DNA of 64,000 nt. It comes from an uncultured Candidatus Saccharibacteria bacterium. GTDB taxonomy: Bacteria; Patescibacteriota; Minisyncoccia; Phycocordibacterales; UBA1550. Of the stretch, positions 1-64,000 are shown one piece after another. The stretch is taken from contig CAZXOE010000003.1 in assembly GCA_964642305.1 (NCBI GenBank), positions 33,685-97,684 on the forward strand, given 5' to 3'. Each line of letters starts with the position of its first letter. Positions within the stretch are counted from its first letter, which is position 1. Below the pieces are notes generated by a model. It was given only the letters and a program-made list of their open reading frames with translations. It had not been told where the DNA came from and searched no databases. The translations under genes and the position numbers were made by a program.

Positions 1-134
1 TGTCCAGCTGCTGCTGGAATAGGGATGTTCGCAAGCAATCGGAAGATTACAAGAGCAACTAGTATGAATAACACACGACGACGGAGCGTAGAATCCTCTA
101 CAATCATCTTTAGTTTACGAAGTAGTGTTTCCAT
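1..134 (-). CDS. secY: Preprotein translocase SecY, N-terminal fragment (runs off window)
   Basis: rc of 1-134 translates METLLRKLKMIVEDSTLRRRVLFILVALVIFRLLANIPIPAAAAG, a SecY N-terminus; position downstream of rplO as in spc operons. Confidence 0.6.
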   Translation of the reverse strand, partial: METLLRKLKMIVEDSTLRRRVLFILVALVIFRLLANIPIPAAAG

Positions 135-195
135 GGAATTTTGTATCTTCTTTTGTATTTCCTTTCTGAACCTTACAAACTTTTAACTTTATAAA

Positions 196-642
196 CTACT
201 TCACCGTTCCTCCGAGCTTCTCCACTGCAGTCTTTGCAGACTCTGAAATCAAACATCCGCGAATATCAAGCTTTTTATCAAACTCGCCTGACGCAAGAAT
301 CTTCACCATAGGAACTTTGTTACCCTTCTTCTCTACGAGCGCGTGCTCAAGAAGAACCTTTGGAGTAATACGGTCACCATTCTTAAATTCAAGATTTAGT
401 ATTCCTAGATTAATAACAACGTAGTGAGTAAACTCGGTTTTAAACTGATTTCTTGACACACCTTCACCACGAAGCTTTGGAAGCTTCTTGATGGTGTCAC
501 GCATCTGAGGACGCTTGCGGTGCCCTGCGCGAGCGTCCTGGCCTTTTGTTCCACGACCAGAAGTCTTGCCACGCTTGCCTCCACGGCCAACAACCTTCTT
601 TACGGCGCGGGGCTTTCTTGTTTTTACTTCGTGTGCTTGCAT
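196..642 (-). CDS. rplO: 50S ribosomal protein L15
   Basis: ORF translation: Gly/Arg-rich N-terminus and KILASGE...DIRG C-terminus typical of L15; operon position. Confidence 0.9.
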   Translation of the reverse strand: MQAHEVKTRKPRAVKKVVGRGGKRGKTSGRGTKGQDARAGHRKRPQMRDTIKKLPKLRGEGVSRNQFKTEFTHYVVINLGILNLEFKNGDRITPKVLLEHALVEKKGNKVPMVKILASGEFDKKLDIRGCLISESAKTAVEKLGGTVK

Positions 643-659
643 AGTAGTATTATTAAAAT

Positions 660-1370
660 TTACTTGGTCTCTGCTACTGATTTTACTCCCTTTGCGCGAA
701 GCTGTTTCAGCGCTTTGATAGTAGCGCGCGCATTGTTCAATTTGTTCTTTGAACCAGAAAGAATCTTTGCGCGAACATCTTTGATACCAGCGAGCTCTAG
801 CACGTTTCGCACAGAGCTTCCTGCCACCATACCGCGACCTTTTGCTGGCATAATCATCACTGTTGATGAAGACTCTTTTGCAGATACTTCATGAGGAATC
901 ATCATTCCGCTTGTGAGAAGAACCTTGATCATGTTCTTCTTTGCGTTCTTTGTTGCCTTTTCAATAGCGAGAGCAGTATCTGAAGCCTTGCCAATACCTA
1001 CACCCACAGAACCCTTGCGATTGCCTGCAACGAGCGCTACAGAAAATGCAAAACGTCGTCCTCCGGCAACCACACGGGTTACACGACGAATCTGAATGAG
1101 CTTGTTGTCAAACTCTGGCTTCACACGCTCAAATGTTCCACCGCGACCTCCGCGTGGTGAACCCTTGCCTGAACCACCGCGACTAGCGCCTGCCCCTCCT
1201 CTTGCGGGTCCGCGACCAGTTGATGAGCCTCCGCGAGCGCCACCAAAAGATGGGCGTGAAGATGGAGTGCGAGCGCGTCCAGGACGTGAATCTGCTGATT
1301 CAGGAGCGGTCGTTGCTGGCGCAACGGGTGCCGTTGTCTCTGTATTCTGTTGTGTGTTTGTTTCTGTCAT
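660..1370 (-). CDS. rpsE: 30S ribosomal protein S5 with low-complexity N-terminal extension
   Basis: S5 core motifs (RRVTRVVAGGRRFAFSVALVAGN, AIEKATKNAKKN); only 18 nt from rplO, so no rpmD (L30) between them. Confidence 0.9.
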   Translation of the reverse strand: MTETNTQQNTETTAPVAPATTAPESADSRPGRARTPSSRPSFGGARGGSSTGRGPARGGAGASRGGSGKGSPRGGRGGTFERVKPEFDNKLIQIRRVTRVVAGGRRFAFSVALVAGNRKGSVGVGIGKASDTALAIEKATKNAKKNMIKVLLTSGMMIPHEVSAKESSSTVMIMPAKGRGMVAGSSVRNVLELAGIKDVRAKILSGSKNKLNNARATIKALKQLRAKGVKSVAETK

Positions 1371-1384
1371 AAAATTATTAAAAT

Positions 1385-1747
1385 TTAGAATACTAGTCCT
1401 CCCTCGCGTGCGCCATCCGCGAATGCGCGAACGCGTCCTGTGAAGATAAATCCGCCTCGGTCAAACACTACTGCTGAAAGACCTTTAGCTTTTGCGCTCT
1501 TTGCGAGAGCCTCACCAGCTAGCTTTGCGCTTTCAGTCTTCGTCATCTTTTTCTTGGGGCCCTTGAGACCCATGTCTGAAACAGCTGAAAGTGTCAGGCC
1601 TTTTGTGTCGTCAATAATCTGAGCATAAATATAACTGTTTGACTTGAAAATAGCGAGGCGTGGGCGCTCTGAAGTACCCGAAACTTTCGCTCGGATGCGG
1701 TTGTGGCGACGTGCGCGCTGTCCTTTTTTTGTTAATTTAATAGTCAT
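1385..1747 (-). CDS. rplR: 50S ribosomal protein L18
   Basis: RPRLAIFKSNSYIYAQIIDD motif, spc-operon order. Confidence 0.9.
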   Translation of the reverse strand: MTIKLTKKGQRARRHNRIRAKVSGTSERPRLAIFKSNSYIYAQIIDDTKGLTLSAVSDMGLKGPKKKMTKTESAKLAGEALAKSAKAKGLSAVVFDRGGFIFTGRVRAFADGAREGGLVF

Positions 1748-1758
1748 GATCTTTAAAA

Positions 1759-2292
1759 TTAGGCGGACTTCTTACCCTGCTTGCGACGGATGACTTCCGT
1801 AGAGTAGCGGATACCTTTGCCCTTATAAGGCTCTGGTTTCTTTTTTGCGCGAATCTGCGCCGCAAACTGCCCTACAGACTCCTTGTTGATTGACGATAGT
1901 GTGAGCGTATTCTTTTCCTGAAGAACCTTTACATCTTTTGGAATATCCATAGGAACCTTGTGAGAAAAACCAAGGCTAAAAATGAGTACTGTGGGCTGAG
2001 CCTCAACCTTGTAGCCAACACCTTCAATAATAAGCTTCTTTTCAAATGCCTTGTTCACGCCAGCAACCATGTTCACGAGATGCGATGCGTATGTCCCCCA
2101 AAGAGCGCGAGCTTCCTTTGAATTATTCTTTGGAGCAAACACTATCGTGTTTCCTTCTACTTTGATATCTACTGGGCCAGCAAAGTCACGTGAAAGCTCA
2201 CCCAAAGGGCCCTTCACTGTAATTACAGTGTCGTTTTGAGTTACCGTCGATCCTTCTGGAATCGTTACGCCTTTTTTTCCAATTCGTGACAT
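1759..2292 (-). CDS. rplF: 50S ribosomal protein L6
   Basis: MSRIGKKGVTIPEGSTV... L6 signature, operon order. Confidence 0.9.
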   Translation of the reverse strand: MSRIGKKGVTIPEGSTVTQNDTVITVKGPLGELSRDFAGPVDIKVEGNTIVFAPKNNSKEARALWGTYASHLVNMVAGVNKAFEKKLIIEGVGYKVEAQPTVLIFSLGFSHKVPMDIPKDVKVLQEKNTLTLSSINKESVGQFAAQIRAKKKPEPYKGKGIRYSTEVIRRKQGKKSA

Positions 2293-2309
2293 ATAAGTAT
2301 GAGTAATTA

Positions 2310-2699
2310 TTACCAGATCCTAAAAAGAGCCTCACCTCCAACTCGACCTTTCTTTGCTTCATTGCCTGTCATAATGCCCTTTGGTGTAGATATAACCATC
2401 AAACCAAACCCATTTTTTACTGGCTTGATTTCATCCGCGCCAAGATAAAAACGGCGTGAAGGCTTTGACATACGATCTACTTCAGAAACTCGTGGAGATT
2501 TTCCCTCGTACGCAACACCAACCTCAAGGGTCTTTTGAACCTTCTTGCCCTTCTTTGCATAAGAAGTAATGTACCCCTCAGCAAAGAGAACCTTGGCGAT
2601 AGCTTCTTTTACATTAGAAAAAGGCATCTCGACAATGTCCTTGCCGGCTTTACCTCCGTTCTTAATGCGAATAAGCATGTCTGCGATTGGGTCGTGCAT
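2310..2699 (-). CDS. rpsH: 30S ribosomal protein S8
   Basis: DPIADMLIRIKNG S8 N-terminal signature. Confidence 0.9.
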   Translation of the reverse strand: MHDPIADMLIRIKNGGKAGKDIVEMPFSNVKEAIAKVLFAEGYITSYAKKGKKVQKTLEVGVAYEGKSPRVSEVDRMSKPSRRFYLGADEIKPVKNGFGLMVISTPKGIMTGNEAKKGRVGGEALFRIW

Positions 2700-2711
2700 A
2701 ATAAATTGAAA

Positions 2712-2897
2712 TTACCAAGAAGACTTCTTTACTCCGGGGATCTTGCCGTCGTTTGCAAGCTCACGGAAACAAATACGGCAAAGGTCAAAATCGCGCATAT
2801 AACCGCGACGACGGCTACAATTAAAACAGCGACGCACAATACGTGAGCTGAATTTTGGCACCTTATTGGCGCGCGCGGTTACTGATGTTTTTGCCAT
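2712..2897 (-). CDS. rpsZ: 30S ribosomal protein S14, Zn-ribbon type (61 aa)
   Basis: CFNCSRRRGYMRDFDLCRICFRE C4 zinc-ribbon S14-type Z. Confidence 0.85.
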   Translation of the reverse strand: MAKTSVTARANKVPKFSSRIVRRCFNCSRRRGYMRDFDLCRICFRELANDGKIPGVKKSSW

Positions 2898-3037
2898 ATT
2901 GAAGTAGAATGCTGGGGTTTTGGCAATATCGCGCGCAAATTCTTTTGAAGACTATTGCTTGCGCTCAAGTCTTCAAAAGGAGGTGCGCGGATTGCTCAAA
3001 AAACCCACAGATGCATCCTAGCATATAGGGAAATATA

Positions 3038-3184
3038 GTCAACCCTCACACCTACTTTTTCATTATTGCATGGTGTTTTTAATATATTGCCTACAAAAAC
3101 TTCATATACCACTTAGTAGATAGGAATTTCTAGGCAAACTTGGAGCACCAAAAACACGATGAAAAAGTAGGTGTGGGGGTCAAC
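3038..3184. repeat. Palindromic MITE-like element, GGTGTGGGGGT family copy 1 (TIR gtcaaccctcacacctacttttt / aaaaagtaggtgtgggggtcaac)
   Basis: ~22-bp terminal inverted repeats around ~100 bp; the interior also pairs partly (ttttcat / atgaaaa). Confidence 0.6.
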
Positions 3185-3255
3185 AAAAAAGGCGCCTTTT
3201 TGAGACGCCCGTTTGGAATTGCTTTATGTTTTATTATTTTGTTGATTTTGGTTAC

Positions 3256-3507
3256 TTACGCGTGCAAACAACCTACTCCCCCGCCAAATGCGAGGAATGC
3301 CGGCCCACCGAATCGGCGCCCGTAGCTGTTTTCGTTGTCGCTATGGACACCATACAGGTGGACAGGGCGACCCTCAACAGCAAGCCAGTCGTTTGTTTCG
3401 CCCGGAAGACAGCTTGTGTCCAATGACAATCCGCTGTCCCCAGGTTTTGGAAATGGGAGCATTTGAAAACACTCTTTACCTACTATCTTTCTCGGCATAA
3501 TATACAA
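3256..3507 (-). CDS. Hypothetical protein (83 aa) in a locally GC-rich patch
   Basis: ORF only; AAAGGGG 10 nt upstream of ATG; no recognisable domain. Confidence 0.2.
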   Translation of the reverse strand: MYIMPRKIVGKECFQMLPFPKPGDSGLSLDTSCLPGETNDWLAVEGRPVHLYGVHSDNENSYGRRFGGPAFLAFGGGVGCLHA

Positions 3508-3677
3508 CCCCTTTTTGTTAAATTAAAGAACTCTTAACCATAGCCCCATGCCATAGTTAATTACCTTTCATTATACCATTTTAGATAATAAAACGCAATG
3601 GCGCCCGACAGTTTGACAAGAGTAATTTCTAGGAATAGTCTACATACAGCACAGTACAAATAACCAAGGAGAATGCG

Positions 3678-4211
3678 ATGCGCTACTTTATAGCACACAT
3701 TTTAGAGGATTATGTTGCAATATATCATAGCGCGCTTGCTGGCGAGCTTTCCACAGGGTTTGGTGTAAACGCAAGCGCTTCATTGTTTCCAGCACATATC
3801 ACAATCAAGGCGCCATTTAATATGGATGACGTGACAGAGATAAAAGAGGAGCTAAAGAAATTCGCCTCCACTCATTACGCGCCATCATTCACCATTCAGA
3901 ACTTCGGGCACTTTGGTGATAAAGTGATATTCCTTGATGTAGAGCGCAATTGTATGCTCTCTATTCTCGTATGGGATATACAAAACACCATAAAAAAGGT
4001 AACTGATCTAACCTGGGAGAAACACGAGCCATTGGAGATTCTCCATGTCACTATTGCAAAAAATTTTGACACGAAAAAATTTGATGCGATTTGGCATCGT
4101 CTACTGATGAAAAACTCTCCAACATTCAAATTATCATTTAACAATGTCACCCTTCTTCGTTTGGAAGATAATGCTTGGGTAGTAGACAGCGTCTACTACC
4201 TCAACAAATGA
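3678..4211 (+). CDS. 2H phosphoesterase superfamily protein (LigT / 2'-5' RNA ligase-like)
   Basis: Two H-x-T-x motifs (AHITIK and LHVTIA) spaced as in the 2H fold; followed by rho-independent terminator. Confidence 0.6.
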   Translation: MRYFIAHILEDYVAIYHSALAGELSTGFGVNASASLFPAHITIKAPFNMDDVTEIKEELKKFASTHYAPSFTIQNFGHFGDKVIFLDVERNCMLSILVWDIQNTIKKVTDLTWEKHEPLEILHVTIAKNFDTKKFDAIWHRLLMKNSPTFKLSFNNVTLLRLEDNAWVVDSVYYLNK

Positions 4212-4225
4212 TCTGCACTATACTC

Positions 4226-4256
4226 AAAAGCCGCCTTTCAGGCGGCTTTATTTATA
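4226..4256 (+). terminator. Rho-independent terminator after 2H phosphoesterase gene
   Basis: aaaagccgcc tttca ggcggcttt + T-run. Confidence 0.7.
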
Positions 4257-4369
4257 TTTTTGTAGAAATCGTGTGCTTTGTGACAGTGTGATGTTAAAAC
4301 ATTATATTATATATTTCTCTAAACAATTGGCTAAGGGGTGCATCCAGGAGTTTACATCTAGGATGTTTG

Positions 4370-4398
4370 CGTCCAAGACGTGAACTTGCTAGTTCAAA
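4370..4398 (+). repeat. 30-nt double-hairpin repeat, copy A (cgtccaagacgtgaacttgctagttca)
   Basis: Constant CGTCCAAGACGT + hairpin GAAyT-loop-ArTTC; shared by six loci. Confidence 0.6.
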
Positions 4399-4551
4399 GT
4401 CTGCTGATTCGGCCCAAGGCACAGATCTGCTGATTCGTAGCTGTCCTTACTTCATTCACATAATCTCTAGGGTTCTAAAGATTACAATATGCTGTTTCGA
4501 ATTCGCTTCTCATTCACCAGAATGACCTAAGGGTCGAGTACAAAAGCGTGG

Positions 4552-4580
4552 CTGAATTAGCAAATTCACGTCTTGGACGC
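4552..4580 (-). repeat. 30-nt double-hairpin repeat, copy B (inserted into loop of gcgtgg/ccacgc hairpin of the larger element)
   Basis: 28/28 identical to copy E at 57958; absent from the paralogous element at 19082. Confidence 0.6.
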
Positions 4581-4650
4581 TGAGACCACGCGGTATTGAC
4601 CTTTATTAGCTCCTCGGCTCGGTACTGAAAAAGATTACTTTTTTTATCTT

Positions 4651-4678
4651 CGTCCAAGACGCGAATCTGGTGATTCGT
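4651..4678 (+). repeat. 30-nt double-hairpin repeat, copy C (gaatc-tggt-gattc stem variant)
   Basis: cgtccaagacgcgaatctggtgattcg. Confidence 0.55.
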
Positions 4679-4737
4679 CTACGTCGCTAATAAAAAGGCG
4701 ACCGTACGGTCGCCTTGGAATGTGAGCGCAATGAAAT

Positions 4738-5130
4738 TTATTGCACGCGAATGTGGTCAAAAAACTGCGGGTGCTTACGGAATGGTGTTTTGTTTTTGTT
4801 CACACTCTTGCTGTGGTGTGTGGCTGCGAATGCATCAGACCACAAATGACGAGAATGACGCGGGGCACCACGATGATGCAAATGAAGGAAAAAATGATCA
4901 TTGCCTGTGCTACCAAGACTGATTTCTGCTAAACTGCGGATCGCTGGAGATGCAGACTCTTCGCTCCTGTCCGGCATTTCCAAATTGCTGCCTTGTTCAC
5001 TTATCTCGCGAAAACATCCACGATCCTGCGCTTCCAAAAAGTCACCGCCATCATCATTTGGAACAACATATGGGGTTGAAACAAGGTGTCCGCTAAAGAC
5101 TTGTTGCACATCACTGCACATATCAAACAT
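4738..5130 (-). CDS. Hypothetical protein (130 aa)
   Basis: ORF only; no SD; no recognisable domain. Confidence 0.2.
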   Translation of the reverse strand: MFDMCSDVQQVFSGHLVSTPYVVPNDDGGDFLEAQDRGCFREISEQGSNLEMPDRSEESASPAIRSLAEISLGSTGNDHFFLHLHHRGAPRHSRHLWSDAFAATHHSKSVNKNKTPFRKHPQFFDHIRVQ

Positions 5131-5277
5131 TATTATCTCCCTATAAATAAAAGTACTGCGCCCATTACCGCAAACATCTACGGTAAACTATCTAAGATAG
5201 TACAACAAATGCAGGGTATATGCAAATAAAAACATGGCGACATACAGATCGCCATGTTTTTATTTGCATATATTCCT

Positions 5278-5823
5278 CTACTTCTTAAATGGAACTCCGA
5301 TAATATCAAAAAATGCCGTAGCTTCTTTTTTGTTCTTTGCAGTAGTCACAACAGTAACTGCTAAACCGAAAAGGTCTTTTATGTCCTCGTCAGAAACTTC
5401 TGGGAAAATTGTCTGCTCTTTTACGCCGAGAGTTACATTGCCCATTTCATCAATACTCTTTCGGTCATAGCCACGGAAGTCGCGAGTACGAGGGATTGCA
5501 ACATTGAAAAACTTGTCTAGGAAGCCTATCATACGCGCACCTCGGAGTGTTACCGCAACCCCAATCTTGTCGCCTTCGCGGAGCTTAAATGCAGCGATGG
5601 ACTTCTTTGCAGCGCGGAGCGAAGGCTTCTGTCCGGTAATCTTTGCAATGCGTCCCATTACCATTTCGTTGCGGTTCTTATCCTTTGCGCGTCCAGTTGT
5701 CGCGGACACAACCACCTTCACGAGACGAGGAGCGGCAAGCTTGGCCTTGTAGCCAAAATCTTTCTTCATCGCATCAAATGCGCCTGCTTGTTTTTCCTTT
5801 ACTGATTTAAATGCTGATTTCAT
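5278..5823 (-). CDS. rplE: 50S ribosomal protein L5
   Basis: L5 signature (KAKLAAPRLVKVVVS…TLRGARM…FPEV). Confidence 0.9.
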   Translation of the reverse strand: MKSAFKSVKEKQAGAFDAMKKDFGYKAKLAAPRLVKVVVSATTGRAKDKNRNEMVMGRIAKITGQKPSLRAAKKSIAAFKLREGDKIGVAVTLRGARMIGFLDKFFNVAIPRTRDFRGYDRKSIDEMGNVTLGVKEQTIFPEVSDEDIKDLFGLAVTVVTTAKNKKEATAFFDIIGVPFKK

Positions 5824-5839
5824 ATTATTAAAAATTGTT

Positions 5840-6007
5840 GATTTTTAAGGAGTAAGGCGACTATAAAAATCTCACCCAGCTCCTTCTTATTTTTGATTAC
5901 CTTACACTTTTTTTATCCCATATGCAAGTTCCCTGATGATTACAGGAGACTTATGGAATGAAGGGGCTGGGTTTGAAAATCACAGTCGCTTTCACTCCTT
6001 GATTTTC
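5840..6007. repeat. Structured intergenic inverted-repeat element filling the whole rplX–rplE spacer (two inverted ~45-nt units + CCCAGCCCC/GGGCTGGG stem)
   Basis: gatttttaaggagtaaggcgactataaaaatc…cacccagctcc // ggggctgggt…gaaaatcacagtcgctttcactccttgattttc; overlaps rplX stop codon. Confidence 0.65.
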
Positions 6008-6312
6008 TAAAGCTCTGAGCCACTTTTCTTTGTGACGCGAACATTCTTTCCGTCAATCTTTTTGATACCAACGCGTGTGCGCGCTCCCGTCTTTGGGTCC
6101 ACAACCATAACGTTCGAAGCATTGATAGGCATTGCCTTCTCAACAATCTGACCAGCCTTGCCCTTTGTGCGAGACTTCTCGTGAAGCTTTGAAATATTCG
6201 CGCCCTCTACTACCACGCGATTTACAGATGGAAGAACCTCAAGAATTTTACCCTTCTTTCCTTTATCCTTTCCTGTGGTCACGATTACGTTGTCTCCTTT
6301 TTTGAGTTTCAT
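6007..6312 (-). CDS. rplX: 50S ribosomal protein L24
   Basis: KKGDNVIVTTGKDKGKKG KOW motif. Confidence 0.9.
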   Translation of the reverse strand: MKLKKGDNVIVTTGKDKGKKGKILEVLPSVNRVVVEGANISKLHEKSRTKGKAGQIVEKAMPINASNVMVVDPKTGARTRVGIKKIDGKNVRVTKKSGSEL

Positions 6313-6337
6313 AGTAGTAGAGAGTTAATAATATTAA

Positions 6338-6709
6338 TTAAAGCACTTCTGGCGCAAGTGAGCCGATTTTGTTGTAGCCAATTTCAGTAATCTCGCGAGG
6401 GATTGGTCCAAAAATACGACTTCCTTTTGCCTCCTTCTTTGCCTTGTCAACAACAATAACAGCGTTGTCGTCAAAACGAATATACGAACCATCCTTGCGA
6501 CGATAGGCATTGCGAGTACGAACAACAAGCCCAGTGAGAACATCCTTCTTCTTTACAGACTTGCGAGGCTCTGCAACCTGCACAGAGAAAACAACCAAGT
6601 CGCCAATCATTGCGTAGCGCTTCTTTGAGCTTCCTAGCACTTTGAACACGCGTCCGATTTTCCCGCCGGTGTTGTCTGCTATTTTTACGATTGTTTGTGG
6701 TTGAATCAT
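6338..6709 (-). CDS. rplN: 50S ribosomal protein L14
   Basis: MIQPQTIVKIADNTG L14 N-terminus. Confidence 0.9.
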   Translation of the reverse strand: MIQPQTIVKIADNTGGKIGRVFKVLGSSKKRYAMIGDLVVFSVQVAEPRKSVKKKDVLTGLVVRTRNAYRRKDGSYIRFDDNAVIVVDKAKKEAKGSRIFGPIPREITEIGYNKIGSLAPEVL

Positions 6710-6734
6710 GGTTTTATTGTTACTTACTCAATTT

Positions 6735-7013
6735 TTATGCAGATTGTTTTCCGATGACCTTGAATGATTTGTCTTTTGAAATTGGACGACATTCCTCAAT
6801 AACTACTTTGTCTCCTTCTTTATATGCTCCTGCTTCGTCGTGCGCTTTATATTTCTTTGAGATGTTCATAAACTTTCCATACTTTGGGTGCTTTACGAAA
6901 CGATTTACAAGGACGGTAACAGTCTTCATCATTTTGTCAGACACTATAACTCCCTGAAGTTGTTTTCGTGTTGTATTGCTTGTTTCAGCAGTTTTTTTTG
7001 TAGTTTTTTCCAT
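6735..7013 (-). CDS. rpsQ: 30S ribosomal protein S17
   Basis: [16 protein letters not shown]…HDE S17 pattern. Confidence 0.85.
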
Positions 7014-7023
7014 ATTAGTAATG

Positions 7024-7236
7024 TTATGCGGTTACAGCTTTGCTCTTTCGTACATTCTCCTCCGTAAGAATACGCGCGATTTCCCTGCGCGCAGTCATAT
7101 GAGCTTTCACATTCTTTTTTGCGGAGCCTGCAATGTCAAAACGAAATGCGCGAACAGTCTCCCTTTTTTCTGCAAGGAGTTTTACCAAATCTTCGGCGCT
7201 TGTTTTTTTAATTTCTTTCATAAAAGTATTTTGCAA
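7024..7236 (-). CDS. rpmC: 50S ribosomal protein L29
   Basis: 70 aa, [17 protein letters not shown] pattern, operon order. Confidence 0.85.
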
Positions 7237-7246
7237 TTATATAAAA

Positions 7247-7678
7247 CTAGGCAGTCTCTACACGGCGAACGATGCGTGTCTTCAAAGGAAGCTTTGCTCC
7301 GGCTTTCTTGAGCGCCTTTACCGCCGTAGCTTCATCAACACCATCAACTTCAAAAAGCATACGACCTGGACGCACTTCAAACACGTATCCATGGAGCTCT
7401 CCTTTACCTTTACCCATACCTACTTGCGCTCCCTTCTGTGTCCATGGTCTGTCCGGGAAAATGCGGATCCACATCTTGCCAACTTTTGTGATAGTGCGAA
7501 CGATAGCCTTGCGTGATGCTTCAATTTGGTTTGACTTTACACGAGCCTGTGTTTCAGCCTTGAGTCCATATGAACCGAAAGCAAGCGTGATACCACGAGT
7601 TTCTGGTGCAGCAAGTTTAGCCTCGCTCTTGCGAGCGTTTTGCCACTTTCTGTATTTTACTTTCTTTGGGAATAACAT
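7247..7678 (-). CDS. rplP: 50S ribosomal protein L16
   Basis: MLFPKKVKYRKWQ…RMGKGKG L16 signature. Confidence 0.9.
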   Translation of the reverse strand: MLFPKKVKYRKWQNARKSEAKLAAPETRGITLAFGSYGLKAETQARVKSNQIEASRKAIVRTITKVGKMWIRIFPDRPWTQKGAQVGMGKGKGELHGYVFEVRPGRMLFEVDGVDEATAVKALKKAGAKLPLKTRIVRRVETA

Positions 7679-7687
7679 GATGGTGTA

Positions 7688-8383
7688 TTAAAAATTTGTC
7701 TGTTCTGGAACTACAAGCTTCTTCTTGCTGTCTGCAAAAATCTGACCCTTGTAAACCCAAACCTTCACGCCGATTGCGCCGTATGGAAGACGCGCAGTGT
7801 TTTTTGCGTAGTCAATGTCTGCGCGGAATGTTTGAAGAGGAATGCCTCCGCGACGAATCTGCTCGTAGCGCGCCATTTCAGCGCCACCCAAGCGACCTGA
7901 GATTGCGATACGCGCTCCTTTTACATCGCGGTTCGCCATAACCTTCTCAATAGTCTGTTTCAAAACCATACGGAAAGGAAGACGCTTTTCAAGGCCTTCG
8001 CAAACCATCTCCGCAACAACTGCTGCGTTGCCTTCAGGTGAACGCACTTCTTCAACATCAAGTTTGAAATCCTTTGGAATATCAAGCTTTAGGCGGAACG
8101 CTTCCTTCAAAATATCGTTCTTTAGCTTCACAGAGCCCTCTCCTGCGCGACCGATAACCATACCAGGGCGAGCTGTCTTAATGAGGATACGAAAAGTTTT
8201 TGCGTTGCGTTCAATTTCAATGCCTGCAATGTAGCTACCACGAAGACGCTTGTCCAAGAACTTGCGAATGAGGACATCACCCTTGAGAAACTTTTTAAAA
8301 TCATCTTTTGCGCCAAACCAACGCGACTTCCAGTCACGGATGATTCCCAAACGATGCGCATATGGATGTACGATGTGTGTCAT
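7688..8383 (-). CDS. rpsC: 30S ribosomal protein S3
   Basis: KH domain + S3 C-terminal domain motifs (GIKVWVYKG). Confidence 0.9.
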   Translation of the reverse strand: MTHIVHPYAHRLGIIRDWKSRWFGAKDDFKKFLKGDVLIRKFLDKRLRGSYIAGIEIERNAKTFRILIKTARPGMVIGRAGEGSVKLKNDILKEAFRLKLDIPKDFKLDVEEVRSPEGNAAVVAEMVCEGLEKRLPFRMVLKQTIEKVMANRDVKGARIAISGRLGGAEMARYEQIRRGGIPLQTFRADIDYAKNTARLPYGAIGVKVWVYKGQIFADSKKKLVVPEQTNF

Positions 8384-8384
8384 G

Positions 8385-8855
8385 TTATTTTGTTTTCTTT
8401 ACGGCTGTTTTTGCTTTAGGTTTTGCAGCTGCTTTCACCTTTGCAAGAGCAGTTTTCTTTGAAACTTTCTTTGTCTCACCTTCTACTACAACCTCTTTCT
8501 TCAAGGCCTTCTTAGAAGGTGACACGTCAGCGCTTGCAATAAGCTCAATCATAATATGGCTTGTGTGCTTGTGAATAGGGTGCGCTGAGCCGTGTGACTT
8601 TGGCATTGAACGCTTGAGGATTGTACCCTGGTCAACACGAACTTCTTTTACAAAAAGGTCTTCGAGAGCGATGCCGTCATTCTCCTTTGCATTTGCAATA
8701 GCAGACATCAAAAGCTTCTTCATTGGGCCCGACGCGCGCTTTGGAAGCACGTCAAGCTCCACCAAGGCGCGAGGAACGGTCTTTCCTTTGATAAGATTTG
8801 CTACAAGGCGTACCTTGCGTGGCGCTTGACGATAGCTTCTGAGGATTGCTTTCAT
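8385..8855 (-). CDS. rplV: 50S ribosomal protein L22 with Lys/Ala-rich C-terminal extension
   Basis: L22 core, then KKALKKEVVV…AKTAVKKTK tail. Confidence 0.9.
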   Translation of the reverse strand: MKAILRSYRQAPRKVRLVANLIKGKTVPRALVELDVLPKRASGPMKKLLMSAIANAKENDGIALEDLFVKEVRVDQGTILKRSMPKSHGSAHPIHKHTSHIMIELIASADVSPSKKALKKEVVVEGETKKVSKKTALAKVKAAAKPKAKTAVKKTK

Positions 8856-8864
8856 TGTAGTATA

Positions 8865-9212
8865 TTATTTTTTCTTAGCGGCAGGCGTTTCAGACTTGGC
8901 GGCCTTGGCAGCAGTGATTTCTGCTTCTTTCTTCTTCTGCTCAAGCTCCTTCTGCATCTTGCCTCCGTGTCTTACGAATTTCTTCGTAGGAGAAAACTCT
9001 CCGAGTCTGTGCCCCACCATATCCTCGGTCACTCGGACCTCTAGATGTGTCTTACCGTTATACACGCCAAAAAGGAAGCCTACCATTTCAGGCGAAATCT
9101 GACTTGAACGAGACCAAGTCTTAATTATTTCAGCAGTTTGAGCGCTTTTACCCACCAATTTCTCCAAGAGTCTTTGGTCAATAAATGGTCCTTTTTTGAG
9201 TGATCGTGTCAT
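8865..9212 (-). CDS. rpsS: 30S ribosomal protein S19 with C-terminal extension
   Basis: MTRSLKKGPFID…GHRLGEF S19 signature. Confidence 0.9.
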   Translation of the reverse strand: MTRSLKKGPFIDQRLLEKLVGKSAQTAEIIKTWSRSSQISPEMVGFLFGVYNGKTHLEVRVTEDMVGHRLGEFSPTKKFVRHGGKMQKELEQKKKEAEITAAKAAKSETPAAKKK

Positions 9213-9238
9213 TTGGTAAAATAAAATATGTGAAAAAC

Positions 9239-9347
9239 GACCCAGCCCTTACTTTGCTGCGTAAAACTTAACTTACTACAAGCAACACTGAAACTGCATA
9301 CTATACTAATTCTCTATATTATGCAACAAAGTAGGGGCTGGGTTCGA
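9239..9347. repeat. Long-range inverted repeat (cccagcccttactttg / caaagtaggggctggg) upstream of rpsS
   Basis: Same CCCAGCCC/GGGCTGGG word as ribosomal-protein spacer elements. Confidence 0.5.
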
Positions 9348-9379
9348 TACGCATCTTATCAGATTGAAGAATAATGTCA

Positions 9380-9418
9380 AATCGGGGGTTCTGGGCAATA
9401 CCCAGAACCCCCGATTTT
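9380..9418. terminator. Bidirectional hairpin terminator ending the inserted cassette before rpsS
   Basis: atcgggggttctggg caata cccagaacccccgat, 15-bp perfect stem + T-run. Confidence 0.75.
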
Positions 9419-9432
9419 AAGTGACTTTTCGA

Positions 9433-10485
9433 CTAGAACTGCCAGAATTTCGTCTTTGGCTTGCAGTCTGCTGGAGAGTTTGTAAGATTTTCCCCGGCAG
9501 CAACGTCACAGGTTCCATTATTAACAGAAGGAACACATGCCCCTCCAGAGAGAATTTGGAGTGTTGGGCACGTATTACAACCAGGAACATTTGTTGTTCC
9601 ACCATTGCATATCAGGGAACCAAATTCGTTACCAGGAGTAGTAGTACCACCAGTACCTGAACAACCTGTACCACTACAAGAGTAGCATTGCAAGGATACG
9701 GTATTATAAAAATCACCATTTGCGCATTGATTACATGCGGAGGGATTAATTGCGCCATTACTGCAATTAAATTGAGGCCCCTGTACAGAATAAGAGCTTC
9801 CATCCTGCGCTGTGCCAGAGAAATTAACCCACCCGATAACACTAACGCCAATAGGATCACTATCACCACTTGGCAAAACCTTTGCCCCTCCCCACGCATA
9901 ACCAGAAAACTTGCCGTCAGAAGGGTTAATCTTAACGGGGTTCGTCCATGTGTCAGAAAGTTTAATCCATCCATCCCAGCCACCAGCATTGCTATTCTGT
10001 GCACACTGAGCCGGAACAAGGTTGCCTAGTGCGTCCTGAGTACAAGCAGCGAGCGCGCGCGCCCAACCAGTTACATTACCTGTTACTAAATCAACTTTTG
10101 CGATTGCTCCAGCCGTTAGTCTGTATGGGTCTGCCGGTGGATTACCTGTCCTTGATCTGTCAAAGCTTATCCAACCGATTCCCCCCTGATCTGGGTTTGG
10201 CGCTGTGTCAATGTCCGATGACCAAGCGTTCCCTGAAAAATCCCCTGTATCTGGGTCAAGATTTACACTATACGGACTTCCATCAGTTGCAGTACCAGAA
10301 AAACTGATCCAACCAACCGTGTCAGTCCATGCGTACCCAGTAAGTGCAGTTGGCGCCGCCTCTGCCTTCGGTATTGCTACAGAACCAGGGTTTACCGTAT
10401 ACGCCACATAGCCAAGGCCCAATGCAATAAAGAACGCGAATACGTTACGCGCAGAGTGAATTGTAAATGTTTTTATGTTCATCAC
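9433..10485 (-). CDS. Secreted repeat protein (4x G[YN]AW…GWISF repeats, Cys-rich C-terminus), inserted in ribosomal-protein operon
   Basis: N-terminal TM/signal; ~4 internal repeats; 16 Cys in the last 110 aa. Confidence 0.6.
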   Translation of the reverse strand: MMNIKTFTIHSARNVFAFFIALGLGYVAYTVNPGSVAIPKAEAAPTALTGYAWTDTVGWISFSGTATDGSPYSVNLDPDTGDFSGNAWSSDIDTAPNPDQGGIGWISFDRSRTGNPPADPYRLTAGAIAKVDLVTGNVTGWARALAACTQDALGNLVPAQCAQNSNAGGWDGWIKLSDTWTNPVKINPSDGKFSGYAWGGAKVLPSGDSDPIGVSVIGWVNFSGTAQDGSSYSVQGPQFNCSNGAINPSACNQCANGDFYNTVSLQCYSCSGTGCSGTGGTTTPGNEFGSLICNGGTTNVPGCNTCPTLQILSGGACVPSVNNGTCDVAAGENLTNSPADCKPKTKFWQF

Positions 10486-10592
10486 GTTAGAGGTTTATTT
10501 AGAAATCTTCTAATAAAAATTTATACCGTCATCTGCTTCCTTGTCTTTGTTGAAAAAACAGCGGAATCTCTAACAGGATTCATTTAAGTATT

Positions 10593-10624
10593 ATACCTCC
10601 ACGCCTATTTTTTGCATAGGATAT
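10593..10624 (-). promoter_or_regulatory. Sigma70-like promoter (TATGCA-N17-TATAAT) with conserved GCGTGGAGG spacer, ~108-nt leader
   Basis: rc reads tatgcaaaaaataggcgtggaggtataat; near-identical motif upstream of next gene. Confidence 0.5.
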
Positions 10625-10670
10625 TCAGTTGCTTTTTACAAGAATGCTGTGGATAAGTGCTTAACAAGCA

Positions 10671-10985
10671 TTACTTCCCTTTTACTTTTTGTTCTAGGCG
10701 ATTGAATCGAATTCGCAGATCGTCAAATTCATATCTTGGCACAAAACGATCACCGAGATTCAATACATCCTGCCTTGTGGCACTCAAATTGTCTTCAACA
10801 CTAACCAACCTGTCCTCAACACTAACCAACCTCTCTTCAACACTAACCAACTTGTCCTCAACTTTTACTATTCTGTCCTCAACTCTGTCAAATCCTTTTG
10901 CAACCATAATAGCCAAGTTATCAATAGTAACGGCGATGTCATCAATTGTCACTTTTTTATTAGTTTTATTGGTTGTTTTTTTCAT
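10671..10985 (-). CDS. Small coiled-coil protein with heptad repeats (encoded by ~5 tandem 21-nt repeats at ~10797-10905)
   Basis: VEDRLVSVEDRLVSVEERLVSVEDKLV. Confidence 0.5.
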   Translation of the reverse strand: MKKTTNKTNKKVTIDDIAVTIDNLAIMVAKGFDRVEDRIVKVEDKLVSVEERLVSVEDRLVSVEDNLSATRQDVLNLGDRFVPRYEFDDLRIRFNRLEQKVKGK

Positions 10986-11022
10986 ATCTCAATTATACCC
11001 ACGCGCTTATCTTTTGCAAAGT
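10986..11022 (-). promoter_or_regulatory. Consensus promoter TTTGCA-N17-TATAAT-N6-ATG (leaderless transcript)
   Basis: rc reads tttgcaaaagataagcgcgtgggtataattgagatATG. Confidence 0.6.
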
Positions 11023-11131
11023 GAATTTCTAGGTGTTAGTCTATAAATCGCAACATTATTCACAAACTAGACCACACAAAAACCAAAAGCATGATGTCCT
11101 CACTTACCCCATTTCTATTTTTATTTTTATC

Positions 11132-12064
11132 TTATATCGGGCAACAATAGAGCTTAAATGAGTTTGTGTCTGGGTGATAATGTGGACCGTTTATTCCATT
11201 AACATACGTACCGGCGGGGCAAAAAACCGAACCGCCAGCGTACACACCCGTCTGCGCAGTCCAGAAGCAAGCTCCACCAGCTCCCCCAGCCGTACTCAAA
11301 CACTTTCCTGCTGTCGTACAAACATCTGTTACAGTGACCTTTCCGTTAGCCAACTCTATTCCTCCAGTATTTGTCCCAGAGGAATTAAGAGTACGCAATG
11401 AGATAGTGTTATCTAATAATCTTATATAAGATCCGCCTCTTGTATTTGTTACTCTCCCGTAATAAGGGCTTCCATTAATATTGTTCCCTATCCCGACCCC
11501 TCCCCATGTCCATCCTGGTTCGCTTGCCCACAGGCTCATAACAGCCGTGTTGACGCCATCAATTCCTTGACCATAATGATCAGAAAACAATCGTGCTTGA
11601 GTTGAAGAATGGTCTCCCTTGATTTCCAGTTTTTTCTGTGGCGCCGTTGTTCCGATGCCAACACTACCGCCGTTTGGATTCAAAACTAAATTGTAATTCG
11701 TGTTGTCATTAGTATAGCGTGGTTGTATCCAGCCATATTGAGGAGTGACATCAGCAGTGACTCCCATTGACATCTGAACACCGGTACCAGTGCCACCAAG
11801 CATTATGCTTCCATTTGGTGTCGCAGAATTTGATGGAGCGTTGATGGAACCTGCTGTGTGTAGAGGTGCTTGTGGTGTTGTAACTCCAATCCCCACTCTG
11901 CCAGCCTTCGTCTGCGCGGTTGCGCTCGTATTTATTGGCGCGGAAACATTCCCTGCAGGAGGAGATTGTGTCGGTGCTGTCCACGCATACACGTACGAAA
12001 GTCCAAAGGAAAGAACGACTGCTAGAGTGAGAATTTTAAGTGGTGAAAAGATTTTGTTGGTCAT
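11132..12064 (-). CDS. Secreted protein (signal peptide, VGIG(T/V)TxPQ repeats, Cys-rich C-terminus)
   Basis: Signal peptide MTNKIFSPLKILTLAVVLSFGLSYVYA; internal GRVGIGVTTPQ / GSVGIGTTAPQ repeat. Confidence 0.55.
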   Translation of the reverse strand: MTNKIFSPLKILTLAVVLSFGLSYVYAWTAPTQSPPAGNVSAPINTSATAQTKAGRVGIGVTTPQAPLHTAGSINAPSNSATPNGSIMLGGTGTGVQMSMGVTADVTPQYGWIQPRYTNDNTNYNLVLNPNGGSVGIGTTAPQKKLEIKGDHSSTQARLFSDHYGQGIDGVNTAVMSLWASEPGWTWGGVGIGNNINGSPYYGRVTNTRGGSYIRLLDNTISLRTLNSSGTNTGGIELANGKVTVTDVCTTAGKCLSTAGGAGGACFWTAQTGVYAGGSVFCPAGTYVNGINGPHYHPDTNSFKLYCCPI

Positions 12065-12074
12065 GTTTTATATA

Positions 12075-12677
12075 TTATTGGATTTGTATCTCACTTACTA
12101 GAAACTCTTTGGACATTTTTATATTTTCTACGGCGGTAACATTGAGTACGGCTCCTACTGTGATGCTTGCTATATCAGTCATAGTTTTTGTTGATGGCGG
12201 TGGTGGTGTTGCAGGCAAAGAACCAGCTTTGGCTGATTGCATATTTTTTATAAGTACGTCCATTTCTGCCTTTAACACTTCTGGTGTTTTTTGTGTATGT
12301 TTAAAAATTTTTGTGTCAGCAGTGACTGTAACGATACGGTCAGCAAGCGCTGGGTCGTCAAAAGGGTTTTGAGATTCTGTGTGAATAGTGATTTTATTTC
12401 CACTGATAGCAGTGACTGAACCAGAGAGTGTGCGAATGTCGTCGGGAGTTTTAAATATCATTCCCATTGGGCTTTCTAGAACTCTATTTTTTGCCGCATC
12501 AAAGCCTGCTTGATAGGTGTTATTACCTGCGCTCACAGGTGCTTGTTTAAAGTATACAAATGTTGCGCCTACTCCGACAATGATGCCGACTAAAACTGCT
12601 CCAATGTACTGCGTGGTGTGTGACGGGCACACAAGTGGTTGTTGTTGATCCATAATTACAAGTATAACACCTTTCAA
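12075..12677 (-). CDS. Membrane-anchored hypothetical protein (single N-terminal TM)
   Basis: TM YIGAVLVGIIVGVGATFVYF; 10 nt upstream of the previous gene, likely co-transcribed. Confidence 0.5.
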   Translation of the reverse strand: MKGVILVIMDQQQPLVCPSHTTQYIGAVLVGIIVGVGATFVYFKQAPVSAGNNTYQAGFDAAKNRVLESPMGMIFKTPDDIRTLSGSVTAISGNKITIHTESQNPFDDPALADRIVTVTADTKIFKHTQKTPEVLKAEMDVLIKNMQSAKAGSLPATPPPPSTKTMTDIASITVGAVLNVTAVENIKMSKEFLVSEIQIQ

Positions 12678-12701
12678 AATTTACAAATGAACAATGCTGT
12701 G

Positions 12702-12747
12702 GATAACAAAACCCCGCCTGTCAGCTGACAGGCGGGGTTTTGTTATC
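12702..12747. terminator. Perfect 21-bp hairpin between rplB and the inserted cassette
   Basis: gataacaaaaccccgcctgtcag|ctgacaggcggggttttgttatc. Confidence 0.6.
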
Positions 12748-12750
12748 TTT

Positions 12751-12812
12751 ACCACAGCCCTTCAAGAAGAGGCTGGGTAGAAAAATTATTGTCGCTTCGC
12801 TCTTTAATTTTT
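12751..12812. repeat. Ribosomal-protein spacer-type repeat unit just downstream of rplB (ccacagccc…ggctgggtag + aaaaattattgtcgcttcgctctttaattttt)
   Basis: Aligns with 15579-15670 unit (GGCTGGGTAG-…TTGTCGCTTCGCTCTTTAA). Confidence 0.55.
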
Positions 12813-12813
12813 A

Positions 12814-13653
12814 CTACTTCGAGCGCTTGGTCTTGCGACGGGCGACGATGAGGTTGTTTGAGTACTTCTTTGGTGAACGTGTCTTGCGACCTCCTGTTAC
12901 CTTTCCGTACTTTGTCTTTGGGCGCTTTGTTCCGCGTCCTTGTGCTCCTTCACCTCCACCGTATGGGTGATCAACTGGGTTCTTTGCGCTTCCACGAACT
13001 GTTGGGCGAATGCCGAGCCAACGATTGCGTCCTGCTTTTCCAATATTGCGGTGCTTGTATTCCTCGTTTGAAACAGCGCCTATTGATGCCCACACATTTT
13101 CTGAAACCTTTCGGATTTCTCCAGACGGCATCTTTAAATGGCTCTGACCTCTGTCGTTTGCGACCACTTCAGCGTAGTTTCCAGCTGAGCGAGCGATGCG
13201 CGCGCCGCCGTTTGGCTGAAGCTCAATGTTGTATACAAATGTTCCAACAGGAAGCTTGCGCAAAATTGTGCGGTTACCTGCTTTAAGAGGAGCGTCCTCG
13301 GCTGTAATAACTGTGTCGCCTACCTTAATTCCTTGAGGGAGGAGATTATAACGACGCTCTCCGTCTGCGTAGCAAATAACACCAATGAAACCTGAGCGGT
13401 TTGGATCATACTCAACGGTCTCAACCTTTGCTGGGATATTAATCTTATCAAAACGAAAATCAATTTCGCGGAACGAGCGCTTGTGACCACCACCCTTGTG
13501 CTGTGTAGTGATGCGACCAAATGCATTGCGTCCAGAACCACGGCGGAAGCCTGTTGTGAGTGCCTTCAAAGGCTCGTTGGTTGTGAGAACGCCACGATAC
13601 GACACAATGGCTGTCTGGCGATTCGACGGTGTTGTTGGTTTAAACTTTTTCAT
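12814..13653 (-). CDS. rplB: 50S ribosomal protein L2
   Basis: L2 signatures (GGGHKRSFREIDF, PYGGGEG). Confidence 0.9.
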   Translation of the reverse strand: MKKFKPTTPSNRQTAIVSYRGVLTTNEPLKALTTGFRRGSGRNAFGRITTQHKGGGHKRSFREIDFRFDKINIPAKVETVEYDPNRSGFIGVICYADGERRYNLLPQGIKVGDTVITAEDAPLKAGNRTILRKLPVGTFVYNIELQPNGGARIARSAGNYAEVVANDRGQSHLKMPSGEIRKVSENVWASIGAVSNEEYKHRNIGKAGRNRWLGIRPTVRGSAKNPVDHPYGGGEGAQGRGTKRPKTKYGKVTGGRKTRSPKKYSNNLIVARRKTKRSK

Positions 13654-13659
13654 GTGGTT

Positions 13660-13835
13660 GATTTTTAAGGAGCAGGGCGACTATAAAAATCACCACCCGC
13701 CCCACTTTTGTGCCCCTGTATCTTACTATAATTTATAACTATTGCAAATTTTTTCTTTCTCTACCCTAATCACGAAATTCATAACAAAAGTGAGGAGGGT
13801 CTAGTAAACCATAGTCGTTTCACTCCTTGATTTAC
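13660..13835. repeat. Structured inverted-repeat element filling the rplW–rplB spacer
   Basis: gatttttaaggagcagggcgactataaaaatc … gtaaaccatagtcgtttcactccttgatttac in inverted orientation; overlaps rplW stop. Confidence 0.65.
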
Positions 13836-14188
13836 TAGAGGATTTCAATCTTATCACCTTTTTTAAGCGTGACCAACGCCTTGCGAAGACCCGACTTTAC
13901 ACCCTTGCGATTGCGAACAAACACACGTGTATCAGGAAGATTAATAATGTTCACACGAGCTGGTGTAACGTTGTAAAGCGCTTGGATTGCCTTTGCAATT
14001 TCAATCTTGTTTGTATCCTTTGCAACCTCAAACACGTATGTTCCTTTTTCAGCAAGAATAGCCGCCTTCTCTGTAATGTGCGGGCGAACAATAGCGTTCA
14101 CGCGCTCTCCAAGAGCGTTTCCCTCTTTCTTTACCTTGGTAGCCTTGGGTGCCTTAGTTTCTTTTGTTGTTTTTGTAAAAATGGCCAT
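13835..14188 (-). CDS. rplW: 50S ribosomal protein L23
   Basis: L23 fold pattern (…YVFEVAKDTNKIEIAKAIQALYNV…), operon order. Confidence 0.85.
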   Translation of the reverse strand: MAIFTKTTKETKAPKATKVKKEGNALGERVNAIVRPHITEKAAILAEKGTYVFEVAKDTNKIEIAKAIQALYNVTPARVNIINLPDTRVFVRNRKGVKSGLRKALVTLKKGDKIEIL

Positions 14189-14199
14189 GATTGTACGAG

Positions 14200-14880
14200 T
14201 TACTTAGTAGCGACAGCTGTTGCAAGCTTGCCCTCAATAAAACTAATAGCTTTCTCTGGACTCACAATCACGACGTATTTGTGGTTCAAGAGGTCAATTG
14301 GGTTCATATTTTCCACTGCGTCAAAGTCAATGTTCCCAAAGTTTGAGAAACTCTTTGCAACTGCTTCCGACTTCTCACCTGTCGCAAAGTAAGCAGCGTT
14401 TTTGCGCTTTGTGAGCATCTTTTCAAAGCCCTTAACACCTGCGAGCGCTATAAGGATGCCCTTTGCTTCTGTGGTCTTTGGGGCCTTCATCGAAATTGAA
14501 TCAATGAAAAGGACTTCTCCTTGGCGAAGCTTCTCAGAGAGAACAGTGTAGAGCGCTTTTGCGCGAACTTTCTTGTTGATCTTCTTTGAGTAGTCCTTTT
14601 CATTCATTGGGCCGTGTGTAACTCCACCGTGACGCCAAATAGGTGAACGAGATGAACCGTGACGAGCGCGACCAGTACCTTTCTGAGCCCATGGCTTCTT
14701 GCCACCGCCAGATACTGCACTACGGTCCTTTACCTGTGCTGATGAGGTGCGCGCGTTTGAGCGCATTGACTCCACAACCTGGTGAACCAAGTCTGCATTC
14801 CATGAAAGGCCCCAAACCTTTTCGTTTAGCGCAAGCTTTCCAGCTTCTTTTCCCTTTGTATTGTAAATTGTTGCTTCCAT
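14200..14880 (-). CDS. rplD: 50S ribosomal protein L4
   Basis: KKPWAQKGTGRARHGS L4 signature. Confidence 0.9.
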   Translation of the reverse strand: MEATIYNTKGKEAGKLALNEKVWGLSWNADLVHQVVESMRSNARTSSAQVKDRSAVSGGGKKPWAQKGTGRARHGSSRSPIWRHGGVTHGPMNEKDYSKKINKKVRAKALYTVLSEKLRQGEVLFIDSISMKAPKTTEAKGILIALAGVKGFEKMLTKRKNAAYFATGEKSEAVAKSFSNFGNIDFDAVENMNPIDLLNHKYVVIVSPEKAISFIEGKLATAVATK

Positions 14881-14885
14881 GATAT

Positions 14886-15524
14886 TTATTTAGCAGTTGC
14901 TTTAATCTCGAGAAGCGCGCCCTTCACGCCTGGCACACAGCCAGATACGAGAATCTTCCCATTAGTAGTGTCGACCCCGAGCACACGCAAACCTTTTACG
15001 GTAATACGCTCTCCGCCCATACGTCCGGCCATACGACGACCTTTTGAAATCTTCTGCTGACCTGTTGAACCAATAGAACCTGGCTCACGCTCAGAGTGCT
15101 TTTGTCCGTGAGTACGGCTTCCTCCATGGAAACCATGACGCTTCACCACACCCTGGAAACCCTTTCCCTTTGATGTACCTGAAACAGTAACCTCATCACC
15201 AATTTCAAAAAGTGACGCATCGATAGTGTCGCCTTTCTTCCATGAGCTTGAGTCGTCAACTCGGAACTCGCGGATTGTCATAAAGAGACCGAGGTCCTTT
15301 GTGTGGCCCTGGACTGCCTTTGAGATATTTTTTGCAGCGCGAGTGCCAAAGCCCATTTGAATAGCTTCGTACCCATCACTCTCTTTTGATTTAACCTGTG
15401 TAATAGACACTGGTCCAACAGAAAGAAGGGTTGCAGCCACAGCACGCCCGTCGGAGCCGACGAACGAGAACATACTTTCTTTTTTTCCTAGAATAAATTT
15501 CATAACGGTAACCATTGCAACCAT
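14886..15524 (-). CDS. rplC: 50S ribosomal protein L3 (true start probably MKFILGKK)
   Basis: L3 motifs FEIGDEVTVSGTSKGKGFQGVVKRHGF. Confidence 0.9.
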   Translation of the reverse strand: MVAMVTVMKFILGKKESMFSFVGSDGRAVAATLLSVGPVSITQVKSKESDGYEAIQMGFGTRAAKNISKAVQGHTKDLGLFMTIREFRVDDSSSWKKGDTIDASLFEIGDEVTVSGTSKGKGFQGVVKRHGFHGGSRTHGQKHSEREPGSIGSTGQQKISKGRRMAGRMGGERITVKGLRVLGVDTTNGKILVSGCVPGVKGALLEIKATAK

Positions 15525-15578
15525 TCTCTCGATGGAGGGGTTGTTGGTATTTTTTACTTACTTAATAATCACAATTTA

Positions 15579-15670
15579 CCACAGCCCCTGTTTTGAAGTC
15601 TCGAAATTTCAAAATCTCAAAACAGGGGCTGGGTAGTGATTTTTATAGTCGCTTTCGCTCCTTAAAAATC
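15579..15670. repeat. Ribosomal-protein spacer repeat (long hairpin cagcccctgttttga…tcaaaacaggggctg + unit tgatttttatagtcgctttcgctccttaaaaatc) between rpsJ and rplC
   Basis: Same unit family as 5840-6007 and 13660-13835. Confidence 0.65.
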
Positions 15671-15672
15671 TA

Positions 15673-16047
15673 CTACATCATCTTCACATCGATGTTGACT
15701 CCTGATGGGAGCGAAAGGTTGGTGAGAGCCTCAACAACTTTTGCGTTCGGATTCAAGATATCAATCAATCTCTTGTGAACACGCATTTCAAACTGCTCAC
15801 GCGCATTCTTGTAAATGAATGCTGAGCGAAGTACGGTGTACTTCTTGATCTCAGTTGGAAGTGGCATTGGCCCAATGACTTCGGCATCGTAACGAAGCGC
15901 GGTGTCCACAATCTGCTTTACAGAGTTGTCCAACACTTTGTTTTCATACGCACGTACGCGAATACGGAGCTTGTGTGTTACTTCTTTATCTGTGGCCTTC
16001 TTTGCTACAGACTTTTTTGTAACTGTTTTTTTTGTTGCTGTTGTCAT
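15673..16047 (-). CDS. rpsJ: 30S ribosomal protein S10 with Lys-rich N-terminal extension
   Basis: KLRIRVRAYENKVLD…ILNPN S10 core. Confidence 0.9.
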   Translation of the reverse strand: MTTATKKTVTKKSVAKKATDKEVTHKLRIRVRAYENKVLDNSVKQIVDTALRYDAEVIGPMPLPTEIKKYTVLRSAFIYKNAREQFEMRVHKRLIDILNPNAKVVEALTNLSLPSGVNIDVKMM

Positions 16048-16084
16048 GGGATTTTAATAGAACTACGAACGAGACGTTCGGTGC

Positions 16085-17278
16085 TTACGCAATAATCTTT
16101 GTTACTACGCCGGCGCCTACAGTACGGCCTCCTTCACGAATAGCGAAACGCTGTTCTACTTCAAGAGCAACTGGCGCAATGAGCTTAACCTTGAGCTTCA
16201 CTGTGTCTCCTGGCATAACCATTTCTGTTCCTGCTGGAAGTGTTGCGTCTCCTGTTACGTCCGTTGTGCGGATGTAAAACTGTGGCTTGTAACCGTTGAA
16301 AAATGGAGTATGACGTCCGCCTTCCTCCTTTGTAAGGATGTAAACTTCTGTTTCAAACTCTGTGTGTGGAGTTACTGAGCCTGGCTTACAAATAACCTGA
16401 CCGCGAGTAATGTCTTCCTTTTTGATACCGCGGATAAGGATGCCGGCGTTGTCTCCTGCCATACCCTCTTGGAGTGACTTGTTGAACATTTCAATACCAG
16501 TAACTGTAGTCTTTACAGTGTCCTTGATACCAACAACTTCAATTTCCTCTCCTACCTTCACAACTCCGCGCTCAATACGTCCTGTAACTACAGTACCGCG
16601 ACCTTCAATAGAGAAGACGTCTTCAACTGGCATAAGGAACGCCTTTGCAACATCACGTACTGGCACCGGAACATATGTGTCCACTGCAGCAATAAGGTCA
16701 AGAACCTTCTTTGCCCACTCGTCATCTGGGGTTTTTGCCTCAAGAGCCTTTAGAGCTGATCCACGGATAACTGGAGCGTCCTTTCCATCAAAGTCATACT
16801 TCGTAAGGAGTTCACGAACCTCTTCTTCAACCATGTCAATCATTTCCGCGTCTTCAACCATGTCGCACTTGTTTAGAAATACAACAATCTTTGGTACACC
16901 GATCTGCTTTGCAAGGAGGATGTGCTCTCGTGTCTGGGGCATCACACCGTCCGTTGCTGCAACCACGAGGATAGCGCCGTCCATTTGAGCGGCACCTGTG
17001 ATCATGTTTTTAATGTAGTCAGCGTGACCAGGCGCGTCAATGTGCGCGTAGTGACGTGTGTCTGACGAATACTCGTTGTGAGAAAGCGCGATTGTAATAC
17101 CGCGAGCTTTTTCTTCTGGAGCTGAGTCAATGTCATCCACCGACTTCATCTTTACATCCTTTCCAGCCATGTGGAGAGTGTTCAAGATTGCCGCTGTAAG
17201 GGTTGTCTTGCCGTGGTCAACGTGACCAATGGTACCTACGTTGACGTGTGGCTTGGAACGATCAAATGCTTCTGCCAT
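16085..17278 (-). CDS. tuf: Elongation factor Tu
   Basis: [21 protein letters not shown] GTPase motifs, 397 aa. Confidence 0.95.
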
Positions 17279-17441
17279 ATGTTTGTTGTTCTTGTAATGA
17301 AGGGCCTGTACACGAGGCTACTTATAAAAGTTACCCCAAAAGCCTTTTATTACAAGAGAAAATTAAATAAACTGATAAAAAAGTACCGCAAAATACAAAG
17401 TTGTGCGATACAAAGGCAATACTACCAAATAGGGAATAATA

Positions 17442-17584
17442 GTCAACCCCTTCACCTATCCACACATCGCTTTTGTTCTGCCAACGATAAAACAGTCTAA
17501 TACTAAAAGCATAGTATGGTAAATATTACATATACAAATCTACCCAAAAGCAGAACAATGTGGAGATAGGTGTGGGGGTCAAGG
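17442..17584. repeat. Palindromic MITE-like element, GGTGTGGGGGT family copy 2
   Basis: TIR gtcaaccccttcacctatccacac / tgtggagataggtgtgggggtcaa; interior also palindromic. Confidence 0.6.
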
Positions 17585-17752
17585 GGAGGTTTTGCGCAAA
17601 GCGCAAATCTGCCCCTTGACTACTCCCACCCACAGCCGACCGCTGACATATAATAACTGACAAATTTGCCATTCGCCATTGGCAAATGGCGAATTTTCTA
17701 GTCAAATGTCCGCGCAAACGGTGCCAGTAGTCAGTTGTGCGCGCAGCACCTC

Positions 17753-18559
17753 CTACATCTCCGCGTAAATTCCTTTTGGTTTTTTAAGCTTACCAAATCC
17801 AATAAGAAGAAGGCTGAGCGCTATGTATACAAAAAAATGGGCAAAATAGAGAACATGTGTATGAGAAATACCAAATGTAAGCAAATAACTCGTTGATTCA
17901 AAATACTCAGAAAATGCAGCTAAGATTACGAGAATCGTCGCTGGAATCGCATATCTAGAGTAGTCAGCAAAAACTGGCATAATCTCTCGTATTTTCACCA
18001 TCGCCAAAATGCTAATGACTCCAAATCCAACTATTCCAGAGAGGATGATCAATGGGAACCATTCCGGCAGACTCTTTGCGACTACTGGCGAAAGGCTGGC
18101 GAACACAAGAACAGAGAAACAGCCGATTAGAAGCGTGTATAGTATTACGGTAAACATTGCTGATTTTTGGGAATAAATGCGGAATACAAATTCAAGAGCC
18201 AAGAGAATACCTAGTATCCATAGCAAATAACTTCCCATTACAGAAAGCTCCACCACTTCCGCATTGAACATAAAAACATCGAGCCCAAGATACTCATACA
18301 CATGAACAAGGCCCAAAAAAAGAAAGAATGCCATCTGAATTCTTAAAAAACCGCGTAAAATATAGTCACTGAACGCATAATCTGAAAAAATTCTTACAAT
18401 TATTAGAGCAACAAAGAGTATAGCTATACCATGAGCAAGTCCCGATTCTGCAAAATATTCACCACCTCCAGCAAGTAGGGCAGACAAAATTATGGCAAGA
18501 TTGAGCGCAATAAGCGCGTATGGAGTAAACAATTTTTCAAATACACTAAATATTCTCAT
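17753..18559 (-). CDS. Multi-pass integral membrane protein (~8 TM), function unknown
   Basis: Hydrophobic helices throughout; 3 nt from the upstream response regulator gene. Confidence 0.5.
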   Translation of the reverse strand: MRIFSVFEKLFTPYALIALNLAIILSALLAGGGEYFAESGLAHGIAILFVALIIVRIFSDYAFSDYILRGFLRIQMAFFLFLGLVHVYEYLGLDVFMFNAEVVELSVMGSYLLWILGILLALEFVFRIYSQKSAMFTVILYTLLIGCFSVLVFASLSPVVAKSLPEWFPLIILSGIVGFGVISILAMVKIREIMPVFADYSRYAIPATILVILAAFSEYFESTSYLLTFGISHTHVLYFAHFFVYIALSLLLIGFGKLKKPKGIYAEM

Positions 18560-18561
18560 TT

Positions 18562-18939
18562 TTATTTTAAATAACTTTTTGCCTTATCTACAACCTCCTG
18601 CATTGAATGGCTTACTTTTATCATATATTCGTTTGCGCCAAGTGTAATGGCTCTATCTTGGTCTATCTTTCCGCCAAGATTTGAAAGAACCAATACAGGA
18701 ATATTTGCTGTATCTGGATTTTTCTTGATTTCCTCAAGAATCGCAAAACCGTCTTTCTTGGGCACCATTAGATCAAGAATAATAAGGTCGGGCCTTTCTT
18801 CTATTACCCTTTCTGTCGCCTCCTCGCCACTGGCAATGAGAACGGTGGTGTATCCCTCTTTTAAAAACTTCATCTCATAAACCCTTGAGACATGTTCATC
18901 GTCCTCAATAATAAGAATCTTTTTTTTGTGTTCGCTCAT
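18562..18939 (-). CDS. Single-domain response regulator (CheY-like receiver)
   Basis: KILIIEDDE…DLIILDLMVP…EYMIK receiver motifs, 125 aa. Confidence 0.8.
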   Translation of the reverse strand: MSEHKKKILIIEDDEHVSRVYEMKFLKEGYTTVLIASGEEATERVIEERPDLIILDLMVPKKDGFAILEEIKKNPDTANIPVLVLSNLGGKIDQDRAITLGANEYMIKVSHSMQEVVDKAKSYLK

Positions 18940-19081
18940 GGAAATGTTTGTCAGTAATTAGTGTTCATATTGTACCATTTATAAATATAAACAGGCTATT
19001 TCCTGTGGATAACAGGAACCCAAAAAGTCGGGCCTCCTACAAAATATAGGCCCCTGCGGCAGAGACCGCAGGGTAATACTT

Positions 19082-19246
19082 CGAATTCGCTTCGCTCATA
19101 CAAAAGCGTGGCAGAGACCACGCGGTATTGACCTATATTAGCTCCTCGGCTCGGTACTGAAAAAGATTACTTTTCCAGCACTCTCGCTCTACGTCGCTAA
19201 TAAAGGGCGGTCCTTTTTTAAAAAAGGACTGCCCTTTATTTTTTAG
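19082..19246 (+). repeat. Modular ~150-nt intergenic element, copy 2 (lacks the nested 30-nt repeat) + bidirectional terminator
   Basis: Blockwise identity with 4497-4722; ends in aaagggcggtcctttttt/aaaaaaggactgcccttt hairpin that also terminates fusA. Confidence 0.6.
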
Positions 19247-19250
19247 CTAC

Positions 19251-21395
19251 CTACTTCCTTGCTTCAATAATAGTGAGCGCTACATTTTGAGGCACAATAT
19301 CGTAGTGATCAAACTCCATTGTTGATGAAGCGCGACCTTCTGTCATTGAGCGAAGAGCGGTTGTATAGCCAAACATTTCAGAAAGAGGAACTTGCGCTGT
19401 GAGCACTTTCATCATGCCACGCTCGCTCATTCCTTCGATTTGTGCGCGCTTTGATGAGAGGTTGCCGGCAACGTCACCCATGAACTTCTCTGGCATGACG
19501 ATTTCCACTTTCATGATAGGTTCAAGAATAACTGGACCTGCTTTCTTTACCGCTTCTTGGAATGCCTGAGAACCTGCAATCTTAAACGCGATTTCTGAAG
19601 AGTCCACTTCGTGGAAAGAACCGTCGTAAAGCTCAGCTGAAATATCTACCACCTTGTAGCCTGCCTGCACACCACGGTCCATCGCTTCGATGATACCTTT
19701 TTCTACTGGCGCAATAAATTCCTGTGGAATAACACCTCCTTTAATAGAGTTTGTAAATTCAAAGTGGTCATCGCGACGCTTTGTCTGTTTTGGAAGATCC
19801 TCAACCGCAATAGTCTTGTCGATTGGCTTGATGCGAATCTTCACATGGCCGTACTGACCGCGACCACCTGTCTGCTTGATGTACTTGCACTCTGCTTCTG
19901 CTTCGCGAGTGATAGTTTCCTTGTATGCAACTTGTGGCTTTCCAACGTTTGCTTCCACGTTGAACTCGCGCTTCATGCGGTCTACGAGAATTTCTAGGTG
20001 AAGTTCGCCCATGCCGGAAATAATTGTTTCCATTGTTTCCTCATCGCTTGAAATGCGGAACGTTGGATCTTCGTCTGCGAGCTTCCTAAGCGCCATACCC
20101 ATTCTCTCTTGGTCTGCTTTTGTTTTTGGTTCAATACGCAGAGAGATAACTGGCTCAGGGAATTTAATTTCTTCCAAAATAATTGGGTTTGCTTCATCAC
20201 AAAGTGTGTGTGAAGTACGTGTGTCCTTTAGGCCAACCATCGCCGCAATATCTCCTGCGAAAACTTTTTTAATTTCCTGACGTGAATCCGCCTGAAGTTT
20301 CACCATACGGCCCACGCGCTCCTTGTCGCCAGTTGTTGCATTGTATACATATGAACCTGCTTCTATAGTACCTGAATACACGCGGAAGAAACAAAGCTGT
20401 CCGACGAATGGGTCTGCCTGAAGTTTGAACGCAAGCGCAGTAAAAGGCTCCTTGTCAGATGCATGGCGATCAATTGCATCTCCTGTGCGTGGGTCTATTC
20501 CGTGAATAGCGGGGATATCAAGAGGGGATGGAAGATAATCCACCACTGCGTCGAGCACGAGCTGTACACCCTTATTCTTGAGGGCTGAGCCTGCGTACAC
20601 TGGGAAAATTTCGTTATTGATAACTGCCTTACGAAGATTTGCTTTGAGAACATCCATAGGAATTTCTTTTCCTTCAAGATAGTCGTTCATCAATGTCTCA
20701 TCGTTCTCTACAATACGCTCAATAAGGTCAGCACGGAACTGCTTTGCCTCAGCTAAATATTTCTCAGGGATTTCCGCCTCTTTTACTTCAATACCCATCT
20801 CTCCTTCAAATTTAAACATCTTCATCTTAAGAAGATCGATAACACCTTCAAACTCATCCTCAAGTCCAACAGGAATCTGCATACGAACAGCCTTTGTGTT
20901 TAGTCTATCAAGAATAGATGCGTATGATTTCTCAAATGACGCGCCTGTACGGTCCAATTTGTTAATGAAACAAATACGTGGAACTTTTGCCTCGTCTGCA
21001 TAGCGCCAGTTTGTTTCTGATTGTGGCTCTACTCCTGCAACTCCATCAAAGACCACCACTGCGCCGTCGAGCACACGAAGGGAACGCTTTACTTCTACAG
21101 TAAAGTCGATGTGTCCTGGTGTGTCGATGATATTAAAATGCCAGAGATTTTTCTTATCCTTTGGCTCGTCCGTTTTATTCCACGCGCAACTAATAGCCGC
21201 CGCAGTAATGGTGATACCACGCTCGCGCTCCTGTTCCATCCAGTCGGTTGTGGTTGCACCTTCGTGAACCTCACCAATCTTGTGAGTCATACCTGTGTAA
21301 AACAAAATACGCTCAGACGTTGTCGTCTTGCCTGCGTCGATGTGCGCGATGATACCAAAATTGCGTAGTTTCTCTAACGGATATTCTCTGTCCAT
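19251..21395 (-). CDS. fusA: Elongation factor G
   Basis: AHIDAGKTT, DTPGHIDF GTPase motifs; 714 aa. Confidence 0.95.
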   Translation of the reverse strand: MDREYPLEKLRNFGIIAHIDAGKTTTSERILFYTGMTHKIGEVHEGATTTDWMEQERERGITITAAAISCAWNKTDEPKDKKNLWHFNIIDTPGHIDFTVEVKRSLRVLDGAVVVFDGVAGVEPQSETNWRYADEAKVPRICFINKLDRTGASFEKSYASILDRLNTKAVRMQIPVGLEDEFEGVIDLLKMKMFKFEGEMGIEVKEAEIPEKYLAEAKQFRADLIERIVENDETLMNDYLEGKEIPMDVLKANLRKAVINNEIFPVYAGSALKNKGVQLVLDAVVDYLPSPLDIPAIHGIDPRTGDAIDRHASDKEPFTALAFKLQADPFVGQLCFFRVYSGTIEAGSYVYNATTGDKERVGRMVKLQADSRQEIKKVFAGDIAAMVGLKDTRTSHTLCDEANPIILEEIKFPEPVISLRIEPKTKADQERMGMALRKLADEDPTFRISSDEETMETIISGMGELHLEILVDRMKREFNVEANVGKPQVAYKETITREAEAECKYIKQTGGRGQYGHVKIRIKPIDKTIAVEDLPKQTKRRDDHFEFTNSIKGGVIPQEFIAPVEKGIIEAMDRGVQAGYKVVDISAELYDGSFHEVDSSEIAFKIAGSQAFQEAVKKAGPVILEPIMKVEIVMPEKFMGDVAGNLSSKRAQIEGMSERGMMKVLTAQVPLSEMFGYTTALRSMTEGRASSTMEFDHYDIVPQNVALTIIEARK

Positions 21396-21657
21396 ATGTC
21401 AGTTTATAAAGTTAATAAAGTTTTTAAAGTTAAAAGTAAAATAAAATTCAGAAGTTAGCACATTAATCCTCTCAACCTAGCCCAAACTCAGTCTTTCAAG
21501 ATAAATAACTTTGCTTGAGATATCACTGTGGTAAAAAATGTTTTATTTGGGATGCAGCGCGAGGCGCCGTGTTAAAAAAATAACGAGCTGTACAAAAGTA
21601 CTGTGAGTTATTTTTTTTACACGAGCAACAAAGCGCTGCGCCCAAATTAACCATTTT

Positions 21658-22128
21658 TTACCAGGCGAAGTGAGCGAATGCCTTGTTCGCCTCCGCCATC
21701 TTGTGAACATTCTCGCGCTTCTTCACTGCCTCACCCTCGTTGTTACTTGCGGCTAGGATTTCGTCCGCAAGCTTCTCGTGCATGGGGCGACCCTTCTTTG
21801 CCTTTGCTGCATTAATAATCCATCGCATTGAAAGCGCGAAGCGTCTATCTGGACGCACCTCATGCGGAACCTGATAGTTTGCGCCACCAACACGGCGTGA
21901 ACGAATTTCCATAAGAGGTCCTGTGTTCTTGAGAGCAAGCTCAAAAACTTCAAGAGGTTCAAGATCTTTCTTTTTCTCTTTTACAATATCAAACGCTTCG
22001 TACACGATTGCGCGCGCTGTGTTTTTCTTTCCACGCTCCATTATGTAGTTGATAAGTTTAGAAACCTTCGTTGAATTGTATACGAGGTCCTCTCCTGGAA
22101 TATTACGATTTTTTACTTTTCTACGCAT
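21658..22128 (-). CDS. rpsG: 30S ribosomal protein S7
   Basis: S7 pattern, str operon order. Confidence 0.9.
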   Translation of the reverse strand: MRRKVKNRNIPGEDLVYNSTKVSKLINYIMERGKKNTARAIVYEAFDIVKEKKKDLEPLEVFELALKNTGPLMEIRSRRVGGANYQVPHEVRPDRRFALSMRWIINAAKAKKGRPMHEKLADEILAASNNEGEAVKKRENVHKMAEANKAFAHFAW

Positions 22129-22133
22129 AGTAT

Positions 22134-22565
22134 TTATTTCTTAGCTGGAGCTCCTGCCTTTGGACGCTTTGCTCCGTATTGACTGCGACCCTTCATACGC
22201 TTCTCTACTGGTGTTGCATCCAAACGTCCACGAACAATGTGGTAGCGCACACCTCCAAGGTCCTTTACGCGACCTCCGCGAATCATAACCACCGAGTGCT
22301 CCTGAAGCTTGTGGCCCATACCAGGAATGTATGCAGTAACTTCCATACCATTAGTAAGACGAACACGGGCGATTTTGCGAAGCGCTGAGTTTGGCTTCTT
22401 TGGAGTAGTTGTCGTTACTTTTGTGCAAACACCACGCTTAAAAGGAGAATTGTGAAAAACAGGCTTGTTCAAAATGCTGTTAAAGCTTTTTCCAAGCGCG
22501 ATTGAACTAGACTTCTTTTTAAAAATCTTTCGTGGGCGCTTTACGAGCTGGTTGGTTGTTGGCAT
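22134..22565 (-). CDS. rpsL: 30S ribosomal protein S12 with C-terminal basic extension
   Basis: [10 protein letters not shown]…[14 protein letters not shown] signature. Confidence 0.9.
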
Positions 22566-22625
22566 ATATTAAATTAAAACTAGCCGCATAGCGACCAAGT
22601 CCAGATACTCTACTATAGGGTGCCC

Positions 22626-22680
22626 AAAATTGCAAGTGGTCCGAGGCGGGACGCCCTGCCTCGGACCACTTGCAATTTTT
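22626..22680. terminator. Long perfect hairpin (22-bp stem) between site-2 protease gene and rpsL
   Basis: aaaattgcaagtggtccgaggc…gcctcggaccacttgcaattttt. Confidence 0.7.
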
Positions 22681-22805
22681 CGCTAGTCGAAAATCTTAAA
22701 GTGTTTATGTCCAAGACACGTGCCCAGGACACAGCTCTGGTGACCCGTCAGCTGATTCGAAGTCGAAAGTCAAAAGTGGGCCCGTCAATTGTTAAATGTT
22801 GGAAT

Positions 22806-23438
22806 TTATAGCCCTACCCCGGTAATCATCGAAAAAATGAAGCTGGATATTGGCCATATAATGTACCGTGCGAAAAATATCACAAAAACAATAAAAATTA
22901 ACCAATTTTGCTCCAAATAGTCGTGGATATATTGAAAACGGACGGGAAGAAAGGCAAAAAGGACCTTGGCGCCGTCTAGCGGGGGAAACGGTATCATATT
23001 AAAGACAGCTAGGACAATATTGAGGAACACAATAGTAGCAAGCATTTCAGCGAATGGCCCAGGCGAAATTCCGAGTTCTGTGTTGAATCTAAGCATCAAT
23101 CCAAAGATGACAGCTAGGGTAAGATTTGCCAAGACGCCGGCAAGTCCGACCAATACCGTTCCCCATTTGAAATTGCTTAAATTATAAGGGTTATATGGAA
23201 CAGGTTTTGCCCATCCAAAAGCAAAACTGCCACCAGATCCAAAGAGCATCAGCGCTGGAACAATAATTGAGCCAAGCGGATCAATGTGTGGAACAGGGTT
23301 TAGAGTAAGACGCCCAGCAAGCCGAGCAGTGGGGTCTCCAAACCATTCCGCCATATATCCGTGCGCAATTTCATGGATAATTATGGAGAAGATAAGGATA
23401 ACTAGGAAAAAGAGTGTCTCTACTTGCATAATGTTCAA
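22806..23438 (-). CDS. Site-2 protease family (peptidase M50) membrane metalloprotease
   Basis: HEIAHG zinc motif, NMIPFPPLDG motif, multi-TM. Confidence 0.75.
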   Translation of the reverse strand: MNIMQVETLFFLVILIFSIIIHEIAHGYMAEWFGDPTARLAGRLTLNPVPHIDPLGSIIVPALMLFGSGGSFAFGWAKPVPYNPYNLSNFKWGTVLVGLAGVLANLTLAVIFGLMLRFNTELGISPGPFAEMLATIVFLNIVLAVFNMIPFPPLDGAKVLFAFLPVRFQYIHDYLEQNWLIFIVFVIFFARYIIWPISSFIFSMITGVGL

Positions 23439-23454
23439 TATATGATAGCATCTA

Positions 23455-23564
23455 ATGAATTAGGAGTGAAGCGACATAATTCATAGACCCGCCCAAATTT
23501 TGCGAAACAAAACTTAGGCGGGTAATGATTTTCTAATCTCGCTACGCTCGTTAACAAAATCATT
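23455..23564 (+). promoter_or_regulatory. Conserved ~100-nt leader element upstream of rpmB (paralogous to nusA leader)
   Basis: aggagtgaagcgacata…acccgcccaaattttgcgaaacaaaacttaggcgggt…ctcgctacgctc…aaaatcattATG; ~80% identical to 41140-41241. Confidence 0.6.
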
Positions 23565-23771
23565 ATGGCAAAAACATGTCCAACTTGCGGAAAAGGAACC
23601 ATTATTGTAGGTCACTACTCTAATCGTGTTCGCGCTACCAAATTCAACCCAACTGGAAACAAGCGAAAGTACCCAAATCTCCAATGGGCGCCTCTTGCCG
23701 ATGGCTCACGCATCAAAATCTGCACCAAGTGCATGAAAGTAGGGAAGCACACAAAGATTCAGGTGATCTAG
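23565..23771 (+). CDS. rpmB: 50S ribosomal protein L28 (Zn-ribbon type), probable
   Basis: CPTCGKG…SNRVRATKF…PNLQW…CTKC; L28-like pattern with C4 zinc ribbon. Confidence 0.65.
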   Translation: MAKTCPTCGKGTIIVGHYSNRVRATKFNPTGNKRKYPNLQWAPLADGSRIKICTKCMKVGKHTKIQVI

Positions 23772-23816
23772 ATATCAACTAAAAACTCGCCTTAAAGCGA
23801 GTTTTTAGTTGATATG
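23771..23816. terminator. Bidirectional terminator (19-bp perfect stem)
   Basis: gatatcaactaaaaactcgc cttaaa gcgagtttttagttgatat. Confidence 0.75.
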
Positions 23817-24668
23817 TAAATTTGCACCATCCGTCCTGAAAATTACAGTGCCGTGCTCGGCTGTATTAATAGAAGGAACTTTGAGCAGCGCGAGCAAATC
23901 AGTGACTTCCTTATGTGGATGGCCATAGCTATTATTCTTTCCAGCGGATACAACTGCGTATTTAGGGTCAACTGCCGAGAGGAATACTTTGGAACTGGAA
24001 GTCCTTGAACCGTGGTGTCCAAGTTTAAGGACTGTTGAATTTAGCGCTCTACCGTTTTTACCAACGAGGTACTTCTCTACCGAAAGCGGCGAGTCGCCCG
24101 TAAAAAGGAATGATTGTTCGCCGTACGAAAGTCGCGCAACGACTGACGCTGTGTTTGTCTCCCACTCTGCTGTATTCATATTTGGAAACAGGATTTCAAA
24201 CACAACTCCATCATCCAAAATTATTTTCTCTCCCGCGCGAACTAGAATGAGACGAGGGTTCTTTTCTAAAATCACTTTTTCAAACGCTCTATACACTCCT
24301 GTGTCAGACGTGTTTTCAGATGTAATGACATTGTCAATACGCATTCGCGAAATCACAGATGGTAGACCGCCCACATGATCTTGGTCGGGGTGCGTCGCGA
24401 GCACAATATCAATCGACCTATCCCAATACGGCATCACACGACCAAGCTCACGCAAGACTGCGCCAGATGGTGGTCCTCCATCAATAAGCATTTGGTTCCC
24501 GTTTGGCGCTTCAATATAAATAGCATCGCCTTGACCAACATTTAAAAATGCAACTGTAAGGACACCGGCACTGTCTGCGCGTGCGAGCGCAGACCAAATA
24601 AAAATATTTATAAAAACGAAAACAGCGAGAACTACATACTGTGTGTTACGTTTAGAGAAGTGCTTCAT
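23805..24668 (-). CDS. Metallo-beta-lactamase domain protein corresponding to ComEC C-terminal domain (stand-alone)
   Basis: N-terminal TM, THPDQDHVGG and GHHGS MBL motifs. Confidence 0.7.
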   Translation of the reverse strand: MKHFSKRNTQYVVLAVFVFINIFIWSALARADSAGVLTVAFLNVGQGDAIYIEAPNGNQMLIDGGPPSGAVLRELGRVMPYWDRSIDIVLATHPDQDHVGGLPSVISRMRIDNVITSENTSDTGVYRAFEKVILEKNPRLILVRAGEKIILDDGVVFEILFPNMNTAEWETNTASVVARLSYGEQSFLFTGDSPLSVEKYLVGKNGRALNSTVLKLGHHGSRTSSSKVFLSAVDPKYAVVSAGKNNSYGHPHKEVTDLLALLKVPSINTAEHGTVIFRTDGANLHIN

Positions 24669-24726
24669 TATTTAAGCATGATACCACACCAAACTCATCA
24701 ATTTTTCACCTCACGCGCATTTTTTT

Positions 24727-24772
24727 CTCGCGTATTAATAGAACGCGATAGCGTTCTATTAATACGCGAGAT
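24727..24772. promoter_or_regulatory. 46-bp perfect palindrome (21+4+21) in divergent promoter region between MBL gene and dedA
   Basis: tctcgcgtattaatagaacgc gata gcgttctattaatacgcgaga. Confidence 0.6.
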
Positions 24773-24801
24773 GAAGCCTACTGTCGTGTTACAATGTAAA
24801 C

Positions 24802-25392
24802 ATGACCGATACTACTATAGAGGCGCTAATACAAGGCGGGAGTTATTTTGCAATTTTTGCTTTGATGATTGCAAACGGAGCTGTTTCATTCCCCTCAAGC
24901 CAAATACTTTTCATTATTGCAGGATACTTCGTTGCACAAGGTAATCTCACATTCGCTCTCGTGGCATTTGTTGGCGCTCTCGGCAACGCAATCGGAAATA
25001 TTATTTTGTACGAACTTGCGCGCAAACACGGGAGAACATTTATTGAACGTATGAAAATTTTCCCAGAACGTGAACTTTCAAAAGTTGAATATGCTTTCAA
25101 GAAAAAGGGGGCATGGTTTATTTTTATTGGAAAACTTTTACCAGCAATAAAAGTTTTTGTTCCCATCGTTGCAGGGCTCGGAAAATTCTCACGCATTCTT
25201 TTTGCGCCACTCATGTTCATCGCGTCATTCATTTGGGCACTGGGATTTATTTCTATCGGGTTCTTTTTTGGAAAGTCATCTGACCTTTTTGGTCGCTACG
25301 CTATTATCCTCGTCATCATTGCCGCAGTTGTGCTTCTACTATTTTATCGCTACATCAATAGCCCCGAAGTCGTGAGCGAAATTGAAAAATAA
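24802..25392 (+). CDS. DedA/VTT-family membrane protein
   Basis: DedA pattern (…KLLPAIKVFVPIVAGLGKF…). Confidence 0.8.
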   Translation: MTDTTIEALIQGGSYFAIFALMIANGAVSFPSSQILFIIAGYFVAQGNLTFALVAFVGALGNAIGNIILYELARKHGRTFIERMKIFPERELSKVEYAFKKKGAWFIFIGKLLPAIKVFVPIVAGLGKFSRILFAPLMFIASFIWALGFISIGFFFGKSSDLFGRYAIILVIIAAVVLLLFYRYINSPEVVSEIEK

Positions 25393-26824
25393 ATATTCCA
25401 AGTAGCGTGTACGTAATAGCCAGTGTCAAGAGTGGGAATGAAATGTTGTGAAGCGATGCAAATGGCACTCGCGCAAAAAATTCTACAAGTGTGACGATAT
25501 ACGCAAGAAGCCCATATGCAAAAATCGCGAGTAGGTTTCCAGCAATAGGCAACCACGCAAGTACCGCGGCAAGAGAAACTGCGAGCATCGCAATTGGAAC
25601 AACTGGTAAAATAAAAATATTTGAAATGAAACCTATGAGTGACATGCTTCCCATATGATAAAGAATGAGCGGAAACACAAAAATTTGTGTAGCAAAAGTT
25701 GTAACAATTATTTCTCTAAAAATTTTACTTGAAATGAATACAAAATATTTTTCTAAGACTGGCACAAAAACAACAATCGCTAGTGTCGCAGAAAATGAAA
25801 GTTGAAATGACACGTCATGAAAAAGTATCATTGGGTTAACAAAGACCATAGTGCCTCCCACAAGCATTAGCACGCGAAGAGCATCACCCTCGCGACCGAG
25901 CATACGCGCAAGTATCACCACGAGTGCCATTAATGTCGCGCGCACGACTGTTGCGCCTCCACCAACCATTACCGCAAAAAGAATAATGCCAAGCGCGCTC
26001 GTAAAAAGTCTAATTGAAAATGGCATGAACATAACAGCTCGAGAAATTATACTTGCAACTACTGCTATGTTGTACCCAGACAGAACTACAATATGAGCAA
26101 TTCCTGTTTCACGAAATTTTTGTATTAAATCCTCTCCGAGTGACTGTTTTGCTCCAAGCGTAATACCGCTCGCAAGTGACGACTCTGGCTCAGGAATACT
26201 TTGTGAAATATTTTTCATGAGCCACGATTTAAATATGAAAAGTTTTTCACGAATTAGATTTCCATTACCGTGTGAAACTACTGAGACCTCGGGAAAATAC
26301 ATTTGATAATGTATGCCGTCTTTCGCGAGGTAAGACCGATAGTCAAACGCTCGAGTGTTGTCTTTAGAAGAGAAGTTTTGAGGAATTACTATTTTCCCTA
26401 TTACTGAAACACTGTCTCCATATTTTAATTCTGGGTATGTTTGAAGGCGCACAAGAATTCGTGTATTTTTCTCAAGGACATTATTCGTCTCTAGGACAAC
26501 ATTTGTGTATTTCTCTCGGACATCAGGTTCATCAATAATCACTCCATCAAGTTTTACTAGATTCCCAACAACACTATCTAGTATGCCAGCCGATGTATTC
26601 GCATTAGAAACATCTACACGAAAAATCCCCAAAGCAATACCTAAAAAAATCAGTGAAACAAAAACAACAGTTTTTGACTGAGGCCCTGTATCTCTTATTA
26701 GAAATATAAAGAGTGATAATATCACACACAATACTGCGAATGAGTATCCAAAATCTAATATACTCTCTAGCGCAACACCGACAATGAAACTAATTATGAA
26801 ACCAAAAAAATATTTCGTATTCAT
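25355..26824 (-). CDS. comEC: ComEC/Rec2 DNA internalisation channel (DUF4131 + competence domain), lacking MBL domain
   Basis: Multi-TM with ComEC competence-domain pattern; 3' end overlaps dedA by 38 nt (convergent). Confidence 0.75.
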   Translation of the reverse strand: MNTKYFFGFIISFIVGVALESILDFGYSFAVLCVILSLFIFLIRDTGPQSKTVVFVSLIFLGIALGIFRVDVSNANTSAGILDSVVGNLVKLDGVIIDEPDVREKYTNVVLETNNVLEKNTRILVRLQTYPELKYGDSVSVIGKIVIPQNFSSKDNTRAFDYRSYLAKDGIHYQMYFPEVSVVSHGNGNLIREKLFIFKSWLMKNISQSIPEPESSLASGITLGAKQSLGEDLIQKFRETGIAHIVVLSGYNIAVVASIISRAVMFMPFSIRLFTSALGIILFAVMVGGGATVVRATLMALVVILARMLGREGDALRVLMLVGGTMVFVNPMILFHDVSFQLSFSATLAIVVFVPVLEKYFVFISSKIFREIIVTTFATQIFVFPLILYHMGSMSLIGFISNIFILPVVPIAMLAVSLAAVLAWLPIAGNLLAIFAYGLLAYIVTLVEFFARVPFASLHNISFPLLTLAITYTLLGIFIFQFRSRLRGY

Positions 26825-26901
26825 TTTCTATTATCCTACACTATATTGCAAAAAGACACTTTCTTGCTACCATTATAAAAGACATTGAAAAGGAGGTTGT
26901 C

Positions 26902-27411
26902 ATGAGGATAGAGCGAAGTGAAACATTTATTTTAAGTGAGGTCATATGGAGAGAAAATGTTCTTGCTCCATATGATGAGCACGATGAAGTATCAAACGAT
27001 TTTATTAGATGTTACAAAATGGCTCATTTATTCATATCACCACCAAAACAAACAGAAGATGATATGCTCATCACTATTGCTCTTTGTATTCTTGAAGAAA
27101 AGGAAAGATGGAAGACAGCTGGATCTGAGCTAAAAAAGGACGGCTGGTCAGGATCCTCACTTTTTTTCTGGAATCTATACGTGCAGGACAAAAAGGTTGC
27201 TCTTACTGACGCCGTAATATTACCTGGCACACTGTATCGCGATGACGAAATAATAGAGTGGGTTCCTGTGGCACATCACCGCCCTATTGTCTCCATATTG
27301 GGTGGATTGCGTGGAAGCGAGACAAAGATTTCAATGAAACCCTCAATGTCACTCGGCTTCTCAAAATCACGAACGGTGCTCATTTCAAAAACTGAAGTAA
27401 TTGAAACCTAA
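26902..27411 (+). CDS. Hypothetical protein (169 aa)
   Basis: ORF only. Confidence 0.4.
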   Translation: MRIERSETFILSEVIWRENVLAPYDEHDEVSNDFIRCYKMAHLFISPPKQTEDDMLITIALCILEEKERWKTAGSELKKDGWSGSSLFFWNLYVQDKKVALTDAVILPGTLYRDDEIIEWVPVAHHRPIVSILGGLRGSETKISMKPSMSLGFSKSRTVLISKTEVIET

Positions 27412-27499
27412 ATGGCTACCACTAAAGTGATAGCCATTTTTATTTTTTTCTAAAGACCCACTAAAACATTTGTAAACAAATGTTCGGGCGAACAATCTG

Positions 27500-28246
27500 T
27501 TAACCAGATTGTTCTAGCCACGATTTTATAATTGCCATCTCATCGTCTGCACTCACTGCTTTTTTAAACTTCACAGCACTCACTCCTTTCACGCGCTTCT
27601 CGCACTCATCCCACGTCGCATGTCTCATCAGTTTTCCATTTACCAAACTCAAGTATGAATACGCTTTCACTCCACTCTTTGATTTTGATTTCAGTTTTTT
27701 GCCTGCTAAAAGTTTTGGGTCCCCAGCGTGTGGAACAAGGTCTACAGTGTACTCGCCCCTCATACCATTAAAAAGTTCTGGAACATCATCATCTGCAAAC
27801 ATGGTAGCAATAATATCTGCGCGGTCGTTCCCTTCGATGCCCGCGTGTCCAGGAGTATAGTTCCAAGAAATTTTACATCCACTCATTTGTAAATCTGCAA
27901 CAACTAGAGCAAGTGCTTTCCACAAATCACGATTAAGAACTTCTTCTTTTTTGCTCGTCACCCAATTATTTTTCTCCCAGCCTGCGACCCACTTTGTAAT
28001 GCCGTTGATCACATACTGCGAGTCTACGCGCATGTCTATCGCATACTCCCCACCTAGGTCTCTCACGTACGAAAGCGACTCTATGGCCGCCACTAACTCC
28101 ATCCTATTGTTTGTCGTATGTTTATCACCAGCTCCAAGTTCAGCGACATGTTCGTGTGTCGCAACGATACCCCCCCAACCTCCGGGTCCAGGGTTCCCGC
28201 GTGACGAGCCGTCTGTGTAAATAATTATGTCAGATGATTTTGCCAT
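27500..28246 (-). CDS. rnhA: Ribonuclease HI fused to C-terminal hybrid-binding (Cauli_VI/HBD-like) domain
   Basis: RNase H core (IYTDGSSRGNPGPGGWG, NNRMEL, TPGHAGIEGNDRAD); C-terminal YSYLSLVNGK…WDECEKRVKGVSAVKFKKA resembles HBD. Confidence 0.8.
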   Translation of the reverse strand: MAKSSDIIIYTDGSSRGNPGPGGWGGIVATHEHVAELGAGDKHTTNNRMELVAAIESLSYVRDLGGEYAIDMRVDSQYVINGITKWVAGWEKNNWVTSKKEEVLNRDLWKALALVVADLQMSGCKISWNYTPGHAGIEGNDRADIIATMFADDDVPELFNGMRGEYTVDLVPHAGDPKLLAGKKLKSKSKSGVKAYSYLSLVNGKLMRHATWDECEKRVKGVSAVKFKKAVSADDEMAIIKSWLEQSG

Positions 28247-28255
28247 GTGTTCAGT

Positions 28256-29941
28256 CTACATTTTTTTTACCACCTCTACAATTCTTAGCCGAAGCTCTCT
28301 CTTGTTGCGAAACGTATTAACCTCCATAGTAGCAACTAGGTCAATTATGTCCCCCGTTTTGATCTCTTTGTATTTTTTATCTTCCGCAAAAAATAAAGCT
28401 GCCTTAATTTCTGAATCCTCAAATGAGAGTTCAAGATGCGTTTTTTCTTTTCCAAAAAATCGCGCGTCAGCAATTTTCACTTTTTCAAAAAGAAAAACTG
28501 GTTTTGGATTCGCCATTCCAAACGGCGCAAACTTTTCAATTTGTTTCCAATTTACCCAATTCACTTCCGAGAGCATGAGTGTTGTGTCTACTGAAAGCTG
28601 AGACTCCTCTTTTTCCTTCCGCACCTTTTGATACACCTTCACGAGTTCGTCTTCAAGTGTGTGCACTGCATCATTTAAAACCGTGAAACCTCCAGCTTCT
28701 TCGTGTCCGCCTACGTTAATGAAAACTCCTTCGGGAACAGACGTCATCATATCTACCACATGCACTGTGCCATCCGAACGACACGAACCTTTTATCTCCC
28801 CACTCTCTGTGCGCCCCCATACAAAAATAGTACGCTCGTATTTTTCCACAAGGTTCATCGCAACGAGCCCCACGAGTCCGGGCTTCCACATTGGATTACC
28901 TATAACAATTATTTCTCGGAGTAGTCCACTGAGTTCTCTCGCCTCCAAATGTTTGTTCGCCTCCTTTACCATACTTGCGACGAGTCCCTTGCGCGCGTCG
29001 TTTAGGTGCATCAATTTTTCTGCGCACTCTTTCGCTTCTTCCATCGTCTCTGCTGATAGCAAACGAAATGCATCCATCGGTTCTCCCATTCTGCTCGCCG
29101 CGTTGATTCGTGGGCCGATCATAAAACCAATATCGTCTTCCACGATGTTTGCCTGTGTCATATCCATCTTTGCGAGTAACGCTAGGAGTCCAGGGCGTCG
29201 CGATTTGCGAAGCACCATAAGACCGTATCTTGCGAGCGCGCGATTTTCATTGCGAAGAGGTACCATATCCGCAACAGTGGAAAGTCCCGCCATATCAAGT
29301 AGCCATTTCTCCCAACCTTTTTGCACACCCCACGCTTCCCCACGTCGCGCGAGTAACGCCGAAACAAGCTTCCATGCTACCCCCGCCCCACATAGCATAT
29401 TGTCATGATACGTATCAGATGCCTGTTTTGAATTTATAATTGTATACGCTTTTGGCAAAACATCCTGAGGAAGATGGTGGTCGGTGATAATAAGGTCAAT
29501 CCCGAGCTTTTTTGCGTGGTCCGCCTCTTCCACGTCCACGATTCCGCAATCAATAGTTATGACGACTGTTGCTCCACGCTCTGCAAGGAGATCAAGCGCG
29601 TTATTGTTCAGTCCATAACCCTCAATATTTCGATGTGGAATATACACCTCAAAATTTTCATACTTTATTTTTTTTAGAAAATCATTAAATAACACTGCGC
29701 CGGGAATACCGTCGCAATCGTAGTCCGCATAAATTGCGATACGCTCGTTTGCGTCAATAGCGCGCAAAATACGCTCCACCGCCTTTTCCATATTGAGAAT
29801 CTCAAACGGATCACGCACATCACGATCAAAATCCGGATATAAAAAATGCTCTGCATCGGGGGCGTTAGTAATGCCCCTCTTTTTCAGAAGCGTTTGCACA
29901 AGGTCTGGATAGCCTGAGAGGTCGGATGACATAATTGGCAT
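28256..29941 (-). CDS. recJ: Single-stranded-DNA-specific exonuclease RecJ
   Basis: DHH (ADYDCDGI, DHH) and DHHA1 motifs; 561 aa. Confidence 0.85.
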   Translation of the reverse strand: MPIMSSDLSGYPDLVQTLLKKRGITNAPDAEHFLYPDFDRDVRDPFEILNMEKAVERILRAIDANERIAIYADYDCDGIPGAVLFNDFLKKIKYENFEVYIPHRNIEGYGLNNNALDLLAERGATVVITIDCGIVDVEEADHAKKLGIDLIITDHHLPQDVLPKAYTIINSKQASDTYHDNMLCGAGVAWKLVSALLARRGEAWGVQKGWEKWLLDMAGLSTVADMVPLRNENRALARYGLMVLRKSRRPGLLALLAKMDMTQANIVEDDIGFMIGPRINAASRMGEPMDAFRLLSAETMEEAKECAEKLMHLNDARKGLVASMVKEANKHLEARELSGLLREIIVIGNPMWKPGLVGLVAMNLVEKYERTIFVWGRTESGEIKGSCRSDGTVHVVDMMTSVPEGVFINVGGHEEAGGFTVLNDAVHTLEDELVKVYQKVRKEKEESQLSVDTTLMLSEVNWVNWKQIEKFAPFGMANPKPVFLFEKVKIADARFFGKEKTHLELSFEDSEIKAALFFAEDKKYKEIKTGDIIDLVATMEVNTFRNKRELRLRIVEVVKKM

Positions 29942-30035
29942 TCTACCATATACTAATGTCTATGACTGACCCCAGAAGGAATTTTTACAATCCTCCCTAT
30001 GTGGTTCTATATTAATCATCTTTCTTCCCAACAAA

Positions 30036-30467
30036 ATGACATCAGATAAAAATTCCAACGGGGCAGGCTGTTTATTCTGCAAAATCATTGCTGAGGAAGT
30101 TCCTGGTACCAAAGTCTACGAAGACGACACGGTTCTCGCTTTTCTTGATATCCACCCTGTAAACATCGGGCACACTCTCGTTATACCAAAAGCCCACCAC
30201 GCCAACCTCTACGAAACTCCAGACGAAACACTTGCTCATATGATGACAGTCGTAAAAAGACTTTCTATCGCTGTTAAAGGCGCGCTCAATGCCGATGGAA
30301 TTAATATTGAAATGAACAATGACCCTGTAGCCGGACAGATCATTTTTCACACCCACATCCACATAGTCCCCCGCTTTTCAGGCGATGGCTTCACTCATTG
30401 GCGTGGCGCGCGAGGATACAACGAAGGAGAGATGGCCGAGGTTTCAGAAAAAATCAAGAACTTTTAG
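30036..30467 (+). CDS. HIT family protein
   Basis: Histidine triad FHTHIHIVPR. Confidence 0.8.
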   Translation: MTSDKNSNGAGCLFCKIIAEEVPGTKVYEDDTVLAFLDIHPVNIGHTLVIPKAHHANLYETPDETLAHMMTVVKRLSIAVKGALNADGINIEMNNDPVAGQIIFHTHIHIVPRFSGDGFTHWRGARGYNEGEMAEVSEKIKNF

Positions 30468-30495
30468 TCAAAATTTTTGCATCGGTGGTTTTTAG

Positions 30496-30783
30496 TTGTA
30501 TACTACTCTAGTACCTATGGACGCTTTTGTAAAAATGGATATTTTCTTTTTGGTGACTACTGTCGTGGTTGTTATGCTTGCGATTTTTTTGTCAATCCTT
30601 CTTTTTTATGTACTTCGCACAGCGAAGGATGTAAGTGAGGTGGTGCATATCATACGAAAAGAAAGCGAAAGATTTGCAAAAGGGATTTCATCGGCGCGCC
30701 GGCAAATAAAAAATAGCAACGAAAATATGTTGCAGAAAATTATTGCTTTTATACAATCGTTTACATCTAATAACAAAAAATAG
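30496..30783 (+). CDS. Small membrane protein (single TM + coiled coil)
   Basis: ORF with TM VVVMLAIFLSILLFYVL. Confidence 0.4.
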   Translation: MYTTLVPMDAFVKMDIFFLVTTVVVVMLAIFLSILLFYVLRTAKDVSEVVHIIRKESERFAKGISSARRQIKNSNENMLQKIIAFIQSFTSNNKK

Positions 30784-30786
30784 AAT

Positions 30787-31149
30787 ATGAAGAAAAAAAC
30801 AACAGAAAAAGTGGCTATTGGTGCGGGGGTTGCCACAATCGCAGCTCTCGCCGCGGCAGGATATTTTCTATATGGAAGCAAGGACGGAGCAAAAAATAGA
30901 AAAAAGGTGCGGGGCTGGATGCTCAAGGCAAAAGGTGAAGTACTTGAGGGCGTAGAAAAACTAAAAGACGTTACTGAAGAGCAATACGCGATGGTTGTCG
31001 ATAAGGTTGGAACAAAATACAAAGCTGTAAAAAATATTGACCCAGCGGAAGTAGAAGCAATGGTCAAGGAGCTTCGCGGACACTGGAAGAATATCAAAAA
31101 ATCAATTTCTCCAGCTCCAAAAAAGAAGGCGGTAAAGAAGGCGAAGTAG
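30787..31149 (+). CDS. YtxH-like membrane-anchored coiled-coil protein
   Basis: N-terminal TM + Lys-rich helices. Confidence 0.45.
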   Translation: MKKKTTEKVAIGAGVATIAALAAAGYFLYGSKDGAKNRKKVRGWMLKAKGEVLEGVEKLKDVTEEQYAMVVDKVGTKYKAVKNIDPAEVEAMVKELRGHWKNIKKSISPAPKKKAVKKAK

Positions 31150-31150
31150 A

Positions 31151-31201
31151 GAACAAGAGAAAAGCCCGAACGGCTACGCCGTTCGGGCTTTTCTCTTGTT
31201 C
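31151..31201. terminator. Bidirectional terminator (24-bp perfect stem)
   Basis: gaacaagagaaaagcccgaacggc tacg gccgttcgggcttttctcttgttc. Confidence 0.8.
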
Positions 31202-31203
31202 GT

Positions 31204-32454
31204 TTAATCATGCGTCACATGCTTGTAACCGTACGCAGAAAATGCAATGAACGTTGCGCCAACAAGTAAAGCAGAAATAGGGCTGGCAATTGTTGCAATC
31301 AGTCCACCAAGAAGTGGGGGGAATGCCTGCGCGAGAGCATTTATACTGCTATTGATTCCAAGCACCTCACCCTGAATACCATCCCCCGCGCGACGGCTCA
31401 CAGCGGCAGTAAGATTTGCCATAGACAAACCAACGGACACTGCAAAGAATGGCGCGATAAAGTAGAGCATAAACGGTGTGCTTGCAAAAGCGATGAGCAT
31501 AACACACAAAGAAACTGCTGGGATTGAAACACGAAGAATTTGTTTTTCAGTATAGCGAGCAGTTACTGGCCGAGTAATGAGCGCCTGAGTAAGAACGATA
31601 AAAACTCCCACAAAACTAAAATATGTTCCGATGTCCACCTCACTCATTGCAAAACGATAAACAAGGAGCACACCAAGGAAAGCAGTATAAAATGAAAACC
31701 CAGATTGAAACAAAAAGTTTACTCCAAAAAGCGCGCGAAGCTTTGACGGGCGAAAAGCTTTAGCAATATTCGCAAATGAACGCAGAAGCATAAGCTTCCT
31801 ATGTACTCGCTCAATATTTTTGTTTGTTTCTGGAAGAATATGTACTACCCACAAAACATTCACTCCTGCGAGAAACGAGGAAAACCAAAATGGTGTTGCC
31901 GCGCCAAAGACGCCAAGTCCGTTTGGGTTTGAAAGTATCCCACCAAGCGATGGCCCAAGAATAAACCCTATGCCGAATGCTGCGCCGATAAGTCCAAACC
32001 TTCCTGCGCGAAGGGCTGGCGGAGTGATGTCAGCTATCACTGCCTGCGCTATACCAATATTACCAGCAGACAGACCTCCAGTAATCCGTGCAATAATAAG
32101 TAGTGGCACGCTCTGTATTGCAACACCATAAGCGAAGAGTGCGTATGAGATAGCCCCTCCAGCGAGCGCCCACGGAAGAATAGTTTTACGACCGTATCTA
32201 TCAGATAGTTCTCCAAAAATCGGCGCGGATAGGAACATTCCACCTGCGTACAGCGCTAGCAAAAGCCCAACTAAAAAATATCCGCTCTCTCCATACGCTG
32301 TGCTCGCTAAAATGTAGTGCGGTGACTGTGGGTTTGTAAAAAGCTGAGGTATGACTGGAATAAGAATTCCTATCCCCAGCATGTCAATTAAGACAGTAAT
32401 AAAAACGAGCGGAACAATTTTACGAGCAGGGTCTTTTGGAGTTTGATGGGGCAT
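31204..32454 (-). CDS. MFS transporter
   Basis: 12 TM, GELSDRYGRK MFS motif. Confidence 0.8.
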   Translation of the reverse strand: MPHQTPKDPARKIVPLVFITVLIDMLGIGILIPVIPQLFTNPQSPHYILASTAYGESGYFLVGLLLALYAGGMFLSAPIFGELSDRYGRKTILPWALAGGAISYALFAYGVAIQSVPLLIIARITGGLSAGNIGIAQAVIADITPPALRAGRFGLIGAAFGIGFILGPSLGGILSNPNGLGVFGAATPFWFSSFLAGVNVLWVVHILPETNKNIERVHRKLMLLRSFANIAKAFRPSKLRALFGVNFLFQSGFSFYTAFLGVLLVYRFAMSEVDIGTYFSFVGVFIVLTQALITRPVTARYTEKQILRVSIPAVSLCVMLIAFASTPFMLYFIAPFFAVSVGLSMANLTAAVSRRAGDGIQGEVLGINSSINALAQAFPPLLGGLIATIASPISALLVGATFIAFSAYGYKHVTHD

Positions 32455-32461
32455 AAAATAC

Positions 32462-33658
32462 TTACCTCTTTTTACATCCTAAAATCGCGTCAATACCAAC
32501 AAGCTTGCCGTCGGAAAGAAAGTCTAATGTTGCGCCACCGCCAGTTGATACAAAAGAAAGTTTATTCCCAAGACCGAGCTTCTCCACAATAACCGCCGTG
32601 TCGCCTCCACCTATGATTGAAGTCACTTTTGTATCAGTGATTGCTTTTAAAAGAGCGACTGTAGCCTTGTCAAAACCTCCCTCATAATATCCAAGCGGTC
32701 CATTCCACACTATTAGCTTTGCTTTTTTTAGAATGGGCGCAAGATTTTTAATAGTTTCAGGGCCAACATCAACGATACTGTCGCCAGATGAAATCTCGTT
32801 CAAGTTTTTCACGCTTGTTTTCTTTCCGTCCCCATTTATTACAACGACATCTGTAGGTAAAATTATTTTCCCTTTTTTCAAGAGTGGTGTAAGTTTAAAA
32901 TTGTATTTATCAACAAATGACATCCCCGTTTCAATACCTATGTCATGAAAAAAGTCGTTTGCAAGAACGCCACCAACAAATACATTGTCAGCGATTTTCA
33001 TAAATTTTTTCATCAAGGGCATCTTTGTTTCAAACTTTGCTCCACCCAAAATAAAAAGAAATGGATGCTTTGGTTTGAGCGCAAGTGACAAATTTTTTAT
33101 TTCGTCGGCAATAAGAAATCCTGCATAACTCGGAAGATATTTTGTGATTCCAACCACGGACGCATGCGCACGGTGCGAAACAGCAAACGCATCATTCACA
33201 TACACTTCCCCAAAAGATGCGAGGTACTTTGCAAACTCCTTATCATTCTTTTCTTCTCGTTCGTCAAGTCGAAGATTTTCAAACACCACTACCCCACCCT
33301 CGGGCAAACCCTCTGCAACTGCGCGTGCTGCTTCTGTACAGAAGTCAGGAACGAACCCAACCTTCATTTTCTCCCGCCCACCATCGCCTTTAATTTTTTT
33401 TGAGCGATAGGTGGTGGCGGGCAAGTTATTCAGATATTGCGCGACAGGTTTGAGAGACGATGACGCGTCTTTGCCAATGTGCGAGAGAATAATCACTCGA
33501 GCTTTTTTCTTTACCAAATACTCCACCGTCGGCATTGCGCGGTCAATACGCATTGTTTCAACAATCTTTCCATTCTTAATAGGCACATTAAAGTCTAAGC
33601 GAAGCACCACGCGCTTGCCCTTTAAATTTTTGATGTCTTTTACTGTGGGGAGTTTCAT
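32462..33658 (-). CDS. pgk: Phosphoglycerate kinase
   Basis: RLDFNVP, hinge and ATP-binding motifs; 398 aa. Confidence 0.9.
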   Translation of the reverse strand: MKLPTVKDIKNLKGKRVVLRLDFNVPIKNGKIVETMRIDRAMPTVEYLVKKKARVIILSHIGKDASSSLKPVAQYLNNLPATTYRSKKIKGDGGREKMKVGFVPDFCTEAARAVAEGLPEGGVVVFENLRLDEREEKNDKEFAKYLASFGEVYVNDAFAVSHRAHASVVGITKYLPSYAGFLIADEIKNLSLALKPKHPFLFILGGAKFETKMPLMKKFMKIADNVFVGGVLANDFFHDIGIETGMSFVDKYNFKLTPLLKKGKIILPTDVVVINGDGKKTSVKNLNEISSGDSIVDVGPETIKNLAPILKKAKLIVWNGPLGYYEGGFDKATVALLKAITDTKVTSIIGGGDTAVIVEKLGLGNKLSFVSTGGGATLDFLSDGKLVGIDAILGCKKR

Positions 33659-34426
33659 TTATTTAATATTGTTTGCTGACTTCAAAATTTCGCCAAATAT
33701 TTTAGGGTCCAGACTTGCGCGCCCTACTAGGAGGCCGTTGACTTGGGATTTCAGAAGGAACTCCCATGCATTTTTTGCATCTACCGAACCACCATAAAGT
33801 ATTGGTATTATACTGCCGTCCTTGCCATACATATCCGCAAGAGTTCTTCTTATGAGTATTGAAACTTCAAGAGCATCGTCAGTAGACGCAGGATGGATTG
33901 CATTCTTCCCTATTGCCCATATTGGCTCATATGCAATGACGATTTTTTTGAGTTCCTTTTTTTGGACGCCGTGTAGAGCTTCTTTTATTTGCTCATTTAT
34001 AAATTTTAGATACACTCCGTCTGGGTCGCGATCTCGCTCGCCTGCACAAAGCACAACATTCATTCCTGCTTTTACACCAGCAAGAACTTTTTTGTTTACG
34101 AGCTCATCAGTTTCACCAATCGCTCTGCGTTCTGAATGCCCGACTATAACATACTGCGCTCCGACAGACGCAAGCATTGCGATAGAAACCTCACCTGTAA
34201 AGGCACCTTCAGTTTCAAACCATGCATTTTGTGCGCCTACAGTCACTCGGTGCCCAGTCACCAACTTTTTAAGCTCGCTTACATATACCAATGGCGGACA
34301 AATTACAGTTTGCACATTAGTAAGCTTACTAGCCACCTTCTTGATTGCAGTAAACTTTGCCTTTGCATCCTTCACGCTCGCAGGGTACATTTTCCAGTTA
34401 CCAATGATGAGTTTTTTAGTTTTCAT
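33659..34426 (-). CDS. tpiA: Triosephosphate isomerase
   Basis: GNWKM, AYEPIWAIGTG, GGS motifs. Confidence 0.9.
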   Translation of the reverse strand: MKTKKLIIGNWKMYPASVKDAKAKFTAIKKVASKLTNVQTVICPPLVYVSELKKLVTGHRVTVGAQNAWFETEGAFTGEVSIAMLASVGAQYVIVGHSERRAIGETDELVNKKVLAGVKAGMNVVLCAGERDRDPDGVYLKFINEQIKEALHGVQKKELKKIVIAYEPIWAIGKNAIHPASTDDALEVSILIRRTLADMYGKDGSIIPILYGGSVDAKNAWEFLLKSQVNGLLVGRASLDPKIFGEILKSANNIK

Positions 34427-34452
34427 ATAACCATTATATCACAGGATATAAA

Positions 34453-34512
34453 GTAGCCGAAAATTAAAAAATGAGCCACACTAGTGTGGCCCATTTTTTA
34501 ATTTTCGGCTAT
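34453..34512. terminator. Long hairpin terminator (~27-bp stem) after PilX-like gene
   Basis: tagccgaaaattaaaaaatgagccacac tag tgtggcccattttttaattttcggcta. Confidence 0.75.
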
Positions 34513-35822
34513 TGCCCCTCTTTCCAATCCTGTATATACCATGCCCCACCCGGCCCAGATGTAAAAAGAGCATTCTGCAAACCTTGAGAGTATGTCACAT
34601 TTGCGGTGTTCTCAAGCGTAATTTTGTATGCTGTCACTTCTGCAACTGATGAACTTTGCTTTAGAACAACGTTCCCGTATCGCGCATACAAAAGCACTTC
34701 TACTCCTGCTGCGCTCTGATAAAATGATATAGCTTCGTCATCTCCTGCATCACGCGCTGATGTATTTTCAGAAATAAGCATTATCCAAGAGTTACCACCA
34801 GGCGCGCCATAAAAATTTATAGTTGTACCCTGAATGTCAATTGAACTGCTGTCGTGTCTATCTGTAGGTTTGTCAGCAATCACAACAATGGTCTGACCAA
34901 TAAGCGTGGGGTCCACACGCACAGTTGTTTTACCTTTCAAAACAATATTGCCAGTAACCCATATAGGACCCCGTAATGTTAGTATGGTGATTTCACTAGT
35001 TCCATTGACTTCAAGATCGCAGGGTACTTTTTTGGGACCAAAATTTATACTTGAGTTTATCGTATATTTACCGCCTGAACATGTTACCGTACCGCCTGCA
35101 GTTGCCACATTTTTCCAATTTGTAATATCAGCGTCGCCTATAGGAAAAGCTCCAGCTTCCTGTGGATCAAGCGTATTGCATGTTGACGTAGAAGATCCAG
35201 ATATGCTATTGCAATACGCCTTTCCTGAAATCGTAGAGTTGGTTATTGTGCCAGCATACATGTTGGCCTCTCCGTTATTTCGAATTCCGGAGATTGAACC
35301 ATTAAGCCCTGTTGTACCGCCAGAAATAACTGTCCCAGATATAATATTGTTTGACCCTGTAACAGGCCCCTCTGAATAGAGGTTCCCAGTGATTGTGGAG
35401 CTATTCAGCAAATTTACACCACCTAGGCCAGCCCAAACACCATAAATAAAGGATTCGCCAGTCGTTGTCGTAAGGGTTGATTTCACCCTTCGTGTATTGC
35501 GAAGTATGTCGCCTATTGAACTAATCGTTTTGTTCAAGGAGCTTACCGTTGTGATTGTTGTTGTAGCTGTGTTCCCATTAAGAGTTATGACTTCCTGCGC
35601 GCCGATTGTTTTGTTATTTTTTAGCCTATAAACAGCATCCTCCATTCCAGCCTCGGACAAATAATACGCGCCTTTTGATTTTTCAAAATCCCGCGCTGTC
35701 ACGTACTCGCGTACTACTGGCGACGAAAGTCCGACTGCCATGGTTACGGAAATGACGACAAAGAATATTACAGCTGTTATAATTGCTGCTCCGCGATTAC
35801 GACTAATACGATGTCTCTTCAT
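34509..35822 (-). CDS. PilX-like large minor pilin / pilus-associated protein
   Basis: N-terminus RGAAIITAVIFFVVISVTMAVGL as in PilX; Ser/Thr/Gly/Asn-rich body. Confidence 0.5.
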   Translation of the reverse strand: MKRHRISRNRGAAIITAVIFFVVISVTMAVGLSSPVVREYVTARDFEKSKGAYYLSEAGMEDAVYRLKNNKTIGAQEVITLNGNTATTTITTVSSLNKTISSIGDILRNTRRVKSTLTTTTGESFIYGVWAGLGGVNLLNSSTITGNLYSEGPVTGSNNIISGTVISGGTTGLNGSISGIRNNGEANMYAGTITNSTISGKAYCNSISGSSTSTCNTLDPQEAGAFPIGDADITNWKNVATAGGTVTCSGGKYTINSSINFGPKKVPCDLEVNGTSEITILTLRGPIWVTGNIVLKGKTTVRVDPTLIGQTIVVIADKPTDRHDSSSIDIQGTTINFYGAPGGNSWIMLISENTSARDAGDDEAISFYQSAAGVEVLLYARYGNVVLKQSSSVAEVTAYKITLENTANVTYSQGLQNALFTSGPGGAWYIQDWKEGQ

Positions 35823-35832
35823 AATATATAAA

Positions 35833-36492
35833 TTAGTGCATTGAACCTCTCAATACTATTGTATCATAGTACTTATTTGTTTTTGTAATTCCAGATCTAT
35901 TGTCGGTGAGTGTCATTTCTATTTTTACAGCCTTTGTATTTGTTGTCGTAATCTGCCTAAATATAAGATTGGTAACTGAAACTGTTTTTGTCATAAGTGA
36001 CCCCTGATCTGCGCCGTTAATCTTCATATTTATTTGGTTTCCCGCTGTTACATAAAACTCTACAGTTAAAAGCGTTCCAATCTCATCTTTTGTAAGAACG
36101 GTGAGTCTGCCGGGACTTGTGTCAAACGTGCTATTTGCTGTATTAATATTGTAAGCAGAGCGAATCTCACGGCTCATTCTTTCCATCGCGGTTGTGGCAG
36201 ACTGGCTGATGCTTTGCGTAATCCGTAGCGAGTAAAAAGACCTCATCACCATAATAGTCGCATTGATAGCAACAACTGAAAGTATCGCAAAAAATGCGAT
36301 ATAAATAATCATTTCAACTAGAGTGAACCCCCTACACCAACTTTGATGCTGCTTTTTTGTTTCGCCACTATTTTTCATCGGAAACACAGTATGAACAAAA
36401 GTCATAAACTTCGCTCGGTATATATCCAAAAAGCGAAACTGCATCAAAGTTGGTGTGGGGGTGAACCCAGTTTTTTTTCTAGAGCCTTTCAT
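35833..36492 (-). CDS. Type IV pilin-like protein (pseudopilin); true start probably MKNSGE at ~36378
   Basis: Prepilin motif RG|FTLVEMIIYIAFFAIL; the annotated 5' extension overlaps a palindromic element. Confidence 0.6.
   Translation of the reverse strand: MKGSRKKTGFTPTPTLMQFRFLDIYRAKFMTFVHTVFPMKNSGETKKQHQSWCRGFTLVEMIIYIAFFAILSVVAINATIMVMRSFYSLRITQSISQSATTAMERMSREIRSAYNINTANSTFDTSPGRLTVLTKDEIGTLLTVEFYVTAGNQINMKINGADQGSLMTKTVSVTNLIFRQITTTNTKAVKIEMTLTDNRSGITKTNKYYDTIVLRGSMH
36323..36468. repeat. Palindromic MITE-like element, GGTGTGGGGGT family copy 3 (27-bp TIR); left arm encodes the pseudopilin leader peptide
   Basis: gtgaaccccctacaccaactttgatgc / gcatcaaagttggtgtgggggtgaaccc. Confidence 0.6.
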
Positions 36493-36493
36493 G

Positions 36494-37006
36494 CTAATTG
36501 TTAAATAAATTAATTACATACGTCTGAATTGAACGCGTTGTGGTTCCAACAGATGGTGTCCACCACGCCACGGACACAGTAACAAGTTTTGCGTCTGGAT
36601 CATAAACACCAGTTGGGGAAATATCTTTAGAAATTGAGTCGCGTTTCACATCTTCAAGAGTGAACTTTCGCTCAAATCTTCCGTCTACGATTACCTTTGT
36701 AGTCGTCGTAGCCCAGTTTGTTCCATTCCATGAAAAATAGTAGGTGGTTGATGTAGACATATTTTTAAAATTGCTTGTGTAACTCATATCACGAAAAAGT
36801 TTAGTTACCTCAATTCCTTCTTCAAGAAGATAATCCCCTTGAACAGCAGATTCTGTAATCCCGCTCGTGCGAAGCACTGTATGAAAAAACCCAGAGATAC
36901 CAAATAGCGCAACAGAGAGAACAGCAGAGCCGATGACAACCTCCACAAGCCCAAAACCTTTTTTATTGAGAGAAGTATTCATGTAAAAAGTATACCCCCA
37001 CACCAA
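36494..37006 (-). CDS. Type IV pilin-like protein; true start probably MNTSLNKKGFGLVEV
   Basis: Prepilin-like KKG|FGLVEVVIGSAVLSV. Confidence 0.5.
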   Translation of the reverse strand: MVWGYTFYMNTSLNKKGFGLVEVVIGSAVLSVALFGISGFFHTVLRTSGITESAVQGDYLLEEGIEVTKLFRDMSYTSNFKNMSTSTTYYFSWNGTNWATTTTKVIVDGRFERKFTLEDVKRDSISKDISPTGVYDPDAKLVTVSVAWWTPSVGTTTRSIQTYVINLFNN

Positions 37007-37110
37007 CTTTTTACATAATATTTTGGCTCACTTTTTTTACGCAAATGGTAATGTCTCATTTTAATGTTAAATATGCTAAGTAAAAGTTGGTGTGGGGGTA
37101 TATCATGGAT
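36986..37110. repeat. Palindromic MITE-like element, GGTGTGGGGGT family copy 4; termini carry outward TATACT/TATATC -10-like boxes
   Basis: aaagtataccccccacaccaactttttac / gtaaaagttggtgtgggggtatat; rc of left end gives GGTGTGGGGGTATACT-N6-ATG of pilin gene. Confidence 0.6.
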
Positions 37111-37116
37111 ACAATT

Positions 37117-37581
37117 CTAGTATATCGTCGCTATACCGGTCGGAAGAATTAGCACTGTCGTGCTTGATGTTGTGCCTGTGACCAAAAGCGTAGTGGTGGC
37201 ATTTTGTGTTGTCGCTCCGGTGATTTTCTTAAACAAAACTTCTGCGCCTCCGCCGTTTATTGCAATACTGGAAAGAGTAAGCCCTGTGCTAAATGTATGA
37301 GTTTCGTTTGTTGGTTCGGAATCGGAATATGTGTCCCCTCTGAACAACACAGCTTTGCTAGACTCAAGATGAATTCCATACCTATCGTCATCCTTTGAGG
37401 AAACCGAAAGTAGGCGCGCGCGGTTGATGAGCGTCACAAGATTCATAGTGTCTGTGTTTAGAAGACTGCTCCTGCGAAAATTCATAAAAGAAGGTAAAAT
37501 TGTCGCCAAAAGAATTGCGAGGATTGCGATCACAATCATTACCTCAAGCGCCGTAAATCCCCGTAAGAGTTTATTCTGCAT
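37117..37581 (-). CDS. Type IV pilin (PilA/pseudopilin-like)
   Basis: MQNKLLRG|FTALEVMIVIAILAILLA class III signal. Confidence 0.7.
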   Translation of the reverse strand: MQNKLLRGFTALEVMIVIAILAILLATILPSFMNFRRSSLLNTDTMNLVTLINRARLLSVSSKDDDRYGIHLESSKAVLFRGDTYSDSEPTNETHTFSTGLTLSSIAINGGGAEVLFKKITGATTQNATTTLLVTGTTSSTTVLILPTGIATIY

Positions 37582-37585
37582 TATA

Positions 37586-38800
37586 TTATACGTTACTCAT
37601 CACCGAATACATCGGTGAAATCATAGAAACCGCAAAGAAGCCGACTGATGCGCCTATGAACACCATCAATATCGGCTCAATAATTGTAGACATATTTTTT
37701 GTCGCTTCATCAACTTCATTTTCATAGAACAGCGCGACGTTTAGCAGCATTTCAGAAAGCTTCCCTGTTTCCTCACCCACCTCTATCATATCGCCAACAA
37801 GAAGTGGGTAAATATCTGTTTCCGCAAATACAGACGACAATGGAATACCTTTTTGCACACGCTCCTCGGCTAATTTAAGCCTGTCCTTGTAGTATGAATT
37901 TTGTAAAACATCCTTTGTGATAGATATTGCTTCTAGCATATCAACACCAGAAGAAAGTAGAGACGATAGTGTGCGAGCAGTGCGAGCAGAGTTTGACTGA
38001 CGCACAAGATCCCCAACAATTGGCAACCTAAACGATATATATTCAAGCCCGCGCTTGCCCTGCTTTGTGCGAAGTGCGAAAAAAATCGCAGTTCCTATTG
38101 TTGCAACAGCTATCACGCCAAATATCAAATGATTTGAAAGAAAGTCTGATATCCACATAATTACTTTTGTGCTTGTTGGGAGCTCTGTATTTAGCTCCTT
38201 GAATGTCGCAGCTAGTGTGGGTACCACATAAATAAACATCAGCACACCGATAATAATAAGGGTCGCGATAACGACAGATGGATATATCATCGCGCCTTTT
38301 ATTTTCTTTTTTAAAAGATAACTTTTTTCAAGCTGGTCGCCGAGAGTAAGCAGAGCGTCCGAAAGCCCTCCAGACTCCTCTCCTGCGCGAACCATTGAAA
38401 CGAAAACAGGAGAAAAAACTTTTGGGAACTTTGCCATACCAGCGGAAAGAGTTGAACCTTTACTGATTTCTGCAAGCAAAGTTTTCAGAGTTTTTTTGAG
38501 TGCGGGATTTTTTGTCTGGCGCTCCTGAATAGAAAGTCCGCGGGAGAGAGATAACCCCGCGGTCATCATTGCGCTCAGGTTGTGCGAAAATACAATCAGC
38601 TCCTGCACCTTCACGCGAGAGAGCATCTCGTTGATGGTATCCATATTGATAACAAAACCACCTGCGACTTCCTCCACAGATACCACAGACTTCCCTTGTT
38701 TACGCAACTCTGCAGCGACAGCAAAACGATCTTTCGCCTCCATCTCACCGGAAGTTTCATCACCAGACAGTTCGCGTACTTTGTATTTAAATTTTGGCAT
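37586..38800 (-). CDS. pilC: Type IV pilus / T2SS platform protein PilC (GspF family)
   Basis: Two GspF repeats, 3 TM, 404 aa. Confidence 0.85.
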   Translation of the reverse strand: MPKFKYKVRELSGDETSGEMEAKDRFAVAAELRKQGKSVVSVEEVAGGFVINMDTINEMLSRVKVQELIVFSHNLSAMMTAGLSLSRGLSIQERQTKNPALKKTLKTLLAEISKGSTLSAGMAKFPKVFSPVFVSMVRAGEESGGLSDALLTLGDQLEKSYLLKKKIKGAMIYPSVVIATLIIIGVLMFIYVVPTLAATFKELNTELPTSTKVIMWISDFLSNHLIFGVIAVATIGTAIFFALRTKQGKRGLEYISFRLPIVGDLVRQSNSARTARTLSSLLSSGVDMLEAISITKDVLQNSYYKDRLKLAEERVQKGIPLSSVFAETDIYPLLVGDMIEVGEETGKLSEMLLNVALFYENEVDEATKNMSTIIEPILMVFIGASVGFFAVSMISPMYSVMSNV

Positions 38801-38867
38801 TGCTGTTTACAGTATAACAAAGAAAAAAAGAAATTGTGCGAAACTTTTTTGTAAATAGAGCTCCACT

Positions 38868-40754
38868 CTATTCAGATACCACACGGAAAATTTCTTCTAT
38901 AGTCGTCAGCCCTTGAACCGACTTTACTATTCCGTCTTCAAGCATTGTGTTCATTCCTTCTTTTCTCGCCTGCTCCTCTACTACAGCCGAGGTTGCGCCC
39001 TTTATAATAAGTTCGCGAATAGTAGGAGACATTTTCAAAACTTCGTGGATACCAACACGACCTTTGTATCCGTCTTCCGACTCGTCCGTTTTTTTAGGAC
39101 GATAAAAAGGCACATCTTTCCACTCTGCTTTTGGGTCCACGATATTTTCTGCCTTCAGCACTTTCATTATGCGATCAAGATCAACAGATTTTTTTAAGAC
39201 CTCAAGCTCATCAGGGTTCATAAAATACTTTTCCTTCACTGCTGTAAGACGGCGGACGAGGCGCTGAGAGATGATAACGTTCACTGTGGAAACAATGAGA
39301 AACGGCTCAATGTCCATATCAATAAGACGGGGCATTGTGGATGAGGCGGAGTTGGTGTGGAGTGTAGAGAGCACAAGGTGCCCTGTGAGCGCCGCATTCA
39401 CAGCGAGAGATGCTGTTTCATTATCGCGGATTTCACCAACCATAATAATGTCTGGATCCTGACGCATAAGCGTACGTAGTCCAGATGCAAATGTTAGTCC
39501 AATCTCCGACTTTACTTGCGTTTGATTGACGCGCGACATTTGATATTCAATCGGATCCTCAATAGTTGAGATGTTTACGTCCGGCTCATTTAGCAAATCA
39601 AGGATTGTATAAAGTGTCGTGGATTTACCGGATCCAGTAGGTCCCGTGGTAAGGATCATCCCAACGCGTTGCTTCATCGCGTCGTGAATACGCTCAAGGT
39701 TCACACCGGCAAAGCCGAGCCCCTCAAGAGTGAAGCCAGACACCGATTCGCGAAGAAGACGCATAACAGTTTTTTCTCCATAGTAAACAGGGAGAGTTGA
39801 AACACGGAATGCAACTTTTTCTCCGGCAGATTCTATTTTAAAACGCCCGTCCTGTGGCAAACGTTTTTCATCAAGCTTCAAGTTTGCAAGAACTTTCACG
39901 CGCGCAACAATACCAGAAGCGGCAGTTTTTGGAAGAACCATTGCGTCGTGCAAAATTCCATCAATGCGATAACGAATCACCACCTGTGAATCTAGCGGTT
40001 CAATATGAATGTCTGATGCTCCCTGAATAATCGCGTGGTTCAAAAGCGTGTCAACAATTTTCACAACTGGCAAATCCTCTGCAAGTTTTTTTAAATCTTC
40101 CTCGCTTTGTGTCTCCTCTCCATCTGCAACCATTTTTAGTGAGCCTGCCTCCTTTTCAATAATATCTCCAAACTCCGCCTTAAGACTTTTTTGGTACTGA
40201 AGAAGAACACTTTTGATTGACTCCTTGTCTGTTAGTCGTGGAAGAATTTTTAAACCAACCTTTTTTTTCACGAACTCAATAGCACCGAGGTCGTCAGTAT
40301 CAAGCATGGCAACCTCTAGCGTGGTTGTTGTTTTTTTGAATGCGACAATGTTGTTCTTTCTTGCAATGGGCTCCGGTATTAAAGACAGAACTTCAAAGTC
40401 TATTTTTTGATCCTTTAGATTTACAAATGGAATACCTAGAATATACGCCTCAGTGCGACGAAGGTCGTCCTCTGAAAGTTTCCCGTCAGAAACCAAAATA
40501 TTTCCTAAATATGTTTTATTTTCCTCGGCTTGCTTTTCAGCAATGTCTAGCTCTGTGCGTGGCACGAGCCCTGAGTCAGCAATAAAATCTTTCAGTTGTT
40601 TGTTGTTAATGGTCATGAGGGATTGAATATTGAATATTGGAATCATTATATCAAACTTTGCGCACATATAATATGTATAGCTGTGGAATACACAAATATA
40701 AATCGCCGAGAACCATTCTGGCTCTCGGCGATTAAGACGATTAAACTGAAACAA
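38868..40754 (-). CDS. pilB: Type IV pilus assembly ATPase PilB (GspE family); true start probably MTINNKQL
   Basis: GSPII_E N-domain, Walker A GPTGSGKST, Asp/His boxes. Confidence 0.9.
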   Translation of the reverse strand: MFQFNRLNRREPEWFSAIYICVFHSYTYYMCAKFDIMIPIFNIQSLMTINNKQLKDFIADSGLVPRTELDIAEKQAEENKTYLGNILVSDGKLSEDDLRRTEAYILGIPFVNLKDQKIDFEVLSLIPEPIARKNNIVAFKKTTTTLEVAMLDTDDLGAIEFVKKKVGLKILPRLTDKESIKSVLLQYQKSLKAEFGDIIEKEAGSLKMVADGEETQSEEDLKKLAEDLPVVKIVDTLLNHAIIQGASDIHIEPLDSQVVIRYRIDGILHDAMVLPKTAASGIVARVKVLANLKLDEKRLPQDGRFKIESAGEKVAFRVSTLPVYYGEKTVMRLLRESVSGFTLEGLGFAGVNLERIHDAMKQRVGMILTTGPTGSGKSTTLYTILDLLNEPDVNISTIEDPIEYQMSRVNQTQVKSEIGLTFASGLRTLMRQDPDIIMVGEIRDNETASLAVNAALTGHLVLSTLHTNSASSTMPRLIDMDIEPFLIVSTVNVIISQRLVRRLTAVKEKYFMNPDELEVLKKSVDLDRIMKVLKAENIVDPKAEWKDVPFYRPKKTDESEDGYKGRVGIHEVLKMSPTIRELIIKGATSAVVEEQARKEGMNTMLEDGIVKSVQGLTTIEEIFRVVSE

Positions 40755-40760
40755 ACCAAA

Positions 40761-40964
40761 CTATTTTTCTGGTGGTGGGAGTGGGGGTGGTAAAGCAAAA
40801 AAGAAACCGATCAACGCCAGGACAGCGCCTACCAACTTAATAAACATCACCTCTCCGTGTGTTATAGATTTCAACACATACCCAGTTGGTGAATAATTAA
40901 ACAAAATTGCTCCAACAACGAACGATAGCACACCAAGCGCAATCGTAATCTTTGAATCCTTCAA
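40761..40964 (-). CDS. Small membrane protein with PPPLPPP tail
   Basis: ORF, two TM. Confidence 0.35.
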   Translation of the reverse strand: MKDSKITIALGVLSFVVGAILFNYSPTGYVLKSITHGEVMFIKLVGAVLALIGFFFALPPPLPPPEK

Positions 40965-41061
40965 TTTAATTCTCCTTTCAAAAAAACAATTTATTTAATT
41001 AACTCTTTCAAGTATAGCACAAAACTACAAAAGAGTAAAGCATCTCTGTGTCCGCACCTTA

Positions 41062-41089
41062 TTGACATCCATCTCTCATCTGATATAAT
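41062..41089 (+). promoter_or_regulatory. Consensus sigma70 promoter TTGACA-N16-TATAAT for nusA
   Basis: ttgacatccatctctcatctgatataat. Confidence 0.65.
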
Positions 41090-41139
41090 GGTGGAGTTAA
41101 TGTCCGTCTCGAAAACGGGCAATTTTTATTAGAAAAATA

Positions 41140-41241
41140 GGAGCAAAGCGACATATTTTACTTAACCCGCCAAAATTTTCTGAAAGAAAACTTAGGCGGG
41201 TGAGATTTTCAACCTCGCTTCGCTCAAAGAAAATCATCATC
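41140..41241 (+). promoter_or_regulatory. Conserved ~100-nt leader element upstream of nusA (paralogous to rpmB leader)
   Basis: aggagcaaagcgacata…acccgccaaaattttctgaaagaaaacttaggcgggt…ctcgcttcgctc…aaaatcatcatcATG. Confidence 0.6.
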
Positions 41242-42546
41242 ATGTTAGACTTAAAACAACTAGGTTCTGCGTTGGAACAGCTTGAGCAAGAGCGTGGCAT
41301 CCCCCGCGCAAAAATAGTAGAGGCTATTGAGCAAGCGCTTGCGGCCGCATACAAAAAGGACTTTGGGAAAAAAGGTCAGATTGTTCGCGCTATTTTTGAC
41401 ATAAACTCAGGAAAAACCGAGTTTATTCAGGTTAAAATCGTTGTTGACGAGAGCGCTGTTCGCATGCCAGATGACACAGACGAGGACGCAGAGACAAAGG
41501 AAAAGACCCTAAATGCTGATGCCCCAACAGGTGAAGAAATTTCCCTTCGTCGTTTTAGCCCTGAACACGATATTCTTCTTGAGGACGCGCGCCGAATCAA
41601 ACGTGATGCAGTTTCTGGTGATGAAGTAATCTTCCCTCTTGAGACTCACGACGACTATGGTCGCATCGCAGCCCAAACTGCAAAGCAAGTGATTATTCAG
41701 CGTATTCGCGAAGCTGAGAAGGTCTCCATTGTTGGCGAGTATGGTGGAAAAGTTGGTGATATTATTCAAGGCTCTGTGCAAAGAATGGAGCGTGGCAATA
41801 TCTTTGTTGATCTCGGAAAGACCACTGGTCTCCTTGCCTACGAAGACCAAATTCCTAGCGAACGATATAAGCAGGGCGAGAGGATCAGCGCTTATCTGTA
41901 TAAAGTAGAGGAAACTCCCCGTGGAATTGACGTTCGCCTTTCACGAGCTCACCCAAAGATGATCGAGAAACTTTTTGCTCAGGAGGCGCCAGAAGTTGCA
42001 GCTGGAACTGTACAAATAAAGGCGGTTGCTCGCGAAGCAGGCTCACGCGCAAAGGTTGCGGTATCATCAAGCGATGAGCATATTGACCCTATCGGTTCGT
42101 GTGTTGGCCAGCGTGGTGTGCGTGTTTCTACTGTTATGAGCGAACTTGGCGGTGAGAAAATTGACCTTATTGTATGGTCAGAGGATACCAAGAAGTTTAT
42201 TGAGGATGCTCTTTCGCCAGCGCAGGTGCAGTCTGTTGTACTTGATGAGGAAAATCACCAAGCAACTGTAACCGTTTCTGCCGATCAGCAGTCTCTCGCA
42301 ATCGGTCGCGGAGGTCAGAATGTGCGACTAGCCGCAAAGCTTACCGGATGGAAGCTAGATATTGTAGGCCTTCCCGGGGAAGAAGTAGAAAGTGTAAAGT
42401 CAGAAGTTGAAAGTGATACACAAGTGGTTTCTGAAACTCCTGAATCAGCAGACGGGTCAGCAGAGCCGCTTCTGGAAGCACGTCCGGACGCTGACCTAAA
42501 ATCGGCCGTGGAAGAAGCAGCCGCAGAAACACAAATAACTGAGTAG
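41200..42546 (+). CDS. nusA: Transcription termination/antitermination factor NusA (true start likely M at 41242)
   Basis: NusA N-domain, S1, two KH domains (GSRAKVAV…IDPIGSCVGQRG), acidic tail. Confidence 0.9.
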   Translation: MRFSTSLRSKKIIIMLDLKQLGSALEQLEQERGIPRAKIVEAIEQALAAAYKKDFGKKGQIVRAIFDINSGKTEFIQVKIVVDESAVRMPDDTDEDAETKEKTLNADAPTGEEISLRRFSPEHDILLEDARRIKRDAVSGDEVIFPLETHDDYGRIAAQTAKQVIIQRIREAEKVSIVGEYGGKVGDIIQGSVQRMERGNIFVDLGKTTGLLAYEDQIPSERYKQGERISAYLYKVEETPRGIDVRLSRAHPKMIEKLFAQEAPEVAAGTVQIKAVAREAGSRAKVAVSSSDEHIDPIGSCVGQRGVRVSTVMSELGGEKIDLIVWSEDTKKFIEDALSPAQVQSVVLDEENHQATVTVSADQQSLAIGRGGQNVRLAAKLTGWKLDIVGLPGEEVESVKSEVESDTQVVSETPESADGSAEPLLEARPDADLKSAVEEAAAETQITE

Positions 42547-42617
42547 TTACTTCCAACTTGCCTCGTCTTTGCGAGTACCCGAAGCAAACCAGGGCACGTG
42601 CAATAAATCCTGGATAG

Positions 42618-42650
42618 CGCCCAAGACGTGAATCTGGTGATTCAGCCACG
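42618..42650 (+). repeat. 30-nt double-hairpin repeat, copy D, followed by AGGAG/CTCCT hairpin
   Basis: cgcccaagacgtgaatctggtgattcagccacg. Confidence 0.55.
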
Positions 42651-42711
42651 AAGGAGTACCTCCTCGCAATGACAATATTCACTATTTAATTATTAATTAT
42701 TTACTATCCTT

Positions 42712-43248
42712 ATGAAAATGAACCTTTGGCACGATGTTTCGCTCGGTGATAACGCTCCCAAGGAGATCAATGTAATAGTTGAGATCCCAAAGGGCTCAAA
42801 GAATAAGTACGAAATAGACAAGGAAACTGGTCTTATCGCTCTTGATCGCGCTCTTCACACAGCGCAGGACTACCCTTTTGATTATGGATTTGTGCCACAG
42901 ACACTTTGGGACGATGGTGATGCTCTAGACGTAGTTTTGCTTACCACATACCCACTTTTCCCAGGAATCCTTGTGAATGCTCGCCCGATTGCGATTATGC
43001 ACATGACAGACTCTGGCGAAGGCGATGATAAAGTGATTGCTGTGCCTGTAGGCGACCCACGCTGGGGTGATGTGCATGACTTGAACGACATCAATAAACA
43101 CACGCTTAAGGAAATGGAGCATTTCTTCATAACATACAAGAAAATTCAGAACAAAGTGGTTGAGGTTTCTGGATTTGAAGGAAAAAAGGAGGCTCACGAA
43201 GCAGTTACGAAAAGTATTGAGTTGTATAAAAAGGAGTTTAGTAAATAG
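42712..43248 (+). CDS. ppa: Inorganic pyrophosphatase
   Basis: Family I PPase motifs (DGDALDVVLL, EIPKGSKNKYE). Confidence 0.9.
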   Translation: MKMNLWHDVSLGDNAPKEINVIVEIPKGSKNKYEIDKETGLIALDRALHTAQDYPFDYGFVPQTLWDDGDALDVVLLTTYPLFPGILVNARPIAIMHMTDSGEGDDKVIAVPVGDPRWGDVHDLNDINKHTLKEMEHFFITYKKIQNKVVEVSGFEGKKEAHEAVTKSIELYKKEFSK

Positions 43249-43254
43249 AGCATA

Positions 43255-43296
43255 AGCAAAAGCCCAATCGTTCAGCCGAACGATTGGGCTTTTGCT
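43255..43296 (+). terminator. Rho-independent terminator after ppa
   Basis: agcaaaagcccaatcgttc agcc gaacgattgggcttttgct. Confidence 0.8.
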
Positions 43297-43325
43297 TATA
43301 CCCAGTTTCTATTATGGATAAGATT

Positions 43326-43421
43326 CTCATCTTATATACCTCCACACCTACTTTTATGTACCTCATGTCATGTGGATTATGTGTATAAACCCCATATACA
43401 AAAAGTAGGTGTGGGGGTATA
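43326..43421. repeat. Palindromic MITE-like element, GGTGTGGGGGT family copy 5 (short interior)
   Basis: tatacctccacacctactttt / aaaagtaggtgtgggggtata. Confidence 0.55.
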
Positions 43422-43476
43422 CTATATAGATGTAAGAGAGAGTTAGAATAATTATTAATTTTAATTTAATAGGATT

Positions 43477-44373
43477 ATGAATAAAAACATAGGAATCGTT
43501 CTTGTAGCACTCCTTGCTTTTGCAGGGGTTACCGCAAGCGCGGAGACAGATGAGGCATCAAGCGTGGACGCAACAATTACAACAACCAACACAACGACTG
43601 GCACGACAGAGACAGTTGGTTTGCCACCAAAACCACCACTATACGGACAACCAAAACCGCCATTAACACCAGAGCAGAAGGCTCGCATGGAAGCAGCGGC
43701 TCGCGAGAGGGCTCTACGCTCTGGCACAGTAGTTCCAAAGCAGACACAAGGGTCATCGTTTGGTGAAAGAGCTCGTCTAGGCGCTACAACCACAGCAGCT
43801 ATTAAAGATATGCGTGGTGAGAAAAAGGAAAATCGCGAAGAAATGGAGAAACGAGCAAAAGAAATGCGTGGCGAGGTAGAAAAAAAACGAGGGGAAATCA
43901 AGGACGAACAAATGAAAAAACGACTTGAGCATGCTCGCAAGCAAACAGAACTAGTGAACAAACGATTGGAGCATGCAATAGAGCGCGTACAGAAACTTTC
44001 TGACCGTGTAGCAGAACGTTTAACAAAACTAGAAGCAGAGGGTGTTACTACAACCGTATCTCGCGGACACATTGCGGAAGCAAAAACAAAACTTGATGAA
44101 GCACGCACAAAAGCCGCAGGAATTAAACTTGCAATTGAAACAGTATTCGCAACCGCGCCAGTACTCGCTACGGCAACCACAACACCGGGTACAACTCCAA
44201 AAAATGTAATGAAGGACGTACAGGCTCTCGTAAAGGATGCTGCAAAAACAATCCAGGAAGCGCACAGGCATGTTGCTCTCGCAATCTCTACAGTAAAACC
44301 AGGTCTAAACAAGCCACGCCCTGCTACAACAACTCCAGCGACAGGAACCACGACGACTACTACAACTCAGTAA
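43477..44373 (+). CDS. Secreted coiled-coil protein with Thr-rich termini
   Basis: Signal peptide MNKNIGIVLVALLAFAGVTASA; charged helical core; the antisense ORF 43461..44351 is low-complexity. Confidence 0.5.
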   Translation: MNKNIGIVLVALLAFAGVTASAETDEASSVDATITTTNTTTGTTETVGLPPKPPLYGQPKPPLTPEQKARMEAAARERALRSGTVVPKQTQGSSFGERARLGATTTAAIKDMRGEKKENREEMEKRAKEMRGEVEKKRGEIKDEQMKKRLEHARKQTELVNKRLEHAIERVQKLSDRVAERLTKLEAEGVTTTVSRGHIAEAKTKLDEARTKAAGIKLAIETVFATAPVLATATTTPGTTPKNVMKDVQALVKDAAKTIQEAHRHVALAISTVKPGLNKPRPATTTPATGTTTTTTTQ

Positions 44374-44396
44374 TTTATTCGTTTAATTAAACAAAC

Positions 44397-44696
44397 ATGG
44401 AACAAAACATGAACATGGGCTCACAAATACCACCAATGCAGGAAGAAAAGAAATCAACAGGCCCAATAGTAAGCATTGTAATAATTGTGCTTGTTATGGT
44501 TCTTGGTGGTTATTACTTCTTAAAGCAAGTCCCCGTTGGTGATGATGTACTGACCACTACAGAAACACAAGCAGACGCAAACATCTCCGCGCTCTCAACA
44601 CAAGGAACATCAACAGAGCTTGATGACATCCAGAAGGATTTAGACGCCACAAATCTCTCAGGACTTGACGCGGGTCTAGGAGACATCTCATTCTAA
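44397..44696 (+). CDS. Small membrane protein
   Basis: ORF with one TM (IVSIVIIVLVMVLGGYYF). Confidence 0.4.
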   Translation: MEQNMNMGSQIPPMQEEKKSTGPIVSIVIIVLVMVLGGYYFLKQVPVGDDVLTTTETQADANISALSTQGTSTELDDIQKDLDATNLSGLDAGLGDISF

Positions 44697-44715
44697 CTAA
44701 CTCTCAACTCTCTAA

Positions 44716-44756
44716 AAAGAAGCGGGTAATCGCGTAGCGATTACCCGCTTCTTTTC
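44716..44756 (+). terminator. Rho-independent terminator
   Basis: aaagaagcgggtaatcgc gtag cgattacccgcttcttt. Confidence 0.75.
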
Positions 44757-44868
44757 TTGCAAAACCTGTTTTAAAAGGCTATATTGGGGCTTACTTGTCC
44801 CGTTAGAAGTTTCTCAATTTGCAACAAAAGATAGAGAAACCTAGCGTCGGGGCTGATTATATTTAATA

Positions 44869-45915
44869 GTGAATTTACTAACTAAACTTCGTACTGGGAT
44901 GAACGACATCAAAACAACATTAAAGGAGCTTTCAGAAAGCAGTGTAGAAATTACCTGCGAGGTTTCCGCTCTATCATTCGAAAAGGAACGCCCAATCGCT
45001 CTCAAGAAAGTTGGCGAAGAAATTTCTTTACCAGGGTTCCGCAAAGGGCATGTGCCTGAGTCAATGATTGCTCAAAAATTTGGCGATGCATTCATACTAG
45101 AGGAGATGGCAAACCTTGCTATGGACCGCGCGTACTCGGAGATTCTCACTCGCCACAAGATTCACGCCATCGCGATGCCAGAAGTGAAAGTTATGAAACT
45201 AGCAAAAGGTAATCCTTTTGAGTTCACACTCACCTTCCAGGTAATGCCAGAAATAAAACTTCCAGACTACAAAAAGATTGCTAAAGAGGTAATGGCTGTA
45301 GAAGACAAGAACGATGTGACTGACGAGGAGGTAGAAAATGCTTTGAATGAGCTCCGCAAGCAATTTGCGACAAAGAATGACGCTGGCGAGGAGATTCTCC
45401 CAGAAGTTACCGACGAGCTTGCGCAAAAGTTTGGACCATTTGCAAACGTGGAGGAATTTAAAACAAAAATTCGCGAATCAATAGCTCATGAAAAAACAAA
45501 CCGCGCGCGTGAAAAGAAACGTATGCAAACTATGGAAAAAATTGCAGATGGTATTACAGCAAAACTTCCACAAGCGCTAATTGACGGCGAACTTGAAAGA
45601 ATGGTTGGACAATTCAAGCATGACGTAGAGCAAATGGGTATGAAGTTTGAAGACTACCTCGCAACCACAAAGAAAACTATTGAGGAGATGCGCAAAGAGT
45701 GGACTGCCGACGCAGAAAAGCGCGCAAAGGTGCAAATTGCTCTCAATGAAATCTCACTTCTAGAAAAAATTGAGGTTCTCAAAGATGACCTTGAGCGTGA
45801 ATCAAAATTCTTTATGGAGAAATACAAAGACGCCGATCCAGCCCGCGTCCGTATGCACCTCGAAATGATGCTCGTAAACGAAAAGGTGTTCCAGTTTCTC
45901 GAAGCACAGAAGTAA
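44869..45915 (+). CDS. tig: Trigger factor lacking the FKBP PPIase domain (true start probably MNDIKTT at ~44899)
   Basis: Ribosome-binding signature GFRKGHVP; N-domain runs straight into the C-terminal arm domain; length ~340 aa vs ~430. Confidence 0.7.
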   Translation: MNLLTKLRTGMNDIKTTLKELSESSVEITCEVSALSFEKERPIALKKVGEEISLPGFRKGHVPESMIAQKFGDAFILEEMANLAMDRAYSEILTRHKIHAIAMPEVKVMKLAKGNPFEFTLTFQVMPEIKLPDYKKIAKEVMAVEDKNDVTDEEVENALNELRKQFATKNDAGEEILPEVTDELAQKFGPFANVEEFKTKIRESIAHEKTNRAREKKRMQTMEKIADGITAKLPQALIDGELERMVGQFKHDVEQMGMKFEDYLATTKKTIEEMRKEWTADAEKRAKVQIALNEISLLEKIEVLKDDLERESKFFMEKYKDADPARVRMHLEMMLVNEKVFQFLEAQK

Positions 45916-45974
45916 CTAGAGAAAATCCAACCAATTTTGACCTGTGGACAACTATTGACTTTTAATTACTTTTT

Positions 45975-46035
45975 GCTAATATATGCACATGAGAAGCCGG
46001 GGAGCGAGCGAAAGCAGCGAGCCGGCTTTTCTCCT
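45975..46035. terminator. Bidirectional hairpin between tig and DUF3800-like gene
   Basis: gagaagccgg…ccggcttttctc imperfect stem. Confidence 0.5.
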
Positions 46036-46037
46036 GT

Positions 46038-46886
46038 TTATGGGAGAACTAAAAATGGGTCAACTTCTTTAAACAACTTAGCTTTCGTCGACCCTACCCC
46101 TGACGAAACACTGAAAAGCTTTTTCTCCAGAATACCTGCTATCATTTTTTCATAATCATTTTTGAGCCTCCTTCCACCAACCTCTGACTGGTATTTAATT
46201 TTTGCAGCATATGCAAAGAGGTCAGCAATTTGTTCCTCAATATCATGATTCCTTTTCGTTACAAACGAAACAGAAGTGAGGGTATCCTTGACCTTTTCAT
46301 GATTTATCCCAAGCTTTGGAATCCCTGCGCCAAGGAAAAAATTCAAGGAGTCTAGAAGATGGACGTCTTTTGAGACAGAAGATGCTTCAATAATTATTTC
46401 CCCCTTTGAATCATTTGCGAGAAGGATGAGTAAAAAATTTCTTATCAGGAATGCCGTCGTATCTTTATGCACCTTTGTATCATCCCAGCCAGCAGTACGC
46501 GCATTTGTTTTATCAACTACAATAAAGAATAGTTTAATTTTTGAGTGAAAAAGAAATGTGTTTAAATCTGCAGTAAATTCTTTCAAAATTTTAGGGTCTT
46601 TTAATATAGAAAAATCATTTTCCTTTCTTCCTATTTCGCGAGAATGAAGCACTATGTTAGTTCTGCCCCAATATTTAAACTTTATCTGATCAGCAGAAAT
46701 CTTTAAATCTTTGCAGTCTTTTTTATTTATGGAGCACCCAGACAAGATATACAACTCAGAGGTAGTATCCTTAGGGCTTGCGGTTCCCAACTCGTCTATG
46801 TAAAGACGATAATGTTCTTGAAATTGTGGTTGAAGTTTTTTCGCCATAAAATTAGTGCTTATATTGTAGCACACACCACAACCCAA
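46038..46886 (-). CDS. DUF3800-like hypothetical protein (true start probably MAKKLQP at ~46847)
   Basis: N-terminal LYIDELGTAS resembles the YIDESG start of DUF3800; no housekeeping assignment. Confidence 0.4.
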   Translation of the reverse strand: MGCGVCYNISTNFMAKKLQPQFQEHYRLYIDELGTASPKDTTSELYILSGCSINKKDCKDLKISADQIKFKYWGRTNIVLHSREIGRKENDFSILKDPKILKEFTADLNTFLFHSKIKLFFIVVDKTNARTAGWDDTKVHKDTTAFLIRNFLLILLANDSKGEIIIEASSVSKDVHLLDSLNFFLGAGIPKLGINHEKVKDTLTSVSFVTKRNHDIEEQIADLFAYAAKIKYQSEVGGRRLKNDYEKMIAGILEKKLFSVSSGVGSTKAKLFKEVDPFLVLP

Positions 46887-46950
46887 GAGCCCGCGGAGAA
46901 GGAGGAACGATAGATTGCAGCTTACTCCCCTACGGCGCTAGAAAGGCACA

Positions 46951-46982
46951 CCTCTCTTACAACAAAACCCACGAATGTGTGG
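46951..46982 (-). terminator. Terminator hairpin after dinJ-yafQ-rsmE-hypothetical operon
   Basis: aacaaaacccac gaat gtgggttttgtt. Confidence 0.7.
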
Positions 46983-46988
46983 GTTTTG

Positions 46989-47783
46989 TTATTTATTACG
47001 AAGACGCGAGCTGAGTACCGATATTTCATTTAACTCATTTTGAAATTCCTTAGATATATTTTCTACCAACTGTGCACAATAATCTTCTATGTTATTTATC
47101 GGCGCAGGGATACTATGTTCGAGTAATACTTTAAACAAACCATGGTATCCCTTATCATCTGGAAAACTTAGGTTTGGATCAATAAACTCTAACGCTCGGT
47201 AAACACACCCATCAAACCTTTCGTCAAAAAAGCCAACCCCGCCAGAATGTTTCTTGAATTCATTATCTAAAACTGATTTCCTGTTATTAACTTCATCTTT
47301 AGTTCCACACTCACCATAAAAATATGGAACAGGTATTCCGTTGTCGAGACTATGGAACCTTACATCCCTCTCCTTGCAATAATCGTCCCAATGCTCTAAT
47401 ATTTTATTTCTGTAAAGGATTACTCTTTTGTAGTTCGGAATAATTTGTTCTCTTTGCTTACGAGTATACCCATTTCTCGTAAAACTTTTACCTAATTGAT
47501 TTAATTGATGTATAAGTAAAAAATAGTTTAATTTTGTGCTCACCCGCAAACAATCCTCATTAAGACCTTCGCTCAACAAAACAGTTCTACCTACAACATT
47601 TTTATTACTTAGCAGCTCATTGTCTGTCTGGTTTTGCTTCATTGAAGCGAAGATGCTTTTAAAAACCATCACTTGATTAAAAATTTCCTGTTCGAAATCA
47701 CTCTGTTTTCTATGGAGGTGGAGGTGGTTGAGACTTACAGAAAGAGCCCCTGCAAGATCATCAAATGGTGTCGTATATTTCAT
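46989..47783 (-). CDS. Hypothetical protein (264 aa); carries an Rx5H pattern (YRNKILEH) reminiscent of HEPN/Abi-like proteins
   Basis: ORF only; 5 nt downstream of rsmE. Confidence 0.35.
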   Translation of the reverse strand: MKYTTPFDDLAGALSVSLNHLHLHRKQSDFEQEIFNQVMVFKSIFASMKQNQTDNELLSNKNVVGRTVLLSEGLNEDCLRVSTKLNYFLLIHQLNQLGKSFTRNGYTRKQREQIIPNYKRVILYRNKILEHWDDYCKERDVRFHSLDNGIPVPYFYGECGTKDEVNNRKSVLDNEFKKHSGGVGFFDERFDGCVYRALEFIDPNLSFPDDKGYHGLFKVLLEHSIPAPINNIEDYCAQLVENISKEFQNELNEISVLSSRLRNK

Positions 47784-47787
47784 AAGG

Positions 47788-48477
47788 TTACTTCACCAGC
47801 GCTAGAGTGAGTGCGACGATGGCTGCGGTTTCGGCGCGGAGGATTTGAGGGCCGGTGGAGACGACTGGGATGTTTCGCGCGCGAAAAAAATCCATCTCTG
47901 TATCGGTGAAACCTCCCTCGGGGCCAATGAAGAGTGCGACAGGAGCTGTTGTGTGCCTTGTGAAATACTCCCTCGCAGAAATTTCTCCACGCGGGTCAAA
48001 CACAATAACATCACTTGGAAGTTTCTCTACAGAAATAATCTCGCTTATTGTTGGCACTACCGCACGCCCCGATTGTTCTGATGCTTCACGCAAAATCTTT
48101 TTCGCGCGATCATAGTTTACTCCTTTTTTTTCACTGCGGTCGGCTTGCACTGGCACAATGTGCGACACTCCAAGCTCTGTGGCTTTCTCGAGCACCAGTT
48201 CAAAATTATCTTTCTTGATTAATGCAATATATAAAGTAACTTCACGCTCTAGCACGAGTCCTTTTTTTGTTTCGATAACCTTGAGTAGAGCATTTTTCTT
48301 TGAAAGTGAAACAAATTCACACAGCGACTCACTGCCATCACCGCTAAATAGAACTACATTACTTCCCTCTTCCATACGCAAAACATTTCTCCACTGGTTG
48401 AGTAATGTTTCATTCGTAACAGAAAACTCCCCTTCTTTAGGAATCTTCCCCTCTACAAAAAATCTATGTAACTTCAT
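47788..48477 (-). CDS. rsmE: 16S rRNA (uracil1498-N3)-methyltransferase RsmE
   Basis: PUA-like N-domain + SPOUT motifs (GPEGGF, LRAETA). Confidence 0.8.
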   Translation of the reverse strand: MKLHRFFVEGKIPKEGEFSVTNETLLNQWRNVLRMEEGSNVVLFSGDGSESLCEFVSLSKKNALLKVIETKKGLVLEREVTLYIALIKKDNFELVLEKATELGVSHIVPVQADRSEKKGVNYDRAKKILREASEQSGRAVVPTISEIISVEKLPSDVIVFDPRGEISAREYFTRHTTAPVALFIGPEGGFTDTEMDFFRARNIPVVSTGPQILRAETAAIVALTLALVK

Positions 48478-48479
48478 GA

Positions 48480-48758
48480 TTATTCAAATAAATATGAGTG
48501 AGTTCCAATGTCAACCATGACAAGTACAAGAATTCCTTTCTCCTTTCGATACAAAAGCAAAATATCATTTTGAATGTGGCACTCGCGAATTCCAGAATAC
48601 TTGCCTTTTAATTCATGATCTTTATACCTAATGTCGAGCTCTTCTCCTGCTTCAAGTAAATTTACTAATGCCTCAAGTTTCTCACGTTTAAAATCTTTAT
48701 GACGCAACATGCGATTAAAGGATTTCTGATACTGTGGAGACAAAAGAAGTTTGTACAT
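48480..48758 (-). CDS. yafQ: Type II toxin YafQ (RelE/ParE superfamily)
   Basis: …LKGKYSGIRECHIQNDILLLYR…GTHSYLFE matches YafQ consensus. Confidence 0.8.
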   Translation of the reverse strand: MYKLLLSPQYQKSFNRMLRHKDFKREKLEALVNLLEAGEELDIRYKDHELKGKYSGIRECHIQNDILLLYRKEKGILVLVMVDIGTHSYLFE

Positions 48759-48767
48759 ATTTGAAAT

Positions 48768-49055
48768 TTACTCTCCCAAAATATCACGGTGAGCTTCTTG
48801 TATGCTGTCGTAAGCCTTGATCTTCCCACTTTTATAATCTTTAAGAGTTTTTTCTGCAATACGCACAAGTTCTTGTTTTTTCTCTTCTGGCCAATAGTCT
48901 GCGCTCATCACTGGAAAGGGAATTGATTTTGTGTTCACCACCTGCGCAAGAAAAAGCTTCATCCCAGTCGACATGTCCAGCCCCATAGACTTAAAGATTT
49001 TACTTGCATCACTTTTCATCTTTCTATCCACTCGAATTTGTAATGTTGTATTCAT
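48768..49055 (-). CDS. dinJ: Antitoxin DinJ (RelB family)
   Basis: IRVD…KSMGLDMSTGMKLFLAQVV…IPF DinJ pattern; immediately upstream of yafQ. Confidence 0.75.
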   Translation of the reverse strand: MNTTLQIRVDRKMKSDASKIFKSMGLDMSTGMKLFLAQVVNTKSIPFPVMSADYWPEEKKQELVRIAEKTLKDYKSGKIKAYDSIQEAHRDILGE

Positions 49056-49173
49056 CCCGTTAGAGGTAGGAAATGCTTTCCCAAAGCATTTCCGTAATTA
49101 TTTTATGGCTGATAAAAACTTCGACGCATCACTTTGTAAAACCCGCGAGGCAAAAACATAACTATGTGACCTC
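49050..49173. repeat. Inverted repeat (ccgttagaggt / acctctaacgg) bracketing ~100 nt with inner palindrome ggaaatgcttt-ccc-aaagcatttcc, upstream of dinJ
   Basis: Long-range inverted repeat; candidate operator region. Confidence 0.45.
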
Positions 49174-49239
49174 TAACGGGATTCATCCACAAAGTATACA
49201 CCTATAAAATCCGCTGTCAATACATTGTCATTACAAATA

Positions 49240-49270
49240 AAACGCCCCGCAAGAATCTGCGGGGCGGTGA
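49240..49270 (-). terminator. Terminator hairpin after secreted repeat-protein gene
   Basis: cgccccgcaagaatctgcggggcg. Confidence 0.7.
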
Positions 49271-49292
49271 CAAACACTCGTCAAGAAAAGAG

Positions 49293-49955
49293 CTACGCGT
49301 ACATAAAGTAAGCGGTGGCGAACATACACAAATAAAACATAACGCTTGAAGACCAGTAAACCTTCTTGTTATTGCTTTCGGCGGTGACGAAGGCGAGGGC
49401 GGCGAAGGCGGAGGCGGCGAAGGCGAAGGCGACGGAGGTGGCGGAGATGGAGGCGGAGGCGAAGGCGAAGGCGGAGGCGAAGGCGAAGGAGGCGAAGGCG
49501 GCGATGGCGAAGGCGGCACCTTTATTGTATTCCTTTATGAAAAAGAAACGATTTGACACCGCCAGTGCAATCACCCCAACCAACCAAAAGAAGAAGTATG
49601 GATTGAACGACTCTTCTTCCGTGGCTATTTTATCTTCCACGACATCCACCGTACGAGTTGCTTTGTTGTATACGACCGCCATTTCTGTTGTTGTGGTGGT
49701 CCTCTGTGTAATTAGCCCGACCATACTCCGAGAAACACTAGGATTGCCGACGGCAACAGGTTTCTCGGTTTTGATTGCTTCCTCCCACGCATTCCCGTAA
49801 GCTTTCGCTTCAGGCATTACGGTGATGTCCATCTGTGTTGCATTTACAGCAGGCTCCACAAGACGCAGAGACCCATCGCTCAATTTCTCCACATTTCCCG
49901 CTTGTGCGGAAACTGAAAAAAACATCACTAATACTGCCAGAATGAATTTCTTCAT
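49293..49955 (-). CDS. Secreted/membrane protein whose C-terminal half is encoded by a GC-rich hexanucleotide tandem repeat
   Basis: Signal peptide [19 protein letters not shown]; (AFAFAS)n region from (GGCGAA/GGCGGA)n repeat at ~49375-49520. Confidence 0.5.
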
Positions 49956-49978
49956 TATCTTTCCCCTTTTCTCTATGT

Positions 49979-50686
49979 TTGATTGTCAAAAAACCCAAAA
50001 TGGGTATTACAAAGACTATTACAAGTATAGCAAATTATATGAGTCTTGTCAATAGTTGCGCTGTGTATGCGTTGTGCTATATTTTCCATATGTCCTACTT
50101 AATCCCCACTGTTATTGAGAAGTCGCCTCAGGGCGAGCGAGCGTACGATATTTACTCACGCCTACTTAAGGAGCGCATTGTTTTTCTTACTGGCACAATT
50201 GATGACGACAGCGCAAATATCGCCATTGCCCAGCTTCTCTTTCTAGAGTCTGAAGACCCAAAAAAGGATGTCTGTTTGTATATCAACTCCCCTGGTGGCT
50301 CAGTGTCCGCAGGAATGGCGCTCTACGACACTATGCAACACGTAAAGCCAGATGTTTCCACTATTTGTGTTGGGATGGCCGCATCAATGGGTGCGGTACT
50401 CCTCTCTGCTGGGGCAAAAGGTAAGCGCTTTATTCTTCCAAACGCAGAAGTGATGATTCACCAGCCACTTGGAGGCACGGAGGGGCAAGCGTCAGACATT
50501 GCAATCACCGCAAAGCATATTTTGAAAATAAAAGAGAATTTAAACAAAATACTCTCAAAAAATACAGGGAAGCCTCTCTCGCAAGTGGAAAAAGACACCG
50601 ACCGCGACTTCTTTATGTCTGCCGAGGACGCAAAAAAATACGGACTTGTGGATGAGATATATAAGCCAAAGAATCCTAGAGGTTAG
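49979..50686 (+). CDS. clpP: ATP-dependent Clp protease proteolytic subunit (true start likely M at ~50088, [12 protein letters not shown])
   Basis: Catalytic-triad context [16 protein letters not shown]; [18 protein letters not shown]. Confidence 0.9.
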
Positions 50687-50879
50687 TTGTCGAGTCAAAA
50701 GAAAAAACCTGACCAAATGGTCAGGTTTTTTCTTTTGACTCGACAACACAGGAAAAGCGGAGTAGTATGAAAGTGTTCTTACATTAAATTTAAATTGACA
50801 CTTTTATCAGGAGAGATAGCGCTCAGCGACCCGAAGAAACAGAAAAACTCATATTTTTCGAGGGTTTCTGAGATAACTT

Positions 50880-52412
50880 ATGGACATTAATATTGCACTC
50901 ACGCTGGGAGGCGTGATGGCAATTCTGGTCGGTGCGGCAATTGGATACCTTTTGCGTTGGTTTGTTGCAATGAGCAAAAAAGGGTCTATTGAGCTTGAAG
51001 TAAAACAAGTTCTTCTTTCTGCAAAGGAGGAAGCGCAAAAAATTATTGAGGAGGCTGACCGGAGAGCCGAAATATACGGGCAAGAGCTTCACGAGGAAGA
51101 ACGCGAGCAAAGCGAGCGCTTCAAAAAAATAGAAGAGAGACTCATTAAAAAAGAGGAATTTCTGGACAAAAGACAGACAGACATAGACAGCGAAGTTGCT
51201 CACATCAAAGAAAAAGCTGATGAACTGCGGGTTATTCGCGAAAAAACTAACAAGGAAAACGAATTTGTTCACAAGGAGCTGGAACGTGTCGCTCGTCTAA
51301 ATACCGATGACGCAAAGGAAGAACTCGTCAAAAGAGTTGAAAAGACATACGAAGAAGATCTTTTGTTGCGTATCAAGAAACTTGAGGCAGATGGAGAGGA
51401 ACGACTCGCTCTAAAAGCGAGAAATATTCTAGCTACTTCTATTCAGCGCCTAGCAACTTCTACGGCCGCAGAGATGATGGCGACATCAGTACCTATTGCG
51501 TCTGACGAAATAAAAGGAAAAATCATTGGAAAAGAGGGCAGAAACATTCGAGCTTTTGAGAGAGCCGCGGGGGTGGAGGTTATAGTTGACGACACGCCGG
51601 GCTCTATTCTCATTTCCTCATTTGACCCTATTCGTCGTCAAATCGCCCGCGTTGCACTAGAATCCCTTATAGAAGACGGGCGTATTCAGCCTGCAAAAAT
51701 AGAAGAAGCGGTTGAAAAAGCTCGGGAGGGTGTTAACAAAATTACAAAAGAAAAGGGTGAACGTGCTGCGTATGAGTGCGGAGTTTATAATCTAGATCCG
51801 CGCATAATTGCCATACTTGGACGACTTCATTATCGCACAAGTTACGGGCAAAACGTGCTTCAACATTCAATAGAAATGTCTCACATTGCTGGGATGATTG
51901 CCGAAGAAATAGGCGGGAATGTAGCCGTCTCAAAGGCTGGGGCCCTTCTGCACGACATCGGGAAGGCAGTAGACCACGAGGTGCAAGGCACACATGTGGA
52001 AATCGGTCGTAAAATACTCCAGAAGTTTAATGTTGATCCGCGAATTATTCAGGCAATGCAGTCTCATCACGAGGAATACCCGTATGAGACATTAGAGTCT
52101 ATTATTGTGCAAACTGCGGACTCTATTTCAGGTGGTCGCCCAGGAGCGCGCAGGGATTCTGCCGAAAACTACATAAAACGCCTAGAGGATCTAGAGGGGA
52201 TCGCAAAATCTTTCCCAGTTGTGGATAAAACCTATGCAATACAAGCTGGAAGGGAGCTTCGCGTGTTTGTAAGGCCAGAAGAAATCAGTGATCTTGACGC
52301 GAGAAAGCTCGCTCGCGACATAGCAATTCGCGTAGAAAAGGAACTCAAGTACCCTGGTGAAATAAAAGTGGCGGTGATTCGCGAATCGCGCGCGATTGAA
52401 TACGCAAGATAG
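50880..52412 (+). CDS. rny: Ribonuclease Y
   Basis: N-terminal TM, coiled coil, KH domain, HD domain (LLHDIGK). Confidence 0.9.
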   Translation: MDINIALTLGGVMAILVGAAIGYLLRWFVAMSKKGSIELEVKQVLLSAKEEAQKIIEEADRRAEIYGQELHEEEREQSERFKKIEERLIKKEEFLDKRQTDIDSEVAHIKEKADELRVIREKTNKENEFVHKELERVARLNTDDAKEELVKRVEKTYEEDLLLRIKKLEADGEERLALKARNILATSIQRLATSTAAEMMATSVPIASDEIKGKIIGKEGRNIRAFERAAGVEVIVDDTPGSILISSFDPIRRQIARVALESLIEDGRIQPAKIEEAVEKAREGVNKITKEKGERAAYECGVYNLDPRIIAILGRLHYRTSYGQNVLQHSIEMSHIAGMIAEEIGGNVAVSKAGALLHDIGKAVDHEVQGTHVEIGRKILQKFNVDPRIIQAMQSHHEEYPYETLESIIVQTADSISGGRPGARRDSAENYIKRLEDLEGIAKSFPVVDKTYAIQAGRELRVFVRPEEISDLDARKLARDIAIRVEKELKYPGEIKVAVIRESRAIEYAR

Positions 52413-52703
52413 ACACTTTGCGACTAAAATTAAAGAATGTTTTTTTGATTTTGGCAATCTTCACAGAAGTCCTTGTATCTATTGCTTAAAAAAACATAGG
52501 GGGGTATACTATTTGACAAGGAGGTCTGACCCGCGTCGAAGTGGGGCAACTCCCCTTTCATAAAACTATGAAAGGTAAGTCGCTGGCTAAAACAATTTAT
52601 GCAAAGGAATTGTTCGCCCGAACATTTTCTAGAAGAAAATGTTTTAGGGTAAGAAACTCGTTTTAGTATTAAAAGGTTAATAATCGTTAATATAATTATA
52701 ATT

Positions 52704-52976
52704 ATGAATAAAGCAGCTATCGCAGAAATCATTCACGAAAAAATGGGTGGAACAAAGGTATCAGCAGAGGAGACACTTGATGCAATTCTTTCAGGGATTA
52801 TAAATACTCTTAAGAAAGGTGACGAGGTTTCAATCGCAGGACTTGGTATCTTTTCAACAAAGGCGCGCGCAGCACGCACAGCACGCAACCCAAAGACTGG
52901 TGAGGCTATTCAGGTGAAAGCAACAACAGTTCCAAAGTTCCGCGCAGCAAAGGCGCTCAAGGATGCGGTGAAGTAA
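52704..52976 (+). CDS. hup: DNA-binding protein HU
   Basis: HU/IHF signature (GLGIFSTKARAARTARNPKTGE). Confidence 0.9.
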   Translation: MNKAAIAEIIHEKMGGTKVSAEETLDAILSGIINTLKKGDEVSIAGLGIFSTKARAARTARNPKTGEAIQVKATTVPKFRAAKALKDAVK

Positions 52977-52991
52977 TTTACTAAAGTTCTT

Positions 52992-53032
52992 AAATCAAAA
53001 GGCCGTCACTCAAAGTGACGGCCTTTTGATTT
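52992..53032 (+). terminator. Rho-independent terminator after hup
   Basis: aaatcaaaaggccgtcac tcaaa gtgacggccttttgattt. Confidence 0.8.
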
Positions 53033-53235
53033 GGTGCGGGTACGGCTCTCGGTCACGGATTACTAAATGTTCTCGCGCGAGTACGCACTGCGAGCATTAA
53101 GTATCCGCTACCCCGCCTCACTGTTGCTTCGCAACATGTTCCGGCTTTCGATTCTCCACGCAAGACGCGCAGGCGTCTTGCTGTACCCGCACCATGCAAA
53201 AATCCTCCAACCAAAATGGTGGAGGATTTTTGCAT
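53032..53235 (-). repeat. tRNA-3'-flank element downstream of tRNA-Gly(UCC)
   Basis: Hairpin 53191-53238 includes the CCA; antisense copy (gtacccgcacca 53182-53193) then hairpin (53160-53181) then antisense T-arm-like ccggctttcgattctcc; spacer; direct repeat tggtgcgggtacgg at 53032-53045 and 53236-53249. Confidence 0.6.
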
Positions 53236-53308
53236 GGTGCGGGTACGGAGAATCGAACTCCGATCAAAGGATTGGAAATCCCTTATTCTACCACTAAACT
53301 ATACCCGC
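53236..53308 (-). tRNA. tRNA-Gly (anticodon UCC), CCA encoded
   Basis: rc folds as cloverleaf: acceptor GCGGGTA/TACCCGC, anticodon loop UUUCCAA, T-arm cggagTTCGATTctccg. Confidence 0.75.
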
Positions 53309-53440
53309 TTATTTTTGAAAACCTAGCAAGACAATAGCAAAAAAGGACTAATTTCGCAATGTTAATTGCGAAACCCGCCCGCTCGTTTTCATCTACCCCT
53401 AAACCGCCTTCGGCGGTCGGGCGAACCTGCGAAGCAGGTT

Positions 53441-54316
53441 TTAGCCCACAATCCCCCTTACCTTCGTCACAATCTCATCAAGCGTGAAGTTTGCCTTAAC
53501 CATAAAATCTTTTGCGCCAAGGGCCATCGCTTTATCTAAATCTTCTTTTTGTCCTAGATTGGAGAGAATTACAACTGGCACATCTGCAATCTTTGGGTCA
53601 GCCTTTATTCTTTTTAGAATCTCAAAACCATCAACACCTGGCAAAATAAGATCGCACAAAATTACCCTTGGCTTCCTTTCTTCCAAAATAGTAAAAGCAG
53701 CCTCTGCGTCAATTGCGTTCTGTACATCAAATCCCTCACTTGAAAGCTTTCTTACCAGAAGTTCACGCAAAAACTTATCATCCTCTATAACAAGGACAAA
53801 CGCTTTGCCTAGAGCTGTGGCATTTGCAACACTTGCCGCAGCCTGAGCCACTGTTGGTTTTTCCTCTGGATGTTCTGCGGCTCCTGCACCCGTTACATTT
53901 TGAGTACGCACTCCCCACTCGCCTTGTGGAGCCATTGTGCCGCCAGCGAGCACCTTCTTCACCTTTTCAAGTACTTCATTTGGATCAAAGACCGCCTTTA
54001 TCAAAAACTCACGCGCTCCAAGCTCTTGCGCGCGCTGTATCTCTACAGGCTGACCAGAGTTTGAAATAATAATAACTGGGATATCAGTAAGATTAGGATC
54101 AGCGTGAAGGTCCTCCAGTACTTCTATACCACTCTTGCGTGGCATTAATATGTCCAATAGTATGCAATCTGGCCTTACGGCATGAATCTTTTCCATAGCA
54201 ACTATTCCATCTTGCGCCGTGTCTACATCGTAGCCACTCTTTTGTAGCTTTTCAGCAAGGACGTCACGAAGAACCGCATCATCCTCAACAATAATAATTC
54301 TCTTTTTCTCTTCCAT
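53441..54316 (-). CDS. Response regulator with two tandem receiver domains and no output domain
   Basis: Two REC domains (IIIVEDD…ILLDILMP…; VLVIEDDKFL…ILCDLILPG…) with Ala/Gln-rich linker. Confidence 0.8.
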   Translation of the reverse strand: MEEKKRIIIVEDDAVLRDVLAEKLQKSGYDVDTAQDGIVAMEKIHAVRPDCILLDILMPRKSGIEVLEDLHADPNLTDIPVIIISNSGQPVEIQRAQELGAREFLIKAVFDPNEVLEKVKKVLAGGTMAPQGEWGVRTQNVTGAGAAEHPEEKPTVAQAAASVANATALGKAFVLVIEDDKFLRELLVRKLSSEGFDVQNAIDAEAAFTILEERKPRVILCDLILPGVDGFEILKRIKADPKIADVPVVILSNLGQKEDLDKAMALGAKDFMVKANFTLDEIVTKVRGIVG

Positions 54317-54354
54317 AATAATGATGTTAGTATATTACAAATTCTACAAAACTG

Positions 54355-56280
54355 CTAGGGTAAAACCGGTTCGCCAGTCGAATCGCCTGGTTGAGTTACT
54401 GTGGTAGACATCTGTGTCACCACCTCATCCTTTGGTATTAGCCCTTCTACTACTGGCACAACGACTGTAAATGTTGTACCCTTACCCTCCACAGAATCAA
54501 CCCAGATCTGTCCTCCATGTCGCATTATAATACTCTTTACAATAAAGAGACCTAACCCTGACCCATCTGTCTGCAAATGAATCACATTTGCCGCGCGGAA
54601 GAACTTTGAGAAAAGTTTTGGTATGTCTGCTTTTGGAATGCCGACACCAGTGTCGGAAACTTTTACTTCTATATAGTCCCCTTGTCTCTCTATAACAATA
54701 GTAACCCTCCCGCCAGGAAGCGTGTACTTCATAGCATTGTCAACAATATTTTGAAGCGCGATGAGAAGTTTTTCTGGATCAAACATGAATTCGGGTATTA
54801 CGCCAGCGCGATTTTCAAGACGTACTTCAATATTGCGCTCTTTTGATGGCAACACAGTGTTCTCTATAAGAGTGTTGATTAACTTCATAAAATCATTCTT
54901 TGTGAAATTGTAACCGAACCTTCCGTTCTCTATGCGCGAAACATTAAGAAGGTCATTCACAAGTTGAATCATTTTTTCATTTGTTTCATACCCGCGTTTA
55001 AGCATACCCTTTTGATCATCATTGGTAGCACCTAGGTCACCATCAAGAAGAAGTTTGAGCACCCACTTAACACCAGATAGCGGCGTGCGAAGCTGATGCG
55101 CTGCGACAGAAATGAAATCTGACTTTAATTTATCCAATTCACGCAGGTTTTGTACCATAGAATTAAACACGTCTCCAAACTGCCCAATTTCATCATCAGA
55201 GGTGTGTTCTACTGTTTGACTCAAATCACCGTCGGCAATCTTACGCGCAATTTTAGAATAGTTGGTAATTGGTACCACAACTTCTCTGCGCAAAATAACT
55301 GCGAGTACAATAACCAACACAGCAGTAAGCACAATTCCAACTCCCACCATACGCAGAACAAGCGAATTAACCCTATCTTTATATGATGAAGAAAGTATAT
55401 GAACCTCCAAAAGACCGATGGTCTCCACACCATTATCAGTATTTATTTTAATAGGCACCACGTGCACTGTGTCGCTAGAACCTCGGTGAACACGGTCATA
55501 CCTCACTTCCTCTTTCCCCGACAAAACATCTTCTCGGGCGCGTCTATGATCTTCATAAGCTCCACTCATAAATTCATCTTTTTGACTGCCTGTGCTTGCT
55601 ATTACGTTAAGCAGATTATCAAATACAATAAGGTCGTGGAAATAATTAAACTTTGTGACGTCATCGGTGATTTTCTGGATAGCCTTAATGTCACCGTTTT
55701 TAGTCGCCACAATAGAGCGCGCGCTTTGTTCTATGCTTACTGAGATTGCGTTAAGAAGCTTTTGCGCGCTAAGAATATCAGCCGCGCCCTTTGTCTTTGT
55801 AATAACCTCAACTTCGATGACATCGATAATATCCGCGGACTCGTCATCACTTGCGCGTACAGGTATACGGCTCTCAAATTCAAAATAGGAACCCTCGTCA
55901 TTTTTCACATTCAAAGCCCTCCCATCAGCTTTTATTTGAGCAATATAACGCGCATCAATATCTGAGACCTTTTGTCCTATTAAATTGTGATTAGTAGTCG
56001 CAATATAGTAGCCATCAACACTCGCGACATCAATATATTTTACACCCTCAATCTTTGAGAGTTTGTCTACAATTATCTGAAGCTTGCTCTCCTCAGCGTG
56101 TATCTGCTCAAACATGCGAGCGATATTATCATAAAGAATTTCTTCAATTGTTTTTGAATCAGCGCTCACTTGCTTTTGTATGTTTGAGCTTTCAATCTTT
56201 ATAATAAACAAAAAAGCTACTGTAAAAACAATTACTGACACTGTAACCAGAAGAAGATTTATTTTTGTCCCAAGTCTCAT
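54355..56280 (-). CDS. Sensor histidine kinase (N-terminal TM + extracellular sensor, HAMP, HisKA, HATPase_c)
   Basis: H-box FISVAAHQLRTPL, N/G1/G2 boxes (DNAMKYT, DTGVGI, GSGLGL). Confidence 0.85.
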   Translation of the reverse strand: MRLGTKINLLLVTVSVIVFTVAFLFIIKIESSNIQKQVSADSKTIEEILYDNIARMFEQIHAEESKLQIIVDKLSKIEGVKYIDVASVDGYYIATTNHNLIGQKVSDIDARYIAQIKADGRALNVKNDEGSYFEFESRIPVRASDDESADIIDVIEVEVITKTKGAADILSAQKLLNAISVSIEQSARSIVATKNGDIKAIQKITDDVTKFNYFHDLIVFDNLLNVIASTGSQKDEFMSGAYEDHRRAREDVLSGKEEVRYDRVHRGSSDTVHVVPIKINTDNGVETIGLLEVHILSSSYKDRVNSLVLRMVGVGIVLTAVLVIVLAVILRREVVVPITNYSKIARKIADGDLSQTVEHTSDDEIGQFGDVFNSMVQNLRELDKLKSDFISVAAHQLRTPLSGVKWVLKLLLDGDLGATNDDQKGMLKRGYETNEKMIQLVNDLLNVSRIENGRFGYNFTKNDFMKLINTLIENTVLPSKERNIEVRLENRAGVIPEFMFDPEKLLIALQNIVDNAMKYTLPGGRVTIVIERQGDYIEVKVSDTGVGIPKADIPKLFSKFFRAANVIHLQTDGSGLGLFIVKSIIMRHGGQIWVDSVEGKGTTFTVVVPVVEGLIPKDEVVTQMSTTVTQPGDSTGEPVLP

Positions 56281-56378
56281 ATTTATGTTATCTAAAGTAT
56301 ATCATAACTTCTTTACAATATTGTGAATTTTTTATAACAAAAAACTAACCTATGTCTCTCGACCAAACAACCTAGTCA

Positions 56379-57518
56379 CTATTGCGTAGGCACGGAGCGC
56401 ATATCATTGTCATCATTTGCGAGACATCTAGACCTCAAATAAAGTCCTGCAAGAAAATACAGCACAAACACAAATATTACCCCAAATGAGAACAAATAAA
56501 TATTTCTTTCTATTTTGAGCGCGCTTACGCGATCTTGCAATAGATTGCCGAGGGAAGCAGTAGCAGTGTCGTTAAACATAAATACATTATCAAGCAATCT
56601 TGTTATAGTTGTGTAGTATTCAAGTCTTTCTATTGTATTCGTTTCAGCGTTAACGAATCTCTTATCTACAATTTCTGAAAATAAGCCCACTTTGCTGGAT
56701 ACATCTTCAAGAGGCGCCTCGAGTTGCTCTCGCAATCGCATATTTCCTTTAAATGCAGTCTGCATTCCACGCTGGATTTCATTCATATTTGCGTTGGCAA
56801 TAATAGAAGTTGAAAGAAAAACTTGCCTATCACTTTGTGAAATAATTTTATTCCTCTGCATTGTCAGGCCAGCAACACGCGCTTGCCCCATATTTTCGCT
56901 AATCACGGGTATGCGATTAACGATCGTGTCAACGAGATGCAGACTATCAGTATGAGCATCAATGGTAAGTCTTGACGTGTCCTTTATCTGAGCAAGGAGA
57001 AGAAGTATGTCTTGAATAAGATGTGTATGTTTTTCAAAACTTAGCTCCACTGTAAGAGAGCGGTCGTCTACCATGCGCTCAAGTTCTAACCATTCATTCT
57101 TGACATCATTAACATACGCAAGCTCGAATCCTGTTTTAAACCTAATTTCAAATTCGGCCGCAACACGTTCCAAATTAGAAAAATCTCCATTTATCTCACT
57201 ACGCTTATACGCAAGTTCTTTTTCTAAATTCTTGTATCCGCTCAAGTATGCTCCTGTAAGACCTCTGTGTTGTTGCAGGTCTTCAAGAAGGCGTTGAGTA
57301 GTGCTTATATACCGAAGCCCGGCCTGTTCAGAATACGTTGTGGCAATATTTCTGTTAATATCCGAAACGATCAAAAACAACCACACAGAAAAAGAAAGTG
57401 TAAAAAGAAAACCCACAACTAGAAAACCTTGTAGTAAGCTAAGCTTGCTTATCAAAAAAACAGCTGGATCAAATATTTTTCTAAAATTTGAAAGGTTCAT
57501 GTATACCAGTATACACAA
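56379..57518 (-). CDS. NIT-domain (nitrate/nitrite-sensing-like) membrane protein without kinase domain
   Basis: Two TM flanking a domain with LQQHRGLTGAYLSG, resembling the NIT sensor signature. Confidence 0.45.
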   Translation of the reverse strand: MCILVYMNLSNFRKIFDPAVFLISKLSLLQGFLVVGFLFTLSFSVWLFLIVSDINRNIATTYSEQAGLRYISTTQRLLEDLQQHRGLTGAYLSGYKNLEKELAYKRSEINGDFSNLERVAAEFEIRFKTGFELAYVNDVKNEWLELERMVDDRSLTVELSFEKHTHLIQDILLLLAQIKDTSRLTIDAHTDSLHLVDTIVNRIPVISENMGQARVAGLTMQRNKIISQSDRQVFLSTSIIANANMNEIQRGMQTAFKGNMRLREQLEAPLEDVSSKVGLFSEIVDKRFVNAETNTIERLEYYTTITRLLDNVFMFNDTATASLGNLLQDRVSALKIERNIYLFSFGVIFVFVLYFLAGLYLRSRCLANDDNDMRSVPTQ

Positions 57519-57606
57519 AAGAAACGAGGTGTAACAACACTGCTAATTAATCTCTTTTATGGAGATTTCCGCAGAAGTGTTTAGGCACTTCTGGTTAAGG
57601 CTTTAG

Positions 57607-57677
57607 TCGGGGTGCCGAGAATCGAACTCGGCCTATCTGCTCCCAAAGCAGACGTACTACCGATATACTACACCCCG
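57607..57677 (-). tRNA. tRNA-Pro (anticodon UGG), no encoded CCA; leader and trailer extend the acceptor stem
   Basis: rc: acceptor CGGGGTG/CACCCCG, D-stem GTAT/GTAC, anticodon loop UUUGGGA, T-arm ccgagTTCGATTctcgg; flanks gctttagt/actaaagc pair. Confidence 0.7.
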
Positions 57678-57734
57678 ACTAAAGCTTCAACTATATGGAC
57701 GAAATCATAGCACAGATACCAATATTTGCGAATA

Positions 57735-58163
57735 CTAAAGAACGATATTCTCCAAAAATTTGACTCGTGCCTTACGAGTTTTTATGTCAATTTCAACGGT
57801 AACTGCGTCAAAAACCCATTCTGGCTCCCCGTTTGCGTGTTTTTCAAACAAATATAACTGAATTACACGCGCTAGTCTCTTGAGTTTGTACGGGTGAAGA
57901 TTGTCTTCTGGACGATAACTGCTTGTTTCACGCGAAACATTCCTACTGTTTTCACTGCGTCCAAGACGTGAATTTGCTAATTCAGTAACACTTTTTACCT
58001 CAATAAAATGGGTAATTCCGTCCTTTTTAGCAATAATATCAATTTCCCCGCACTTTTTGAGGTAATTTCGCTCAATTATTGAAAAATCCTTATTTTCTAA
58101 GTATTTTACGGCAATATCCTCTCCCAAGCGTCCAATTTTCTGCTTTTCCGTAGGTTTTCCCAT
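57735..58163 (-). CDS. yraN: YraN-family (UPF0102) endonuclease-like protein carrying an in-frame copy of the 30-nt repeat
   Basis: GEIDIIAKKDGITHFIEVKS … YKLKRLARVIQLYL; extra segment TELANSRLGR encoded by repeat copy E. Confidence 0.65.
   Translation of the reverse strand: MGKPTEKQKIGRLGEDIAVKYLENKDFSIIERNYLKKCGEIDIIAKKDGITHFIEVKSVTELANSRLGRSENSRNVSRETSSYRPEDNLHPYKLKRLARVIQLYLFEKHANGEPEWVFDAVTVEIDIKTRKARVKFLENIVL
57958..57986 (+). repeat. 30-nt double-hairpin repeat, copy E (inside yraN CDS, in frame)
   Basis: cgtccaagacgtgaatttgctaattcag, identical to copy B. Confidence 0.6.
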
Positions 58164-58502
58164 TGATCTCTATTGTAACATTTAATATGTTTCGCGTGAA
58201 ACACCCAAATTTAGCCTATTTTTAGGCTAAAAAAGGTTAAATCGCGTGAAACCTATATATATTAAGGGTTTTCTGAGGTTATGACTACTGTCTTTTAGAG
58301 TCTGTGACTTTTTTACTAGCCAATTTTGTGTCCTTTATCAACACTGTCCACAGAGTTATCCACAGTTTTTGGTGTTTTCACCTTATTTTTCTGTTTCCAG
58401 CCGTTGACATAATGTGTCAAAGTAGTGTTTTCTGCGCGGAATGTCCTTTATAAGACGCATACTGCTCGTTTTGGTTAAGTACTTATCAAAAACCGAACAC
58501 CC

Positions 58503-59207
58503 GTGCTATACTTTAGAGATATGCGTAAGGACAAAGAGCAAGCAGTTAATCTGCGCAAGCTTGGCAAAAGCTACAAGGAAATTTCAAATGAATTGCGTAT
58601 TCCAAAAAGTACGCTGTCAGAATGGTTTGGCGGTTCAGTGTGGTCGCAAAAAATTAAAGAAAATCTTAACTGCGTTGCTCAGGCAAATAGCACTGTGCGA
58701 ATTATAGAACTCAACAATATTCGTGGAGAGCATCTTGAAAAACTTTATACACAGGCAAGGCTTGAAGCGTTGGAAGATTTTATGGCGCTCAAACACCACC
58801 CGACATTTGTTGCCGGAGTGATGCTGTATTGGGGTGAAGGGGATAAAGCGTCTCTACATCGAGTATCGCTGACAAACACAGACCCAGCAATGATTAAAAT
58901 CTTTATGATTTTTCTTAAAGAAGTCTGCGGGATTAGTGATGAGAAAATTAAAGTATGGCTTCTTTTATACCCAGATCTTCAGGAATCAGATTGCAAGGAA
59001 TATTGGGCAAGGGAAGCTGGTTTACAAAATATAACTTTTAATAAAAGTATTGTGATAGATGGTAGACACAAGACCAAGCGACTAGGGCATGGCGTCTGTA
59101 CTGTTGGTGTTTCTAGTAGATATTTTAAGGAAAAGATGTTATTGTGGATTTCACTATTCCCTGATATGCTTGCTGACGGGGGATTATACAAACAAACGCG
59201 GATATAA
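58503..59207 (+). CDS. HTH-domain protein with possible degenerate LAGLIDADG-like homing-endonuclease fold; 3' end overlaps tRNA-Gly(GCC) by ~10 nt
   Basis: N-terminal HTH LRKLGKSYKEISNELRIPKSTLSEWF; FVAGVMLYWGEGDKASL…LKEVCGI spacing resembles the I-CreI topology. Confidence 0.4.
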   Translation: MLYFRDMRKDKEQAVNLRKLGKSYKEISNELRIPKSTLSEWFGGSVWSQKIKENLNCVAQANSTVRIIELNNIRGEHLEKLYTQARLEALEDFMALKHHPTFVAGVMLYWGEGDKASLHRVSLTNTDPAMIKIFMIFLKEVCGISDEKIKVWLLLYPDLQESDCKEYWAREAGLQNITFNKSIVIDGRHKTKRLGHGVCTVGVSSRYFKEKMLLWISLFPDMLADGGLYKQTRI

Positions 59208-59268
59208 TTTAGTGGTAGAATTCCTCGTTGCCAACGAGAGAGTGGGAGTTCGATTCTCCCTATCCGCA
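59198..59268 (+). tRNA. tRNA-Gly (anticodon GCC), no encoded CCA
   Basis: Acceptor GCGGATA/TATCCGC, anticodon loop TTGCCAA, T-arm gggagTTCGATTctccc. Confidence 0.75.
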
Positions 59269-59270
59269 CA

Positions 59271-59490
59271 TTAACTACAGACCTATGCAACTACGTTGCA
59301 TAGGTCTGTAGTTAACTATTCTATGGTTAGGGAGAATCGAACAGGAGGGGGTCGGGGAACCTACGGTTCCCCGTGGAGGAAGGAATGGGAAAACCGTGGG
59401 TTTCCCAGGAGTGAGATAGCGGAGCGTCTCCCTATCCGCACATCACACAGAAAAACCTCAAGGATATCCTTGAGGTTTTTCTGTGTGATG
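59271..59490 (+). repeat. tRNA-3'-flank element downstream of tRNA-Gly(GCC)
   Basis: 21-bp perfect hairpin 59271-59315; antisense tagggagaatcgaac 59328-59342; direct repeat tctccctatccgcaca at 59427-59442 (cf. tRNA 59255-59270); terminal hairpin 59441-59490. Confidence 0.6.
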
Positions 59491-59655
59491 TGCCCCCGCC
59501 AGGATTCGGTCCCGAGTTTCTAGTTCGTTTCACTCACAAGAACTCGCGACCCCGGCTCGCTGTCGCGATGCGACATACTCCGCCTTTCGAATCCTGACAC
59601 AAGCCAAGCAGTTGGCTTGTTGCGGGGCACAAAAAATGCGCCCAACGATTTTTTG
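59489..59655 (-). repeat. tRNA-3'-flank element downstream of tRNA-Arg(UCG), same architecture
   Basis: +strand gcggggcaca (antisense of 3' end) at 59622-59631, hairpin acaagccaagcagttggcttgt, antisense T-arm-like cctttcgaatcctgac; direct copy of 21-nt 3' end at 59489-59510. Confidence 0.55.
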
Positions 59656-59726
59656 TGCCCCCGCCAGGATTCGAACCTGGAACACCGGTTTCGAAGACCG
59701 AGATGATATCCATTTCACCACAAGGG
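59656..59726 (-). tRNA. tRNA-Arg (anticodon UCG), probable; acceptor stem has two G-U pairs
   Basis: rc: GCCCTTG…CGGGGGC acceptor, D-stem GTGA/TCAT, anticodon loop CTTCGAA, T-arm ccaggTTCGAATcctgg. Confidence 0.55.
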
Positions 59727-59797
59727 CATTGTATGATGACTGTACAGCAAATATGGTCAAAAGGCAAAAAAAACTGTATGATTTCAGTACTTAGATA

Positions 59798-61270
59798 ATG
59801 ACAAAGATTGATTACAACGTTCCAGAGGAAGTTTCACGTGTAACCGAAACCTTGCGAGACGCAGGGTTTGAGGCGTATCTTGTTGGCGGATGCGTGCGTG
59901 ATATCTTGCAGGGAATTAAGCCAAAGGATTGGGACGCCACTACAAATGCAACTCCTGAGCAGATCCAGGCGCTATTTGAGAATTCTTTTTACGAAAATGA
60001 CTACGGAACGGTTGGTATTGTTAATGAAACAGAAGATGAAACATTAAAGGTTGTGGAGGTCACGCCATACCGCAGTGAAGGCGCATATACTGACAAACGC
60101 CGCCCAGACAGTGTTTCGTTTCACGGGAAACTAGATGAAGACCTAAAACGCCGTGATTTTACTATAAATGCTATTGCTTATGATGAATCTAAAGGACATC
60201 TAACGGACATTCATGGTGGTCTAAAGGACATAAAGGACAAAGTAATCCGTACAGTAGGTAATCCGGTAGAACGTTTCAATGAAGACGCTCTCCGTGTTCT
60301 TCGGGCTGTTCGCCTAGCAACTGATCTCGGTTTCACTATTGAAGCGGAGACACAGAATGCGGTAGTTGAGAAAGCAGGGGACCTGAAACACATCTCTATG
60401 GAACGCATCCGTGACGAATTCACAAAAATGATAATGACAAAAAATCCTATGGTAGGAATTGTGATGTGTCAGAAACTTGGTCTTCTAAAATATATTGCCC
60501 CGGACATTGAGAGGGGAATTGATGTTGAACAAAACGGCGATCACATTTACACAGTGTGGGAACACAACTTGCGCGCGCTTCAACACTCTGCAGATCGCGA
60601 GTGGCCTTTACACGTGCGACTCGCATCGCTCCTTCACGATGTTTCAAAACCAGAGACACGCAGATGGTCTGAAGAAAAAAATGATTGGACTTTTTATGGT
60701 CACGATGTAGTTGGCGGACGCGTTGCAAAAAAAGTTCTTGAACATCTGAAATATCCTAAAAAAATTGTTGAGGTTGTTTCTGCACTCGTACGTTACCACT
60801 TATTTTTTTCTGACATAGAGAAAATAACACTCTCTGCTGTGCGTCGCATTGTTAGAAACGTTGGGCCTGACAATGTGTGGGATTTGATGAAAGTTCGCGC
60901 CTGCGATCGCATTGGAATGGGCCGCCCAAAGGAAGCGCCATACCGTTTGCGCAAATATGAATCAATGATAGAAGAAGCCATGCGCGCGCCAGTGTCTGTG
61001 GGAATGCTCAAGATTGATGGGCAAAAAATAATGGAGGTTACACGTGAAACACCGGGACCAAAGTTAGGATTTATTCTCCACGCGCTTCTTGAAGAGGTGC
61101 TTGATGATCCAGAGAATAACACAGAAGAGTTTCTCGTGAAACGCACGCTTGAGCTTACGAAACTTCCGATTGATGAATTAAAGAAGCTCGGCGAGGAAGG
61201 GAAAGAGGCAAAGGAAGAGGAGGAAGAAAAAGAACTCGCAGAAATCCGCAAAAGACACGGGGTGAAGTAG
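59798..61270 (+). CDS. cca: CCA-adding enzyme / tRNA nucleotidyltransferase with HD domain
   Basis: Pol-beta head motif LVGGCVRD; HD domain HD…H; Glu/Lys-rich tail. Confidence 0.85.
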   Translation: MTKIDYNVPEEVSRVTETLRDAGFEAYLVGGCVRDILQGIKPKDWDATTNATPEQIQALFENSFYENDYGTVGIVNETEDETLKVVEVTPYRSEGAYTDKRRPDSVSFHGKLDEDLKRRDFTINAIAYDESKGHLTDIHGGLKDIKDKVIRTVGNPVERFNEDALRVLRAVRLATDLGFTIEAETQNAVVEKAGDLKHISMERIRDEFTKMIMTKNPMVGIVMCQKLGLLKYIAPDIERGIDVEQNGDHIYTVWEHNLRALQHSADREWPLHVRLASLLHDVSKPETRRWSEEKNDWTFYGHDVVGGRVAKKVLEHLKYPKKIVEVVSALVRYHLFFSDIEKITLSAVRRIVRNVGPDNVWDLMKVRACDRIGMGRPKEAPYRLRKYESMIEEAMRAPVSVGMLKIDGQKIMEVTRETPGPKLGFILHALLEEVLDDPENNTEEFLVKRTLELTKLPIDELKKLGEEGKEAKEEEEEKELAEIRKRHGVK

Positions 61271-61303
61271 GAAATTATTTGATTATTCTGTAAAATAGGA
61301 GTT

Positions 61304-61744
61304 ATGAATACAATCCAAATAGTCATAGTATCAATAGGCTCAATCGCGTTGTATGAGTTTTTTATAAAACCCTATCTCTGGAAAAGACGGATTACAAAAA
61401 TTGATAATTGGACAATTTCACAAGCAGATATGATTTCGGCCGCGGAGTGGGTTACCGCTGACAACGAGAAAAAGAGTGTTGAGTCCCTTTTGAGGGTGTA
61501 TCAGAACACTAACTTTGACAGACAACACACTGCTTTAAAATTTGAGGTTGCAAAGATGATGTATCTTTATGTGAATACAGTTTTTCGTATTTTGACACAA
61601 CACGGTATTCAAATGACTGCCATTGATAAGGATGATGCGAGCGGAACAGTAGAAAAATTAACTAGCCTTGAGAAACAGCGAGAACAACTAGAAGCTATAC
61701 TTAAAAATACCTTTGAATACGTAAAGGACTCGAATAACGAGTAG
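61304..61744 (+). CDS. Hypothetical membrane-anchored protein
   Basis: ORF, N-terminal TM. Confidence 0.4.
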   Translation: MNTIQIVIVSIGSIALYEFFIKPYLWKRRITKIDNWTISQADMISAAEWVTADNEKKSVESLLRVYQNTNFDRQHTALKFEVAKMMYLYVNTVFRILTQHGIQMTAIDKDDASGTVEKLTSLEKQREQLEAILKNTFEYVKDSNNE

Positions 61745-61854
61745 AAATAAAACGCAGTGTGAAATAAAGGATTAGCAAAAACTAGAAATCACCACAGGGT
61801 AGTGTTGTATCATACCAAAAGGTGGTATTTATCGTATCACCATGATATGATAAA

Positions 61855-62904
61855 ATGACTATTATGATACGATTATCCCAAATAACAGCCCAGTCTCAAA
61901 TACTTTACGCCATTTCGAGACACGGCCCAATAGGTACCACTGAGATAGAAAAAATCACCAAGGTGAGTGTTTCTCGTCCGACTCTTTCCCGTTATCTCCG
62001 AGAACTCTGCGATAACGGTCTTATCACCGCTTCCGGGCTTGGGCGTGCGGTTAAATACTCCATCACGCAAGGCGCGATTCGCTCGTACGATTTTGATCTT
62101 GCAGTTTATGAGACAAACGACACCGCAACAAGTAAAACTCTTTTCAATCACAACCTTTTTAATTCGTGCGAGCAGATTTTCACTGACGACGAAATAACAA
62201 AAATAAATGAATCCACTGAGAAGTATCGCCAATGGAAGGAAAAAACACCAGTAGAGTACCAAACGCTTGCATATGAAAGATGTGCAATAGAATTCTCGTG
62301 GAAATCATCAAAGATTGAAGGGAACACATACTCGCTTTTGGAAACTGAGGCTCTCATAAAAAACAAAACAGAAGCGACAGGCAAGCCCCATGAAGATGCC
62401 GTGATGATACTCAATCAGAAAAAAGTTTTTGATTTGATTATGAGTGGCGCTTTCGCTGACTTATTTTCTGTGCAAACACTTACCGACATCCACAAAATGC
62501 TCGTTGTTGACCTTGGTATCCCGCACGACCTACGCATTGCTCAAGTAGGCATCACCGGCACAAACTACATACCGCTTCAATTTCAATCACAGATACGAGA
62601 AGCACTTGAACGTCTCCTCGCACTCACACAAAAAACCAACGACCCGTTCGAGTCGGCACTAGTATTTCTTGCTGGTATTGCCTATATACAGCCATTTGCC
62701 GATGGCAACAAGCGCACCTCGCGGCACATGGCAAATGCAATACTGCACAAAAACAATATGCCCCCCGTCGCATGGAGGACCGTCAATGAAGTTGAGTACA
62801 AAAAATGCGTCATCGCATTCTACGAGCTTGGCAACATTCGACCACTCGCGCTCCTTTGGCTTAAAAATTATATTGAAACGACGGAGGCGTTTTTTGGCGC
62901 ATAG
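61855..62904 (+). CDS. Fic-family protein with N-terminal winged HTH and degenerate Fic motif (QPFADGNKRTSR)
   Basis: Fic core with catalytic His replaced by Gln and GNGR changed to GNKR. Confidence 0.65.
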   Translation: MTIMIRLSQITAQSQILYAISRHGPIGTTEIEKITKVSVSRPTLSRYLRELCDNGLITASGLGRAVKYSITQGAIRSYDFDLAVYETNDTATSKTLFNHNLFNSCEQIFTDDEITKINESTEKYRQWKEKTPVEYQTLAYERCAIEFSWKSSKIEGNTYSLLETEALIKNKTEATGKPHEDAVMILNQKKVFDLIMSGAFADLFSVQTLTDIHKMLVVDLGIPHDLRIAQVGITGTNYIPLQFQSQIREALERLLALTQKTNDPFESALVFLAGIAYIQPFADGNKRTSRHMANAILHKNNMPPVAWRTVNEVEYKKCVIAFYELGNIRPLALLWLKNYIETTEAFFGA

Positions 62905-62910
62905 CATTTT

Positions 62911-63447
62911 ATGAAACCACCGACAAAGAGAAAAATTCATATCGCAGATTACTCATCAGACTGGCCTGCACTTTTTGATGAGGAGAAGAAGCGAATACAA
63001 GAAGCCATCGGGGATGTGGAGATTGAGCACACAGGAAGCACCTCTATCCCTGGTCTTGGCGCGAAGCCGGTGATTGATATGATGGGAATCGTGCACAACA
63101 TAGACGATGCGCGCCAATTTGTAGAAAAAATGGAAACACTGGGATATAAATACACACCAAAACTTGAGACATTGATTCCTGATATAAAATTTTTCCAAAC
63201 AAGACCAGAGGCAAAAACTCAGTACCACATTTCCTTCACCGAAAAAGACAGCGACTTTTACGCACGCCAAATTCTTTTTCGCGATTATATGCGAAAACAC
63301 CCAGAGGCTATCCGTGAATACGCGAAAATCAAAAGAGAACTAGCAAAAGAGCATGTTGATAACTTTGAAACATACAATGCAGGCAAAACTGCCTTCATTC
63401 TTTCAATTATTGAGGCAGCGCGAAAGGAAAACGCTGGATTAAATTAG
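62911..63447 (+). CDS. GrpB-family (UPF0157) nucleotidyltransferase-fold protein
   Basis: GSTSIPGLGAKPVIDM signature. Confidence 0.7.
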   Translation: MKPPTKRKIHIADYSSDWPALFDEEKKRIQEAIGDVEIEHTGSTSIPGLGAKPVIDMMGIVHNIDDARQFVEKMETLGYKYTPKLETLIPDIKFFQTRPEAKTQYHISFTEKDSDFYARQILFRDYMRKHPEAIREYAKIKRELAKEHVDNFETYNAGKTAFILSIIEAARKENAGLN

Positions 63448-63460
63448 AAATAAAAAAAGG

Positions 63461-63484
63461 GAGGCGTGGTGCCTCCCTTTGGTT
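63461..63484. terminator. Bidirectional terminator
   Basis: aaagggaggc gtggt gcctcccttt. Confidence 0.7.
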
Positions 63485-63501
63485 GATGGTTAGAACATGA
63501 A

Positions 63502-63708
63502 CTAGTCTTTTGACGGCTCCTCTGTGCAGAGGAGGTGGATGATGGCGACATGCATCTTCTTATCGCCCTCCCAGCGGATGTCCACCAAAATCACCTCGTG
63601 TTCGGTCTCGTAGAGCAGGTCATTCAGATCTTCTTCGAGCCCGCCGACAAGAAGTGTGTTGCGGATGATTTTAATCTGGCGAAATTTACGACTGTAACCT
63701 GTAGACAT
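63502..63708 (-). CDS. Hypothetical small protein (68 aa) with good RBS (GAGGAG-N6-ATG)
   Basis: ORF + SD. Confidence 0.35.
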   Translation of the reverse strand: MSTGYSRKFRQIKIIRNTLLVGGLEEDLNDLLYETEHEVILVDIRWEGDKKMHVAIIHLLCTEEPSKD

Positions 63709-64000
63709 AATATCTCCTCAAGAATTTAAAAAGAACTCACAGAATCACAACGATTCCTTTTGAAACCCGCTTCGCTTGAAACGACCTTCAAAAGGAAGGC
63801 GAGTTTGGCATGTATTACACGCAGACACTCACCTCATACTGTTTTGACATTTGTCTCGGTGTCTGACCGGAGGGTTCTGCTACCCTTTGACTCTCCATTT
63901 TACGAATGGGGACAAACGAGAGGGTTCTGTTGCTACGTAACACACCTCCAACGCCTACTGCATACCCCTCTAACGTGGGGGCTTGATAGCTACGTACCCG

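Follow-up and report, generated by a model that had tools for sequence, protein, structure and literature searches.

A probable MITE family of Patescibacteria at promoter hexamers, pilin genes and RNA genes

Correia elements (CREE/NEMIS) of Neisseria are foldback MITEs of ~100–150 bp with terminal inverted repeats (TIRs) of ~26 bp, and they are mostly found just upstream of genes (PMC2649163; PMC10969869). The ends of these elements, when combined with the duplicated target, can be read as sigma-70 promoter boxes, and CREE transcripts are substrates of RNase III (PMC2649163; PMC10969869). The Rickettsia palindromic elements (RPE) are palindromic repeats of a reduced genome that are tolerated as in-frame insertions in protein genes (PMC10969869).

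The five palindromes described here are located in a 64-kb window, this being the whole stretch of DNA that was analysed. Like the Correia elements, they have the structure of a foldback MITE, a short A/T target duplication, and promoter-like ends that include the duplicated target. The terminus, however, is unrelated, and the duplication is of 4 bp, where that of Correia elements is TA. Correia copies share a core with an IHF site, whereas the interiors of the Patescibacteria family are unrelated even within one genome. The promoter boxes are already present in the target of this family and the host phylum differs. In-frame insertion in a reduced genome is a feature shared with the RPE, and a transposase is known for neither. 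There is, however, no sequence relation to the RPE, whose families share a full-length consensus, and only one of the five window copies and 15 of 121 copies elsewhere are in open reading frames. The family differs from both Correia elements and RPE in its terminus sequence, its 4-bp duplication and its host phylum. Text searches of the literature returned no description of the motif or of MITEs in Patescibacteria, and no Patescibacteria host appears in a 2024 review of prokaryotic MITEs.

The preferred reading, given a probability of about 0.8, is that the five palindromes are copies of a new MITE family with a target preference that puts insertions into promoter hexamers.

Anatomy of the elements and their target duplication

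The motif GGTGTGGGGGT, with one mismatch or fewer, has 10 matches in the window against 0.32 expected, and none of 100 shuffles reaches 10. Nine of the 10 matches are members of five inverted pairs. Direct reading and an inverted-repeat search bore out all five of the inverted-repeat elements proposed in the initial annotation, each of which is bracketed by a target-site duplication (TSD):

3039–3183: copy 1; TSD TCAA at 3039–3042, element at 3043–3179 (137 bp), TSD TCAA at 3180–3183
17443–17582: copy 2; TSD TCAA, element at 17447–17578 (132 bp, left arm with 2 mismatches), TSD TCAA
36324–36465: copy 3; TSD TGAA, element at 36328–36461 (134 bp), TSD TGAA
36991–37102: copy 4; TSD TATA, element at 36995–37098 (104 bp, perfect 21-nt arms), TSD TATA
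43335–43421: copy 5; TSD TATA, element at 43339–43417 (79 bp), TSD TATA

The arms of copy 1 are 22 nt long and 95% identical, those of copy 3 are 26 nt and 88%, and those of copy 4 are 21 nt and 100%. The left arms of copies 2 and 5 are more degenerate than those of copies 1, 3 and 4. The copies had been said to share terminal repeats of 22–27 bp; only 12–18 nt of the arms is common to the five. The sole feature of the whole family is a terminal inverted repeat of ~17 nt, 5'-CCCCCACACC(A/T)ACTTTT ... AAAAGT(A/T)GGTGTGGGGG-3', which is found as C5ACACCWACTTTT / AAAAGTWGGTGTG5 in every copy, both in the window and elsewhere.

Element sizes are 79–137 bp in the window (n = 5) and 36–137 bp in copies elsewhere. 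As in a MITE, the elements are small (<~500 bp) and non-coding, with no ORF of their own, and they occur as multiple dispersed copies (five in 64 kb), though those in the window share no interior. The earlier description of interiors that are unrelated in sequence, yet partly self-complementary, holds: the interiors are unalike and a long hairpin is predicted for all five copies, with folding z-scores of -4.9 to -8.9. Against Rfam 15, only four tRNAs of the window reach the gathering score and the element has no match; relaxed thresholds gave generic plant miRNA-hairpin models alone, far under the cut-offs.

A further hairpin, with arms that are loosely like the main terminus, may represent a separate family or have diverged from this one. 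It has no clear duplication, and no further copies of it were found among the fetched loci.

9240–9343: possible diverged relative; 104-bp hairpin with arms ACCCAGCCCYTACTTTG, membership uncertain

With the element ends set at CCCCC/GGGGG (C5/G5), a perfect 4-bp direct repeat brackets each of the five window copies (TCAA, TCAA, TGAA, TATA and TATA for copies 1 to 5). Statistics were drawn from 121 unique copies outside the window. Using the same ends, the perfect 4-bp direct repeat is present in 43 of 106 outside copies, against a shuffled-pairing mean of 8.3 and maximum of 14, and there is no excess of direct repeats at 3, 5 or 6 bp. A duplication of 5 or 6 bp (GTATAC, GTCAAC), although it fits the window by eye, is ruled out because the excess is confined to 4 bp. 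The extra G...C around the window duplications reflects target preference. Nor, where the flanking 4-mers are non-palindromic, are the flank repeats an extension of the inverted repeat of the arms, since such outside copies have 22 direct repeats to 1 inverted.

The most frequent duplications outside the window are TATA (20), TAAA (7) and TTTA (5). From the G run outward, the flanks have the consensus T-A-W-A-C-T, with TATACT on 25 of 219 sides. This implies that the favoured target is T-A/T-A/T-A within a roughly palindromic AG-TATA-CT, and because this target is roughly palindromic, both ends of an element look like -10 boxes.

One metagenomic sub-family (L142, L161, L167, L195, L206, L226, L249 and others) has extended conserved flanks that are inverted, not direct. 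In this layout the core is nested in longer inverted flanks, in the order tagCCGAATTtAC, core, GTTcAATTCGgc, with each longer flank preceded by a small hairpin, making a composite palindrome of ~200 bp.

Host sequence at the insertion sites

Copy 1 is positioned between a minus-strand terminator (3190–3210) and the rpsN promoter, and copy 2 is upstream of tuf. A promoter scan of the minus strand identified TTGACT-16-TAGGAT at 3042–3015 and TTGACT-16-TAGTAT at 17446–17419, both with TG before the -10 box:

3015–3042, minus strand: rpsN host promoter, TTGACT-16-TG-n-TAGGAT; the leading TTGA is one TSD copy of copy 1
17419–17446, minus strand: tuf host promoter, TTGACT-16-TG-n-TAGTAT; the leading four bases are one TSD copy of copy 2

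In both promoters the first four bases make up one copy of the duplication, from which it follows that copies 1 and 2 inserted at the TTGA of a -35 box and that the duplication regenerated the box. The rpsN promoter, GGGGTTGACT...TG-n-TAGGAT, is identical in relatives that do not have the element and is therefore native. Ten relative loci encoding an identical S14 protein are without copy 1. Homology of the window to these loci breaks at 3042–3045 and resumes at 3181, and in the relatives the gap is filled by other inserts of 0.6–1.6 kb, so that this locus is a hot spot and not a simple empty site. An empty site for copy 2 was not obtained among the contigs retrieved, all of which are from the same population.

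In this lineage the ribosomal protein operon is split between rplE and rpsN by a variable insert of 0.8–1.6 kb (2898–3677 in the window, about 1600–3000 in L120–L129), and rpsN has a promoter of its own.

Copy 3 interrupts a pseudopilin gene:

35833–36492, minus strand: pseudopilin ORF with in-frame copy 3; original start MKGSRKKTGF, G↓FTLVEM cleavage site regenerated by the TSD

Together with one TSD, copy 3 is 138 bp, or 46 codons, and is in frame within the leader-coding part of the gene. The ORF reads through it as ...HQSWCRG↓FTLVEM, so it was correctly recognised that the arm encodes part of the pseudopilin leader. Deletion of copy 3 and one repeat restores MKGSRKKTG↓FTLVEM and a protein of 173 aa, and a protein search with the restored sequence found many homologues of exactly 173 aa. 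One of these, P0002, is 86% identical to the restored pseudopilin and has the N-terminus MKGSRKKTGFTLVEM. It is encoded by L140, in which the empty site reads ...AAAAAAAACAGGCTTCACATTAGTAGAAATG, also given as ...ACAGGCTTCACATTAGTAGAAATG. The suggestion that the elements derive from prepilin gene starts is not compatible with the uninterrupted homologues, which read MKGSRKKTGFTLVEM without arm sequence; it is only through having inserted in frame within the leader that the element has an arm coding for leader residues.

Many other pseudopilin homologues (P0003, P0005, P0009, P0010, P0012, P0020 and P0062 among them) are called with 20–45 extra N-terminal residues. Three types of extra N-terminus occur, QLTIN...VNGQ, MEYRI...IRYS and EWRM...IPHS, of which the MEYRI type alone was read at the DNA level (L381 9960–10120, L382 9940–10130). 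Back-translation of these ends to inverted repeats suggests that other palindromic families may be present just upstream of the pseudopilin gene. The true start is probably a GTG or TTG giving M-K-x-x-x-R-G↓FTLVEM, and gene callers over-extend the ORFs of these homologues.

Copy 4 is between two pilin genes, on a TATACT box that precedes the ATG at 36982 by 6 nt. The TATACT-N6-ATG noted beside this copy was seen by direct reading at 36982–36994 on the minus strand. The empty site in L139 reads ...GTGATATACTTTTTGTATG and retains TATACT-N6-ATG without the element; the -10 box thought to be carried by the element is therefore host sequence. At the same site L140 has an orthologous copy and L382 has a copy that is decayed, arms included. 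The window and L140 versions of copy 4 are 97% identical, against about 79% (67–87%) for the flanking pilin genes. Copy 5 is between the ppa terminator and the next gene. Its empty site, in the ppa-downstream spacer of L381, is CATCTTATATACTAATAGACG, against CATCTTATATA, element, TATACTATATAGATG in the window.

For copies 3 (L140), 4 (L139) and 5 (L381), the filled and empty alleles differ by exactly the element plus the duplication. The TATA(CT) and TTGAC termini had been taken as parts of the element. They are instead duplicated host target, since TATACT-N6-ATG and TTGACT-16-TAGGAT are present in relatives that do not have it. Of the promoter-carrying MITE that was first suggested, the MITE is upheld by the TIRs, the 4-bp TSD in 5/5 copies, the three empty sites and more than 140 arm pairs, while the carriage of promoters is not supported, the hexamers being present in relatives without the element. 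Contigs sharing window proteins (among them 100% matches from ENA ERZ272478xx and Logan ERR30942xx) are 96–100% identical and all carry the same copies, and strain polymorphism in the source population is uninformative for this reason.

Under the MITE reading, insertion into T-W-W-A duplicates 4 bp of the target. As TATA starts the -10 hexamer and TTGA the -35 hexamer, landing in promoter boxes is frequent. The duplication rebuilds the box on the gene side, so that insertion may be tolerated before the essential rpsN and tuf, and regeneration of the box leaves promoter-like hexamers at both ends of the element, these being the two 'terminus variants'. Within the pseudopilin gene the duplication rebuilds the G↓F prepilin cleavage site, with the 46-codon insert keeping the frame. 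Insertion into promoter hexamers and their regeneration would thus account for the promoter resemblance of the ends. The rebuilt -35 and -10 boxes and cleavage site indicate how such an element can occupy essential control regions without killing its host. Mobilisation would be in trans, by a DDE-type transposase, and the element may influence transcription or the processing of RNA.

Distribution and the search for a mobilising enzyme

Over 954 bp, a Candidatus Yonathbacteria contig matches the window at 77.6% identity. When species-representative genomes were scanned with a single arm, ~25 Patescibacteria MAGs proved to have the arm as an inverted pair, 36–133 bp long; the scan also gave many chance matches. 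Nomurabacteria, Yonathbacteria, Paceibacterota, Saccharibacteria and Moranbacteria are represented among these MAGs. A paired-arm scan of metagenome contigs added at least 120 loci, and in total there are more than 140 paired copies outside the window. Viral contigs gave 120 single-arm matches, which is chance level, with no pairs among them. The same interior is found in different flanks, twice each within the genomes of L007 and L229 and also in L147/L188/L252.

The genomes of Patescibacteria (candidate phyla radiation) are very small, and the usual description is that they contain little mobile DNA. With five copies in 64 kb and a spread across several classes, the family shows that a repeat load, active now or until recently, is present even there.

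An outward ORF starting with ATG is present 12–14 nt past the flanking TATA on 11 of 48 TATA sides (23%), compared with 2.9% of non-coding TATA sites of the same loci. The family is enriched beside leaderless-type TATACT-N6-8-ATG starts, and the genes downstream of the element-flanking TATA are diverse.

Copies are also found within RNA genes, namely those for 23S rRNA (L234 2014–2110, L146 3317–3440), RNase P RNA (L197 3795–3900, L253) and raiA RNA (L233 64–164). These copies resemble intervening sequences (IVS) or expansion hairpins, and an RNase P RNA gene with the element is 656 nt, against a model of 367 positions. The L146 and L234 copies are hairpin inserts in 23S rRNA genes, like 23S rRNA IVS, and the L197 and L253 copies are similarly placed in RNase P RNA. 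IVS, however, are defined by their position and by RNase III excision, not by a transposon-like terminus with a duplication, and the window copies are outside RNA genes.

In eight species an element separates the rnpB 3' end from a small GIY-YIG gene, with flanks that are 70–77% identical and interiors that cannot be aligned. Both arms are invariant, in what is a biased sample because the loci were retrieved by perfect arms. The flanking 4-mers at this locus are imperfect but co-vary within species. Mismatches of the arms that are G·U-compatible on the plus strand amount to only 3–4 events, with the neighbouring genes on the opposite strand.

In 794 kb of element-bearing contigs, 11 of 13 small GIY-YIG ORFs (MFYVYILKS...YIGST) start 7–111 nt from the end of an element and read away from it (L150, L162, L163, L172, L190, L208, L212, L034, L229 and L180). 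Most of these neighbours are one conserved rnpB-element-GIY-YIG locus, and the small ORF is present neither in the window nor in the genome-set loci. The GIY-YIG nuclease was rejected as the mobiliser on both grounds, most cases being a single orthologous locus.

No autonomous element with the family termini was found in ~270 fetched Patescibacteria or metagenome loci or in the viral contigs, and no arm pair 0.26–5 kb apart with a matching duplication was found in ~390 fetched loci. Long-spaced arm pairs were considered as autonomous elements and all proved to be separate small copies or coding repeats. The insert that fills the copy-1 gap in L124 carries an rve (IS481-like) transposase with ends (TGT) that are unrelated, and it was rejected as the mobiliser, as was the unrelated serine recombinase of L055. 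Pfam identified no transposase in ten ORFs of the window. Elements of the IS1380 type, which encode DDE enzymes, have 5'-CC ends, a short A/T-rich duplication of 4–5 bp and a palindromic target. The family is like MITEs of this type in all three respects, although neither a full-length element nor a related transposase was found. As a marker, the conserved 17-nt terminus could help to trace the transposase.

Alternative readings and other repeats of the window

Two observations sit poorly with the MITE reading in its simplest form. The five interiors in 64 kb are unrelated, unlike a burst from one master copy, and copy 4 is better conserved than its flanks, yet its arms have decayed at the same site in L382. 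In addition, simple neutral decay of a dead insertion is not expected to give the invariant arms and unalignable interiors seen at rnpB. The rnpB pattern suggests repeated insertion into one hot spot, replacement of the interior, or maintenance in place. A second possibility is tentative and a good deal less probable than a conventional MITE: integration would home to sigma-70 hexamers and to the loops or ends of structured RNA genes, the 17-nt arms would be actively maintained or renewed in place, and the enzyme would not be a linked DDE transposase. The hexamers concerned may be the TATA of the -10 boxes of leaderless genes and the TTGA of -35 boxes, and maintenance or renewal of the arms across Patescibacteria may be through concerted evolution, swapping of interiors or a host function. 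This proposal is based on the rnpB arms, the 97% identity of copy 4 against ~79%, the eight-fold enrichment at leaderless -10 boxes and the fact that no autonomous copy was found.

It is improbable that the palindromes are host regulatory sequences, that is, operator or promoter modules in which the GGTGTGGGGG arm is a protein-binding or promoter-spacer element for divergent or flanking promoters. The arms do adjoin -35 boxes (copies 1 and 2) and -10-like boxes, many outside copies are 12–16 nt before an ATG, the arms are invariant at rnpB in eight species and copy 4 is conserved above its neighbours. The arm, however, occurs in two registers, since copies 1 and 2 have it at the -35 box and copy 4 at the -10-like box, and arms are also present in coding sequence (copy 3, and the 15 of 121 copies) and in 23S rRNA, RNase P RNA and raiA RNA. 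A regulator-binding palindrome, as had been suggested, does not agree with a motif that abuts -35 boxes, -10 boxes, coding sequence and RNA genes alike. The elements are neither at a fixed distance to the transcription start nor present with every promoter, and the orthologous promoter hexamers occur in relatives that do not have them. The arms decay in L382, and the 4-bp duplication and exact presence/absence alleles are left unexplained by regulation.

Less credible again is that the elements are structured RNAs first, selected for their fold as processing or termination hairpins, RNase III substrates or IVS-like expansion segments. Points in favour of this are the very high stability of the hairpins (z to -8.9), the copy-specific extensions of the stem beyond the shared arm, and the copies at the rnpB 3' end and inside rRNA and RNase P RNA. 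The length of the interior, however, varies between 2 and about 110 nt and its structure is not conserved, while the arm sequence itself is conserved beyond pairing. A U-tract is absent, there is no Rfam match, and copies 1 and 2 are upstream of the -35 boxes of the rpsN and tuf promoters. Any function as RNA would follow from insertion, and it leaves the duplication and the empty sites unexplained.

REP/BIME-like or IS200/IS605-type palindromes moved by HUH enzymes (RAYT/TnpA), or uptake signals kept by recombination drive in competent cells, are likewise improbable. In their favour are the palindromic architecture, the failure to find a DDE transposase, the ComEC and type IV pilus operon in the window and the arms kept at the orthologous rnpB locus. 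HUH-mobilised elements, however, make no target duplication, where one of 4 bp is strongly supported here, and uptake sequences do not occur as alleles of element plus duplication, with about one arm per 6 kb also being low for an uptake signal. No RAYT or TnpA gene came to notice. REP/BIME are likewise dispersed extragenic palindromes, but REPs are 20–40 nt with a GTAG-type motif and no target duplication, while the Patescibacteria arms vary at GTAGG/GTTGG and have the 4-bp duplication.

The MITE family affects annotation in three ways, through ends that mimic promoters, predicted pilin leader peptides that are inflated by in-frame copies, and genes for 23S rRNA, RNase P RNA and raiA RNA that are made longer by the copies inside them.

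Further repeats were seen in the window. A second hairpin family, of 37 nt (ACCCGCCMAAATTTT...AAAACTTAGGCGGGT), is present at 23487–23523 and 41165–41201. Its architecture is like that of the main family, with ACCC...GGGT ends next to an A/T run, and both copies are enclosed by larger inverted flanks that are alike (AAGCGACATA...CTCGCTT). The pseudopilin homologues P0017 and P0037 have 14 additional residues just before G↓FTLVEM (GF-TRQNFSKKNLGGF-T), which could, as judged from the protein sequence only, be a translated insert of the 37-nt type. A third dispersed repeat of ~30–44 nt, (T)GCGTCCAAGACGTGAATYTGSTRATTCAG, has an internal palindrome and occurs about seven times, in either orientation, with a cluster of three at 4.37–4.68 kb:

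1274–1308: third repeat
4368–4396: third repeat
4411–4443: third repeat
4542–4585: third repeat
4649–4683: third repeat
42616–42650: third repeat
57952–57995: third repeat

There is also a 64-nt direct repeat, 97% identical, at 4579–4642 and 19111–19174 (14.5 kb apart), GCWGAGACCACGCGGTATTGACCT..., with a TTGAC-like box inside. A recurrent promoter consensus, ...ATAGGCGTGGAGGTATAAT, had been described before cassette genes, and was found only once, at 10592–10620 on the minus strand, where it matches the arm at 13/16, near chance for 64 kb. At 10582–10620 on this strand is the leaderless-type promoter ATGCAA-17-TATAAT-N6-ATG, and its spacer AAAATAGGCGTGGAGG, which gives the 13/16 match to the arm, may be what is left of a solo arm, or the match may be chance. 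Pfam has no match to the three consecutive ORFs (350, 310 and 200 aa) at 9433–12677 on the minus strand, and a 21-nt tandem repeat is present at 10785–10889.

Follow-up and report, generated by a model that had tools for sequence, protein, structure and literature searches.

The stretch of DNA analysed here (64 kb, about 43% G+C; hereafter the window) carries on its minus strand a bacterial cluster of genes for ribosomal proteins, EF-G and EF-Tu, and further holds nusA, ppa, yraN, pilus genes and four isolated tRNAs. The nearest kin of its genes and repeats are found in MAGs labelled Yonathbacteria, Nomurabacteria, Kaiserbacteria, Paceibacterota or Minisyncoccia, all of them Patescibacteria (CPR). 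The ribosomal-protein/elongation-factor gene order is broken at 2700-5280, where a gene for a LigT-like 2'-5' RNA ligase (3678-4211, +) and an ORF (4738-5130) lie between rplE and rpsH, and at 17750-19250, where a stand-alone receiver-domain gene (18562-18939) and a 268-aa ORF lie between fusA and tuf; the order element-receiver-ORF is shared with locus L058. Two tandem repeats are also present (49365-49523 and 10785-10889), one being GGC/GAA-rich with a period of 9-15 nt and the other having a period of 21 nt (CAACCTGTCCTCAACACTAAC). In addition, the motif AAAGTAGGTGTGGGGGT, often followed by ATAC/TATA, occurs at 3164, 17563, 36446, 37083 and 43402 (+), and its reverse complement at 3033, 10592, 36991 and 43335. 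It resembles a promoter or other upstream signal, with at least the 43402 copy lying upstream of a gene start.

Dispersed among these genes is a short repeat unit that reads CGYCCARGACG, then Y, then GAAYYTGSTRRTTC, then R. It is 27 nt long and is preceded by a co-travelling 5' dinucleotide, which replaces the 30-nt size given in the preliminary description of this DNA. The unit is composed of two hairpins: hairpin A, with a 4-bp stem (CGTC/GACG) and a CAR triloop, is directly abutted, with zero spacer, by hairpin B, with a 6-bp stem and a TGST tetraloop. Base 12 (T/C, after CGTCCAAGACG) and base 27 (A/G, after the second hairpin) form the outermost pair of hairpin B, which among 109 distinct instances was T:A in 75 and C:G in 34, with no exceptions. 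Since base 27 had been left free in the search pattern from which this count was made, its pairing is free of model-fitting bias, and the invariable complementarity of the pair therefore sets the second stem at 6 bp and not at the 5 bp first proposed. The minimum-energy DNA fold is the double hairpin on both strands; the RNA fold also gives two adjacent hairpins, with stem boundaries slightly shifted in three of four folds. The predicted fold energies of the unit lie between -5 and -9 kcal/mol.

Within the window, CGTCCAAGACGT has six matches at up to one mismatch, against 0.18 expected, and none of 100 shuffles reached six. Scored with a covariance model built from the found instances, the six intact copies of the window gave 45-49 bits, and three decayed copies exist besides them; at six per 64 kb, the unit is locally rich. 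One intact copy (1276-1302, +; 48.5 bits), missing from the six first listed, lies antisense and in frame within rpsE (660-1370, -), where it encodes ESADSRPGR in a low-complexity N-terminal extension of ribosomal protein S5; in locus L035 the flanks are 81.8% identical to those of this site, which is there exactly 27 nt shorter. The extension as a whole measures about 85 aa, is rich in G/R/S/A/T and precedes the Pfam S5 domain. A second copy, with the stem variant GAACT/AGTTC (4370-4396, +; 47.5 bits), heads a hairpin cluster. It is followed at 4397-4437 (+), as the sequence is read here, by a hairpin-B-like extra piece, AAGTCTGCTGATTCGG, and then by a decayed unit, GCCCAAGGCACAGATCTGCTGATTCGT, which the covariance model places at 4411-4437 (14.5 bits, E 0.06). 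In the same intergenic region two more intact copies are found, one (4553-4579, -; 49.2 bits) in a hairpin loop of the host element described below and the other, of C:G type and identified with the covariance model, at 4651-4677 (+) within module M3 (4604-4692) of that element.

Between nusA and ppa lies a CGCCC variant (42618-42644, +; 45.3 bits), nested in a composite palindromic repeat at 42565-42673 (GTCTTTGCGAG...CTCGCAATGAC) that recurs at many loci. This composite repeat of about 100 nt, with the arrangement GTCTTTGCGAG...GAAGCAATCCAGG...CTCGCAAAGAC, was also seen in L003, L013, L014, L024, L027, L037, L095, L096 and L099, and in it the 27-mer is found time and again, at internal positions that vary. 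The last intact copy, detected with the covariance model (57958-57984, +), is antisense and in frame within yraN (57735-58163, -). Among the decayed forms, an antisense array at 42441-42491 (-), within the 3' end of nusA (41200-42546, +), encodes PESADGSAEPLLEARPD and contains a degraded unit at 42453-42478 (13.6 bits with the covariance model). Upstream of rpsL (22134-22565, -), the segment 22708-22760 (+), with the arrangement A A' B' B, matches weakly (8.7 and 7.6 bits); seven other loci hold intact units in a context resembling this one (L040, L049, L054, L057, L071, L072 and L100), and the comparison suggests a decayed nested array. Five of the six copies in the preliminary description are, accordingly, intact and present where it placed them, and the one near 22708 is a weak match only (8.7 bits).

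The earlier claim that the two sides of the stem co-vary proved real, and stronger than it had been stated. Watson-Crick pairing was found at pair 16-23 in 100 of the 109 instances and at pair 17-22 in 107, and 41 covariance-model matches beyond the strict pattern carry compensatory changes in both hairpins. In hairpin A the compensated variants are CATC/GATG, CGGC/GCCG, CTTC/GAAG, GTTC/GAAC, TGTC/GACA and TGGC/GCCA, and in hairpin B these matches also show changes at positions that are fixed in the strict pattern (GAGTC/GACTC). Across 69 distinct rows, whose alignment was fitted to the covariance model and whose pairing is for that reason somewhat inflated, 95.9% of the pairing cells were paired against 83.1% after shuffling, and double-change cells numbered 107 against 32 in shuffles. 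None of 500 shuffles attained the observed values, and slid registers also fell far short. Two-sided changes occur at nine of the ten base pairs, in agreement with the proposal that the hairpin, and not its sequence, is what is maintained. The loops are mostly constant (CAR in 59 and TGST in 51 of the 69 distinct copies). The mismatch balance of G:T versus C:A (6 versus 19) was considered as an indicator of the selected strand and dropped as evidence, the count being uninformative because the pattern permitted C3:A9 but not T3:G9. Compensatory stem changes could also be mutational in origin, arising without selection by template switching in quasi-palindromes.

A scan with the exact pattern of 185,579 species genomes (one per species) returned 107 matches in 102 stretches, all in about 30 Patescibacteria MAGs, whereas chance would give about 0.07 (4^-18 x 2^-8 x 1.2e12 positions). 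A metagenome scan added at least 120 stretches with the unit, and a viral contig collection gave no match to it. Strict copies number 5-12 per MAG, with four on one 784-kb contig, which corresponds to about one unit per 10-100 kb. Most are single (107/113), and nested arrays also exist. Despite this low copy number, the sequence of the unit hardly varies among many lineages, a combination seldom seen in selfish repeats. Rfam 15 at the gathering threshold returned only tRNAs, and with E <= 10 nothing credible appeared around 4250-4760 and 18940-19260; in the literature searched, neither a relevant occurrence of the motif string nor a description of the unit was found.

That the unit comes and goes as a block is shown by comparisons of filled and empty sites, in which the flanks of each copy were searched against all fetched loci. 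For about a dozen distinct sites, including the S5 and yraN copies of the window, an orthologue was found with flanks 76-94% identical and exactly 27 nt missing, so that the earlier notion of a tiny insertional palindromic unit is borne out; the word "autonomous" then applied to it is wrong, because the unit encodes nothing and must move in trans. Codon alignments revealed clean 9-codon indels in UvrC (TGC|27 nt|AAA), PheT and ArgRS, and in some pairs of orthologues each member has the unit at a different place. In UvrC and other sites the unit is a contiguous 27-nt block, and the empty allele bears no resemblance to it. No target-site duplication was seen in the filled/empty comparisons. The 5' junction is nevertheless altered: the dinucleotide before the unit is usually TG or AG, and filled and empty alleles agree there in only 4/17 cases at -2 and 5/17 at -1, compared with about 12/17 further out and 12-13/17 just 3' of the unit (+1 and +2); 2 nt thus seem to have been exchanged for 29, an alteration that simple cut-and-paste leaves unexplained. 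A two-piece, centre-preserving insertion model was also considered and fits yraN perfectly, yet it was rejected as a general description since only 4 of the 17 empty sites conform to it (CGY at the junction). Where both orthologues are filled, the copies are about 1% diverged against about 20% in the flanks, a comparison that is biased because both copies were chosen by the search pattern; the identity of such copies is nonetheless suggestive of gene conversion or of constraint acting on single copies. Decayed copies do exist, both in the window and in the yraN orthologue P0002 (ELPNSHLGC).

About 42% of the copies (47/113) lie within long ORFs, 23 in sense and 24 in antisense orientation, and they use essentially only the stop-free frames, encoding RPRRE[FLS]A[NDS]S, VQDVNLLI or E[LS]A[ND]SRLGR. 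All 20 long host ORFs that were checked encode housekeeping proteins: RpoD, ArgRS, PheRS beta, UvrC and a DEAD-box helicase (each twice), IleRS, CysRS, RNase R, IF-2, RecJ, ComEC, a Mur ligase, TGT, a XerC-like recombinase and a histidine kinase. In these proteins the unit sits at termini, in linkers or at small insertion points in the Pfam match, and the host genes of the window are those of S5 and YraN, together with the tail of nusA, which holds the decayed array. With respect to GC skew there is no strand bias (48 of 113 copies). Hairpin loops were rejected as a general target, strong complementarity between flanks being present in 5/63 intergenic copies against 4.7% of control positions. 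The same MAGs also display insertions at the level of whole domains in aminoacyl-tRNA synthetases, namely an IleRS with a His_Phos_1 domain inside and a PheRS beta with an NlpC/P60 domain inside (loci L019:87-3623 (-), L042:4514-6913 (-) and L044:3095-5335 (-)).

The loop of YraN between EVKSVS and YRPEDN is a repeated insertion hotspot. The window copy at 57958 had been described as a 30-nt in-frame insertion adding TELANSRLGR; the reading frame was correct, and the net insertion is 27 nt, or nine codons, encoding ELANSRLGR in a variable surface loop, the orthologues at L104 and L105 being shorter by exactly that length. Among the 120 closest clusters of YraN orthologues, 26 have a complete peptide encoded by the unit, in antisense orientation in 19 and in sense orientation in 8, one of them having both. 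Units occupy two sites in the loop, with some nested forms, and orthologues are either empty or filled at one or the other, with both orientations occurring at one of them. Empty yraN sites contain a palindrome (TTCACGTGAA) that agrees with the unit's centre, and splitting the filled allele into 15 nt + ACGT + 12 nt leaves no mismatch, a kind of microhomology that is not general, CGY being found at the junction in only 4 of the 17 empty sites. A different recurrent insert, encoding ...SHRSDLC..., ...PHRRGL... or ...SHRLNLC..., was noticed in the same loop in P0003, P0009, P0011, P0012, P0025, P0033 and others (aligned to window 57900-58000), and it is probably another small palindromic element. 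Adjoining yraN, an ORF at 58503-59207 (+) overlaps the start of a tRNA-Gly and has no other family match; it was set aside as a candidate, having only a sub-threshold HTH (Sleeping Beauty transposase HTH, 24 bits) and no NCBIfam match.

The host element mentioned above is a modular, hairpin-rich intergenic repeat (4497-4722), 97% identical over 64 nt to a paralogue at 19040-19205 that, in the sequence comparison, is without either 27-nt unit; the paralogue folds better on the minus strand (-66 kcal/mol, z = -5.1). The nesting that had been proposed was confirmed: the 4553 copy lies in the loop of the hairpin GCGTGG...CCACGC (4546-4591), whose empty form, GCGTGGCAGAGACCACGC, is seen at 19106-19123 of the window and in L012 and L158, and whose filled form is seen in L058, L081, L082, L147, L151, L161 and L170. 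Of 11 M3 copies found in the window or at other MAG loci, 9 have the unit, whose hairpin-B stem shows compensatory changes, and the empty paralogue of the window is therefore the exception at that position. A second family of mini-hairpins, TCATTC-ASCA-GAATGA, also inserts in the host element (window 4512-4530; M3 of L023, L045, L063 and L095), and its ASCA loop is complementary to the TGST of hairpin B.

As to its origin, the host element looks like a miniature derivative of an IS200-type insertion sequence of CPR bacteria, because of a shared hairpin family and of a shared slot after rplE. The hairpin CCCTGYGG-TCTCTG-CCRCAGGG makes up modules of the host element and lies on the minus strand of the window paralogue (19052-19073 and 19106-19123). 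It is also found next to the Y1_Tnp gene of L181 and those of 23 of the 27 loci L227-L253; the remaining four have a variant with a TCTTCCTG loop or a truncated hairpin. At most Y1 loci one hairpin stands on each side of the gene, in direct orientation and preceded by ATA/TTA, and in L227-L231 the transposase gene directly follows rplE, the position taken in the window by the host element. The insertion sequence (L181:1466-2028; L227-L253, with the gene at about 1501-1926 in most) is apparently active in Patescibacteria, the same 140-aa Y1 transposase being found in up to 39 contexts. In most loci a directly oriented hairpin, CCCTGCGG-TCTCTG-CCGCAGG(G), flanks it on either side, and its right end terminates in ...TTGATT.

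It could be asked whether any gene accompanies the 27-mer itself. Among 917 clustered ORFs around its copies, no gene family consistently adjoins it, the commonest neighbours being receiver domains, pilus ATPases and pilins. A transposase search of all loci, in which IS200/IS608 query sequences were used, gave the Y1 gene at L181:1534-1965 (Pfam Y1_Tnp, E 3.7e-37) as the sole true match among the searched loci. This is the one Y1 gene in the 1.65 Mb around 232 copies (1/227 loci), and it is flanked by a different hairpin; no 27-mer lies within 1.5 kb of 27 Y1 transposase genes (66 kb). An IS608-like tblastn match at 63472-63663 of the window was weak and was discarded because it is full of stop codons.

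The reading favoured here, with a probability of roughly 60%, is that the 27-mer is a non-autonomous, miniature, structure-dependent mobile DNA element of Paceibacteria-type Patescibacteria. In this model, the cassette of two adjacent hairpins would be read as a folded single strand by a trans-acting activity, which would copy or paste it into new sites. Hairpin formation would be needed for propagation, and for that reason only well-paired variants would be seen as fresh copies. The length of nine codons, together with three to four stop-free frames out of six, may allow copies to persist in essential proteins at surface loops, linkers and termini. The enzyme responsible for movement would probably be hairpin- or ssDNA-specific, and a mechanism like that of HUH/Y1 enzymes would fit because there is no duplication. 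Low copy number, very high conservation across lineages and apparently preserved orthologous copies are odd for a selfish repeat, and some constraint at the level of the host, or based on conversion, may therefore operate.

Such constraint is central to a different explanation, considered rather unlikely, in which a conserved protein binds the double hairpin and its loops and the copies are kept by the host for that function, their spread being secondary. The binder might be a structure-specific nuclease, a nucleoid or segregation factor or an RNA-binding protein. Near-invariance in some 30 species-level MAGs at only 5-12 copies per genome would be expected of such a recognition module, as would largely conserved loops between co-varying stems, the retention of the M3 copy in 9 of 11 cases with compensatory changes, and orthologous copies that stay unchanged between flanks about 20% diverged (an ascertainment-biased comparison). 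Against this, orientation relative to transcription is random, which argues against a function in single-stranded RNA, positions are mostly non-orthologous between species, many copies have decayed, no neighbour gene is conserved, and the hosts are unrelated essential proteins in which a regulatory role is not obvious. The near-identity of the motif among co-occurring groundwater lineages could alternatively reflect a DNA uptake signal, whereby motif-bearing fragments would be preferentially imported (type IV pili, ComEC) and spread by transformation and recombination. The occurrence in both orientations, in tolerated gene frames and in terminator loops, the pilus and secretion ATPases and pilins encoded in the window and the absence from viral contigs are in line with this, but the unit is a 27-nt insertion found about once per 10-100 kb, and compensatory stem changes are unexpected for a signal of this kind because uptake receptors read duplex sequence; the explanation is judged very improbable indeed.

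Dedicated machinery might also be dispensable altogether, if template switching between quasi-palindromes or microhomologies both made and copied the hairpins and stems were perfected mutationally. The yraN alleles speak for this possibility, the empty one already having TTCACGTGAA and the filled one fitting 15 nt + ACGT + 12 nt without mismatch, and so do the symmetry of nested arrays about a central CGT and the altered 5' junction. Nonetheless, it is held to be very unlikely: only 4/17 empty sites have CGY at the junction, the units in UvrC and elsewhere are contiguous 27-nt blocks whose empty alleles do not resemble them, and template switching leaves unexplained how one near-identical 27-mer came to be at dozens of unrelated sites in many species. 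The preferred reading, that of a mobile element moved in trans, can be extended to the unlikely suggestion that an unrecognised machinery conserved in Paceibacteria (not RAYT, IS200 or DDE) writes the 27-mer without target homology or duplication, even in essential genes. The cassette might then itself be what a conserved structure-specific protein recognises, a candidate being the nuclease YraN/UPF0102, whose own gene, yraN, is the strongest insertion hotspot seen here.

The genomes of Patescibacteria are among the smallest and most streamlined of bacteria and, to our knowledge, dispersed repeats are not something for which these organisms are known. In them, essential genes, among them those for sigma-70, aminoacyl-tRNA synthetases, IF-2, S5, NusA and UvrC, have repeatedly taken up a 27-nt hairpin cassette in frame, which makes this cassette a convergent parallel, in another reduced-genome lineage, to the palindromic elements of Rickettsia. 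In these MAGs the 27-mer gives rise to small insertions in proteins and to artefacts in annotation and alignment. It also offers a handle on a putative activity that inserts DNA without duplication, and its conserved loops and co-varying stems constitute a defined ligand with which to find the factor that recognises it.

Among known systems, DNA uptake sequences (USS/DUS) occur about once per kb and arise by point substitution without change in length, in contrast to the 27-nt indels described here, present at 5-12 per MAG. MITEs are defined by a length of 50-500 bp, terminal inverted repeats and a target-site duplication, whereas the 27-mer has 27 nt and its filled and empty sites differ by exactly that number without duplication. 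Miniature elements derived from IS200/IS605 have subterminal hairpins, as does the host element, which differs from the parent family in being without a transposase gene and in having extra modules (M3) and insertions of the 27-mer; the hairpins of the 27-mer itself are dissimilar to IS200/IS605 ends. A functional resemblance, by description only, is found with the cyanobacterial repeats SDR4-6, which Elhai et al. (2008; cited in PMC5861425 and PMC3116915) reportedly described as mobile hairpin repeats of 21-27 nt, nested in each other or in other repeats and with no known transposase: the 27-mer too is a hairpin unit in that size range, nested and present or absent at orthologous positions. 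SDRs are said by the same authors to be confined to Nostocaceae, with SDR5 targeting the HIP1 palindrome, and we know of no report of their frequent in-frame insertion in essential genes; in sequence they are presumably unrelated to the 27-mer.

With REPs and REPINs the 27-mer shares short length (20-40 nt), dispersed hairpins with variable, compensated stems, some intragenic copies and clustering with other repeats. REPs have an unpaired GTAG or CGTC head beside a single stem of 8-9 bp with a 4-5-nt loop, and the CGTC-tagged class has a CCA tail and no dedicated transposase (PMC3733652); REPINs are thought to move in trans as folded ssDNA (PMC3116915). The CGTC of the 27-mer, by contrast, pairs and co-varies with GACG and is the arm of a hairpin, and two hairpins of 4 and 6 bp without a CCA tail take the place of the single stem. 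Extragenic location and inverted doublets, typical of REPs and REPINs, contrast with 47/113 intragenic and 107/113 single copies, tens to thousands of copies with 5-12 per genome, and an arrangement flanking RAYT genes with the absence of 27-mers within 1.5 kb of 27 Y1 genes; no paper linking RAYTs or REPINs to Patescibacteria was found. The palindromic elements of Rickettsia (RPEs), of about 100-150 bp, occur in host-dependent bacteria with reduced genomes as in-frame insertions in unrelated housekeeping genes, where they lengthen the protein by a peptide segment and do not destroy it (PMC10969869). The 27-mer is likewise inserted in frame, but it has 27 nt, an unrelated sequence and a patescibacterial host, and it is read in three frames and both orientations where RPEs encode a conserved peptide in one frame. 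Although it fails the defining features of each family, the 27-mer is best read as belonging with the miniature palindromic mobile repeats of the REP, SDR and RPE kind.

Follow-up and report, generated by a model that had tools for sequence, protein, structure and literature searches.

We analysed a 64-kb stretch of DNA (hereafter the window, meaning the whole stretch) in which spacers of the ribosomal-protein cluster are filled by structured inverted repeats, and find that these spacers are probably ORF-less miniature copies of a hairpin-bracketed mobile cassette of Paceibacteria that in its complete form carries a mini GIY-YIG gene. Judged from sequence, they look like recent insertions of a repeated three-hairpin element, and the element has the look of a selfish mobile element of ultra-small (CPR) bacteria that has not been described before, rather than of a ribosome-binding regulator. 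It joins known themes, namely free-standing GIY-YIG genes, REPIN-like doublets and transcribed MITEs, in a form that we have not found described.

A three-hairpin element in ribosomal-protein spacers

In the gene map of the window, all genes of the ribosomal-protein S10/spc cluster lie on the minus strand, and the L2 protein encoded there is 91-97% identical to L2 of Candidatus Yonathbacteria and Nomurabacteria MAGs. The contig, a Yonathbacteria/Paceibacteria CPR sequence, derives from a metagenome of groundwater type. The rplX-rplE spacer (5824-6006) is 183 nt long, the rplW-rplB spacer 181 nt and the rpsJ-rplC spacer 148 nt. On the mRNA, the rplX-rplE and rplW-rplB spacers share one plan, in which the upstream stop codon is followed by a hairpin unit (H1), a G+C-rich stem (H2, ACCC..GGGT) and an inverted unit (H3), and they differ at their 3′ ends: the rplW-rplB copy abuts the rplB ATG, whereas the rplX-rplE copy stops 16 nt short of the rplE ATG. 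Only H1 and H2 are present between rpsJ and rplC and after rplB. The features are listed below, with the method by which each was identified.

5278-5823, minus strand: rplE, with its ATG at 5821-5823 (gene map)
5824-5839, minus strand: retained native spacer, TTTTTAATAAT plus AACAA, between H3 and the rplE ATG (comparison with relatives)
5840-5871, minus strand: H3 of the rplX-rplE element, inverted unit (covariance model, 53.8 bits); the plus strand reads the consensus unit GATTTTTAAGGAGTAAGGCGACTATAAAAATC and the mRNA reads ...CUCCUUAAAAAUC
5874-5972, minus strand: H2 of the rplX-rplE element, G+C-rich stem (folding, stem search); ACCCAGCCCC (5963-5972) pairs with GGAGCTGGGT (5874-5883) and about 80 nt are enclosed, with no ORF and with a weak promoter-like TTGCAT-N17-TAAGGT
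5975-6007, minus strand: H1 of the rplX-rplE element, 5′ hairpin unit GAAAATCAAGGAGTGAAAGCGACTGTGATTTTC (covariance model, 48.8 bits); it starts on the G of the rplX stop codon TAG
6007-6312, minus strand: rplX (gene map)
9240-9343, minus strand: H2-type hairpin ACCCAGCCCC..GGGCTGGGT without units, just upstream of rpsS (stem search), possibly a remnant of the element
12748-12818, minus strand: degenerate unit (12775-12818) and short H2-like hairpin after the rplB stop codon (covariance model, folding), next to a perfect 23-bp palindrome at 12702-12747
13654-13841, minus strand: complete element filling rplW-rplB (folding, covariance model, relatives), with H1 at 13804-13835, H2 arms at about 13790-13800 and about 13694-13704, and H3 at 13660-13691; its end ...ATCAACCAC directly precedes the rplB ATG (13651-13653)
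15582-15676, minus strand: half element after rpsJ, with H1 (15632-15676) and an H2 hairpin (15582-15631) and no H3 (folding, covariance model); the stop codons TAGTAG fall within the outer stem of this H1
19071-19110, minus strand: weak degenerate unit ATGAGCGAAGCGAATT, then ACCCTGCGG..CCGCAGGGG, downstream of fusA (18.2 bits, E = 0.34)
23449-23567, plus strand: short ORF-less element before a probable rpmB (covariance model), with H1 at 23449-23490, H2 ACCCGCCC..GGCGGGT and H3 at 23521-23567, the element forming the 5′ UTR of a 68-aa gene
41125-41241, plus strand: short ORF-less element in the nusA 5′ UTR (ATG at 41242; covariance model), with a perfect sigma-70-type promoter, TTGACA-N17-TATAAT, upstream at 41063-41092
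5848 (+), 5984 (-), 13668 (+), 13813 (-) and 15647 (-): positions of the core AGGAG-N3-7-CGACT (word search)

Stems related to the rplX-rplE H2 are those at 15582-15631, about 12748-12778 and 9240-9343. The 68-aa gene behind the element at 23449-23567 is probably rpmB (L28), its match to TIGR00009 (E = 1.7e-6) falling below the curated cutoff.

The structured repeat that the initial annotation had seen in these spacers is real. Folded in full, the four spacer regions do better than their shuffles by 4 to 8.5 standard deviations (z = -7.0, -4.0, -8.5 and -8.3), the core AGGAG-N3-7-CGACT has six matches in the window against 0.3 expected from shuffles, and the 32-mer at 5840-5871 is found again at 13660-13691 with two mismatches (0 expected). 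Ten copies of a hairpin unit of about 33-45 nt lie at six window sites, with none expected by chance, and a covariance model trained on these ten and then run over the 64 kb recovers the same ten and nothing else of weight. The interval 5840-6007 first singled out has the outer limits of the 3′ and the 5′ unit as its exact boundaries, and the long-range stem proposed within it is borne out by the H2 arms listed above. The four spacers reported to hold copies do so, the copy downstream of rplB in degenerate form, but that list was incomplete, as it lacked the elements at 23449-23567 and 41125-41241; these two short complete elements, to which the covariance model assigns four of the ten units, lie outside the S10/spc cluster. 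Random occurrence in coding DNA, considered at the outset, does not hold either, for the units are strictly intergenic: this applies to all ten strong covariance-model matches, and any overlap with coding DNA is limited to 1-3 nt of a stop codon.

Identity among the window copies is only 66-75%, which argues against a recent burst of copying. Between the rpmB and nusA elements identity is 75%, and each of them shares 70-71% with elements at the same site in other genomes.

Structure and covariation of the hairpins

AGGAG and CTCCTT represent opposite strands of a single conserved hairpin core, which is also found on either side of a GIY-YIG gene. The core is made of A-U and G-C pairs, a tandem G.A/A.G that is almost invariant among aligned units and, closing the GAA(A) loop, G-C and Y-G pairs. 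AGGAG had been placed in the loop; it is instead paired within the stem. On our best reading, AGGAG/CUCCUU is thus the conserved core of the element ends and not an SD or anti-SD signal.

The covariation sought from the start is strong. In 120 units aligned to the model, paired cells reach 89.4% compared to 65% in shuffles and 37-49% in slid-partner controls, and double-sided changes number 429 compared to 148 in shuffles; the alignment was fitted to the model and so favours the structure, yet the margins are large. These compensated changes indicate that the hairpin structure of the unit is under selection. The arms of H2 take at least eight different sequences, and in every case the opposite arm matches. 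Covariation of the A-T stems stays inside single units and does not link H1 with H3 of the same element, so that what is conserved is a set of local hairpins and not a single long rod. Counts of G.U versus A.C, taken as a guide to the strand that folds, are 23 versus 12 in H3 and 9 versus 15 in H1.

Several structural candidates were rejected. The single rod formed by H1-H3 pairing, which is the minimum-energy fold, is at odds with same-element A-T stems that are not complementary and with units that are each self-complementary. A K-turn is ruled out, as the tandem G.A has no adjoining 3-nt bulge. An integron attC site and a tRNA-like minihelix with a CCA end at H3, mismatch in their end words, and the bases concerned covary within the stem.

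Insertion into stop-start junctions

To measure the spacers in related genomes, we collected 80 species-level relatives centred on rplB. Relatives with an L2 protein 87-97% identical to that of the window have rplW-rplB spacers of 2-24 nt and rplX-rplE spacers of 11-18 nt. Since the spacers of the closest relatives are short, those of 181 and 183 nt are lineage-specific insertions, which speaks against a conserved spacer regulator as initially suggested. At rplX-rplE the former junction can still be read: TTTTTAATAAT, which is the whole 11-nt spacer of two relatives (L010 and L012), survives in the window 3′ of the insert, and rplX has lost its last codon, its stop codon now being the TAG at the foot of H1.

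In other Paceibacteria, the covariance model finds the junctions tuf-rpsJ, rpsJ-rplC, rplC-rplD, rplD-rplW, rplW-rplB, rpsS-rplV, rpsQ-rplN and rplN-rplX occupied, as well as those upstream of rpsS and of rpsN, and most units at these ribosomal-protein junctions are flush with a stop or start codon. One genome (L012) has five elements within its ribosomal-protein cluster, and the presence or absence of an element at a single site differs between closely related genomes. This pattern of presence and absence, together with the many different sites used, supports mobility. A comparison of filled with empty sites revealed neither a target-site duplication nor a common target word.

A pattern scan of public metagenomes extended this picture to at least 120 loci. 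Among the loci listed, about 35 H3-type units have an outer stem that ends 0-3 nt before a gene's ATG. The genes behind them, as identified by Pfam in these listed loci, are nusG (at least three), nusA, rpsG and ftsZ (at least two each), recA, dnaK, groEL, rpoC, fusA, cysS, clpB, rplP, rplT, rpsK, rplK, rplF and a PBP gene, to which reading of the N termini adds ftsX (at least two), groES, efp, nusB, rplX, rpmB and yebC. In other Paceibacteria the element is usually found upstream of conserved housekeeping genes, such as nusA, nusG, rplK, recA, groEL and ftsZ. H1-type units in the listed loci follow a stop codon, and a recurrent set of them overlaps the nusG stop codon in the nusG-rplK spacer.

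Solo units in the same listing lie directly after tRNA genes or, inverted, directly before one, and also beside tRNA-like 3′-half sequences; at one locus (L126) the halves duplicate part of the neighbouring tRNA gene. Polarity is uniform across the listed loci, the outer end of the unit pointing toward the gene at gene starts, gene ends and tRNAs alike. Because solo units abut tRNA genes in this way, unit polarity tracks gene boundaries in DNA and not the direction of transcription; it belongs to the DNA, not to the transcript.

A mini GIY-YIG gene within the element

At one locus (L167), a 74-aa ORF lies inside the H2 loop. A profile built from this ORF and its local relatives was searched against 2.1 Mb of fetched loci, where all eight GIY-YIG ORFs found have a unit no more than 100 nt away. 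Their scores against Pfam PF01541 exceed the curated cutoff, and their closest solved relatives are the UPF0213 proteins BH0048 (PDB 1zg2) and EF2693 (PDB 1ywl), with E = 2e-13 and 5e-11 for ORFs of one type (L146) and E = 0.016 for those of another (L117). The lengths of paired elements are bimodal: 38 of them span 116-247 nt and have no ORF, and three span 332-333 nt. The elements of about 332 nt hold a 73-74-aa GIY-YIG (UPF0213-like) ORF exactly within the H2 loop. We found no other cargo within paired elements and, in the fetched loci, no transposase-like ORF between or beside unit pairs. Between nusG and rplK (L117) and upstream of recA (L204), the ORF starts directly after the H2 5′ arm and its stop codon falls within the H2 3′ arm, with H1 and H3 outside and flush with the neighbouring genes; on the contig of the latter locus, a second element lies between recA and efp, sharing the H2 base but without an ORF. 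The AAGGAG of H1 as an SD site of the GIY-YIG ORF was tried and ruled out, as it lies about 37 nt from the ATG.

As an independent check, a protein database was searched with one ORF, and six homologues were located in their contigs, upstream of recA, between nusG and rplK (three), upstream of mraZ and between pilC and a pilin gene. All six are co-oriented with their neighbours, with a gap of about 50 nt on the upstream side and of 50-135 nt to the next gene, except on a Logan contig that is missing the pilin gene. In four of the six contigs the covariance model detects flanking units.

The 73-aa ORF encodes the catalytic domain only, without a DNA-binding domain. Its association with the units suggests that the nuclease may take part in the spread of the element. 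In this genome, no GIY-YIG ORF was found in 84 kb (the window and 20 kb more of the same contig), and for this reason a source of nuclease acting in trans is assumed here. This negative result, like the divergence of the window copies and the lack of a target-site duplication, weighs against the selfish reading.

Proposed mechanism and competing explanations

In the complete cassette, H1, the H2 5′ arm, the 73-74-aa GIY-YIG ORF, the H2 3′ arm and the inverted H3 follow one another in this order. The whole is co-oriented between two host genes and abuts the stop codon of the first and the start codon of the second. The nuclease, in cis or in trans, may drive the spread in one of two ways: by cutting an empty junction that is then copied from the filled allele, as in intronless homing, or by a transposon-like, structure-specific action on the hairpin ends. 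The lack of a DNA-binding domain in the nuclease makes classical sequence-specific homing doubtful and the structure-specific mode attractive, as the ends are also strongly conserved in sequence. ORF-less copies would arise by deletion of the ORF. The element is presumably co-transcribed with the operon and would fold as three local hairpins that keep it compact, and H3, with its A-rich 3′ arm (UUAAAAAUCAACC-AUG), may supply the initiation region of the downstream gene, which would explain how insertion is tolerated in essential operons. We suspect that the element carries features serving host expression, such as this arm. Promoters are not among the family's features: scans of both spacers for sigma-70 promoters and terminators gave nothing at threshold and no G+C-rich hairpin followed by a T run, a weaker TTGCAA-N16/17-TAAGAT motif occurs in the H2 loop of both window ribosomal-protein elements and three related ones, and, with promoter-like motifs in 15 of 37 elements in sense and 9 of 37 in antisense, an internal promoter cannot be called general. 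A stronger proposal, which we offer tentatively and hold to be doubtful as it stands, is that a tiny (about 73 aa), catalytic-only UPF0213-like GIY-YIG protein recognizes the tandem-G.A ends by structure and mobilizes itself and ORF-less miniatures into stop-start junctions, while the three-hairpin transcript keeps the operon expressed; this would amount to intron-like neutrality without splicing and to a new class of mobile element.

The main rival to a mobile cassette is a selected cis-acting RNA module, that is, a 5′ UTR or intercistronic leader of conserved, highly expressed genes, in which H1-H3 would govern how translation starts at the adjacent AUG, or how the mRNA is processed and how stable it is, for instance through a masked start codon or an RNase III cut in H2, and the GIY-YIG gene would have invaded the H2 loop secondarily, like homing-endonuclease genes in intron loops. 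We consider this unlikely. The placement of H3 next to the ATG in the roughly 35 start-adjacent copies among those listed, the downstream genes (mostly core expression, chaperone and division genes, several recurring across genomes) and the rpmB and nusA elements, which other genomes have in the same place with compensating stem changes, all fit a selected RNA as well. The outer stem of H3 moreover covaries and includes the A of the AUG in about half of the aligned units, H3 is more conserved than H1, and an unusual start-proximal signal is conceivable in a genome that seems to use non-SD, often leaderless starts. Against these points, the closest relatives have no element at the same junctions and occupancy is patchy; solo units abut tRNA genes, those behind the 3′ end in sense and those ahead of the 5′ end inverted; as H3 reverse-complements H1, the stabilizing tandem G.A turns into U.C/C.U on the mRNA; the recent rplX-rplE copy has its H3 16 nt from the ATG; and the sole cargo found is a nuclease gene.

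An ordinary repeat of the REP/REPIN or MITE type, moved by a transposase encoded elsewhere (RAYT/HUH or DDE) and with the GIY-YIG ORF as an unrelated passenger, is improbable, even though the units are imperfect palindromes in inverted doublets, strictly extragenic and transcribed, occur also as solo units and half elements, and in two window copies start with GTAG, a hallmark of REP sequences. GTAG is present in few units only, filled and empty sites show no target-site duplication, unit pairs in the fetched loci have interiors that are either ORF-less or GIY-YIG and no transposase-like ORF, and GIY-YIG homologues chosen by protein similarity alone prove to be bracketed by the same units. Of the two suggestions of the initial annotation, the REP-like family comes close to what is seen, a dispersed family of palindromic units in inverted doublets within transcribed spacers; a general GTAG is missing, and no RAYT was found in the fetched loci. 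Its other suggestion, a regulatory structure binding ribosomes or a ribosomal protein through an SD or anti-SD mimic, here extended to a boxA-like mimic, to S8 or NusB-S10 as ligands and to feedback on ribosomal-protein operons, we regard as very improbable. AAGGAG is complementary to the canonical anti-SD, the window itself containing no rRNA and hence no 16S 3′ end, and most ribosomal-protein genes here do lack SD sequences, as had been noted, some other window genes having GGAGG-type sites; the AGGAG, however, is paired inside the hairpin. S8 acts at the rplX-rplE junction of the E. coli spc operon, a point in favour of this reading, yet close relatives have no element at these junctions, the element is not confined to ribosomal-protein or Nus genes, lying before nusA, nusB, nusG, rpoC, recA and ftsZ and also before ftsX, groES/EL, dnaK, clpB, cysS and a PBP gene, and none of the leader families in Rfam gives a match. 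The mRNA-sense H3 reads GCUCCUUAAAAAUCA, which resembles boxA (GCUCUUUAACAA; lambda nutL is CGCUCUUAAAAAUUAA); boxA was set aside as a candidate, as the resemblance holds for one of the two unit orientations only.

Novelty and significance

With the gathering thresholds of Rfam 15, only four tRNAs in the window reach threshold, and with an E-value threshold no meaningful sub-threshold matches appear in 1-17000. In the literature on repeats, MITEs and GIY-YIG proteins of CPR, Parcubacteria and Patescibacteria we found no description of the element. For annotation, long structured spacers in CPR ribosomal-protein operons, which would otherwise pass for leaders or riboswitch-like regulators, need masking or labelling as repeat insertions. 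For mobile DNA, the link between hairpin ends and a 73-aa GIY-YIG protein points to an undescribed selfish cassette that colonizes the most conserved operons of streamlined genomes with almost no spare intergenic DNA. It also offers a testable function for UPF0213-like mini GIY-YIG proteins and, if a structure-recognizing mini GIY-YIG mobilizer is indeed at work, a first biological role for the UPF0213 family. A puzzle for translation comes with it, as about 170 nt of structured RNA break the coupling of rplB and rplE to their upstream genes in an organism mostly without SD sites.

Comparison with known systems

The nearest parallel is with the seg genes of T4-like phages, free-standing GIY-YIG genes that spread by intronless homing into empty junctions and have RNA hairpins around the endonuclease start site (PMC2988022). 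In both systems conserved genes have a co-oriented ORF in the gap between them, close relatives differ in whether they carry it, long polycistronic transcripts include it, and hairpins surround it; full-length relatives of the window elements have such a seg-like slot, whereas the window copies themselves have no ORF. The cassette differs in its host, a cellular CPR genome, and in its sites, which are core operons. Seg proteins are roughly 200 aa or longer and have DNA-binding domains, whereas the cassette ORF is 73-74 aa long and comprises the catalytic domain only. We know of no conserved bracket of inverted hairpin units, and of no scattered ORF-less miniatures, described for T4 seg genes.

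With REP/REPIN-RAYT systems the element shares imperfect palindromes of 30-45 nt that occur singly or as inverted doublets, strictly extragenic and co-transcribed, and a small protein gene flanked by the same units. Here, however, the gene encodes a GIY-YIG protein where those systems have a Y1/HUH transposase, a 5′ GTAG is not general, a long G+C-rich stem stands between the units, and the element abuts stop and start codons. Correia elements of Neisseria and ERIC sequences of enterobacteria are about 100-200 nt long, with inverted ends, lie in transcribed operon spacers and form long RNA hairpins. The size class, inverted ends, insertion into transcribed spacers and RNA hairpins are thus alike, whereas no TA or other target duplication is seen here, the ends are covarying hairpins, and the autonomous form has a nuclease and not a DDE transposase; a parent IS or transposase sharing these ends, as expected for a MITE, was not found in the fetched loci.

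Homing ORFs of group I introns likewise sit exactly in the apical loop of a structured transcript stem and coexist with ORF-less versions, but the element has no ribozyme core (Rfam 15), is intergenic and gives no sign of excision from RNA. The S8 operator of the E. coli spc operon is a structured RNA at the same rplX-rplE junction; the element differs from it in being absent from close relatives and present at unrelated genes. Finally, UPF0213/YhbQ-like mini GIY-YIG proteins (1zg2, BH0048; 1ywl, EF2693) are of similar size and consist of a single domain, and whereas those structures were deposited as hypothetical proteins and, to our knowledge, no mobile context is known for the group, its relatives here lie within a hairpin-bracketed cassette.

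Distribution of the hairpin core

The core of the hairpin unit seems to range more widely than the three-hairpin element, because it is also found in other flank classes, at L115, L150, L154, L199 and further metagenome loci. In metagenome loci it either follows GACCTAATTTT repeats and is itself followed by AATGGAAATACTCTTGTGGT, or lies nested within a CCAGGTGGGGGCGTGCCGC..GTGGGGTTAAAG palindrome, and at two loci (L146 and L166) it stands 5' of an 80-aa UPF0213-type GIY-YIG ORF. Structured spacers of about 105–315 nt that are unlike the unit occupy ribosomal-protein junctions of other Paceibacteria, so other element families may use the same kind of site. Spacers of this type, without a match to the unit, are the following:

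L042, L074 and L080: rplW–rplB spacers
L021, L036 and L056: several spacers

Variable junctions in the ribosomal-protein cluster

Two junctions of the window carry additional genes and repeats:

9433-12677, minus strand: insertion of four ORFs, of 350, 104, 310 and 200 aa, between rplB and rpsS
10785-10889: tandem 21-nt repeats (CAACCTGTCCTCAACACTAAC), four to five copies, within the unknown 104-aa ORF
3678-4211, opposite strand: LigT-like 2'-5' RNA ligase gene within the rplE–rpsN gap
1275-1303, 4369-4396, 4547-4580 and 4651-4683: repeats of 26-33 nt (GCGTCCAAGACGTGAA...), a family separate from the hairpin unit
5217-5272 and 12702-12747: perfect palindromes (24+24 nt, 3' of rplE; 23+23 nt, 3' of the rplB-proximal unit)

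None of the four rplB–rpsS ORFs has a match in Pfam or NCBIfam. In the window, this gap is bordered at one end by a unit and an accompanying small hairpin (12748-12818) and at the other by a hairpin resembling H2, the G+C-rich stem of the three-hairpin element (9240-9343); its size varies in relatives too, from a few nucleotides to 8.9 kb, and measures 1.4–8.6 kb in the closest of them. The rplE–rpsN gap, 2.4 kb long in the window (2900-5277), also contains an unknown 130-aa ORF and copies of the 26-33-nt repeat, and the same junction likewise spans 0.5–2.4 kb in relatives. Both palindromes have the look of bidirectional terminators.

Directly 5' of rplC, a block AAAATACCAACAACCC...GGTTGCAATGGTTACCG.TATG is present in the window (15525-15580) and in the rpsJ–rplC spacers of the relatives' loci L004–L019, where it is kept regardless of the spacer's other content. 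This block could represent a conserved leader, or the start of rplC may be mis-set.

Translation starts and ribosomal protein S5

At many genes of the window, extended -10-like boxes (TGnTAnnnT) end 6–8 nt 5' of the ATG (for example, at 10671, 12075, 24802, 33659, 36494, 56379, 57735 and 58521), which suggests that leaderless mRNAs are widespread in this genome; a few genes have GGAGG-type Shine–Dalgarno sites instead (3678, 26902 and 61304). On L126, a unit-bearing CPR contig from an organism other than that of the window, the 16S rRNA 3' end (12841-12900) reads ...GGAUUAAUUCC, without the usual CCUCC anti-Shine–Dalgarno sequence.

Ribosomal protein S5 of the window (660-1370; 236 aa) has an N-terminal extension of ~85 aa ahead of its Pfam S5 domain, and the S5 gene of locus L163 encodes a similar Arg/Gly-rich extension.

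A unit-like hairpin near a tRNA gene

In the window, a unit-like hairpin adjoins a partial duplicate of a tRNA gene:

59656-59727, minus strand: tRNA gene
about 59491-59520: partial copy of the tRNA 3' end, following the gene
59514-59545: unit-like hairpin GAGTTCTTGTGAGTGAAACGAACTAGAAACTC, adjoining the partial copy

L126 has a matching layout, in which a consensus unit adjoins the duplicated 3' half of a tRNA. The arrangement in the window (59491-59727) has the appearance of a tRNA gene that received a small insertion.

Follow-up and report, generated by a model that had tools for sequence, protein, structure and literature searches.

In the canonical S10 operon the genes follow one another in the order rpsJ-rplC-rplD-rplW-rplB-rpsS-rplV-rpsC-rplP-rpmC-rpsQ, and in E. 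coli the S10 leader, a hairpin followed by a U-run at the 5' end of the ribosomal-protein unit, is the site of L4-mediated attenuation. We analysed a 64-kb stretch of DNA (64,000 nucleotides, hereafter the window) from a tiny-genome CPR/Paceibacteria bacterium, in which gene order from rpsJ to rpsQ and the use of a single strand are fully conserved, but the cluster is not contiguous. It is cut at the rplB-rpsS junction by 3.6 kb that carry four genes, all on the minus strand and named, from the rplB side, A200, B310, C104 and D350; in relatives the same gap measures 1.4-8.6 kb. An attenuator-like leader is also found here, although it precedes rpsS and not rpsJ and shares no sequence similarity with that of E. 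coli.

The gap itself resembles O-antigen and capsule loci and surface-antigen islands in its sharp homology boundaries at conserved flanks, its mosaic gene content and its fast-diverging products, here predicted to be exported. It differs from O-antigen and capsule loci in that the flanks are core ribosomal-protein genes of a normally single operon, and in that it encodes proteins with no assigned function instead of glycan synthesis; the comparison does not imply exchange by recombination. The features of the locus are:

12814-13653, minus strand: rplB (L2; TIGR01171, E 4e-104; Pfam L2_N and L2_C), closing the upstream half of the S10 operon.
12696-12758, minus strand: predicted terminator after rplB, with a perfect 23+23 nt palindrome at 12702-12747 as its core (ΔG -48.3 kcal/mol, z -10).
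12693-12706, minus strand: first copy of TTATCCACAGCATT, containing the DnaA-box consensus TTATCCACA, 31 nt upstream of the A200 -10 element.
12661-12669, minus strand: putative extended -10 element of A200/B310 (TGtTATACT), 7 nt before the ATG at 12653, with similar architecture in relatives.
12075-12653, minus strand: A200, a single-pass membrane protein of 192 aa whose true start is the ATG at 12653.
11132-12064, minus strand: B310, predicted to be secreted, with a Sec-type signal ending VYA↓WT, VGIGTTxPQ motifs and a Cys-rich end.
10992-11020, minus strand: putative C104 promoter, TTTGCA-N17-TATAAT, 6 nt before the C104 ATG.
10671-10985, minus strand: C104, a small coiled-coil protein with four heptad-encoding 21-nt tandem repeats.
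10643-10656, minus strand: second copy of TTATCCACAGCATT, upstream of D350.
10521-10595, minus strand: D350 upstream region, with TATAAT at 10595-10590 and then a possible leaderless 20-codon upstream ORF at 10583-10521.
9433-10485, minus strand: D350, the conserved gap resident, with an N-terminal TM/signal segment, repeats and a Cys-rich C-terminal region.
9380-9416, minus strand: terminator-like hairpin after D350 (17 bp, ΔG -36.1, z -7.6), whose 3' end overlaps the rpsS -35 element.
9353-9380, minus strand: predicted rpsS promoter of sigma-70 type, TTGACA-N16-TAAGAT, with TG upstream of the -10 element.
9233-9343, minus strand: rpsS 5' leader, with a long hairpin whose arms are 9319-9343 and 9240-9264, and then a U-run (ΔG -44, z -5.8).
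8865-9212, minus strand: rpsS (S19; TIGR01050, E 4e-34), opening the downstream half (rpsS-rplV-rpsC-rplP-...).

The four-gene set that a first-pass annotation had placed between rpsS and rplB is present: both flanking genes were identified by profiles, and the arrangement is identical in four independently assembled ENA samples, which excludes misassembly. The gap ORFs, which that annotation had allowed might be non-coding or pseudogenes, are real genes, with full-length homologs for all four. Many related contigs do break off inside the gap, which shows how difficult this locus is for assembly and might be taken as a sign of a chimeric assembly or of decayed non-coding ORFs, but the four identical assemblies, the synteny across dozens of species and the homologs refute this explanation, to which we assign a negligible probability.

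We compared the S10/spc loci of 80 related species, among which the close clade is Yonathbacteria-like and has rplB at least 76% identical. Of 58 loci, 36 have more than 350 bp between rplB and rpsS, and 27 have more than 1 kb. Spacing above 350 bp was absent from ten other junctions and was found once at rplX to rplE and twice at rplW to rplB. Apart from rplB-rpsS, just two junctions are soft, rpsJ to rplC (15/70) and rplE to rpsH (23/38), so that in these species the cluster is weakest mainly at rplB-rpsS. All ten close-clade loci that carry both genes are spaced by more than 350 bp (median 2.7 kb), with the resident gap gene always co-oriented with the operon, whereas opposite-strand gap genes occur in some distant lineages (L058, L060, L068, L070 and L079), and L014 and L005 have no rpsS within 10 kb of rplB. 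The split is ancient and lineage-wide across the whole family of this bacterium, and most of the sampled Paceibacteria have an open junction; the idea of an insertion into an otherwise normal S10 operon does not hold.

Nucleotide identity of the flanks is about 80-86% in nearer species and 72-79% in further ones. Similarity to relatives ends at the rplB stop codon and restarts at the rpsS promoter, and gap content varies among species with highly similar flanks. The synteny comparison called for by the first-pass annotation places a D350-family gene in the gap in 14 of 14 close-clade loci with enough sequence and in none of 61 more distant loci, and a D350 homolog lies directly before rpsS wherever rpsS was captured in the Yonathbacteria-like clade. 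Distant D350 homologs (33-36% identity) led to further loci, again between rplB and rpsS. A200, B310 and C104 come and go among relatives in differing combinations. For A200, tblastn and phmmer located homologs within the gap of L003, L010, L011 and L032, and L023 has its copy downstream of rplE. The homologs of C104 are found near rpsP or trmD. Only D350 is thus a conserved resident, and the proposed autonomous four-gene cassette resolves into one fixed and three variable genes.

With moderate confidence, we propose that the S10 operon is cut into two transcription units, that the gap between them is a variable island of cell-envelope genes and that D350 acts in surface binding. D350 would be the ancestral, fixed gap resident of the Yonathbacteria-like clade, and A200, B310 and C104 would have been added upstream of it in this genome, as a block bracketed by a duplicated 14-nt promoter-box sequence. 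The two copies of this sequence, TTATCCACAGCATT, form an exact direct repeat 2,050 bp apart; where spacer-type repeats had been reported at both borders, this is the one clear exact repeat, and it brackets A200-B310-C104, not the whole cassette. Together with the differences in gap content between species whose flanks closely match, the repeat could speak for a cassette of four genes recently inserted as a unit, in the manner of a mobile element, into an intact operon. However, the repeat appears to be a functional promoter box that recurs elsewhere, D350 occupies the site throughout the clade, the junction is widely open in Paceibacteria, and the four genes appear in varied combinations in relatives, with C104 homologs at other sites. 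Furthermore, integrase, transposase and tRNA genes are all absent from the region, its GC content (0.43-0.46 in the gap) matches that of the flanks, and no viral relatives were found. Insertion of the whole cassette is already largely refuted and we regard it as improbable. A mobile element or genomic island was also rejected as a class assignment, since integrase or transposase, tRNA or att site and compositional deviation are all lacking and the 14-nt repeat is the only such feature.

The conserved signals of the gap suggest two separate transcription units. The upstream unit would end at a strong intrinsic terminator after rplB, where the GC-rich stem-loop and U-run expected of such a terminator are found in the hairpin at 12702-12747. 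Its palindrome is flanked by A and T runs, with GTTTTGTTAT following the hairpin, and these runs on either side mean that it could act in both directions. Nearly all close relatives have a strong hairpin after rplB as well, with stems unrelated in sequence. The two hairpins of the first-pass annotation are thus both there, the 21-bp entry hairpin as a perfect 23+23 nt palindrome and the 15-bp exit hairpin as a stem of 17 bp at 9380-9416. The downstream unit would restart at the conserved sigma-70-type promoter before rpsS, which is 88-94% nucleotide-identical among relatives whose gaps otherwise have no sequence in common. The leader that follows could be an attenuator or an mRNA-stabilising 5' stem, and has no Rfam match. 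Most relatives have a short hairpin and U-run at the same position (CGAGCTCAyyCCGAGCTTGTTTTGTTT), and L004 has the long form, its two differences preserving pairing.

Within the gap, A200 and B310 would probably share one promoter and C104 would have its own. The -10 element lies only 7 nt before the A200 ATG and TATAAT only 6 nt before that of C104, so leaderless mRNAs are predicted for both. Over the region, promoter patterns number 9 against 7.9 expected, which is not above chance; what lends the promoters credibility is solely their conservation in relatives, seen for the rpsS promoter and for the architecture of box and -10 element. In line with the first-pass annotation, the gap genes do carry terminator and promoter signals of their own.

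The island might instead lie within one long S10 transcript, with the hairpins serving as partial terminators or as processing or stability elements and surface output coupled to ribosomal-protein transcription and growth rate. The four genes share the orientation of the operon, the close-clade resident is always co-oriented, and the hairpin and U-run past the rpsS promoter resemble an attenuator, which makes tunable read-through plausible. Nevertheless, we consider this unlikely, given the very strong rplB terminator with its perfect stem, U-run and z of -10, the conserved promoter of each unit, and the opposite-strand residents and physically separated halves in related lineages.

D350 would be transcribed from its own, mostly leaderless, promoter with a conserved TTATCCACA box. 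Exact TTATCCACA 9-mers lie at 12698-12706 and 10648-10656, and the window holds 5 sites against 0.41 expected. Across 388 kb of close relatives, 25 unique sites were counted where about 3 would be expected, and 14 of these stand 29-31 nt upstream of a -10-like hexamer. Before D350 or A200 genes, the box stands 29-31 nt upstream of an extended -10 element and a leaderless start, and it precedes the D350 orthologs of 10 relatives. In the window, the spacing from the D350 box to TATAAT is 52 nt, not about 30, which suggests that this promoter has been remodelled; the 20-codon upstream ORF is not conserved, and in relatives D350 itself is leaderless. This arrangement is similar to DnaA-box promoters, at which DnaA acts as a transcription factor, both in the fixed distance of an exact TTATCCACA upstream of a -10 element and in its conservation across species within otherwise unconserved spacers. 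The box may be linked to DnaA, or could belong to another regulator; the 64-kb window contains no dnaA gene.

D350 is predicted to be membrane-anchored or secreted. A hydrophobic N-terminal helix precedes four GYAW/GWISF-type β-hairpin repeats that span about residues 45-236; a hypervariable stretch rich in Cys comes next, and the protein ends in a conserved ...KPKTKFWQF tail. We found 210 homologs, and the repeat domain comprises 8,299 clusters at 50% identity without a Pfam entry, so that D350, the core member of the island, belongs to an undescribed protein family of very large size. Species whose rplB is 91-96% identical share only 28-61% identity in D350, and orthologs differ by indels and length changes. 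Mean pairwise identity in the family is 56% in the repeat domain, 31% in the Cys-rich part (60-131 residues) and 63% in the tail, with 49 of 52 sequences terminating in QF. A template and variable repeat pair of a diversity-generating retroelement was not found for D350 within 8800-13000. As an exported protein with short G-W/Y-rich hairpin repeats, D350 recalls the choline/cell-wall-binding repeats (PF01473) and small 8-stranded barrels (hemophilin, the TbpB/HpuA barrels, avidins and NspA), but it has no Pfam, PDB sequence or Foldseek match.

B310 has 7 Cys in its C-terminal part and a conserved N-terminal module, AWTxPTxxPPxGNVxAPIN, which recurs beside GYAW-family genes; B310-type genes lie at most 1-3 kb from GYAW-family genes in 18 of 83 loci. 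Its 300 homologs form a mosaic that includes "tail fiber domain-containing" proteins. The VGIGTTxP centre is homologous to phage tail-fibre-like cellular proteins, often Peptidase_S74, of Bacteroidota, Omnitrophota and other phyla, but B310 differs from these in its CPR-typical N-terminal module and in having no viral relatives. Pfam searches gave no match, the S74 chaperone domain included, and the PHROG tail-fibre match is weak (E 0.0011, 24 residues only). Identification as a phage tail fibre or Peptidase_S74 protein was rejected, there being no S74 domain and no significant tail-fibre profile match. The structure model (pLDDT 58) was unusable. A200 has one TM helix, a conserved N-terminal CPxHT motif and a β domain weakly similar to DUF5666 (E 0.02, below the cut-off); positive charges follow the helix, which leaves its topology ambiguous.

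D350, probably together with B310-type fibre-like proteins, would form a cell-surface binding or attachment module whose distal part diversifies quickly. The surface, adhesion or interaction role given to the genes in the first-pass annotation is the best reading for three of the four products, which are predicted to be exported or membrane-anchored, but C104 (42 homologs of 78-165 aa) has no signal or TM segment and does not fit a surface module.

The gap genes could also encode conserved factors of translation or of the ribosome and so be functionally part of the operon. D350 keeps its place beside rpsS across a family-level clade, C104 homologs tend toward rpsP and trmD neighbourhoods, and a GYAW paralog sits between adk and map. 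Nonetheless, profile searches matched the gap proteins to no ribosomal or translation family, hydrophobic segments for export or anchoring stand at the N-termini of D350, B310 and A200, cysteines are abundant in D350 and B310, and D350 diverges far faster than its neighbours. The fusion partners of the D350 family are of adhesin type and include PKD, Ig, Laminin_G_3, PA14 and M12 peptidase domains. The first-pass annotation had named the same genes at this position, as ribosome-associated factors, as its refutation; relatives do share the position of D350, but its TM/signal segment, its cysteines and the extracellular domains fused to its family make such a role highly improbable for D350; C104 alone might still have one.

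Some D350-family paralogs adjoin PilB, PilC, PilD and pilin genes, and P0095, P0109 and P0116 lie inside pilus clusters, which may link D350 to pili at the level of the family and by association only. Assignment of the gap proteins to type IV pilins or pilus-associated adhesins was rejected: PilB and PilC of the window (37586-40754) are about 26 kb away, and profile searches and reading of the N-termini showed neither a class III prepilin signal (G↓F-T-L-x-E) nor N_methyl (PF07963) in any of the four gap proteins.

The window carries, in minus-strand order, tuf, rpsJ, rplC, rplD, rplW and rplB, followed by four ORFs (A200, B310, C104 and D350) and then rpsS, rplV, rpsC and the remaining S10/spc genes.

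Genes at the rplB/rpsS gap of the window
12814-13653, minus strand, rplB
12075-12653, minus strand, A200; start at the ATG at 12653, in agreement with a separate gene call and with homolog N-termini
11132-12064, minus strand, B310
10671-10985, minus strand, C104
9433-10485, minus strand, D350
8865-9212, minus strand, rpsS

None of the four ORFs scored above the curated cut-offs in Pfam, NCBIfam and PHROGs scans, and no paralogs of them were found elsewhere in the 64-kb window. All four are nevertheless real genes, and homologs exist for each (210 for D350, 300 for B310, 42 for C104, and A200 in several relatives). The identical arrangement was assembled in four separate ENA samples which, together with the homologs, establishes the presence of four genes between rplB and rpsS, as reported in the first-pass annotation. 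This population occurs in groundwater samples (ENA ERZ27247837 and related).

Few gene arrangements in prokaryotes are as conserved as the S10/spc cluster, whose ribosomal-protein genes are widely used as a block of syntenic markers in the phylogenetic placement of CPR genomes. We compared rplB neighbourhoods across 80 species-level genomes with labels such as Yonathbacteria, Nomurabacteria and Paceibacterota (relative loci carry L-numbers below). The close clade comprises Yonathbacteria-like loci with rplB at least 76% identical to that of the window; in all ten of these that contain both genes, rplB and rpsS are 1.4-8.6 kb apart. More distant genomes show spacings between 18 bp and 8.9 kb, and in two relatives rpsS is absent within 10 kb of rplB. 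As a control, every junction from rpsJ to rplF was measured in the same loci. Of 58 loci, 36 have more than 350 bp between rplB and rpsS and 27 have more than 1 kb; ten other junctions never exceed 350 bp, rplX to rplE does so once and rplW to rplB twice. Only two further junctions are soft: rplE to rpsH, above 350 bp in 23 of 38 loci (a count that includes the small rpsN gene) and above 1 kb in 11 of 38, and rpsJ to rplC, above 350 bp in 15 of 70 loci, nearly all from more distant Paceibacteria. Thus, the rplB/rpsS break is junction-specific and lineage-wide. We found no earlier description of this operon split in the literature on the split, on Yonathbacteria and on the sequence motifs.

The spc part of the window is broken a second time, by approximately 2.4 kb (2898-5277) between rplE (5278-5823) and rpsN (2712-2897). 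This stretch contains an opposite-strand gene for a 2'-5' RNA ligase (LigT-like, 3678-4211) and ORFs of non-coding appearance. Relative locus L023 carries an A200 homolog downstream of rplE. Seven of 19 close-clade contigs (L002, L003, L008, L010, L013, L017 and L018) end inside the rplB/rpsS gap, consistent with strain-level heterogeneity breaking assemblies at this locus.

Comparison of the gap residents reveals one fixed member. With a profile built from 52 D350 homologs, a D350-family gene was detected in every gap of the 14 close-clade loci with enough sequence, and at each locus that includes rpsS it immediately precedes that gene; the same profile found none in the 61 gaps of more distant loci. 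Distant D350 homologs (33-36% identity), picked by sequence alone, again lie between rplB and rpsS, as do those of several metagenome loci. A200- and B310-type genes occur in some relatives only, in varying combinations and mixed with other genes, and one relative's gap encodes a protein of 2,422 residues. C104 has no export signal, and its homologs in related genomes adjoin rpsP or follow trmD rather than occupying the rplB/rpsS gap. The distant lineages have different residents, many with N-terminal hydrophobic segments, some on the opposite strand and some shared within sub-clades. Opposite-strand residents are conserved within other Paceibacteria sub-clades (L058, L060 and L068; L070 and L079), one being a membrane protein of approximately 246-263 residues and another a protein of approximately 390 residues. 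The four genes had been taken for a single autonomous cassette inserted between rpsS and rplB, a reading that finds no support here: the S10 operon is split clade-wide at this junction and holds a fast-evolving envelope-protein island in which D350 is fixed and the other genes vary. The finding is broader than the first-pass annotation supposed.

The boundaries of the island are sharp. Nucleotide similarity of the ribosomal genes to those of relatives is approximately 80-86% for nearer species and 72-79% for further ones; it ends at the rplB stop codon and restarts at the promoter or start of rpsS. Alignable sequence within the gap is limited to short islands, namely the terminator with the 9-mer TTATCCACA, and the rpsS promoter; in the nearest D350 orthologs, the gene's 5' half and its final 30-94 nt also align. 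The D350 proteins are 28-61% identical in genomes whose rplB is 91-96% identical.

Hairpins are present at both ends of the gene group, as first proposed. Downstream of rplB lies a perfect palindrome of 23+23 nt accompanied by a U-run (dG -48.3, z -10), and downstream of D350 a 17-bp hairpin (z -7.6). Nearly all close relatives have a strong post-rplB hairpin, with a differing stem sequence. The predicted leaderless C104 promoter TTTGCA-N17-TATAAT was likewise confirmed in the window. The rpsS promoter, TTGACA-N16-TAAGAT with an upstream TG, is 88-94% identical among relatives that have no other gap sequence in common, and is followed by a 5' hairpin and U-run. In most relatives this leader hairpin is a short, almost invariant form (CGAGCTCAyyCCGAGCTTGTTTTGTTT), replaced in the window and L004 by a hairpin of approximately 100 nt (dG -44, z -5.8), whose two differences between these loci both keep pairing. 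No Rfam family was found in the gap at gathering thresholds, only sub-threshold hairpin look-alikes (E up to 1). At the level of sequence, the predicted signals support two independent transcription units. Upstream of D350, a possible leaderless upstream ORF of 20 codons (10521-10583) begins 6 nt past a TATAAT; relatives, in which D350 itself is leaderless, lack it.

The exact 9-mer TTATCCACA, which equals the DnaA-box consensus and is a putative DnaA site, lies directly downstream of the post-rplB hairpin in many relatives. It has 25 unique sites in 388 kb of close-clade sequence, against approximately three expected, and at 14 of the 25 a -10-like hexamer, usually extended, follows 29-31 nt downstream, with an ATG 6-8 nt further on. 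The box stands in front of D350 orthologs in ten relatives and of A200-type genes in the window, L010 and L032. A 14-mer, TTATCCACAGCATT, occurs twice in the window, upstream of A200 and upstream of D350; this pair brackets A200-B310-C104 and suggests that the added genes arrived with, or copied, the D350 promoter box. Elsewhere in the window, TTATCCACA at 19004-19012 is followed by 29 nt and an extended -10 upstream of 18562-18939. The genes behind it, just downstream of fusA, encode a receiver-only response regulator and a 268-residue protein without a Pfam match, and L007 has a very similar TTATCCACA-N29-extended -10 site. Together with D350, these genes may form a small regulon.

D350, the fixed core gene of the island, is a member of a very large and uncharacterised family, which we call the GYAW family after its aromatic hairpin repeats. 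The protein begins with basic residues and a hydrophobic helix, followed by four G-Y/F-A-W ... G-W-I-S-F hairpins (family mean pairwise identity 56%), a Cys-rich region of 60-131 residues across the family (31% identity) and a conserved tail, with a final QF in 49 of 52 sequences. Exhaustive searching with a profile yielded 8,299 clusters at 50% identity with E up to 1e-3, and 1,257 with E up to 1e-30. A PDB sequence search with the D350 profile gave one insignificant match only (E 0.44). Large members also carry PKD, Ig-like, Laminin_G_3, PA14 and M12 peptidase domains, a set of partners that makes up an extracellular, adhesin-like repertoire. Six paralogs were looked up, of which P0068 and P0117 fell in the rplB/rpsS gap; of the four outside it, three lie within type IV pilus clusters and one between adk and map. 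The last (L169, 7001-8248) is at the end of the spc cluster of another lineage, a second instance of the family inside the ribosomal super-operon. Pilus genes lie within 4 kb in 6 of 80 metagenome loci. The window has its own PilB and PilC, approximately 26 kb away, with several small genes after them (37586-40754).

Pilus genes of the window
38868-40754, PilB-like type IV pilus ATPase
37586-38800, PilC-like platform protein

CPR bacteria have well-conserved type IV pili, which are predicted to aid symbiotic interactions with their hosts (10.1101/2024.11.25.624915), and this makes a surface-attachment role for the island proteins plausible. The earlier idea of insulated surface or interaction genes gains support, at the level of sequence evidence only.

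B310 is a mosaic of a Sec-type signal, a conserved N-terminal AWTxPTxxPPxGNVxAPIN module (residues approximately 27-80) that recurs beside GYAW-family genes in 18 of 83 loci, and a tail-fibre-like centre homologous to 'tail fiber domain' proteins from other phyla. We dropped a phage-module origin because scans of viral contigs with the D350 profile and with B310 gave no relatives of either. A PDB sequence search with B310 gave no match, and its AF2 model, from a 41-sequence alignment, was unusable (pLDDT 58).

The lineage-wide break would mean that the S10/spc cluster can be divided into independently controlled units with its function kept. It may also partly account for the many CPR contigs that stop just after rplB, and it bears on binning and marker recovery. 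We know of no cultured representatives of Paceibacteria, and this very large family of extracellular domains without a Pfam entry (more than 8,000 clusters) is a candidate for their host-attachment machinery. Both the conserved promoter box and the leader of rpsS offer concrete, testable cis-elements. A speculative reading, to which we give little credence, is that the junction serves as a swap slot for surface-recognition genes. The ultra-conserved ribosomal flanks would act as homology arms, through which competent, pilus-bearing CPR cells might exchange hypervariable D350- and B310-type modules. The products would build a previously undescribed apparatus, with a membrane-anchored GYAW-barrel base and a fibre bearing the AWTxP N-terminal module, and DnaA would time its expression via the conserved TTATCCACA box.

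Three DnaA-box-like 9-mers (TTATCAACA, TGTCCACA and TTATCCACA) lie within 30 nt at 58335-58364. The cumulative GC skew has its minimum near 58 kb, where the coding strand turns from mostly minus to plus, and 58164-58502 may be a replication origin. Neither dnaA nor dnaN adjoins the 58.3 kb boxes, whose neighbours encode a CCA-adding enzyme, a Fic protein and a UPF0102 protein. An oriC next to dnaA at approximately 58.3 kb was therefore rejected, and the origin call draws only on the skew, the strand switch and the boxes.

Finally, GAGCGAAGCGAC occurs five times in the window (12791-12802, 19086-19097, 23464-23475, 41141-41152 and 41214-41225), against 0.23 expected, and also in the rpsS leaders of L007, L009 and L090. 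The examined sites are in or near intergenic spacers, including one after the rplB stop and an inverted pair (41141/41214) close to the region upstream of pilB. Inverted pairing of some copies creates long hairpins, and GAGCGAAGCGAC looks like a small palindromic element of the dispersed REP or MITE kind.
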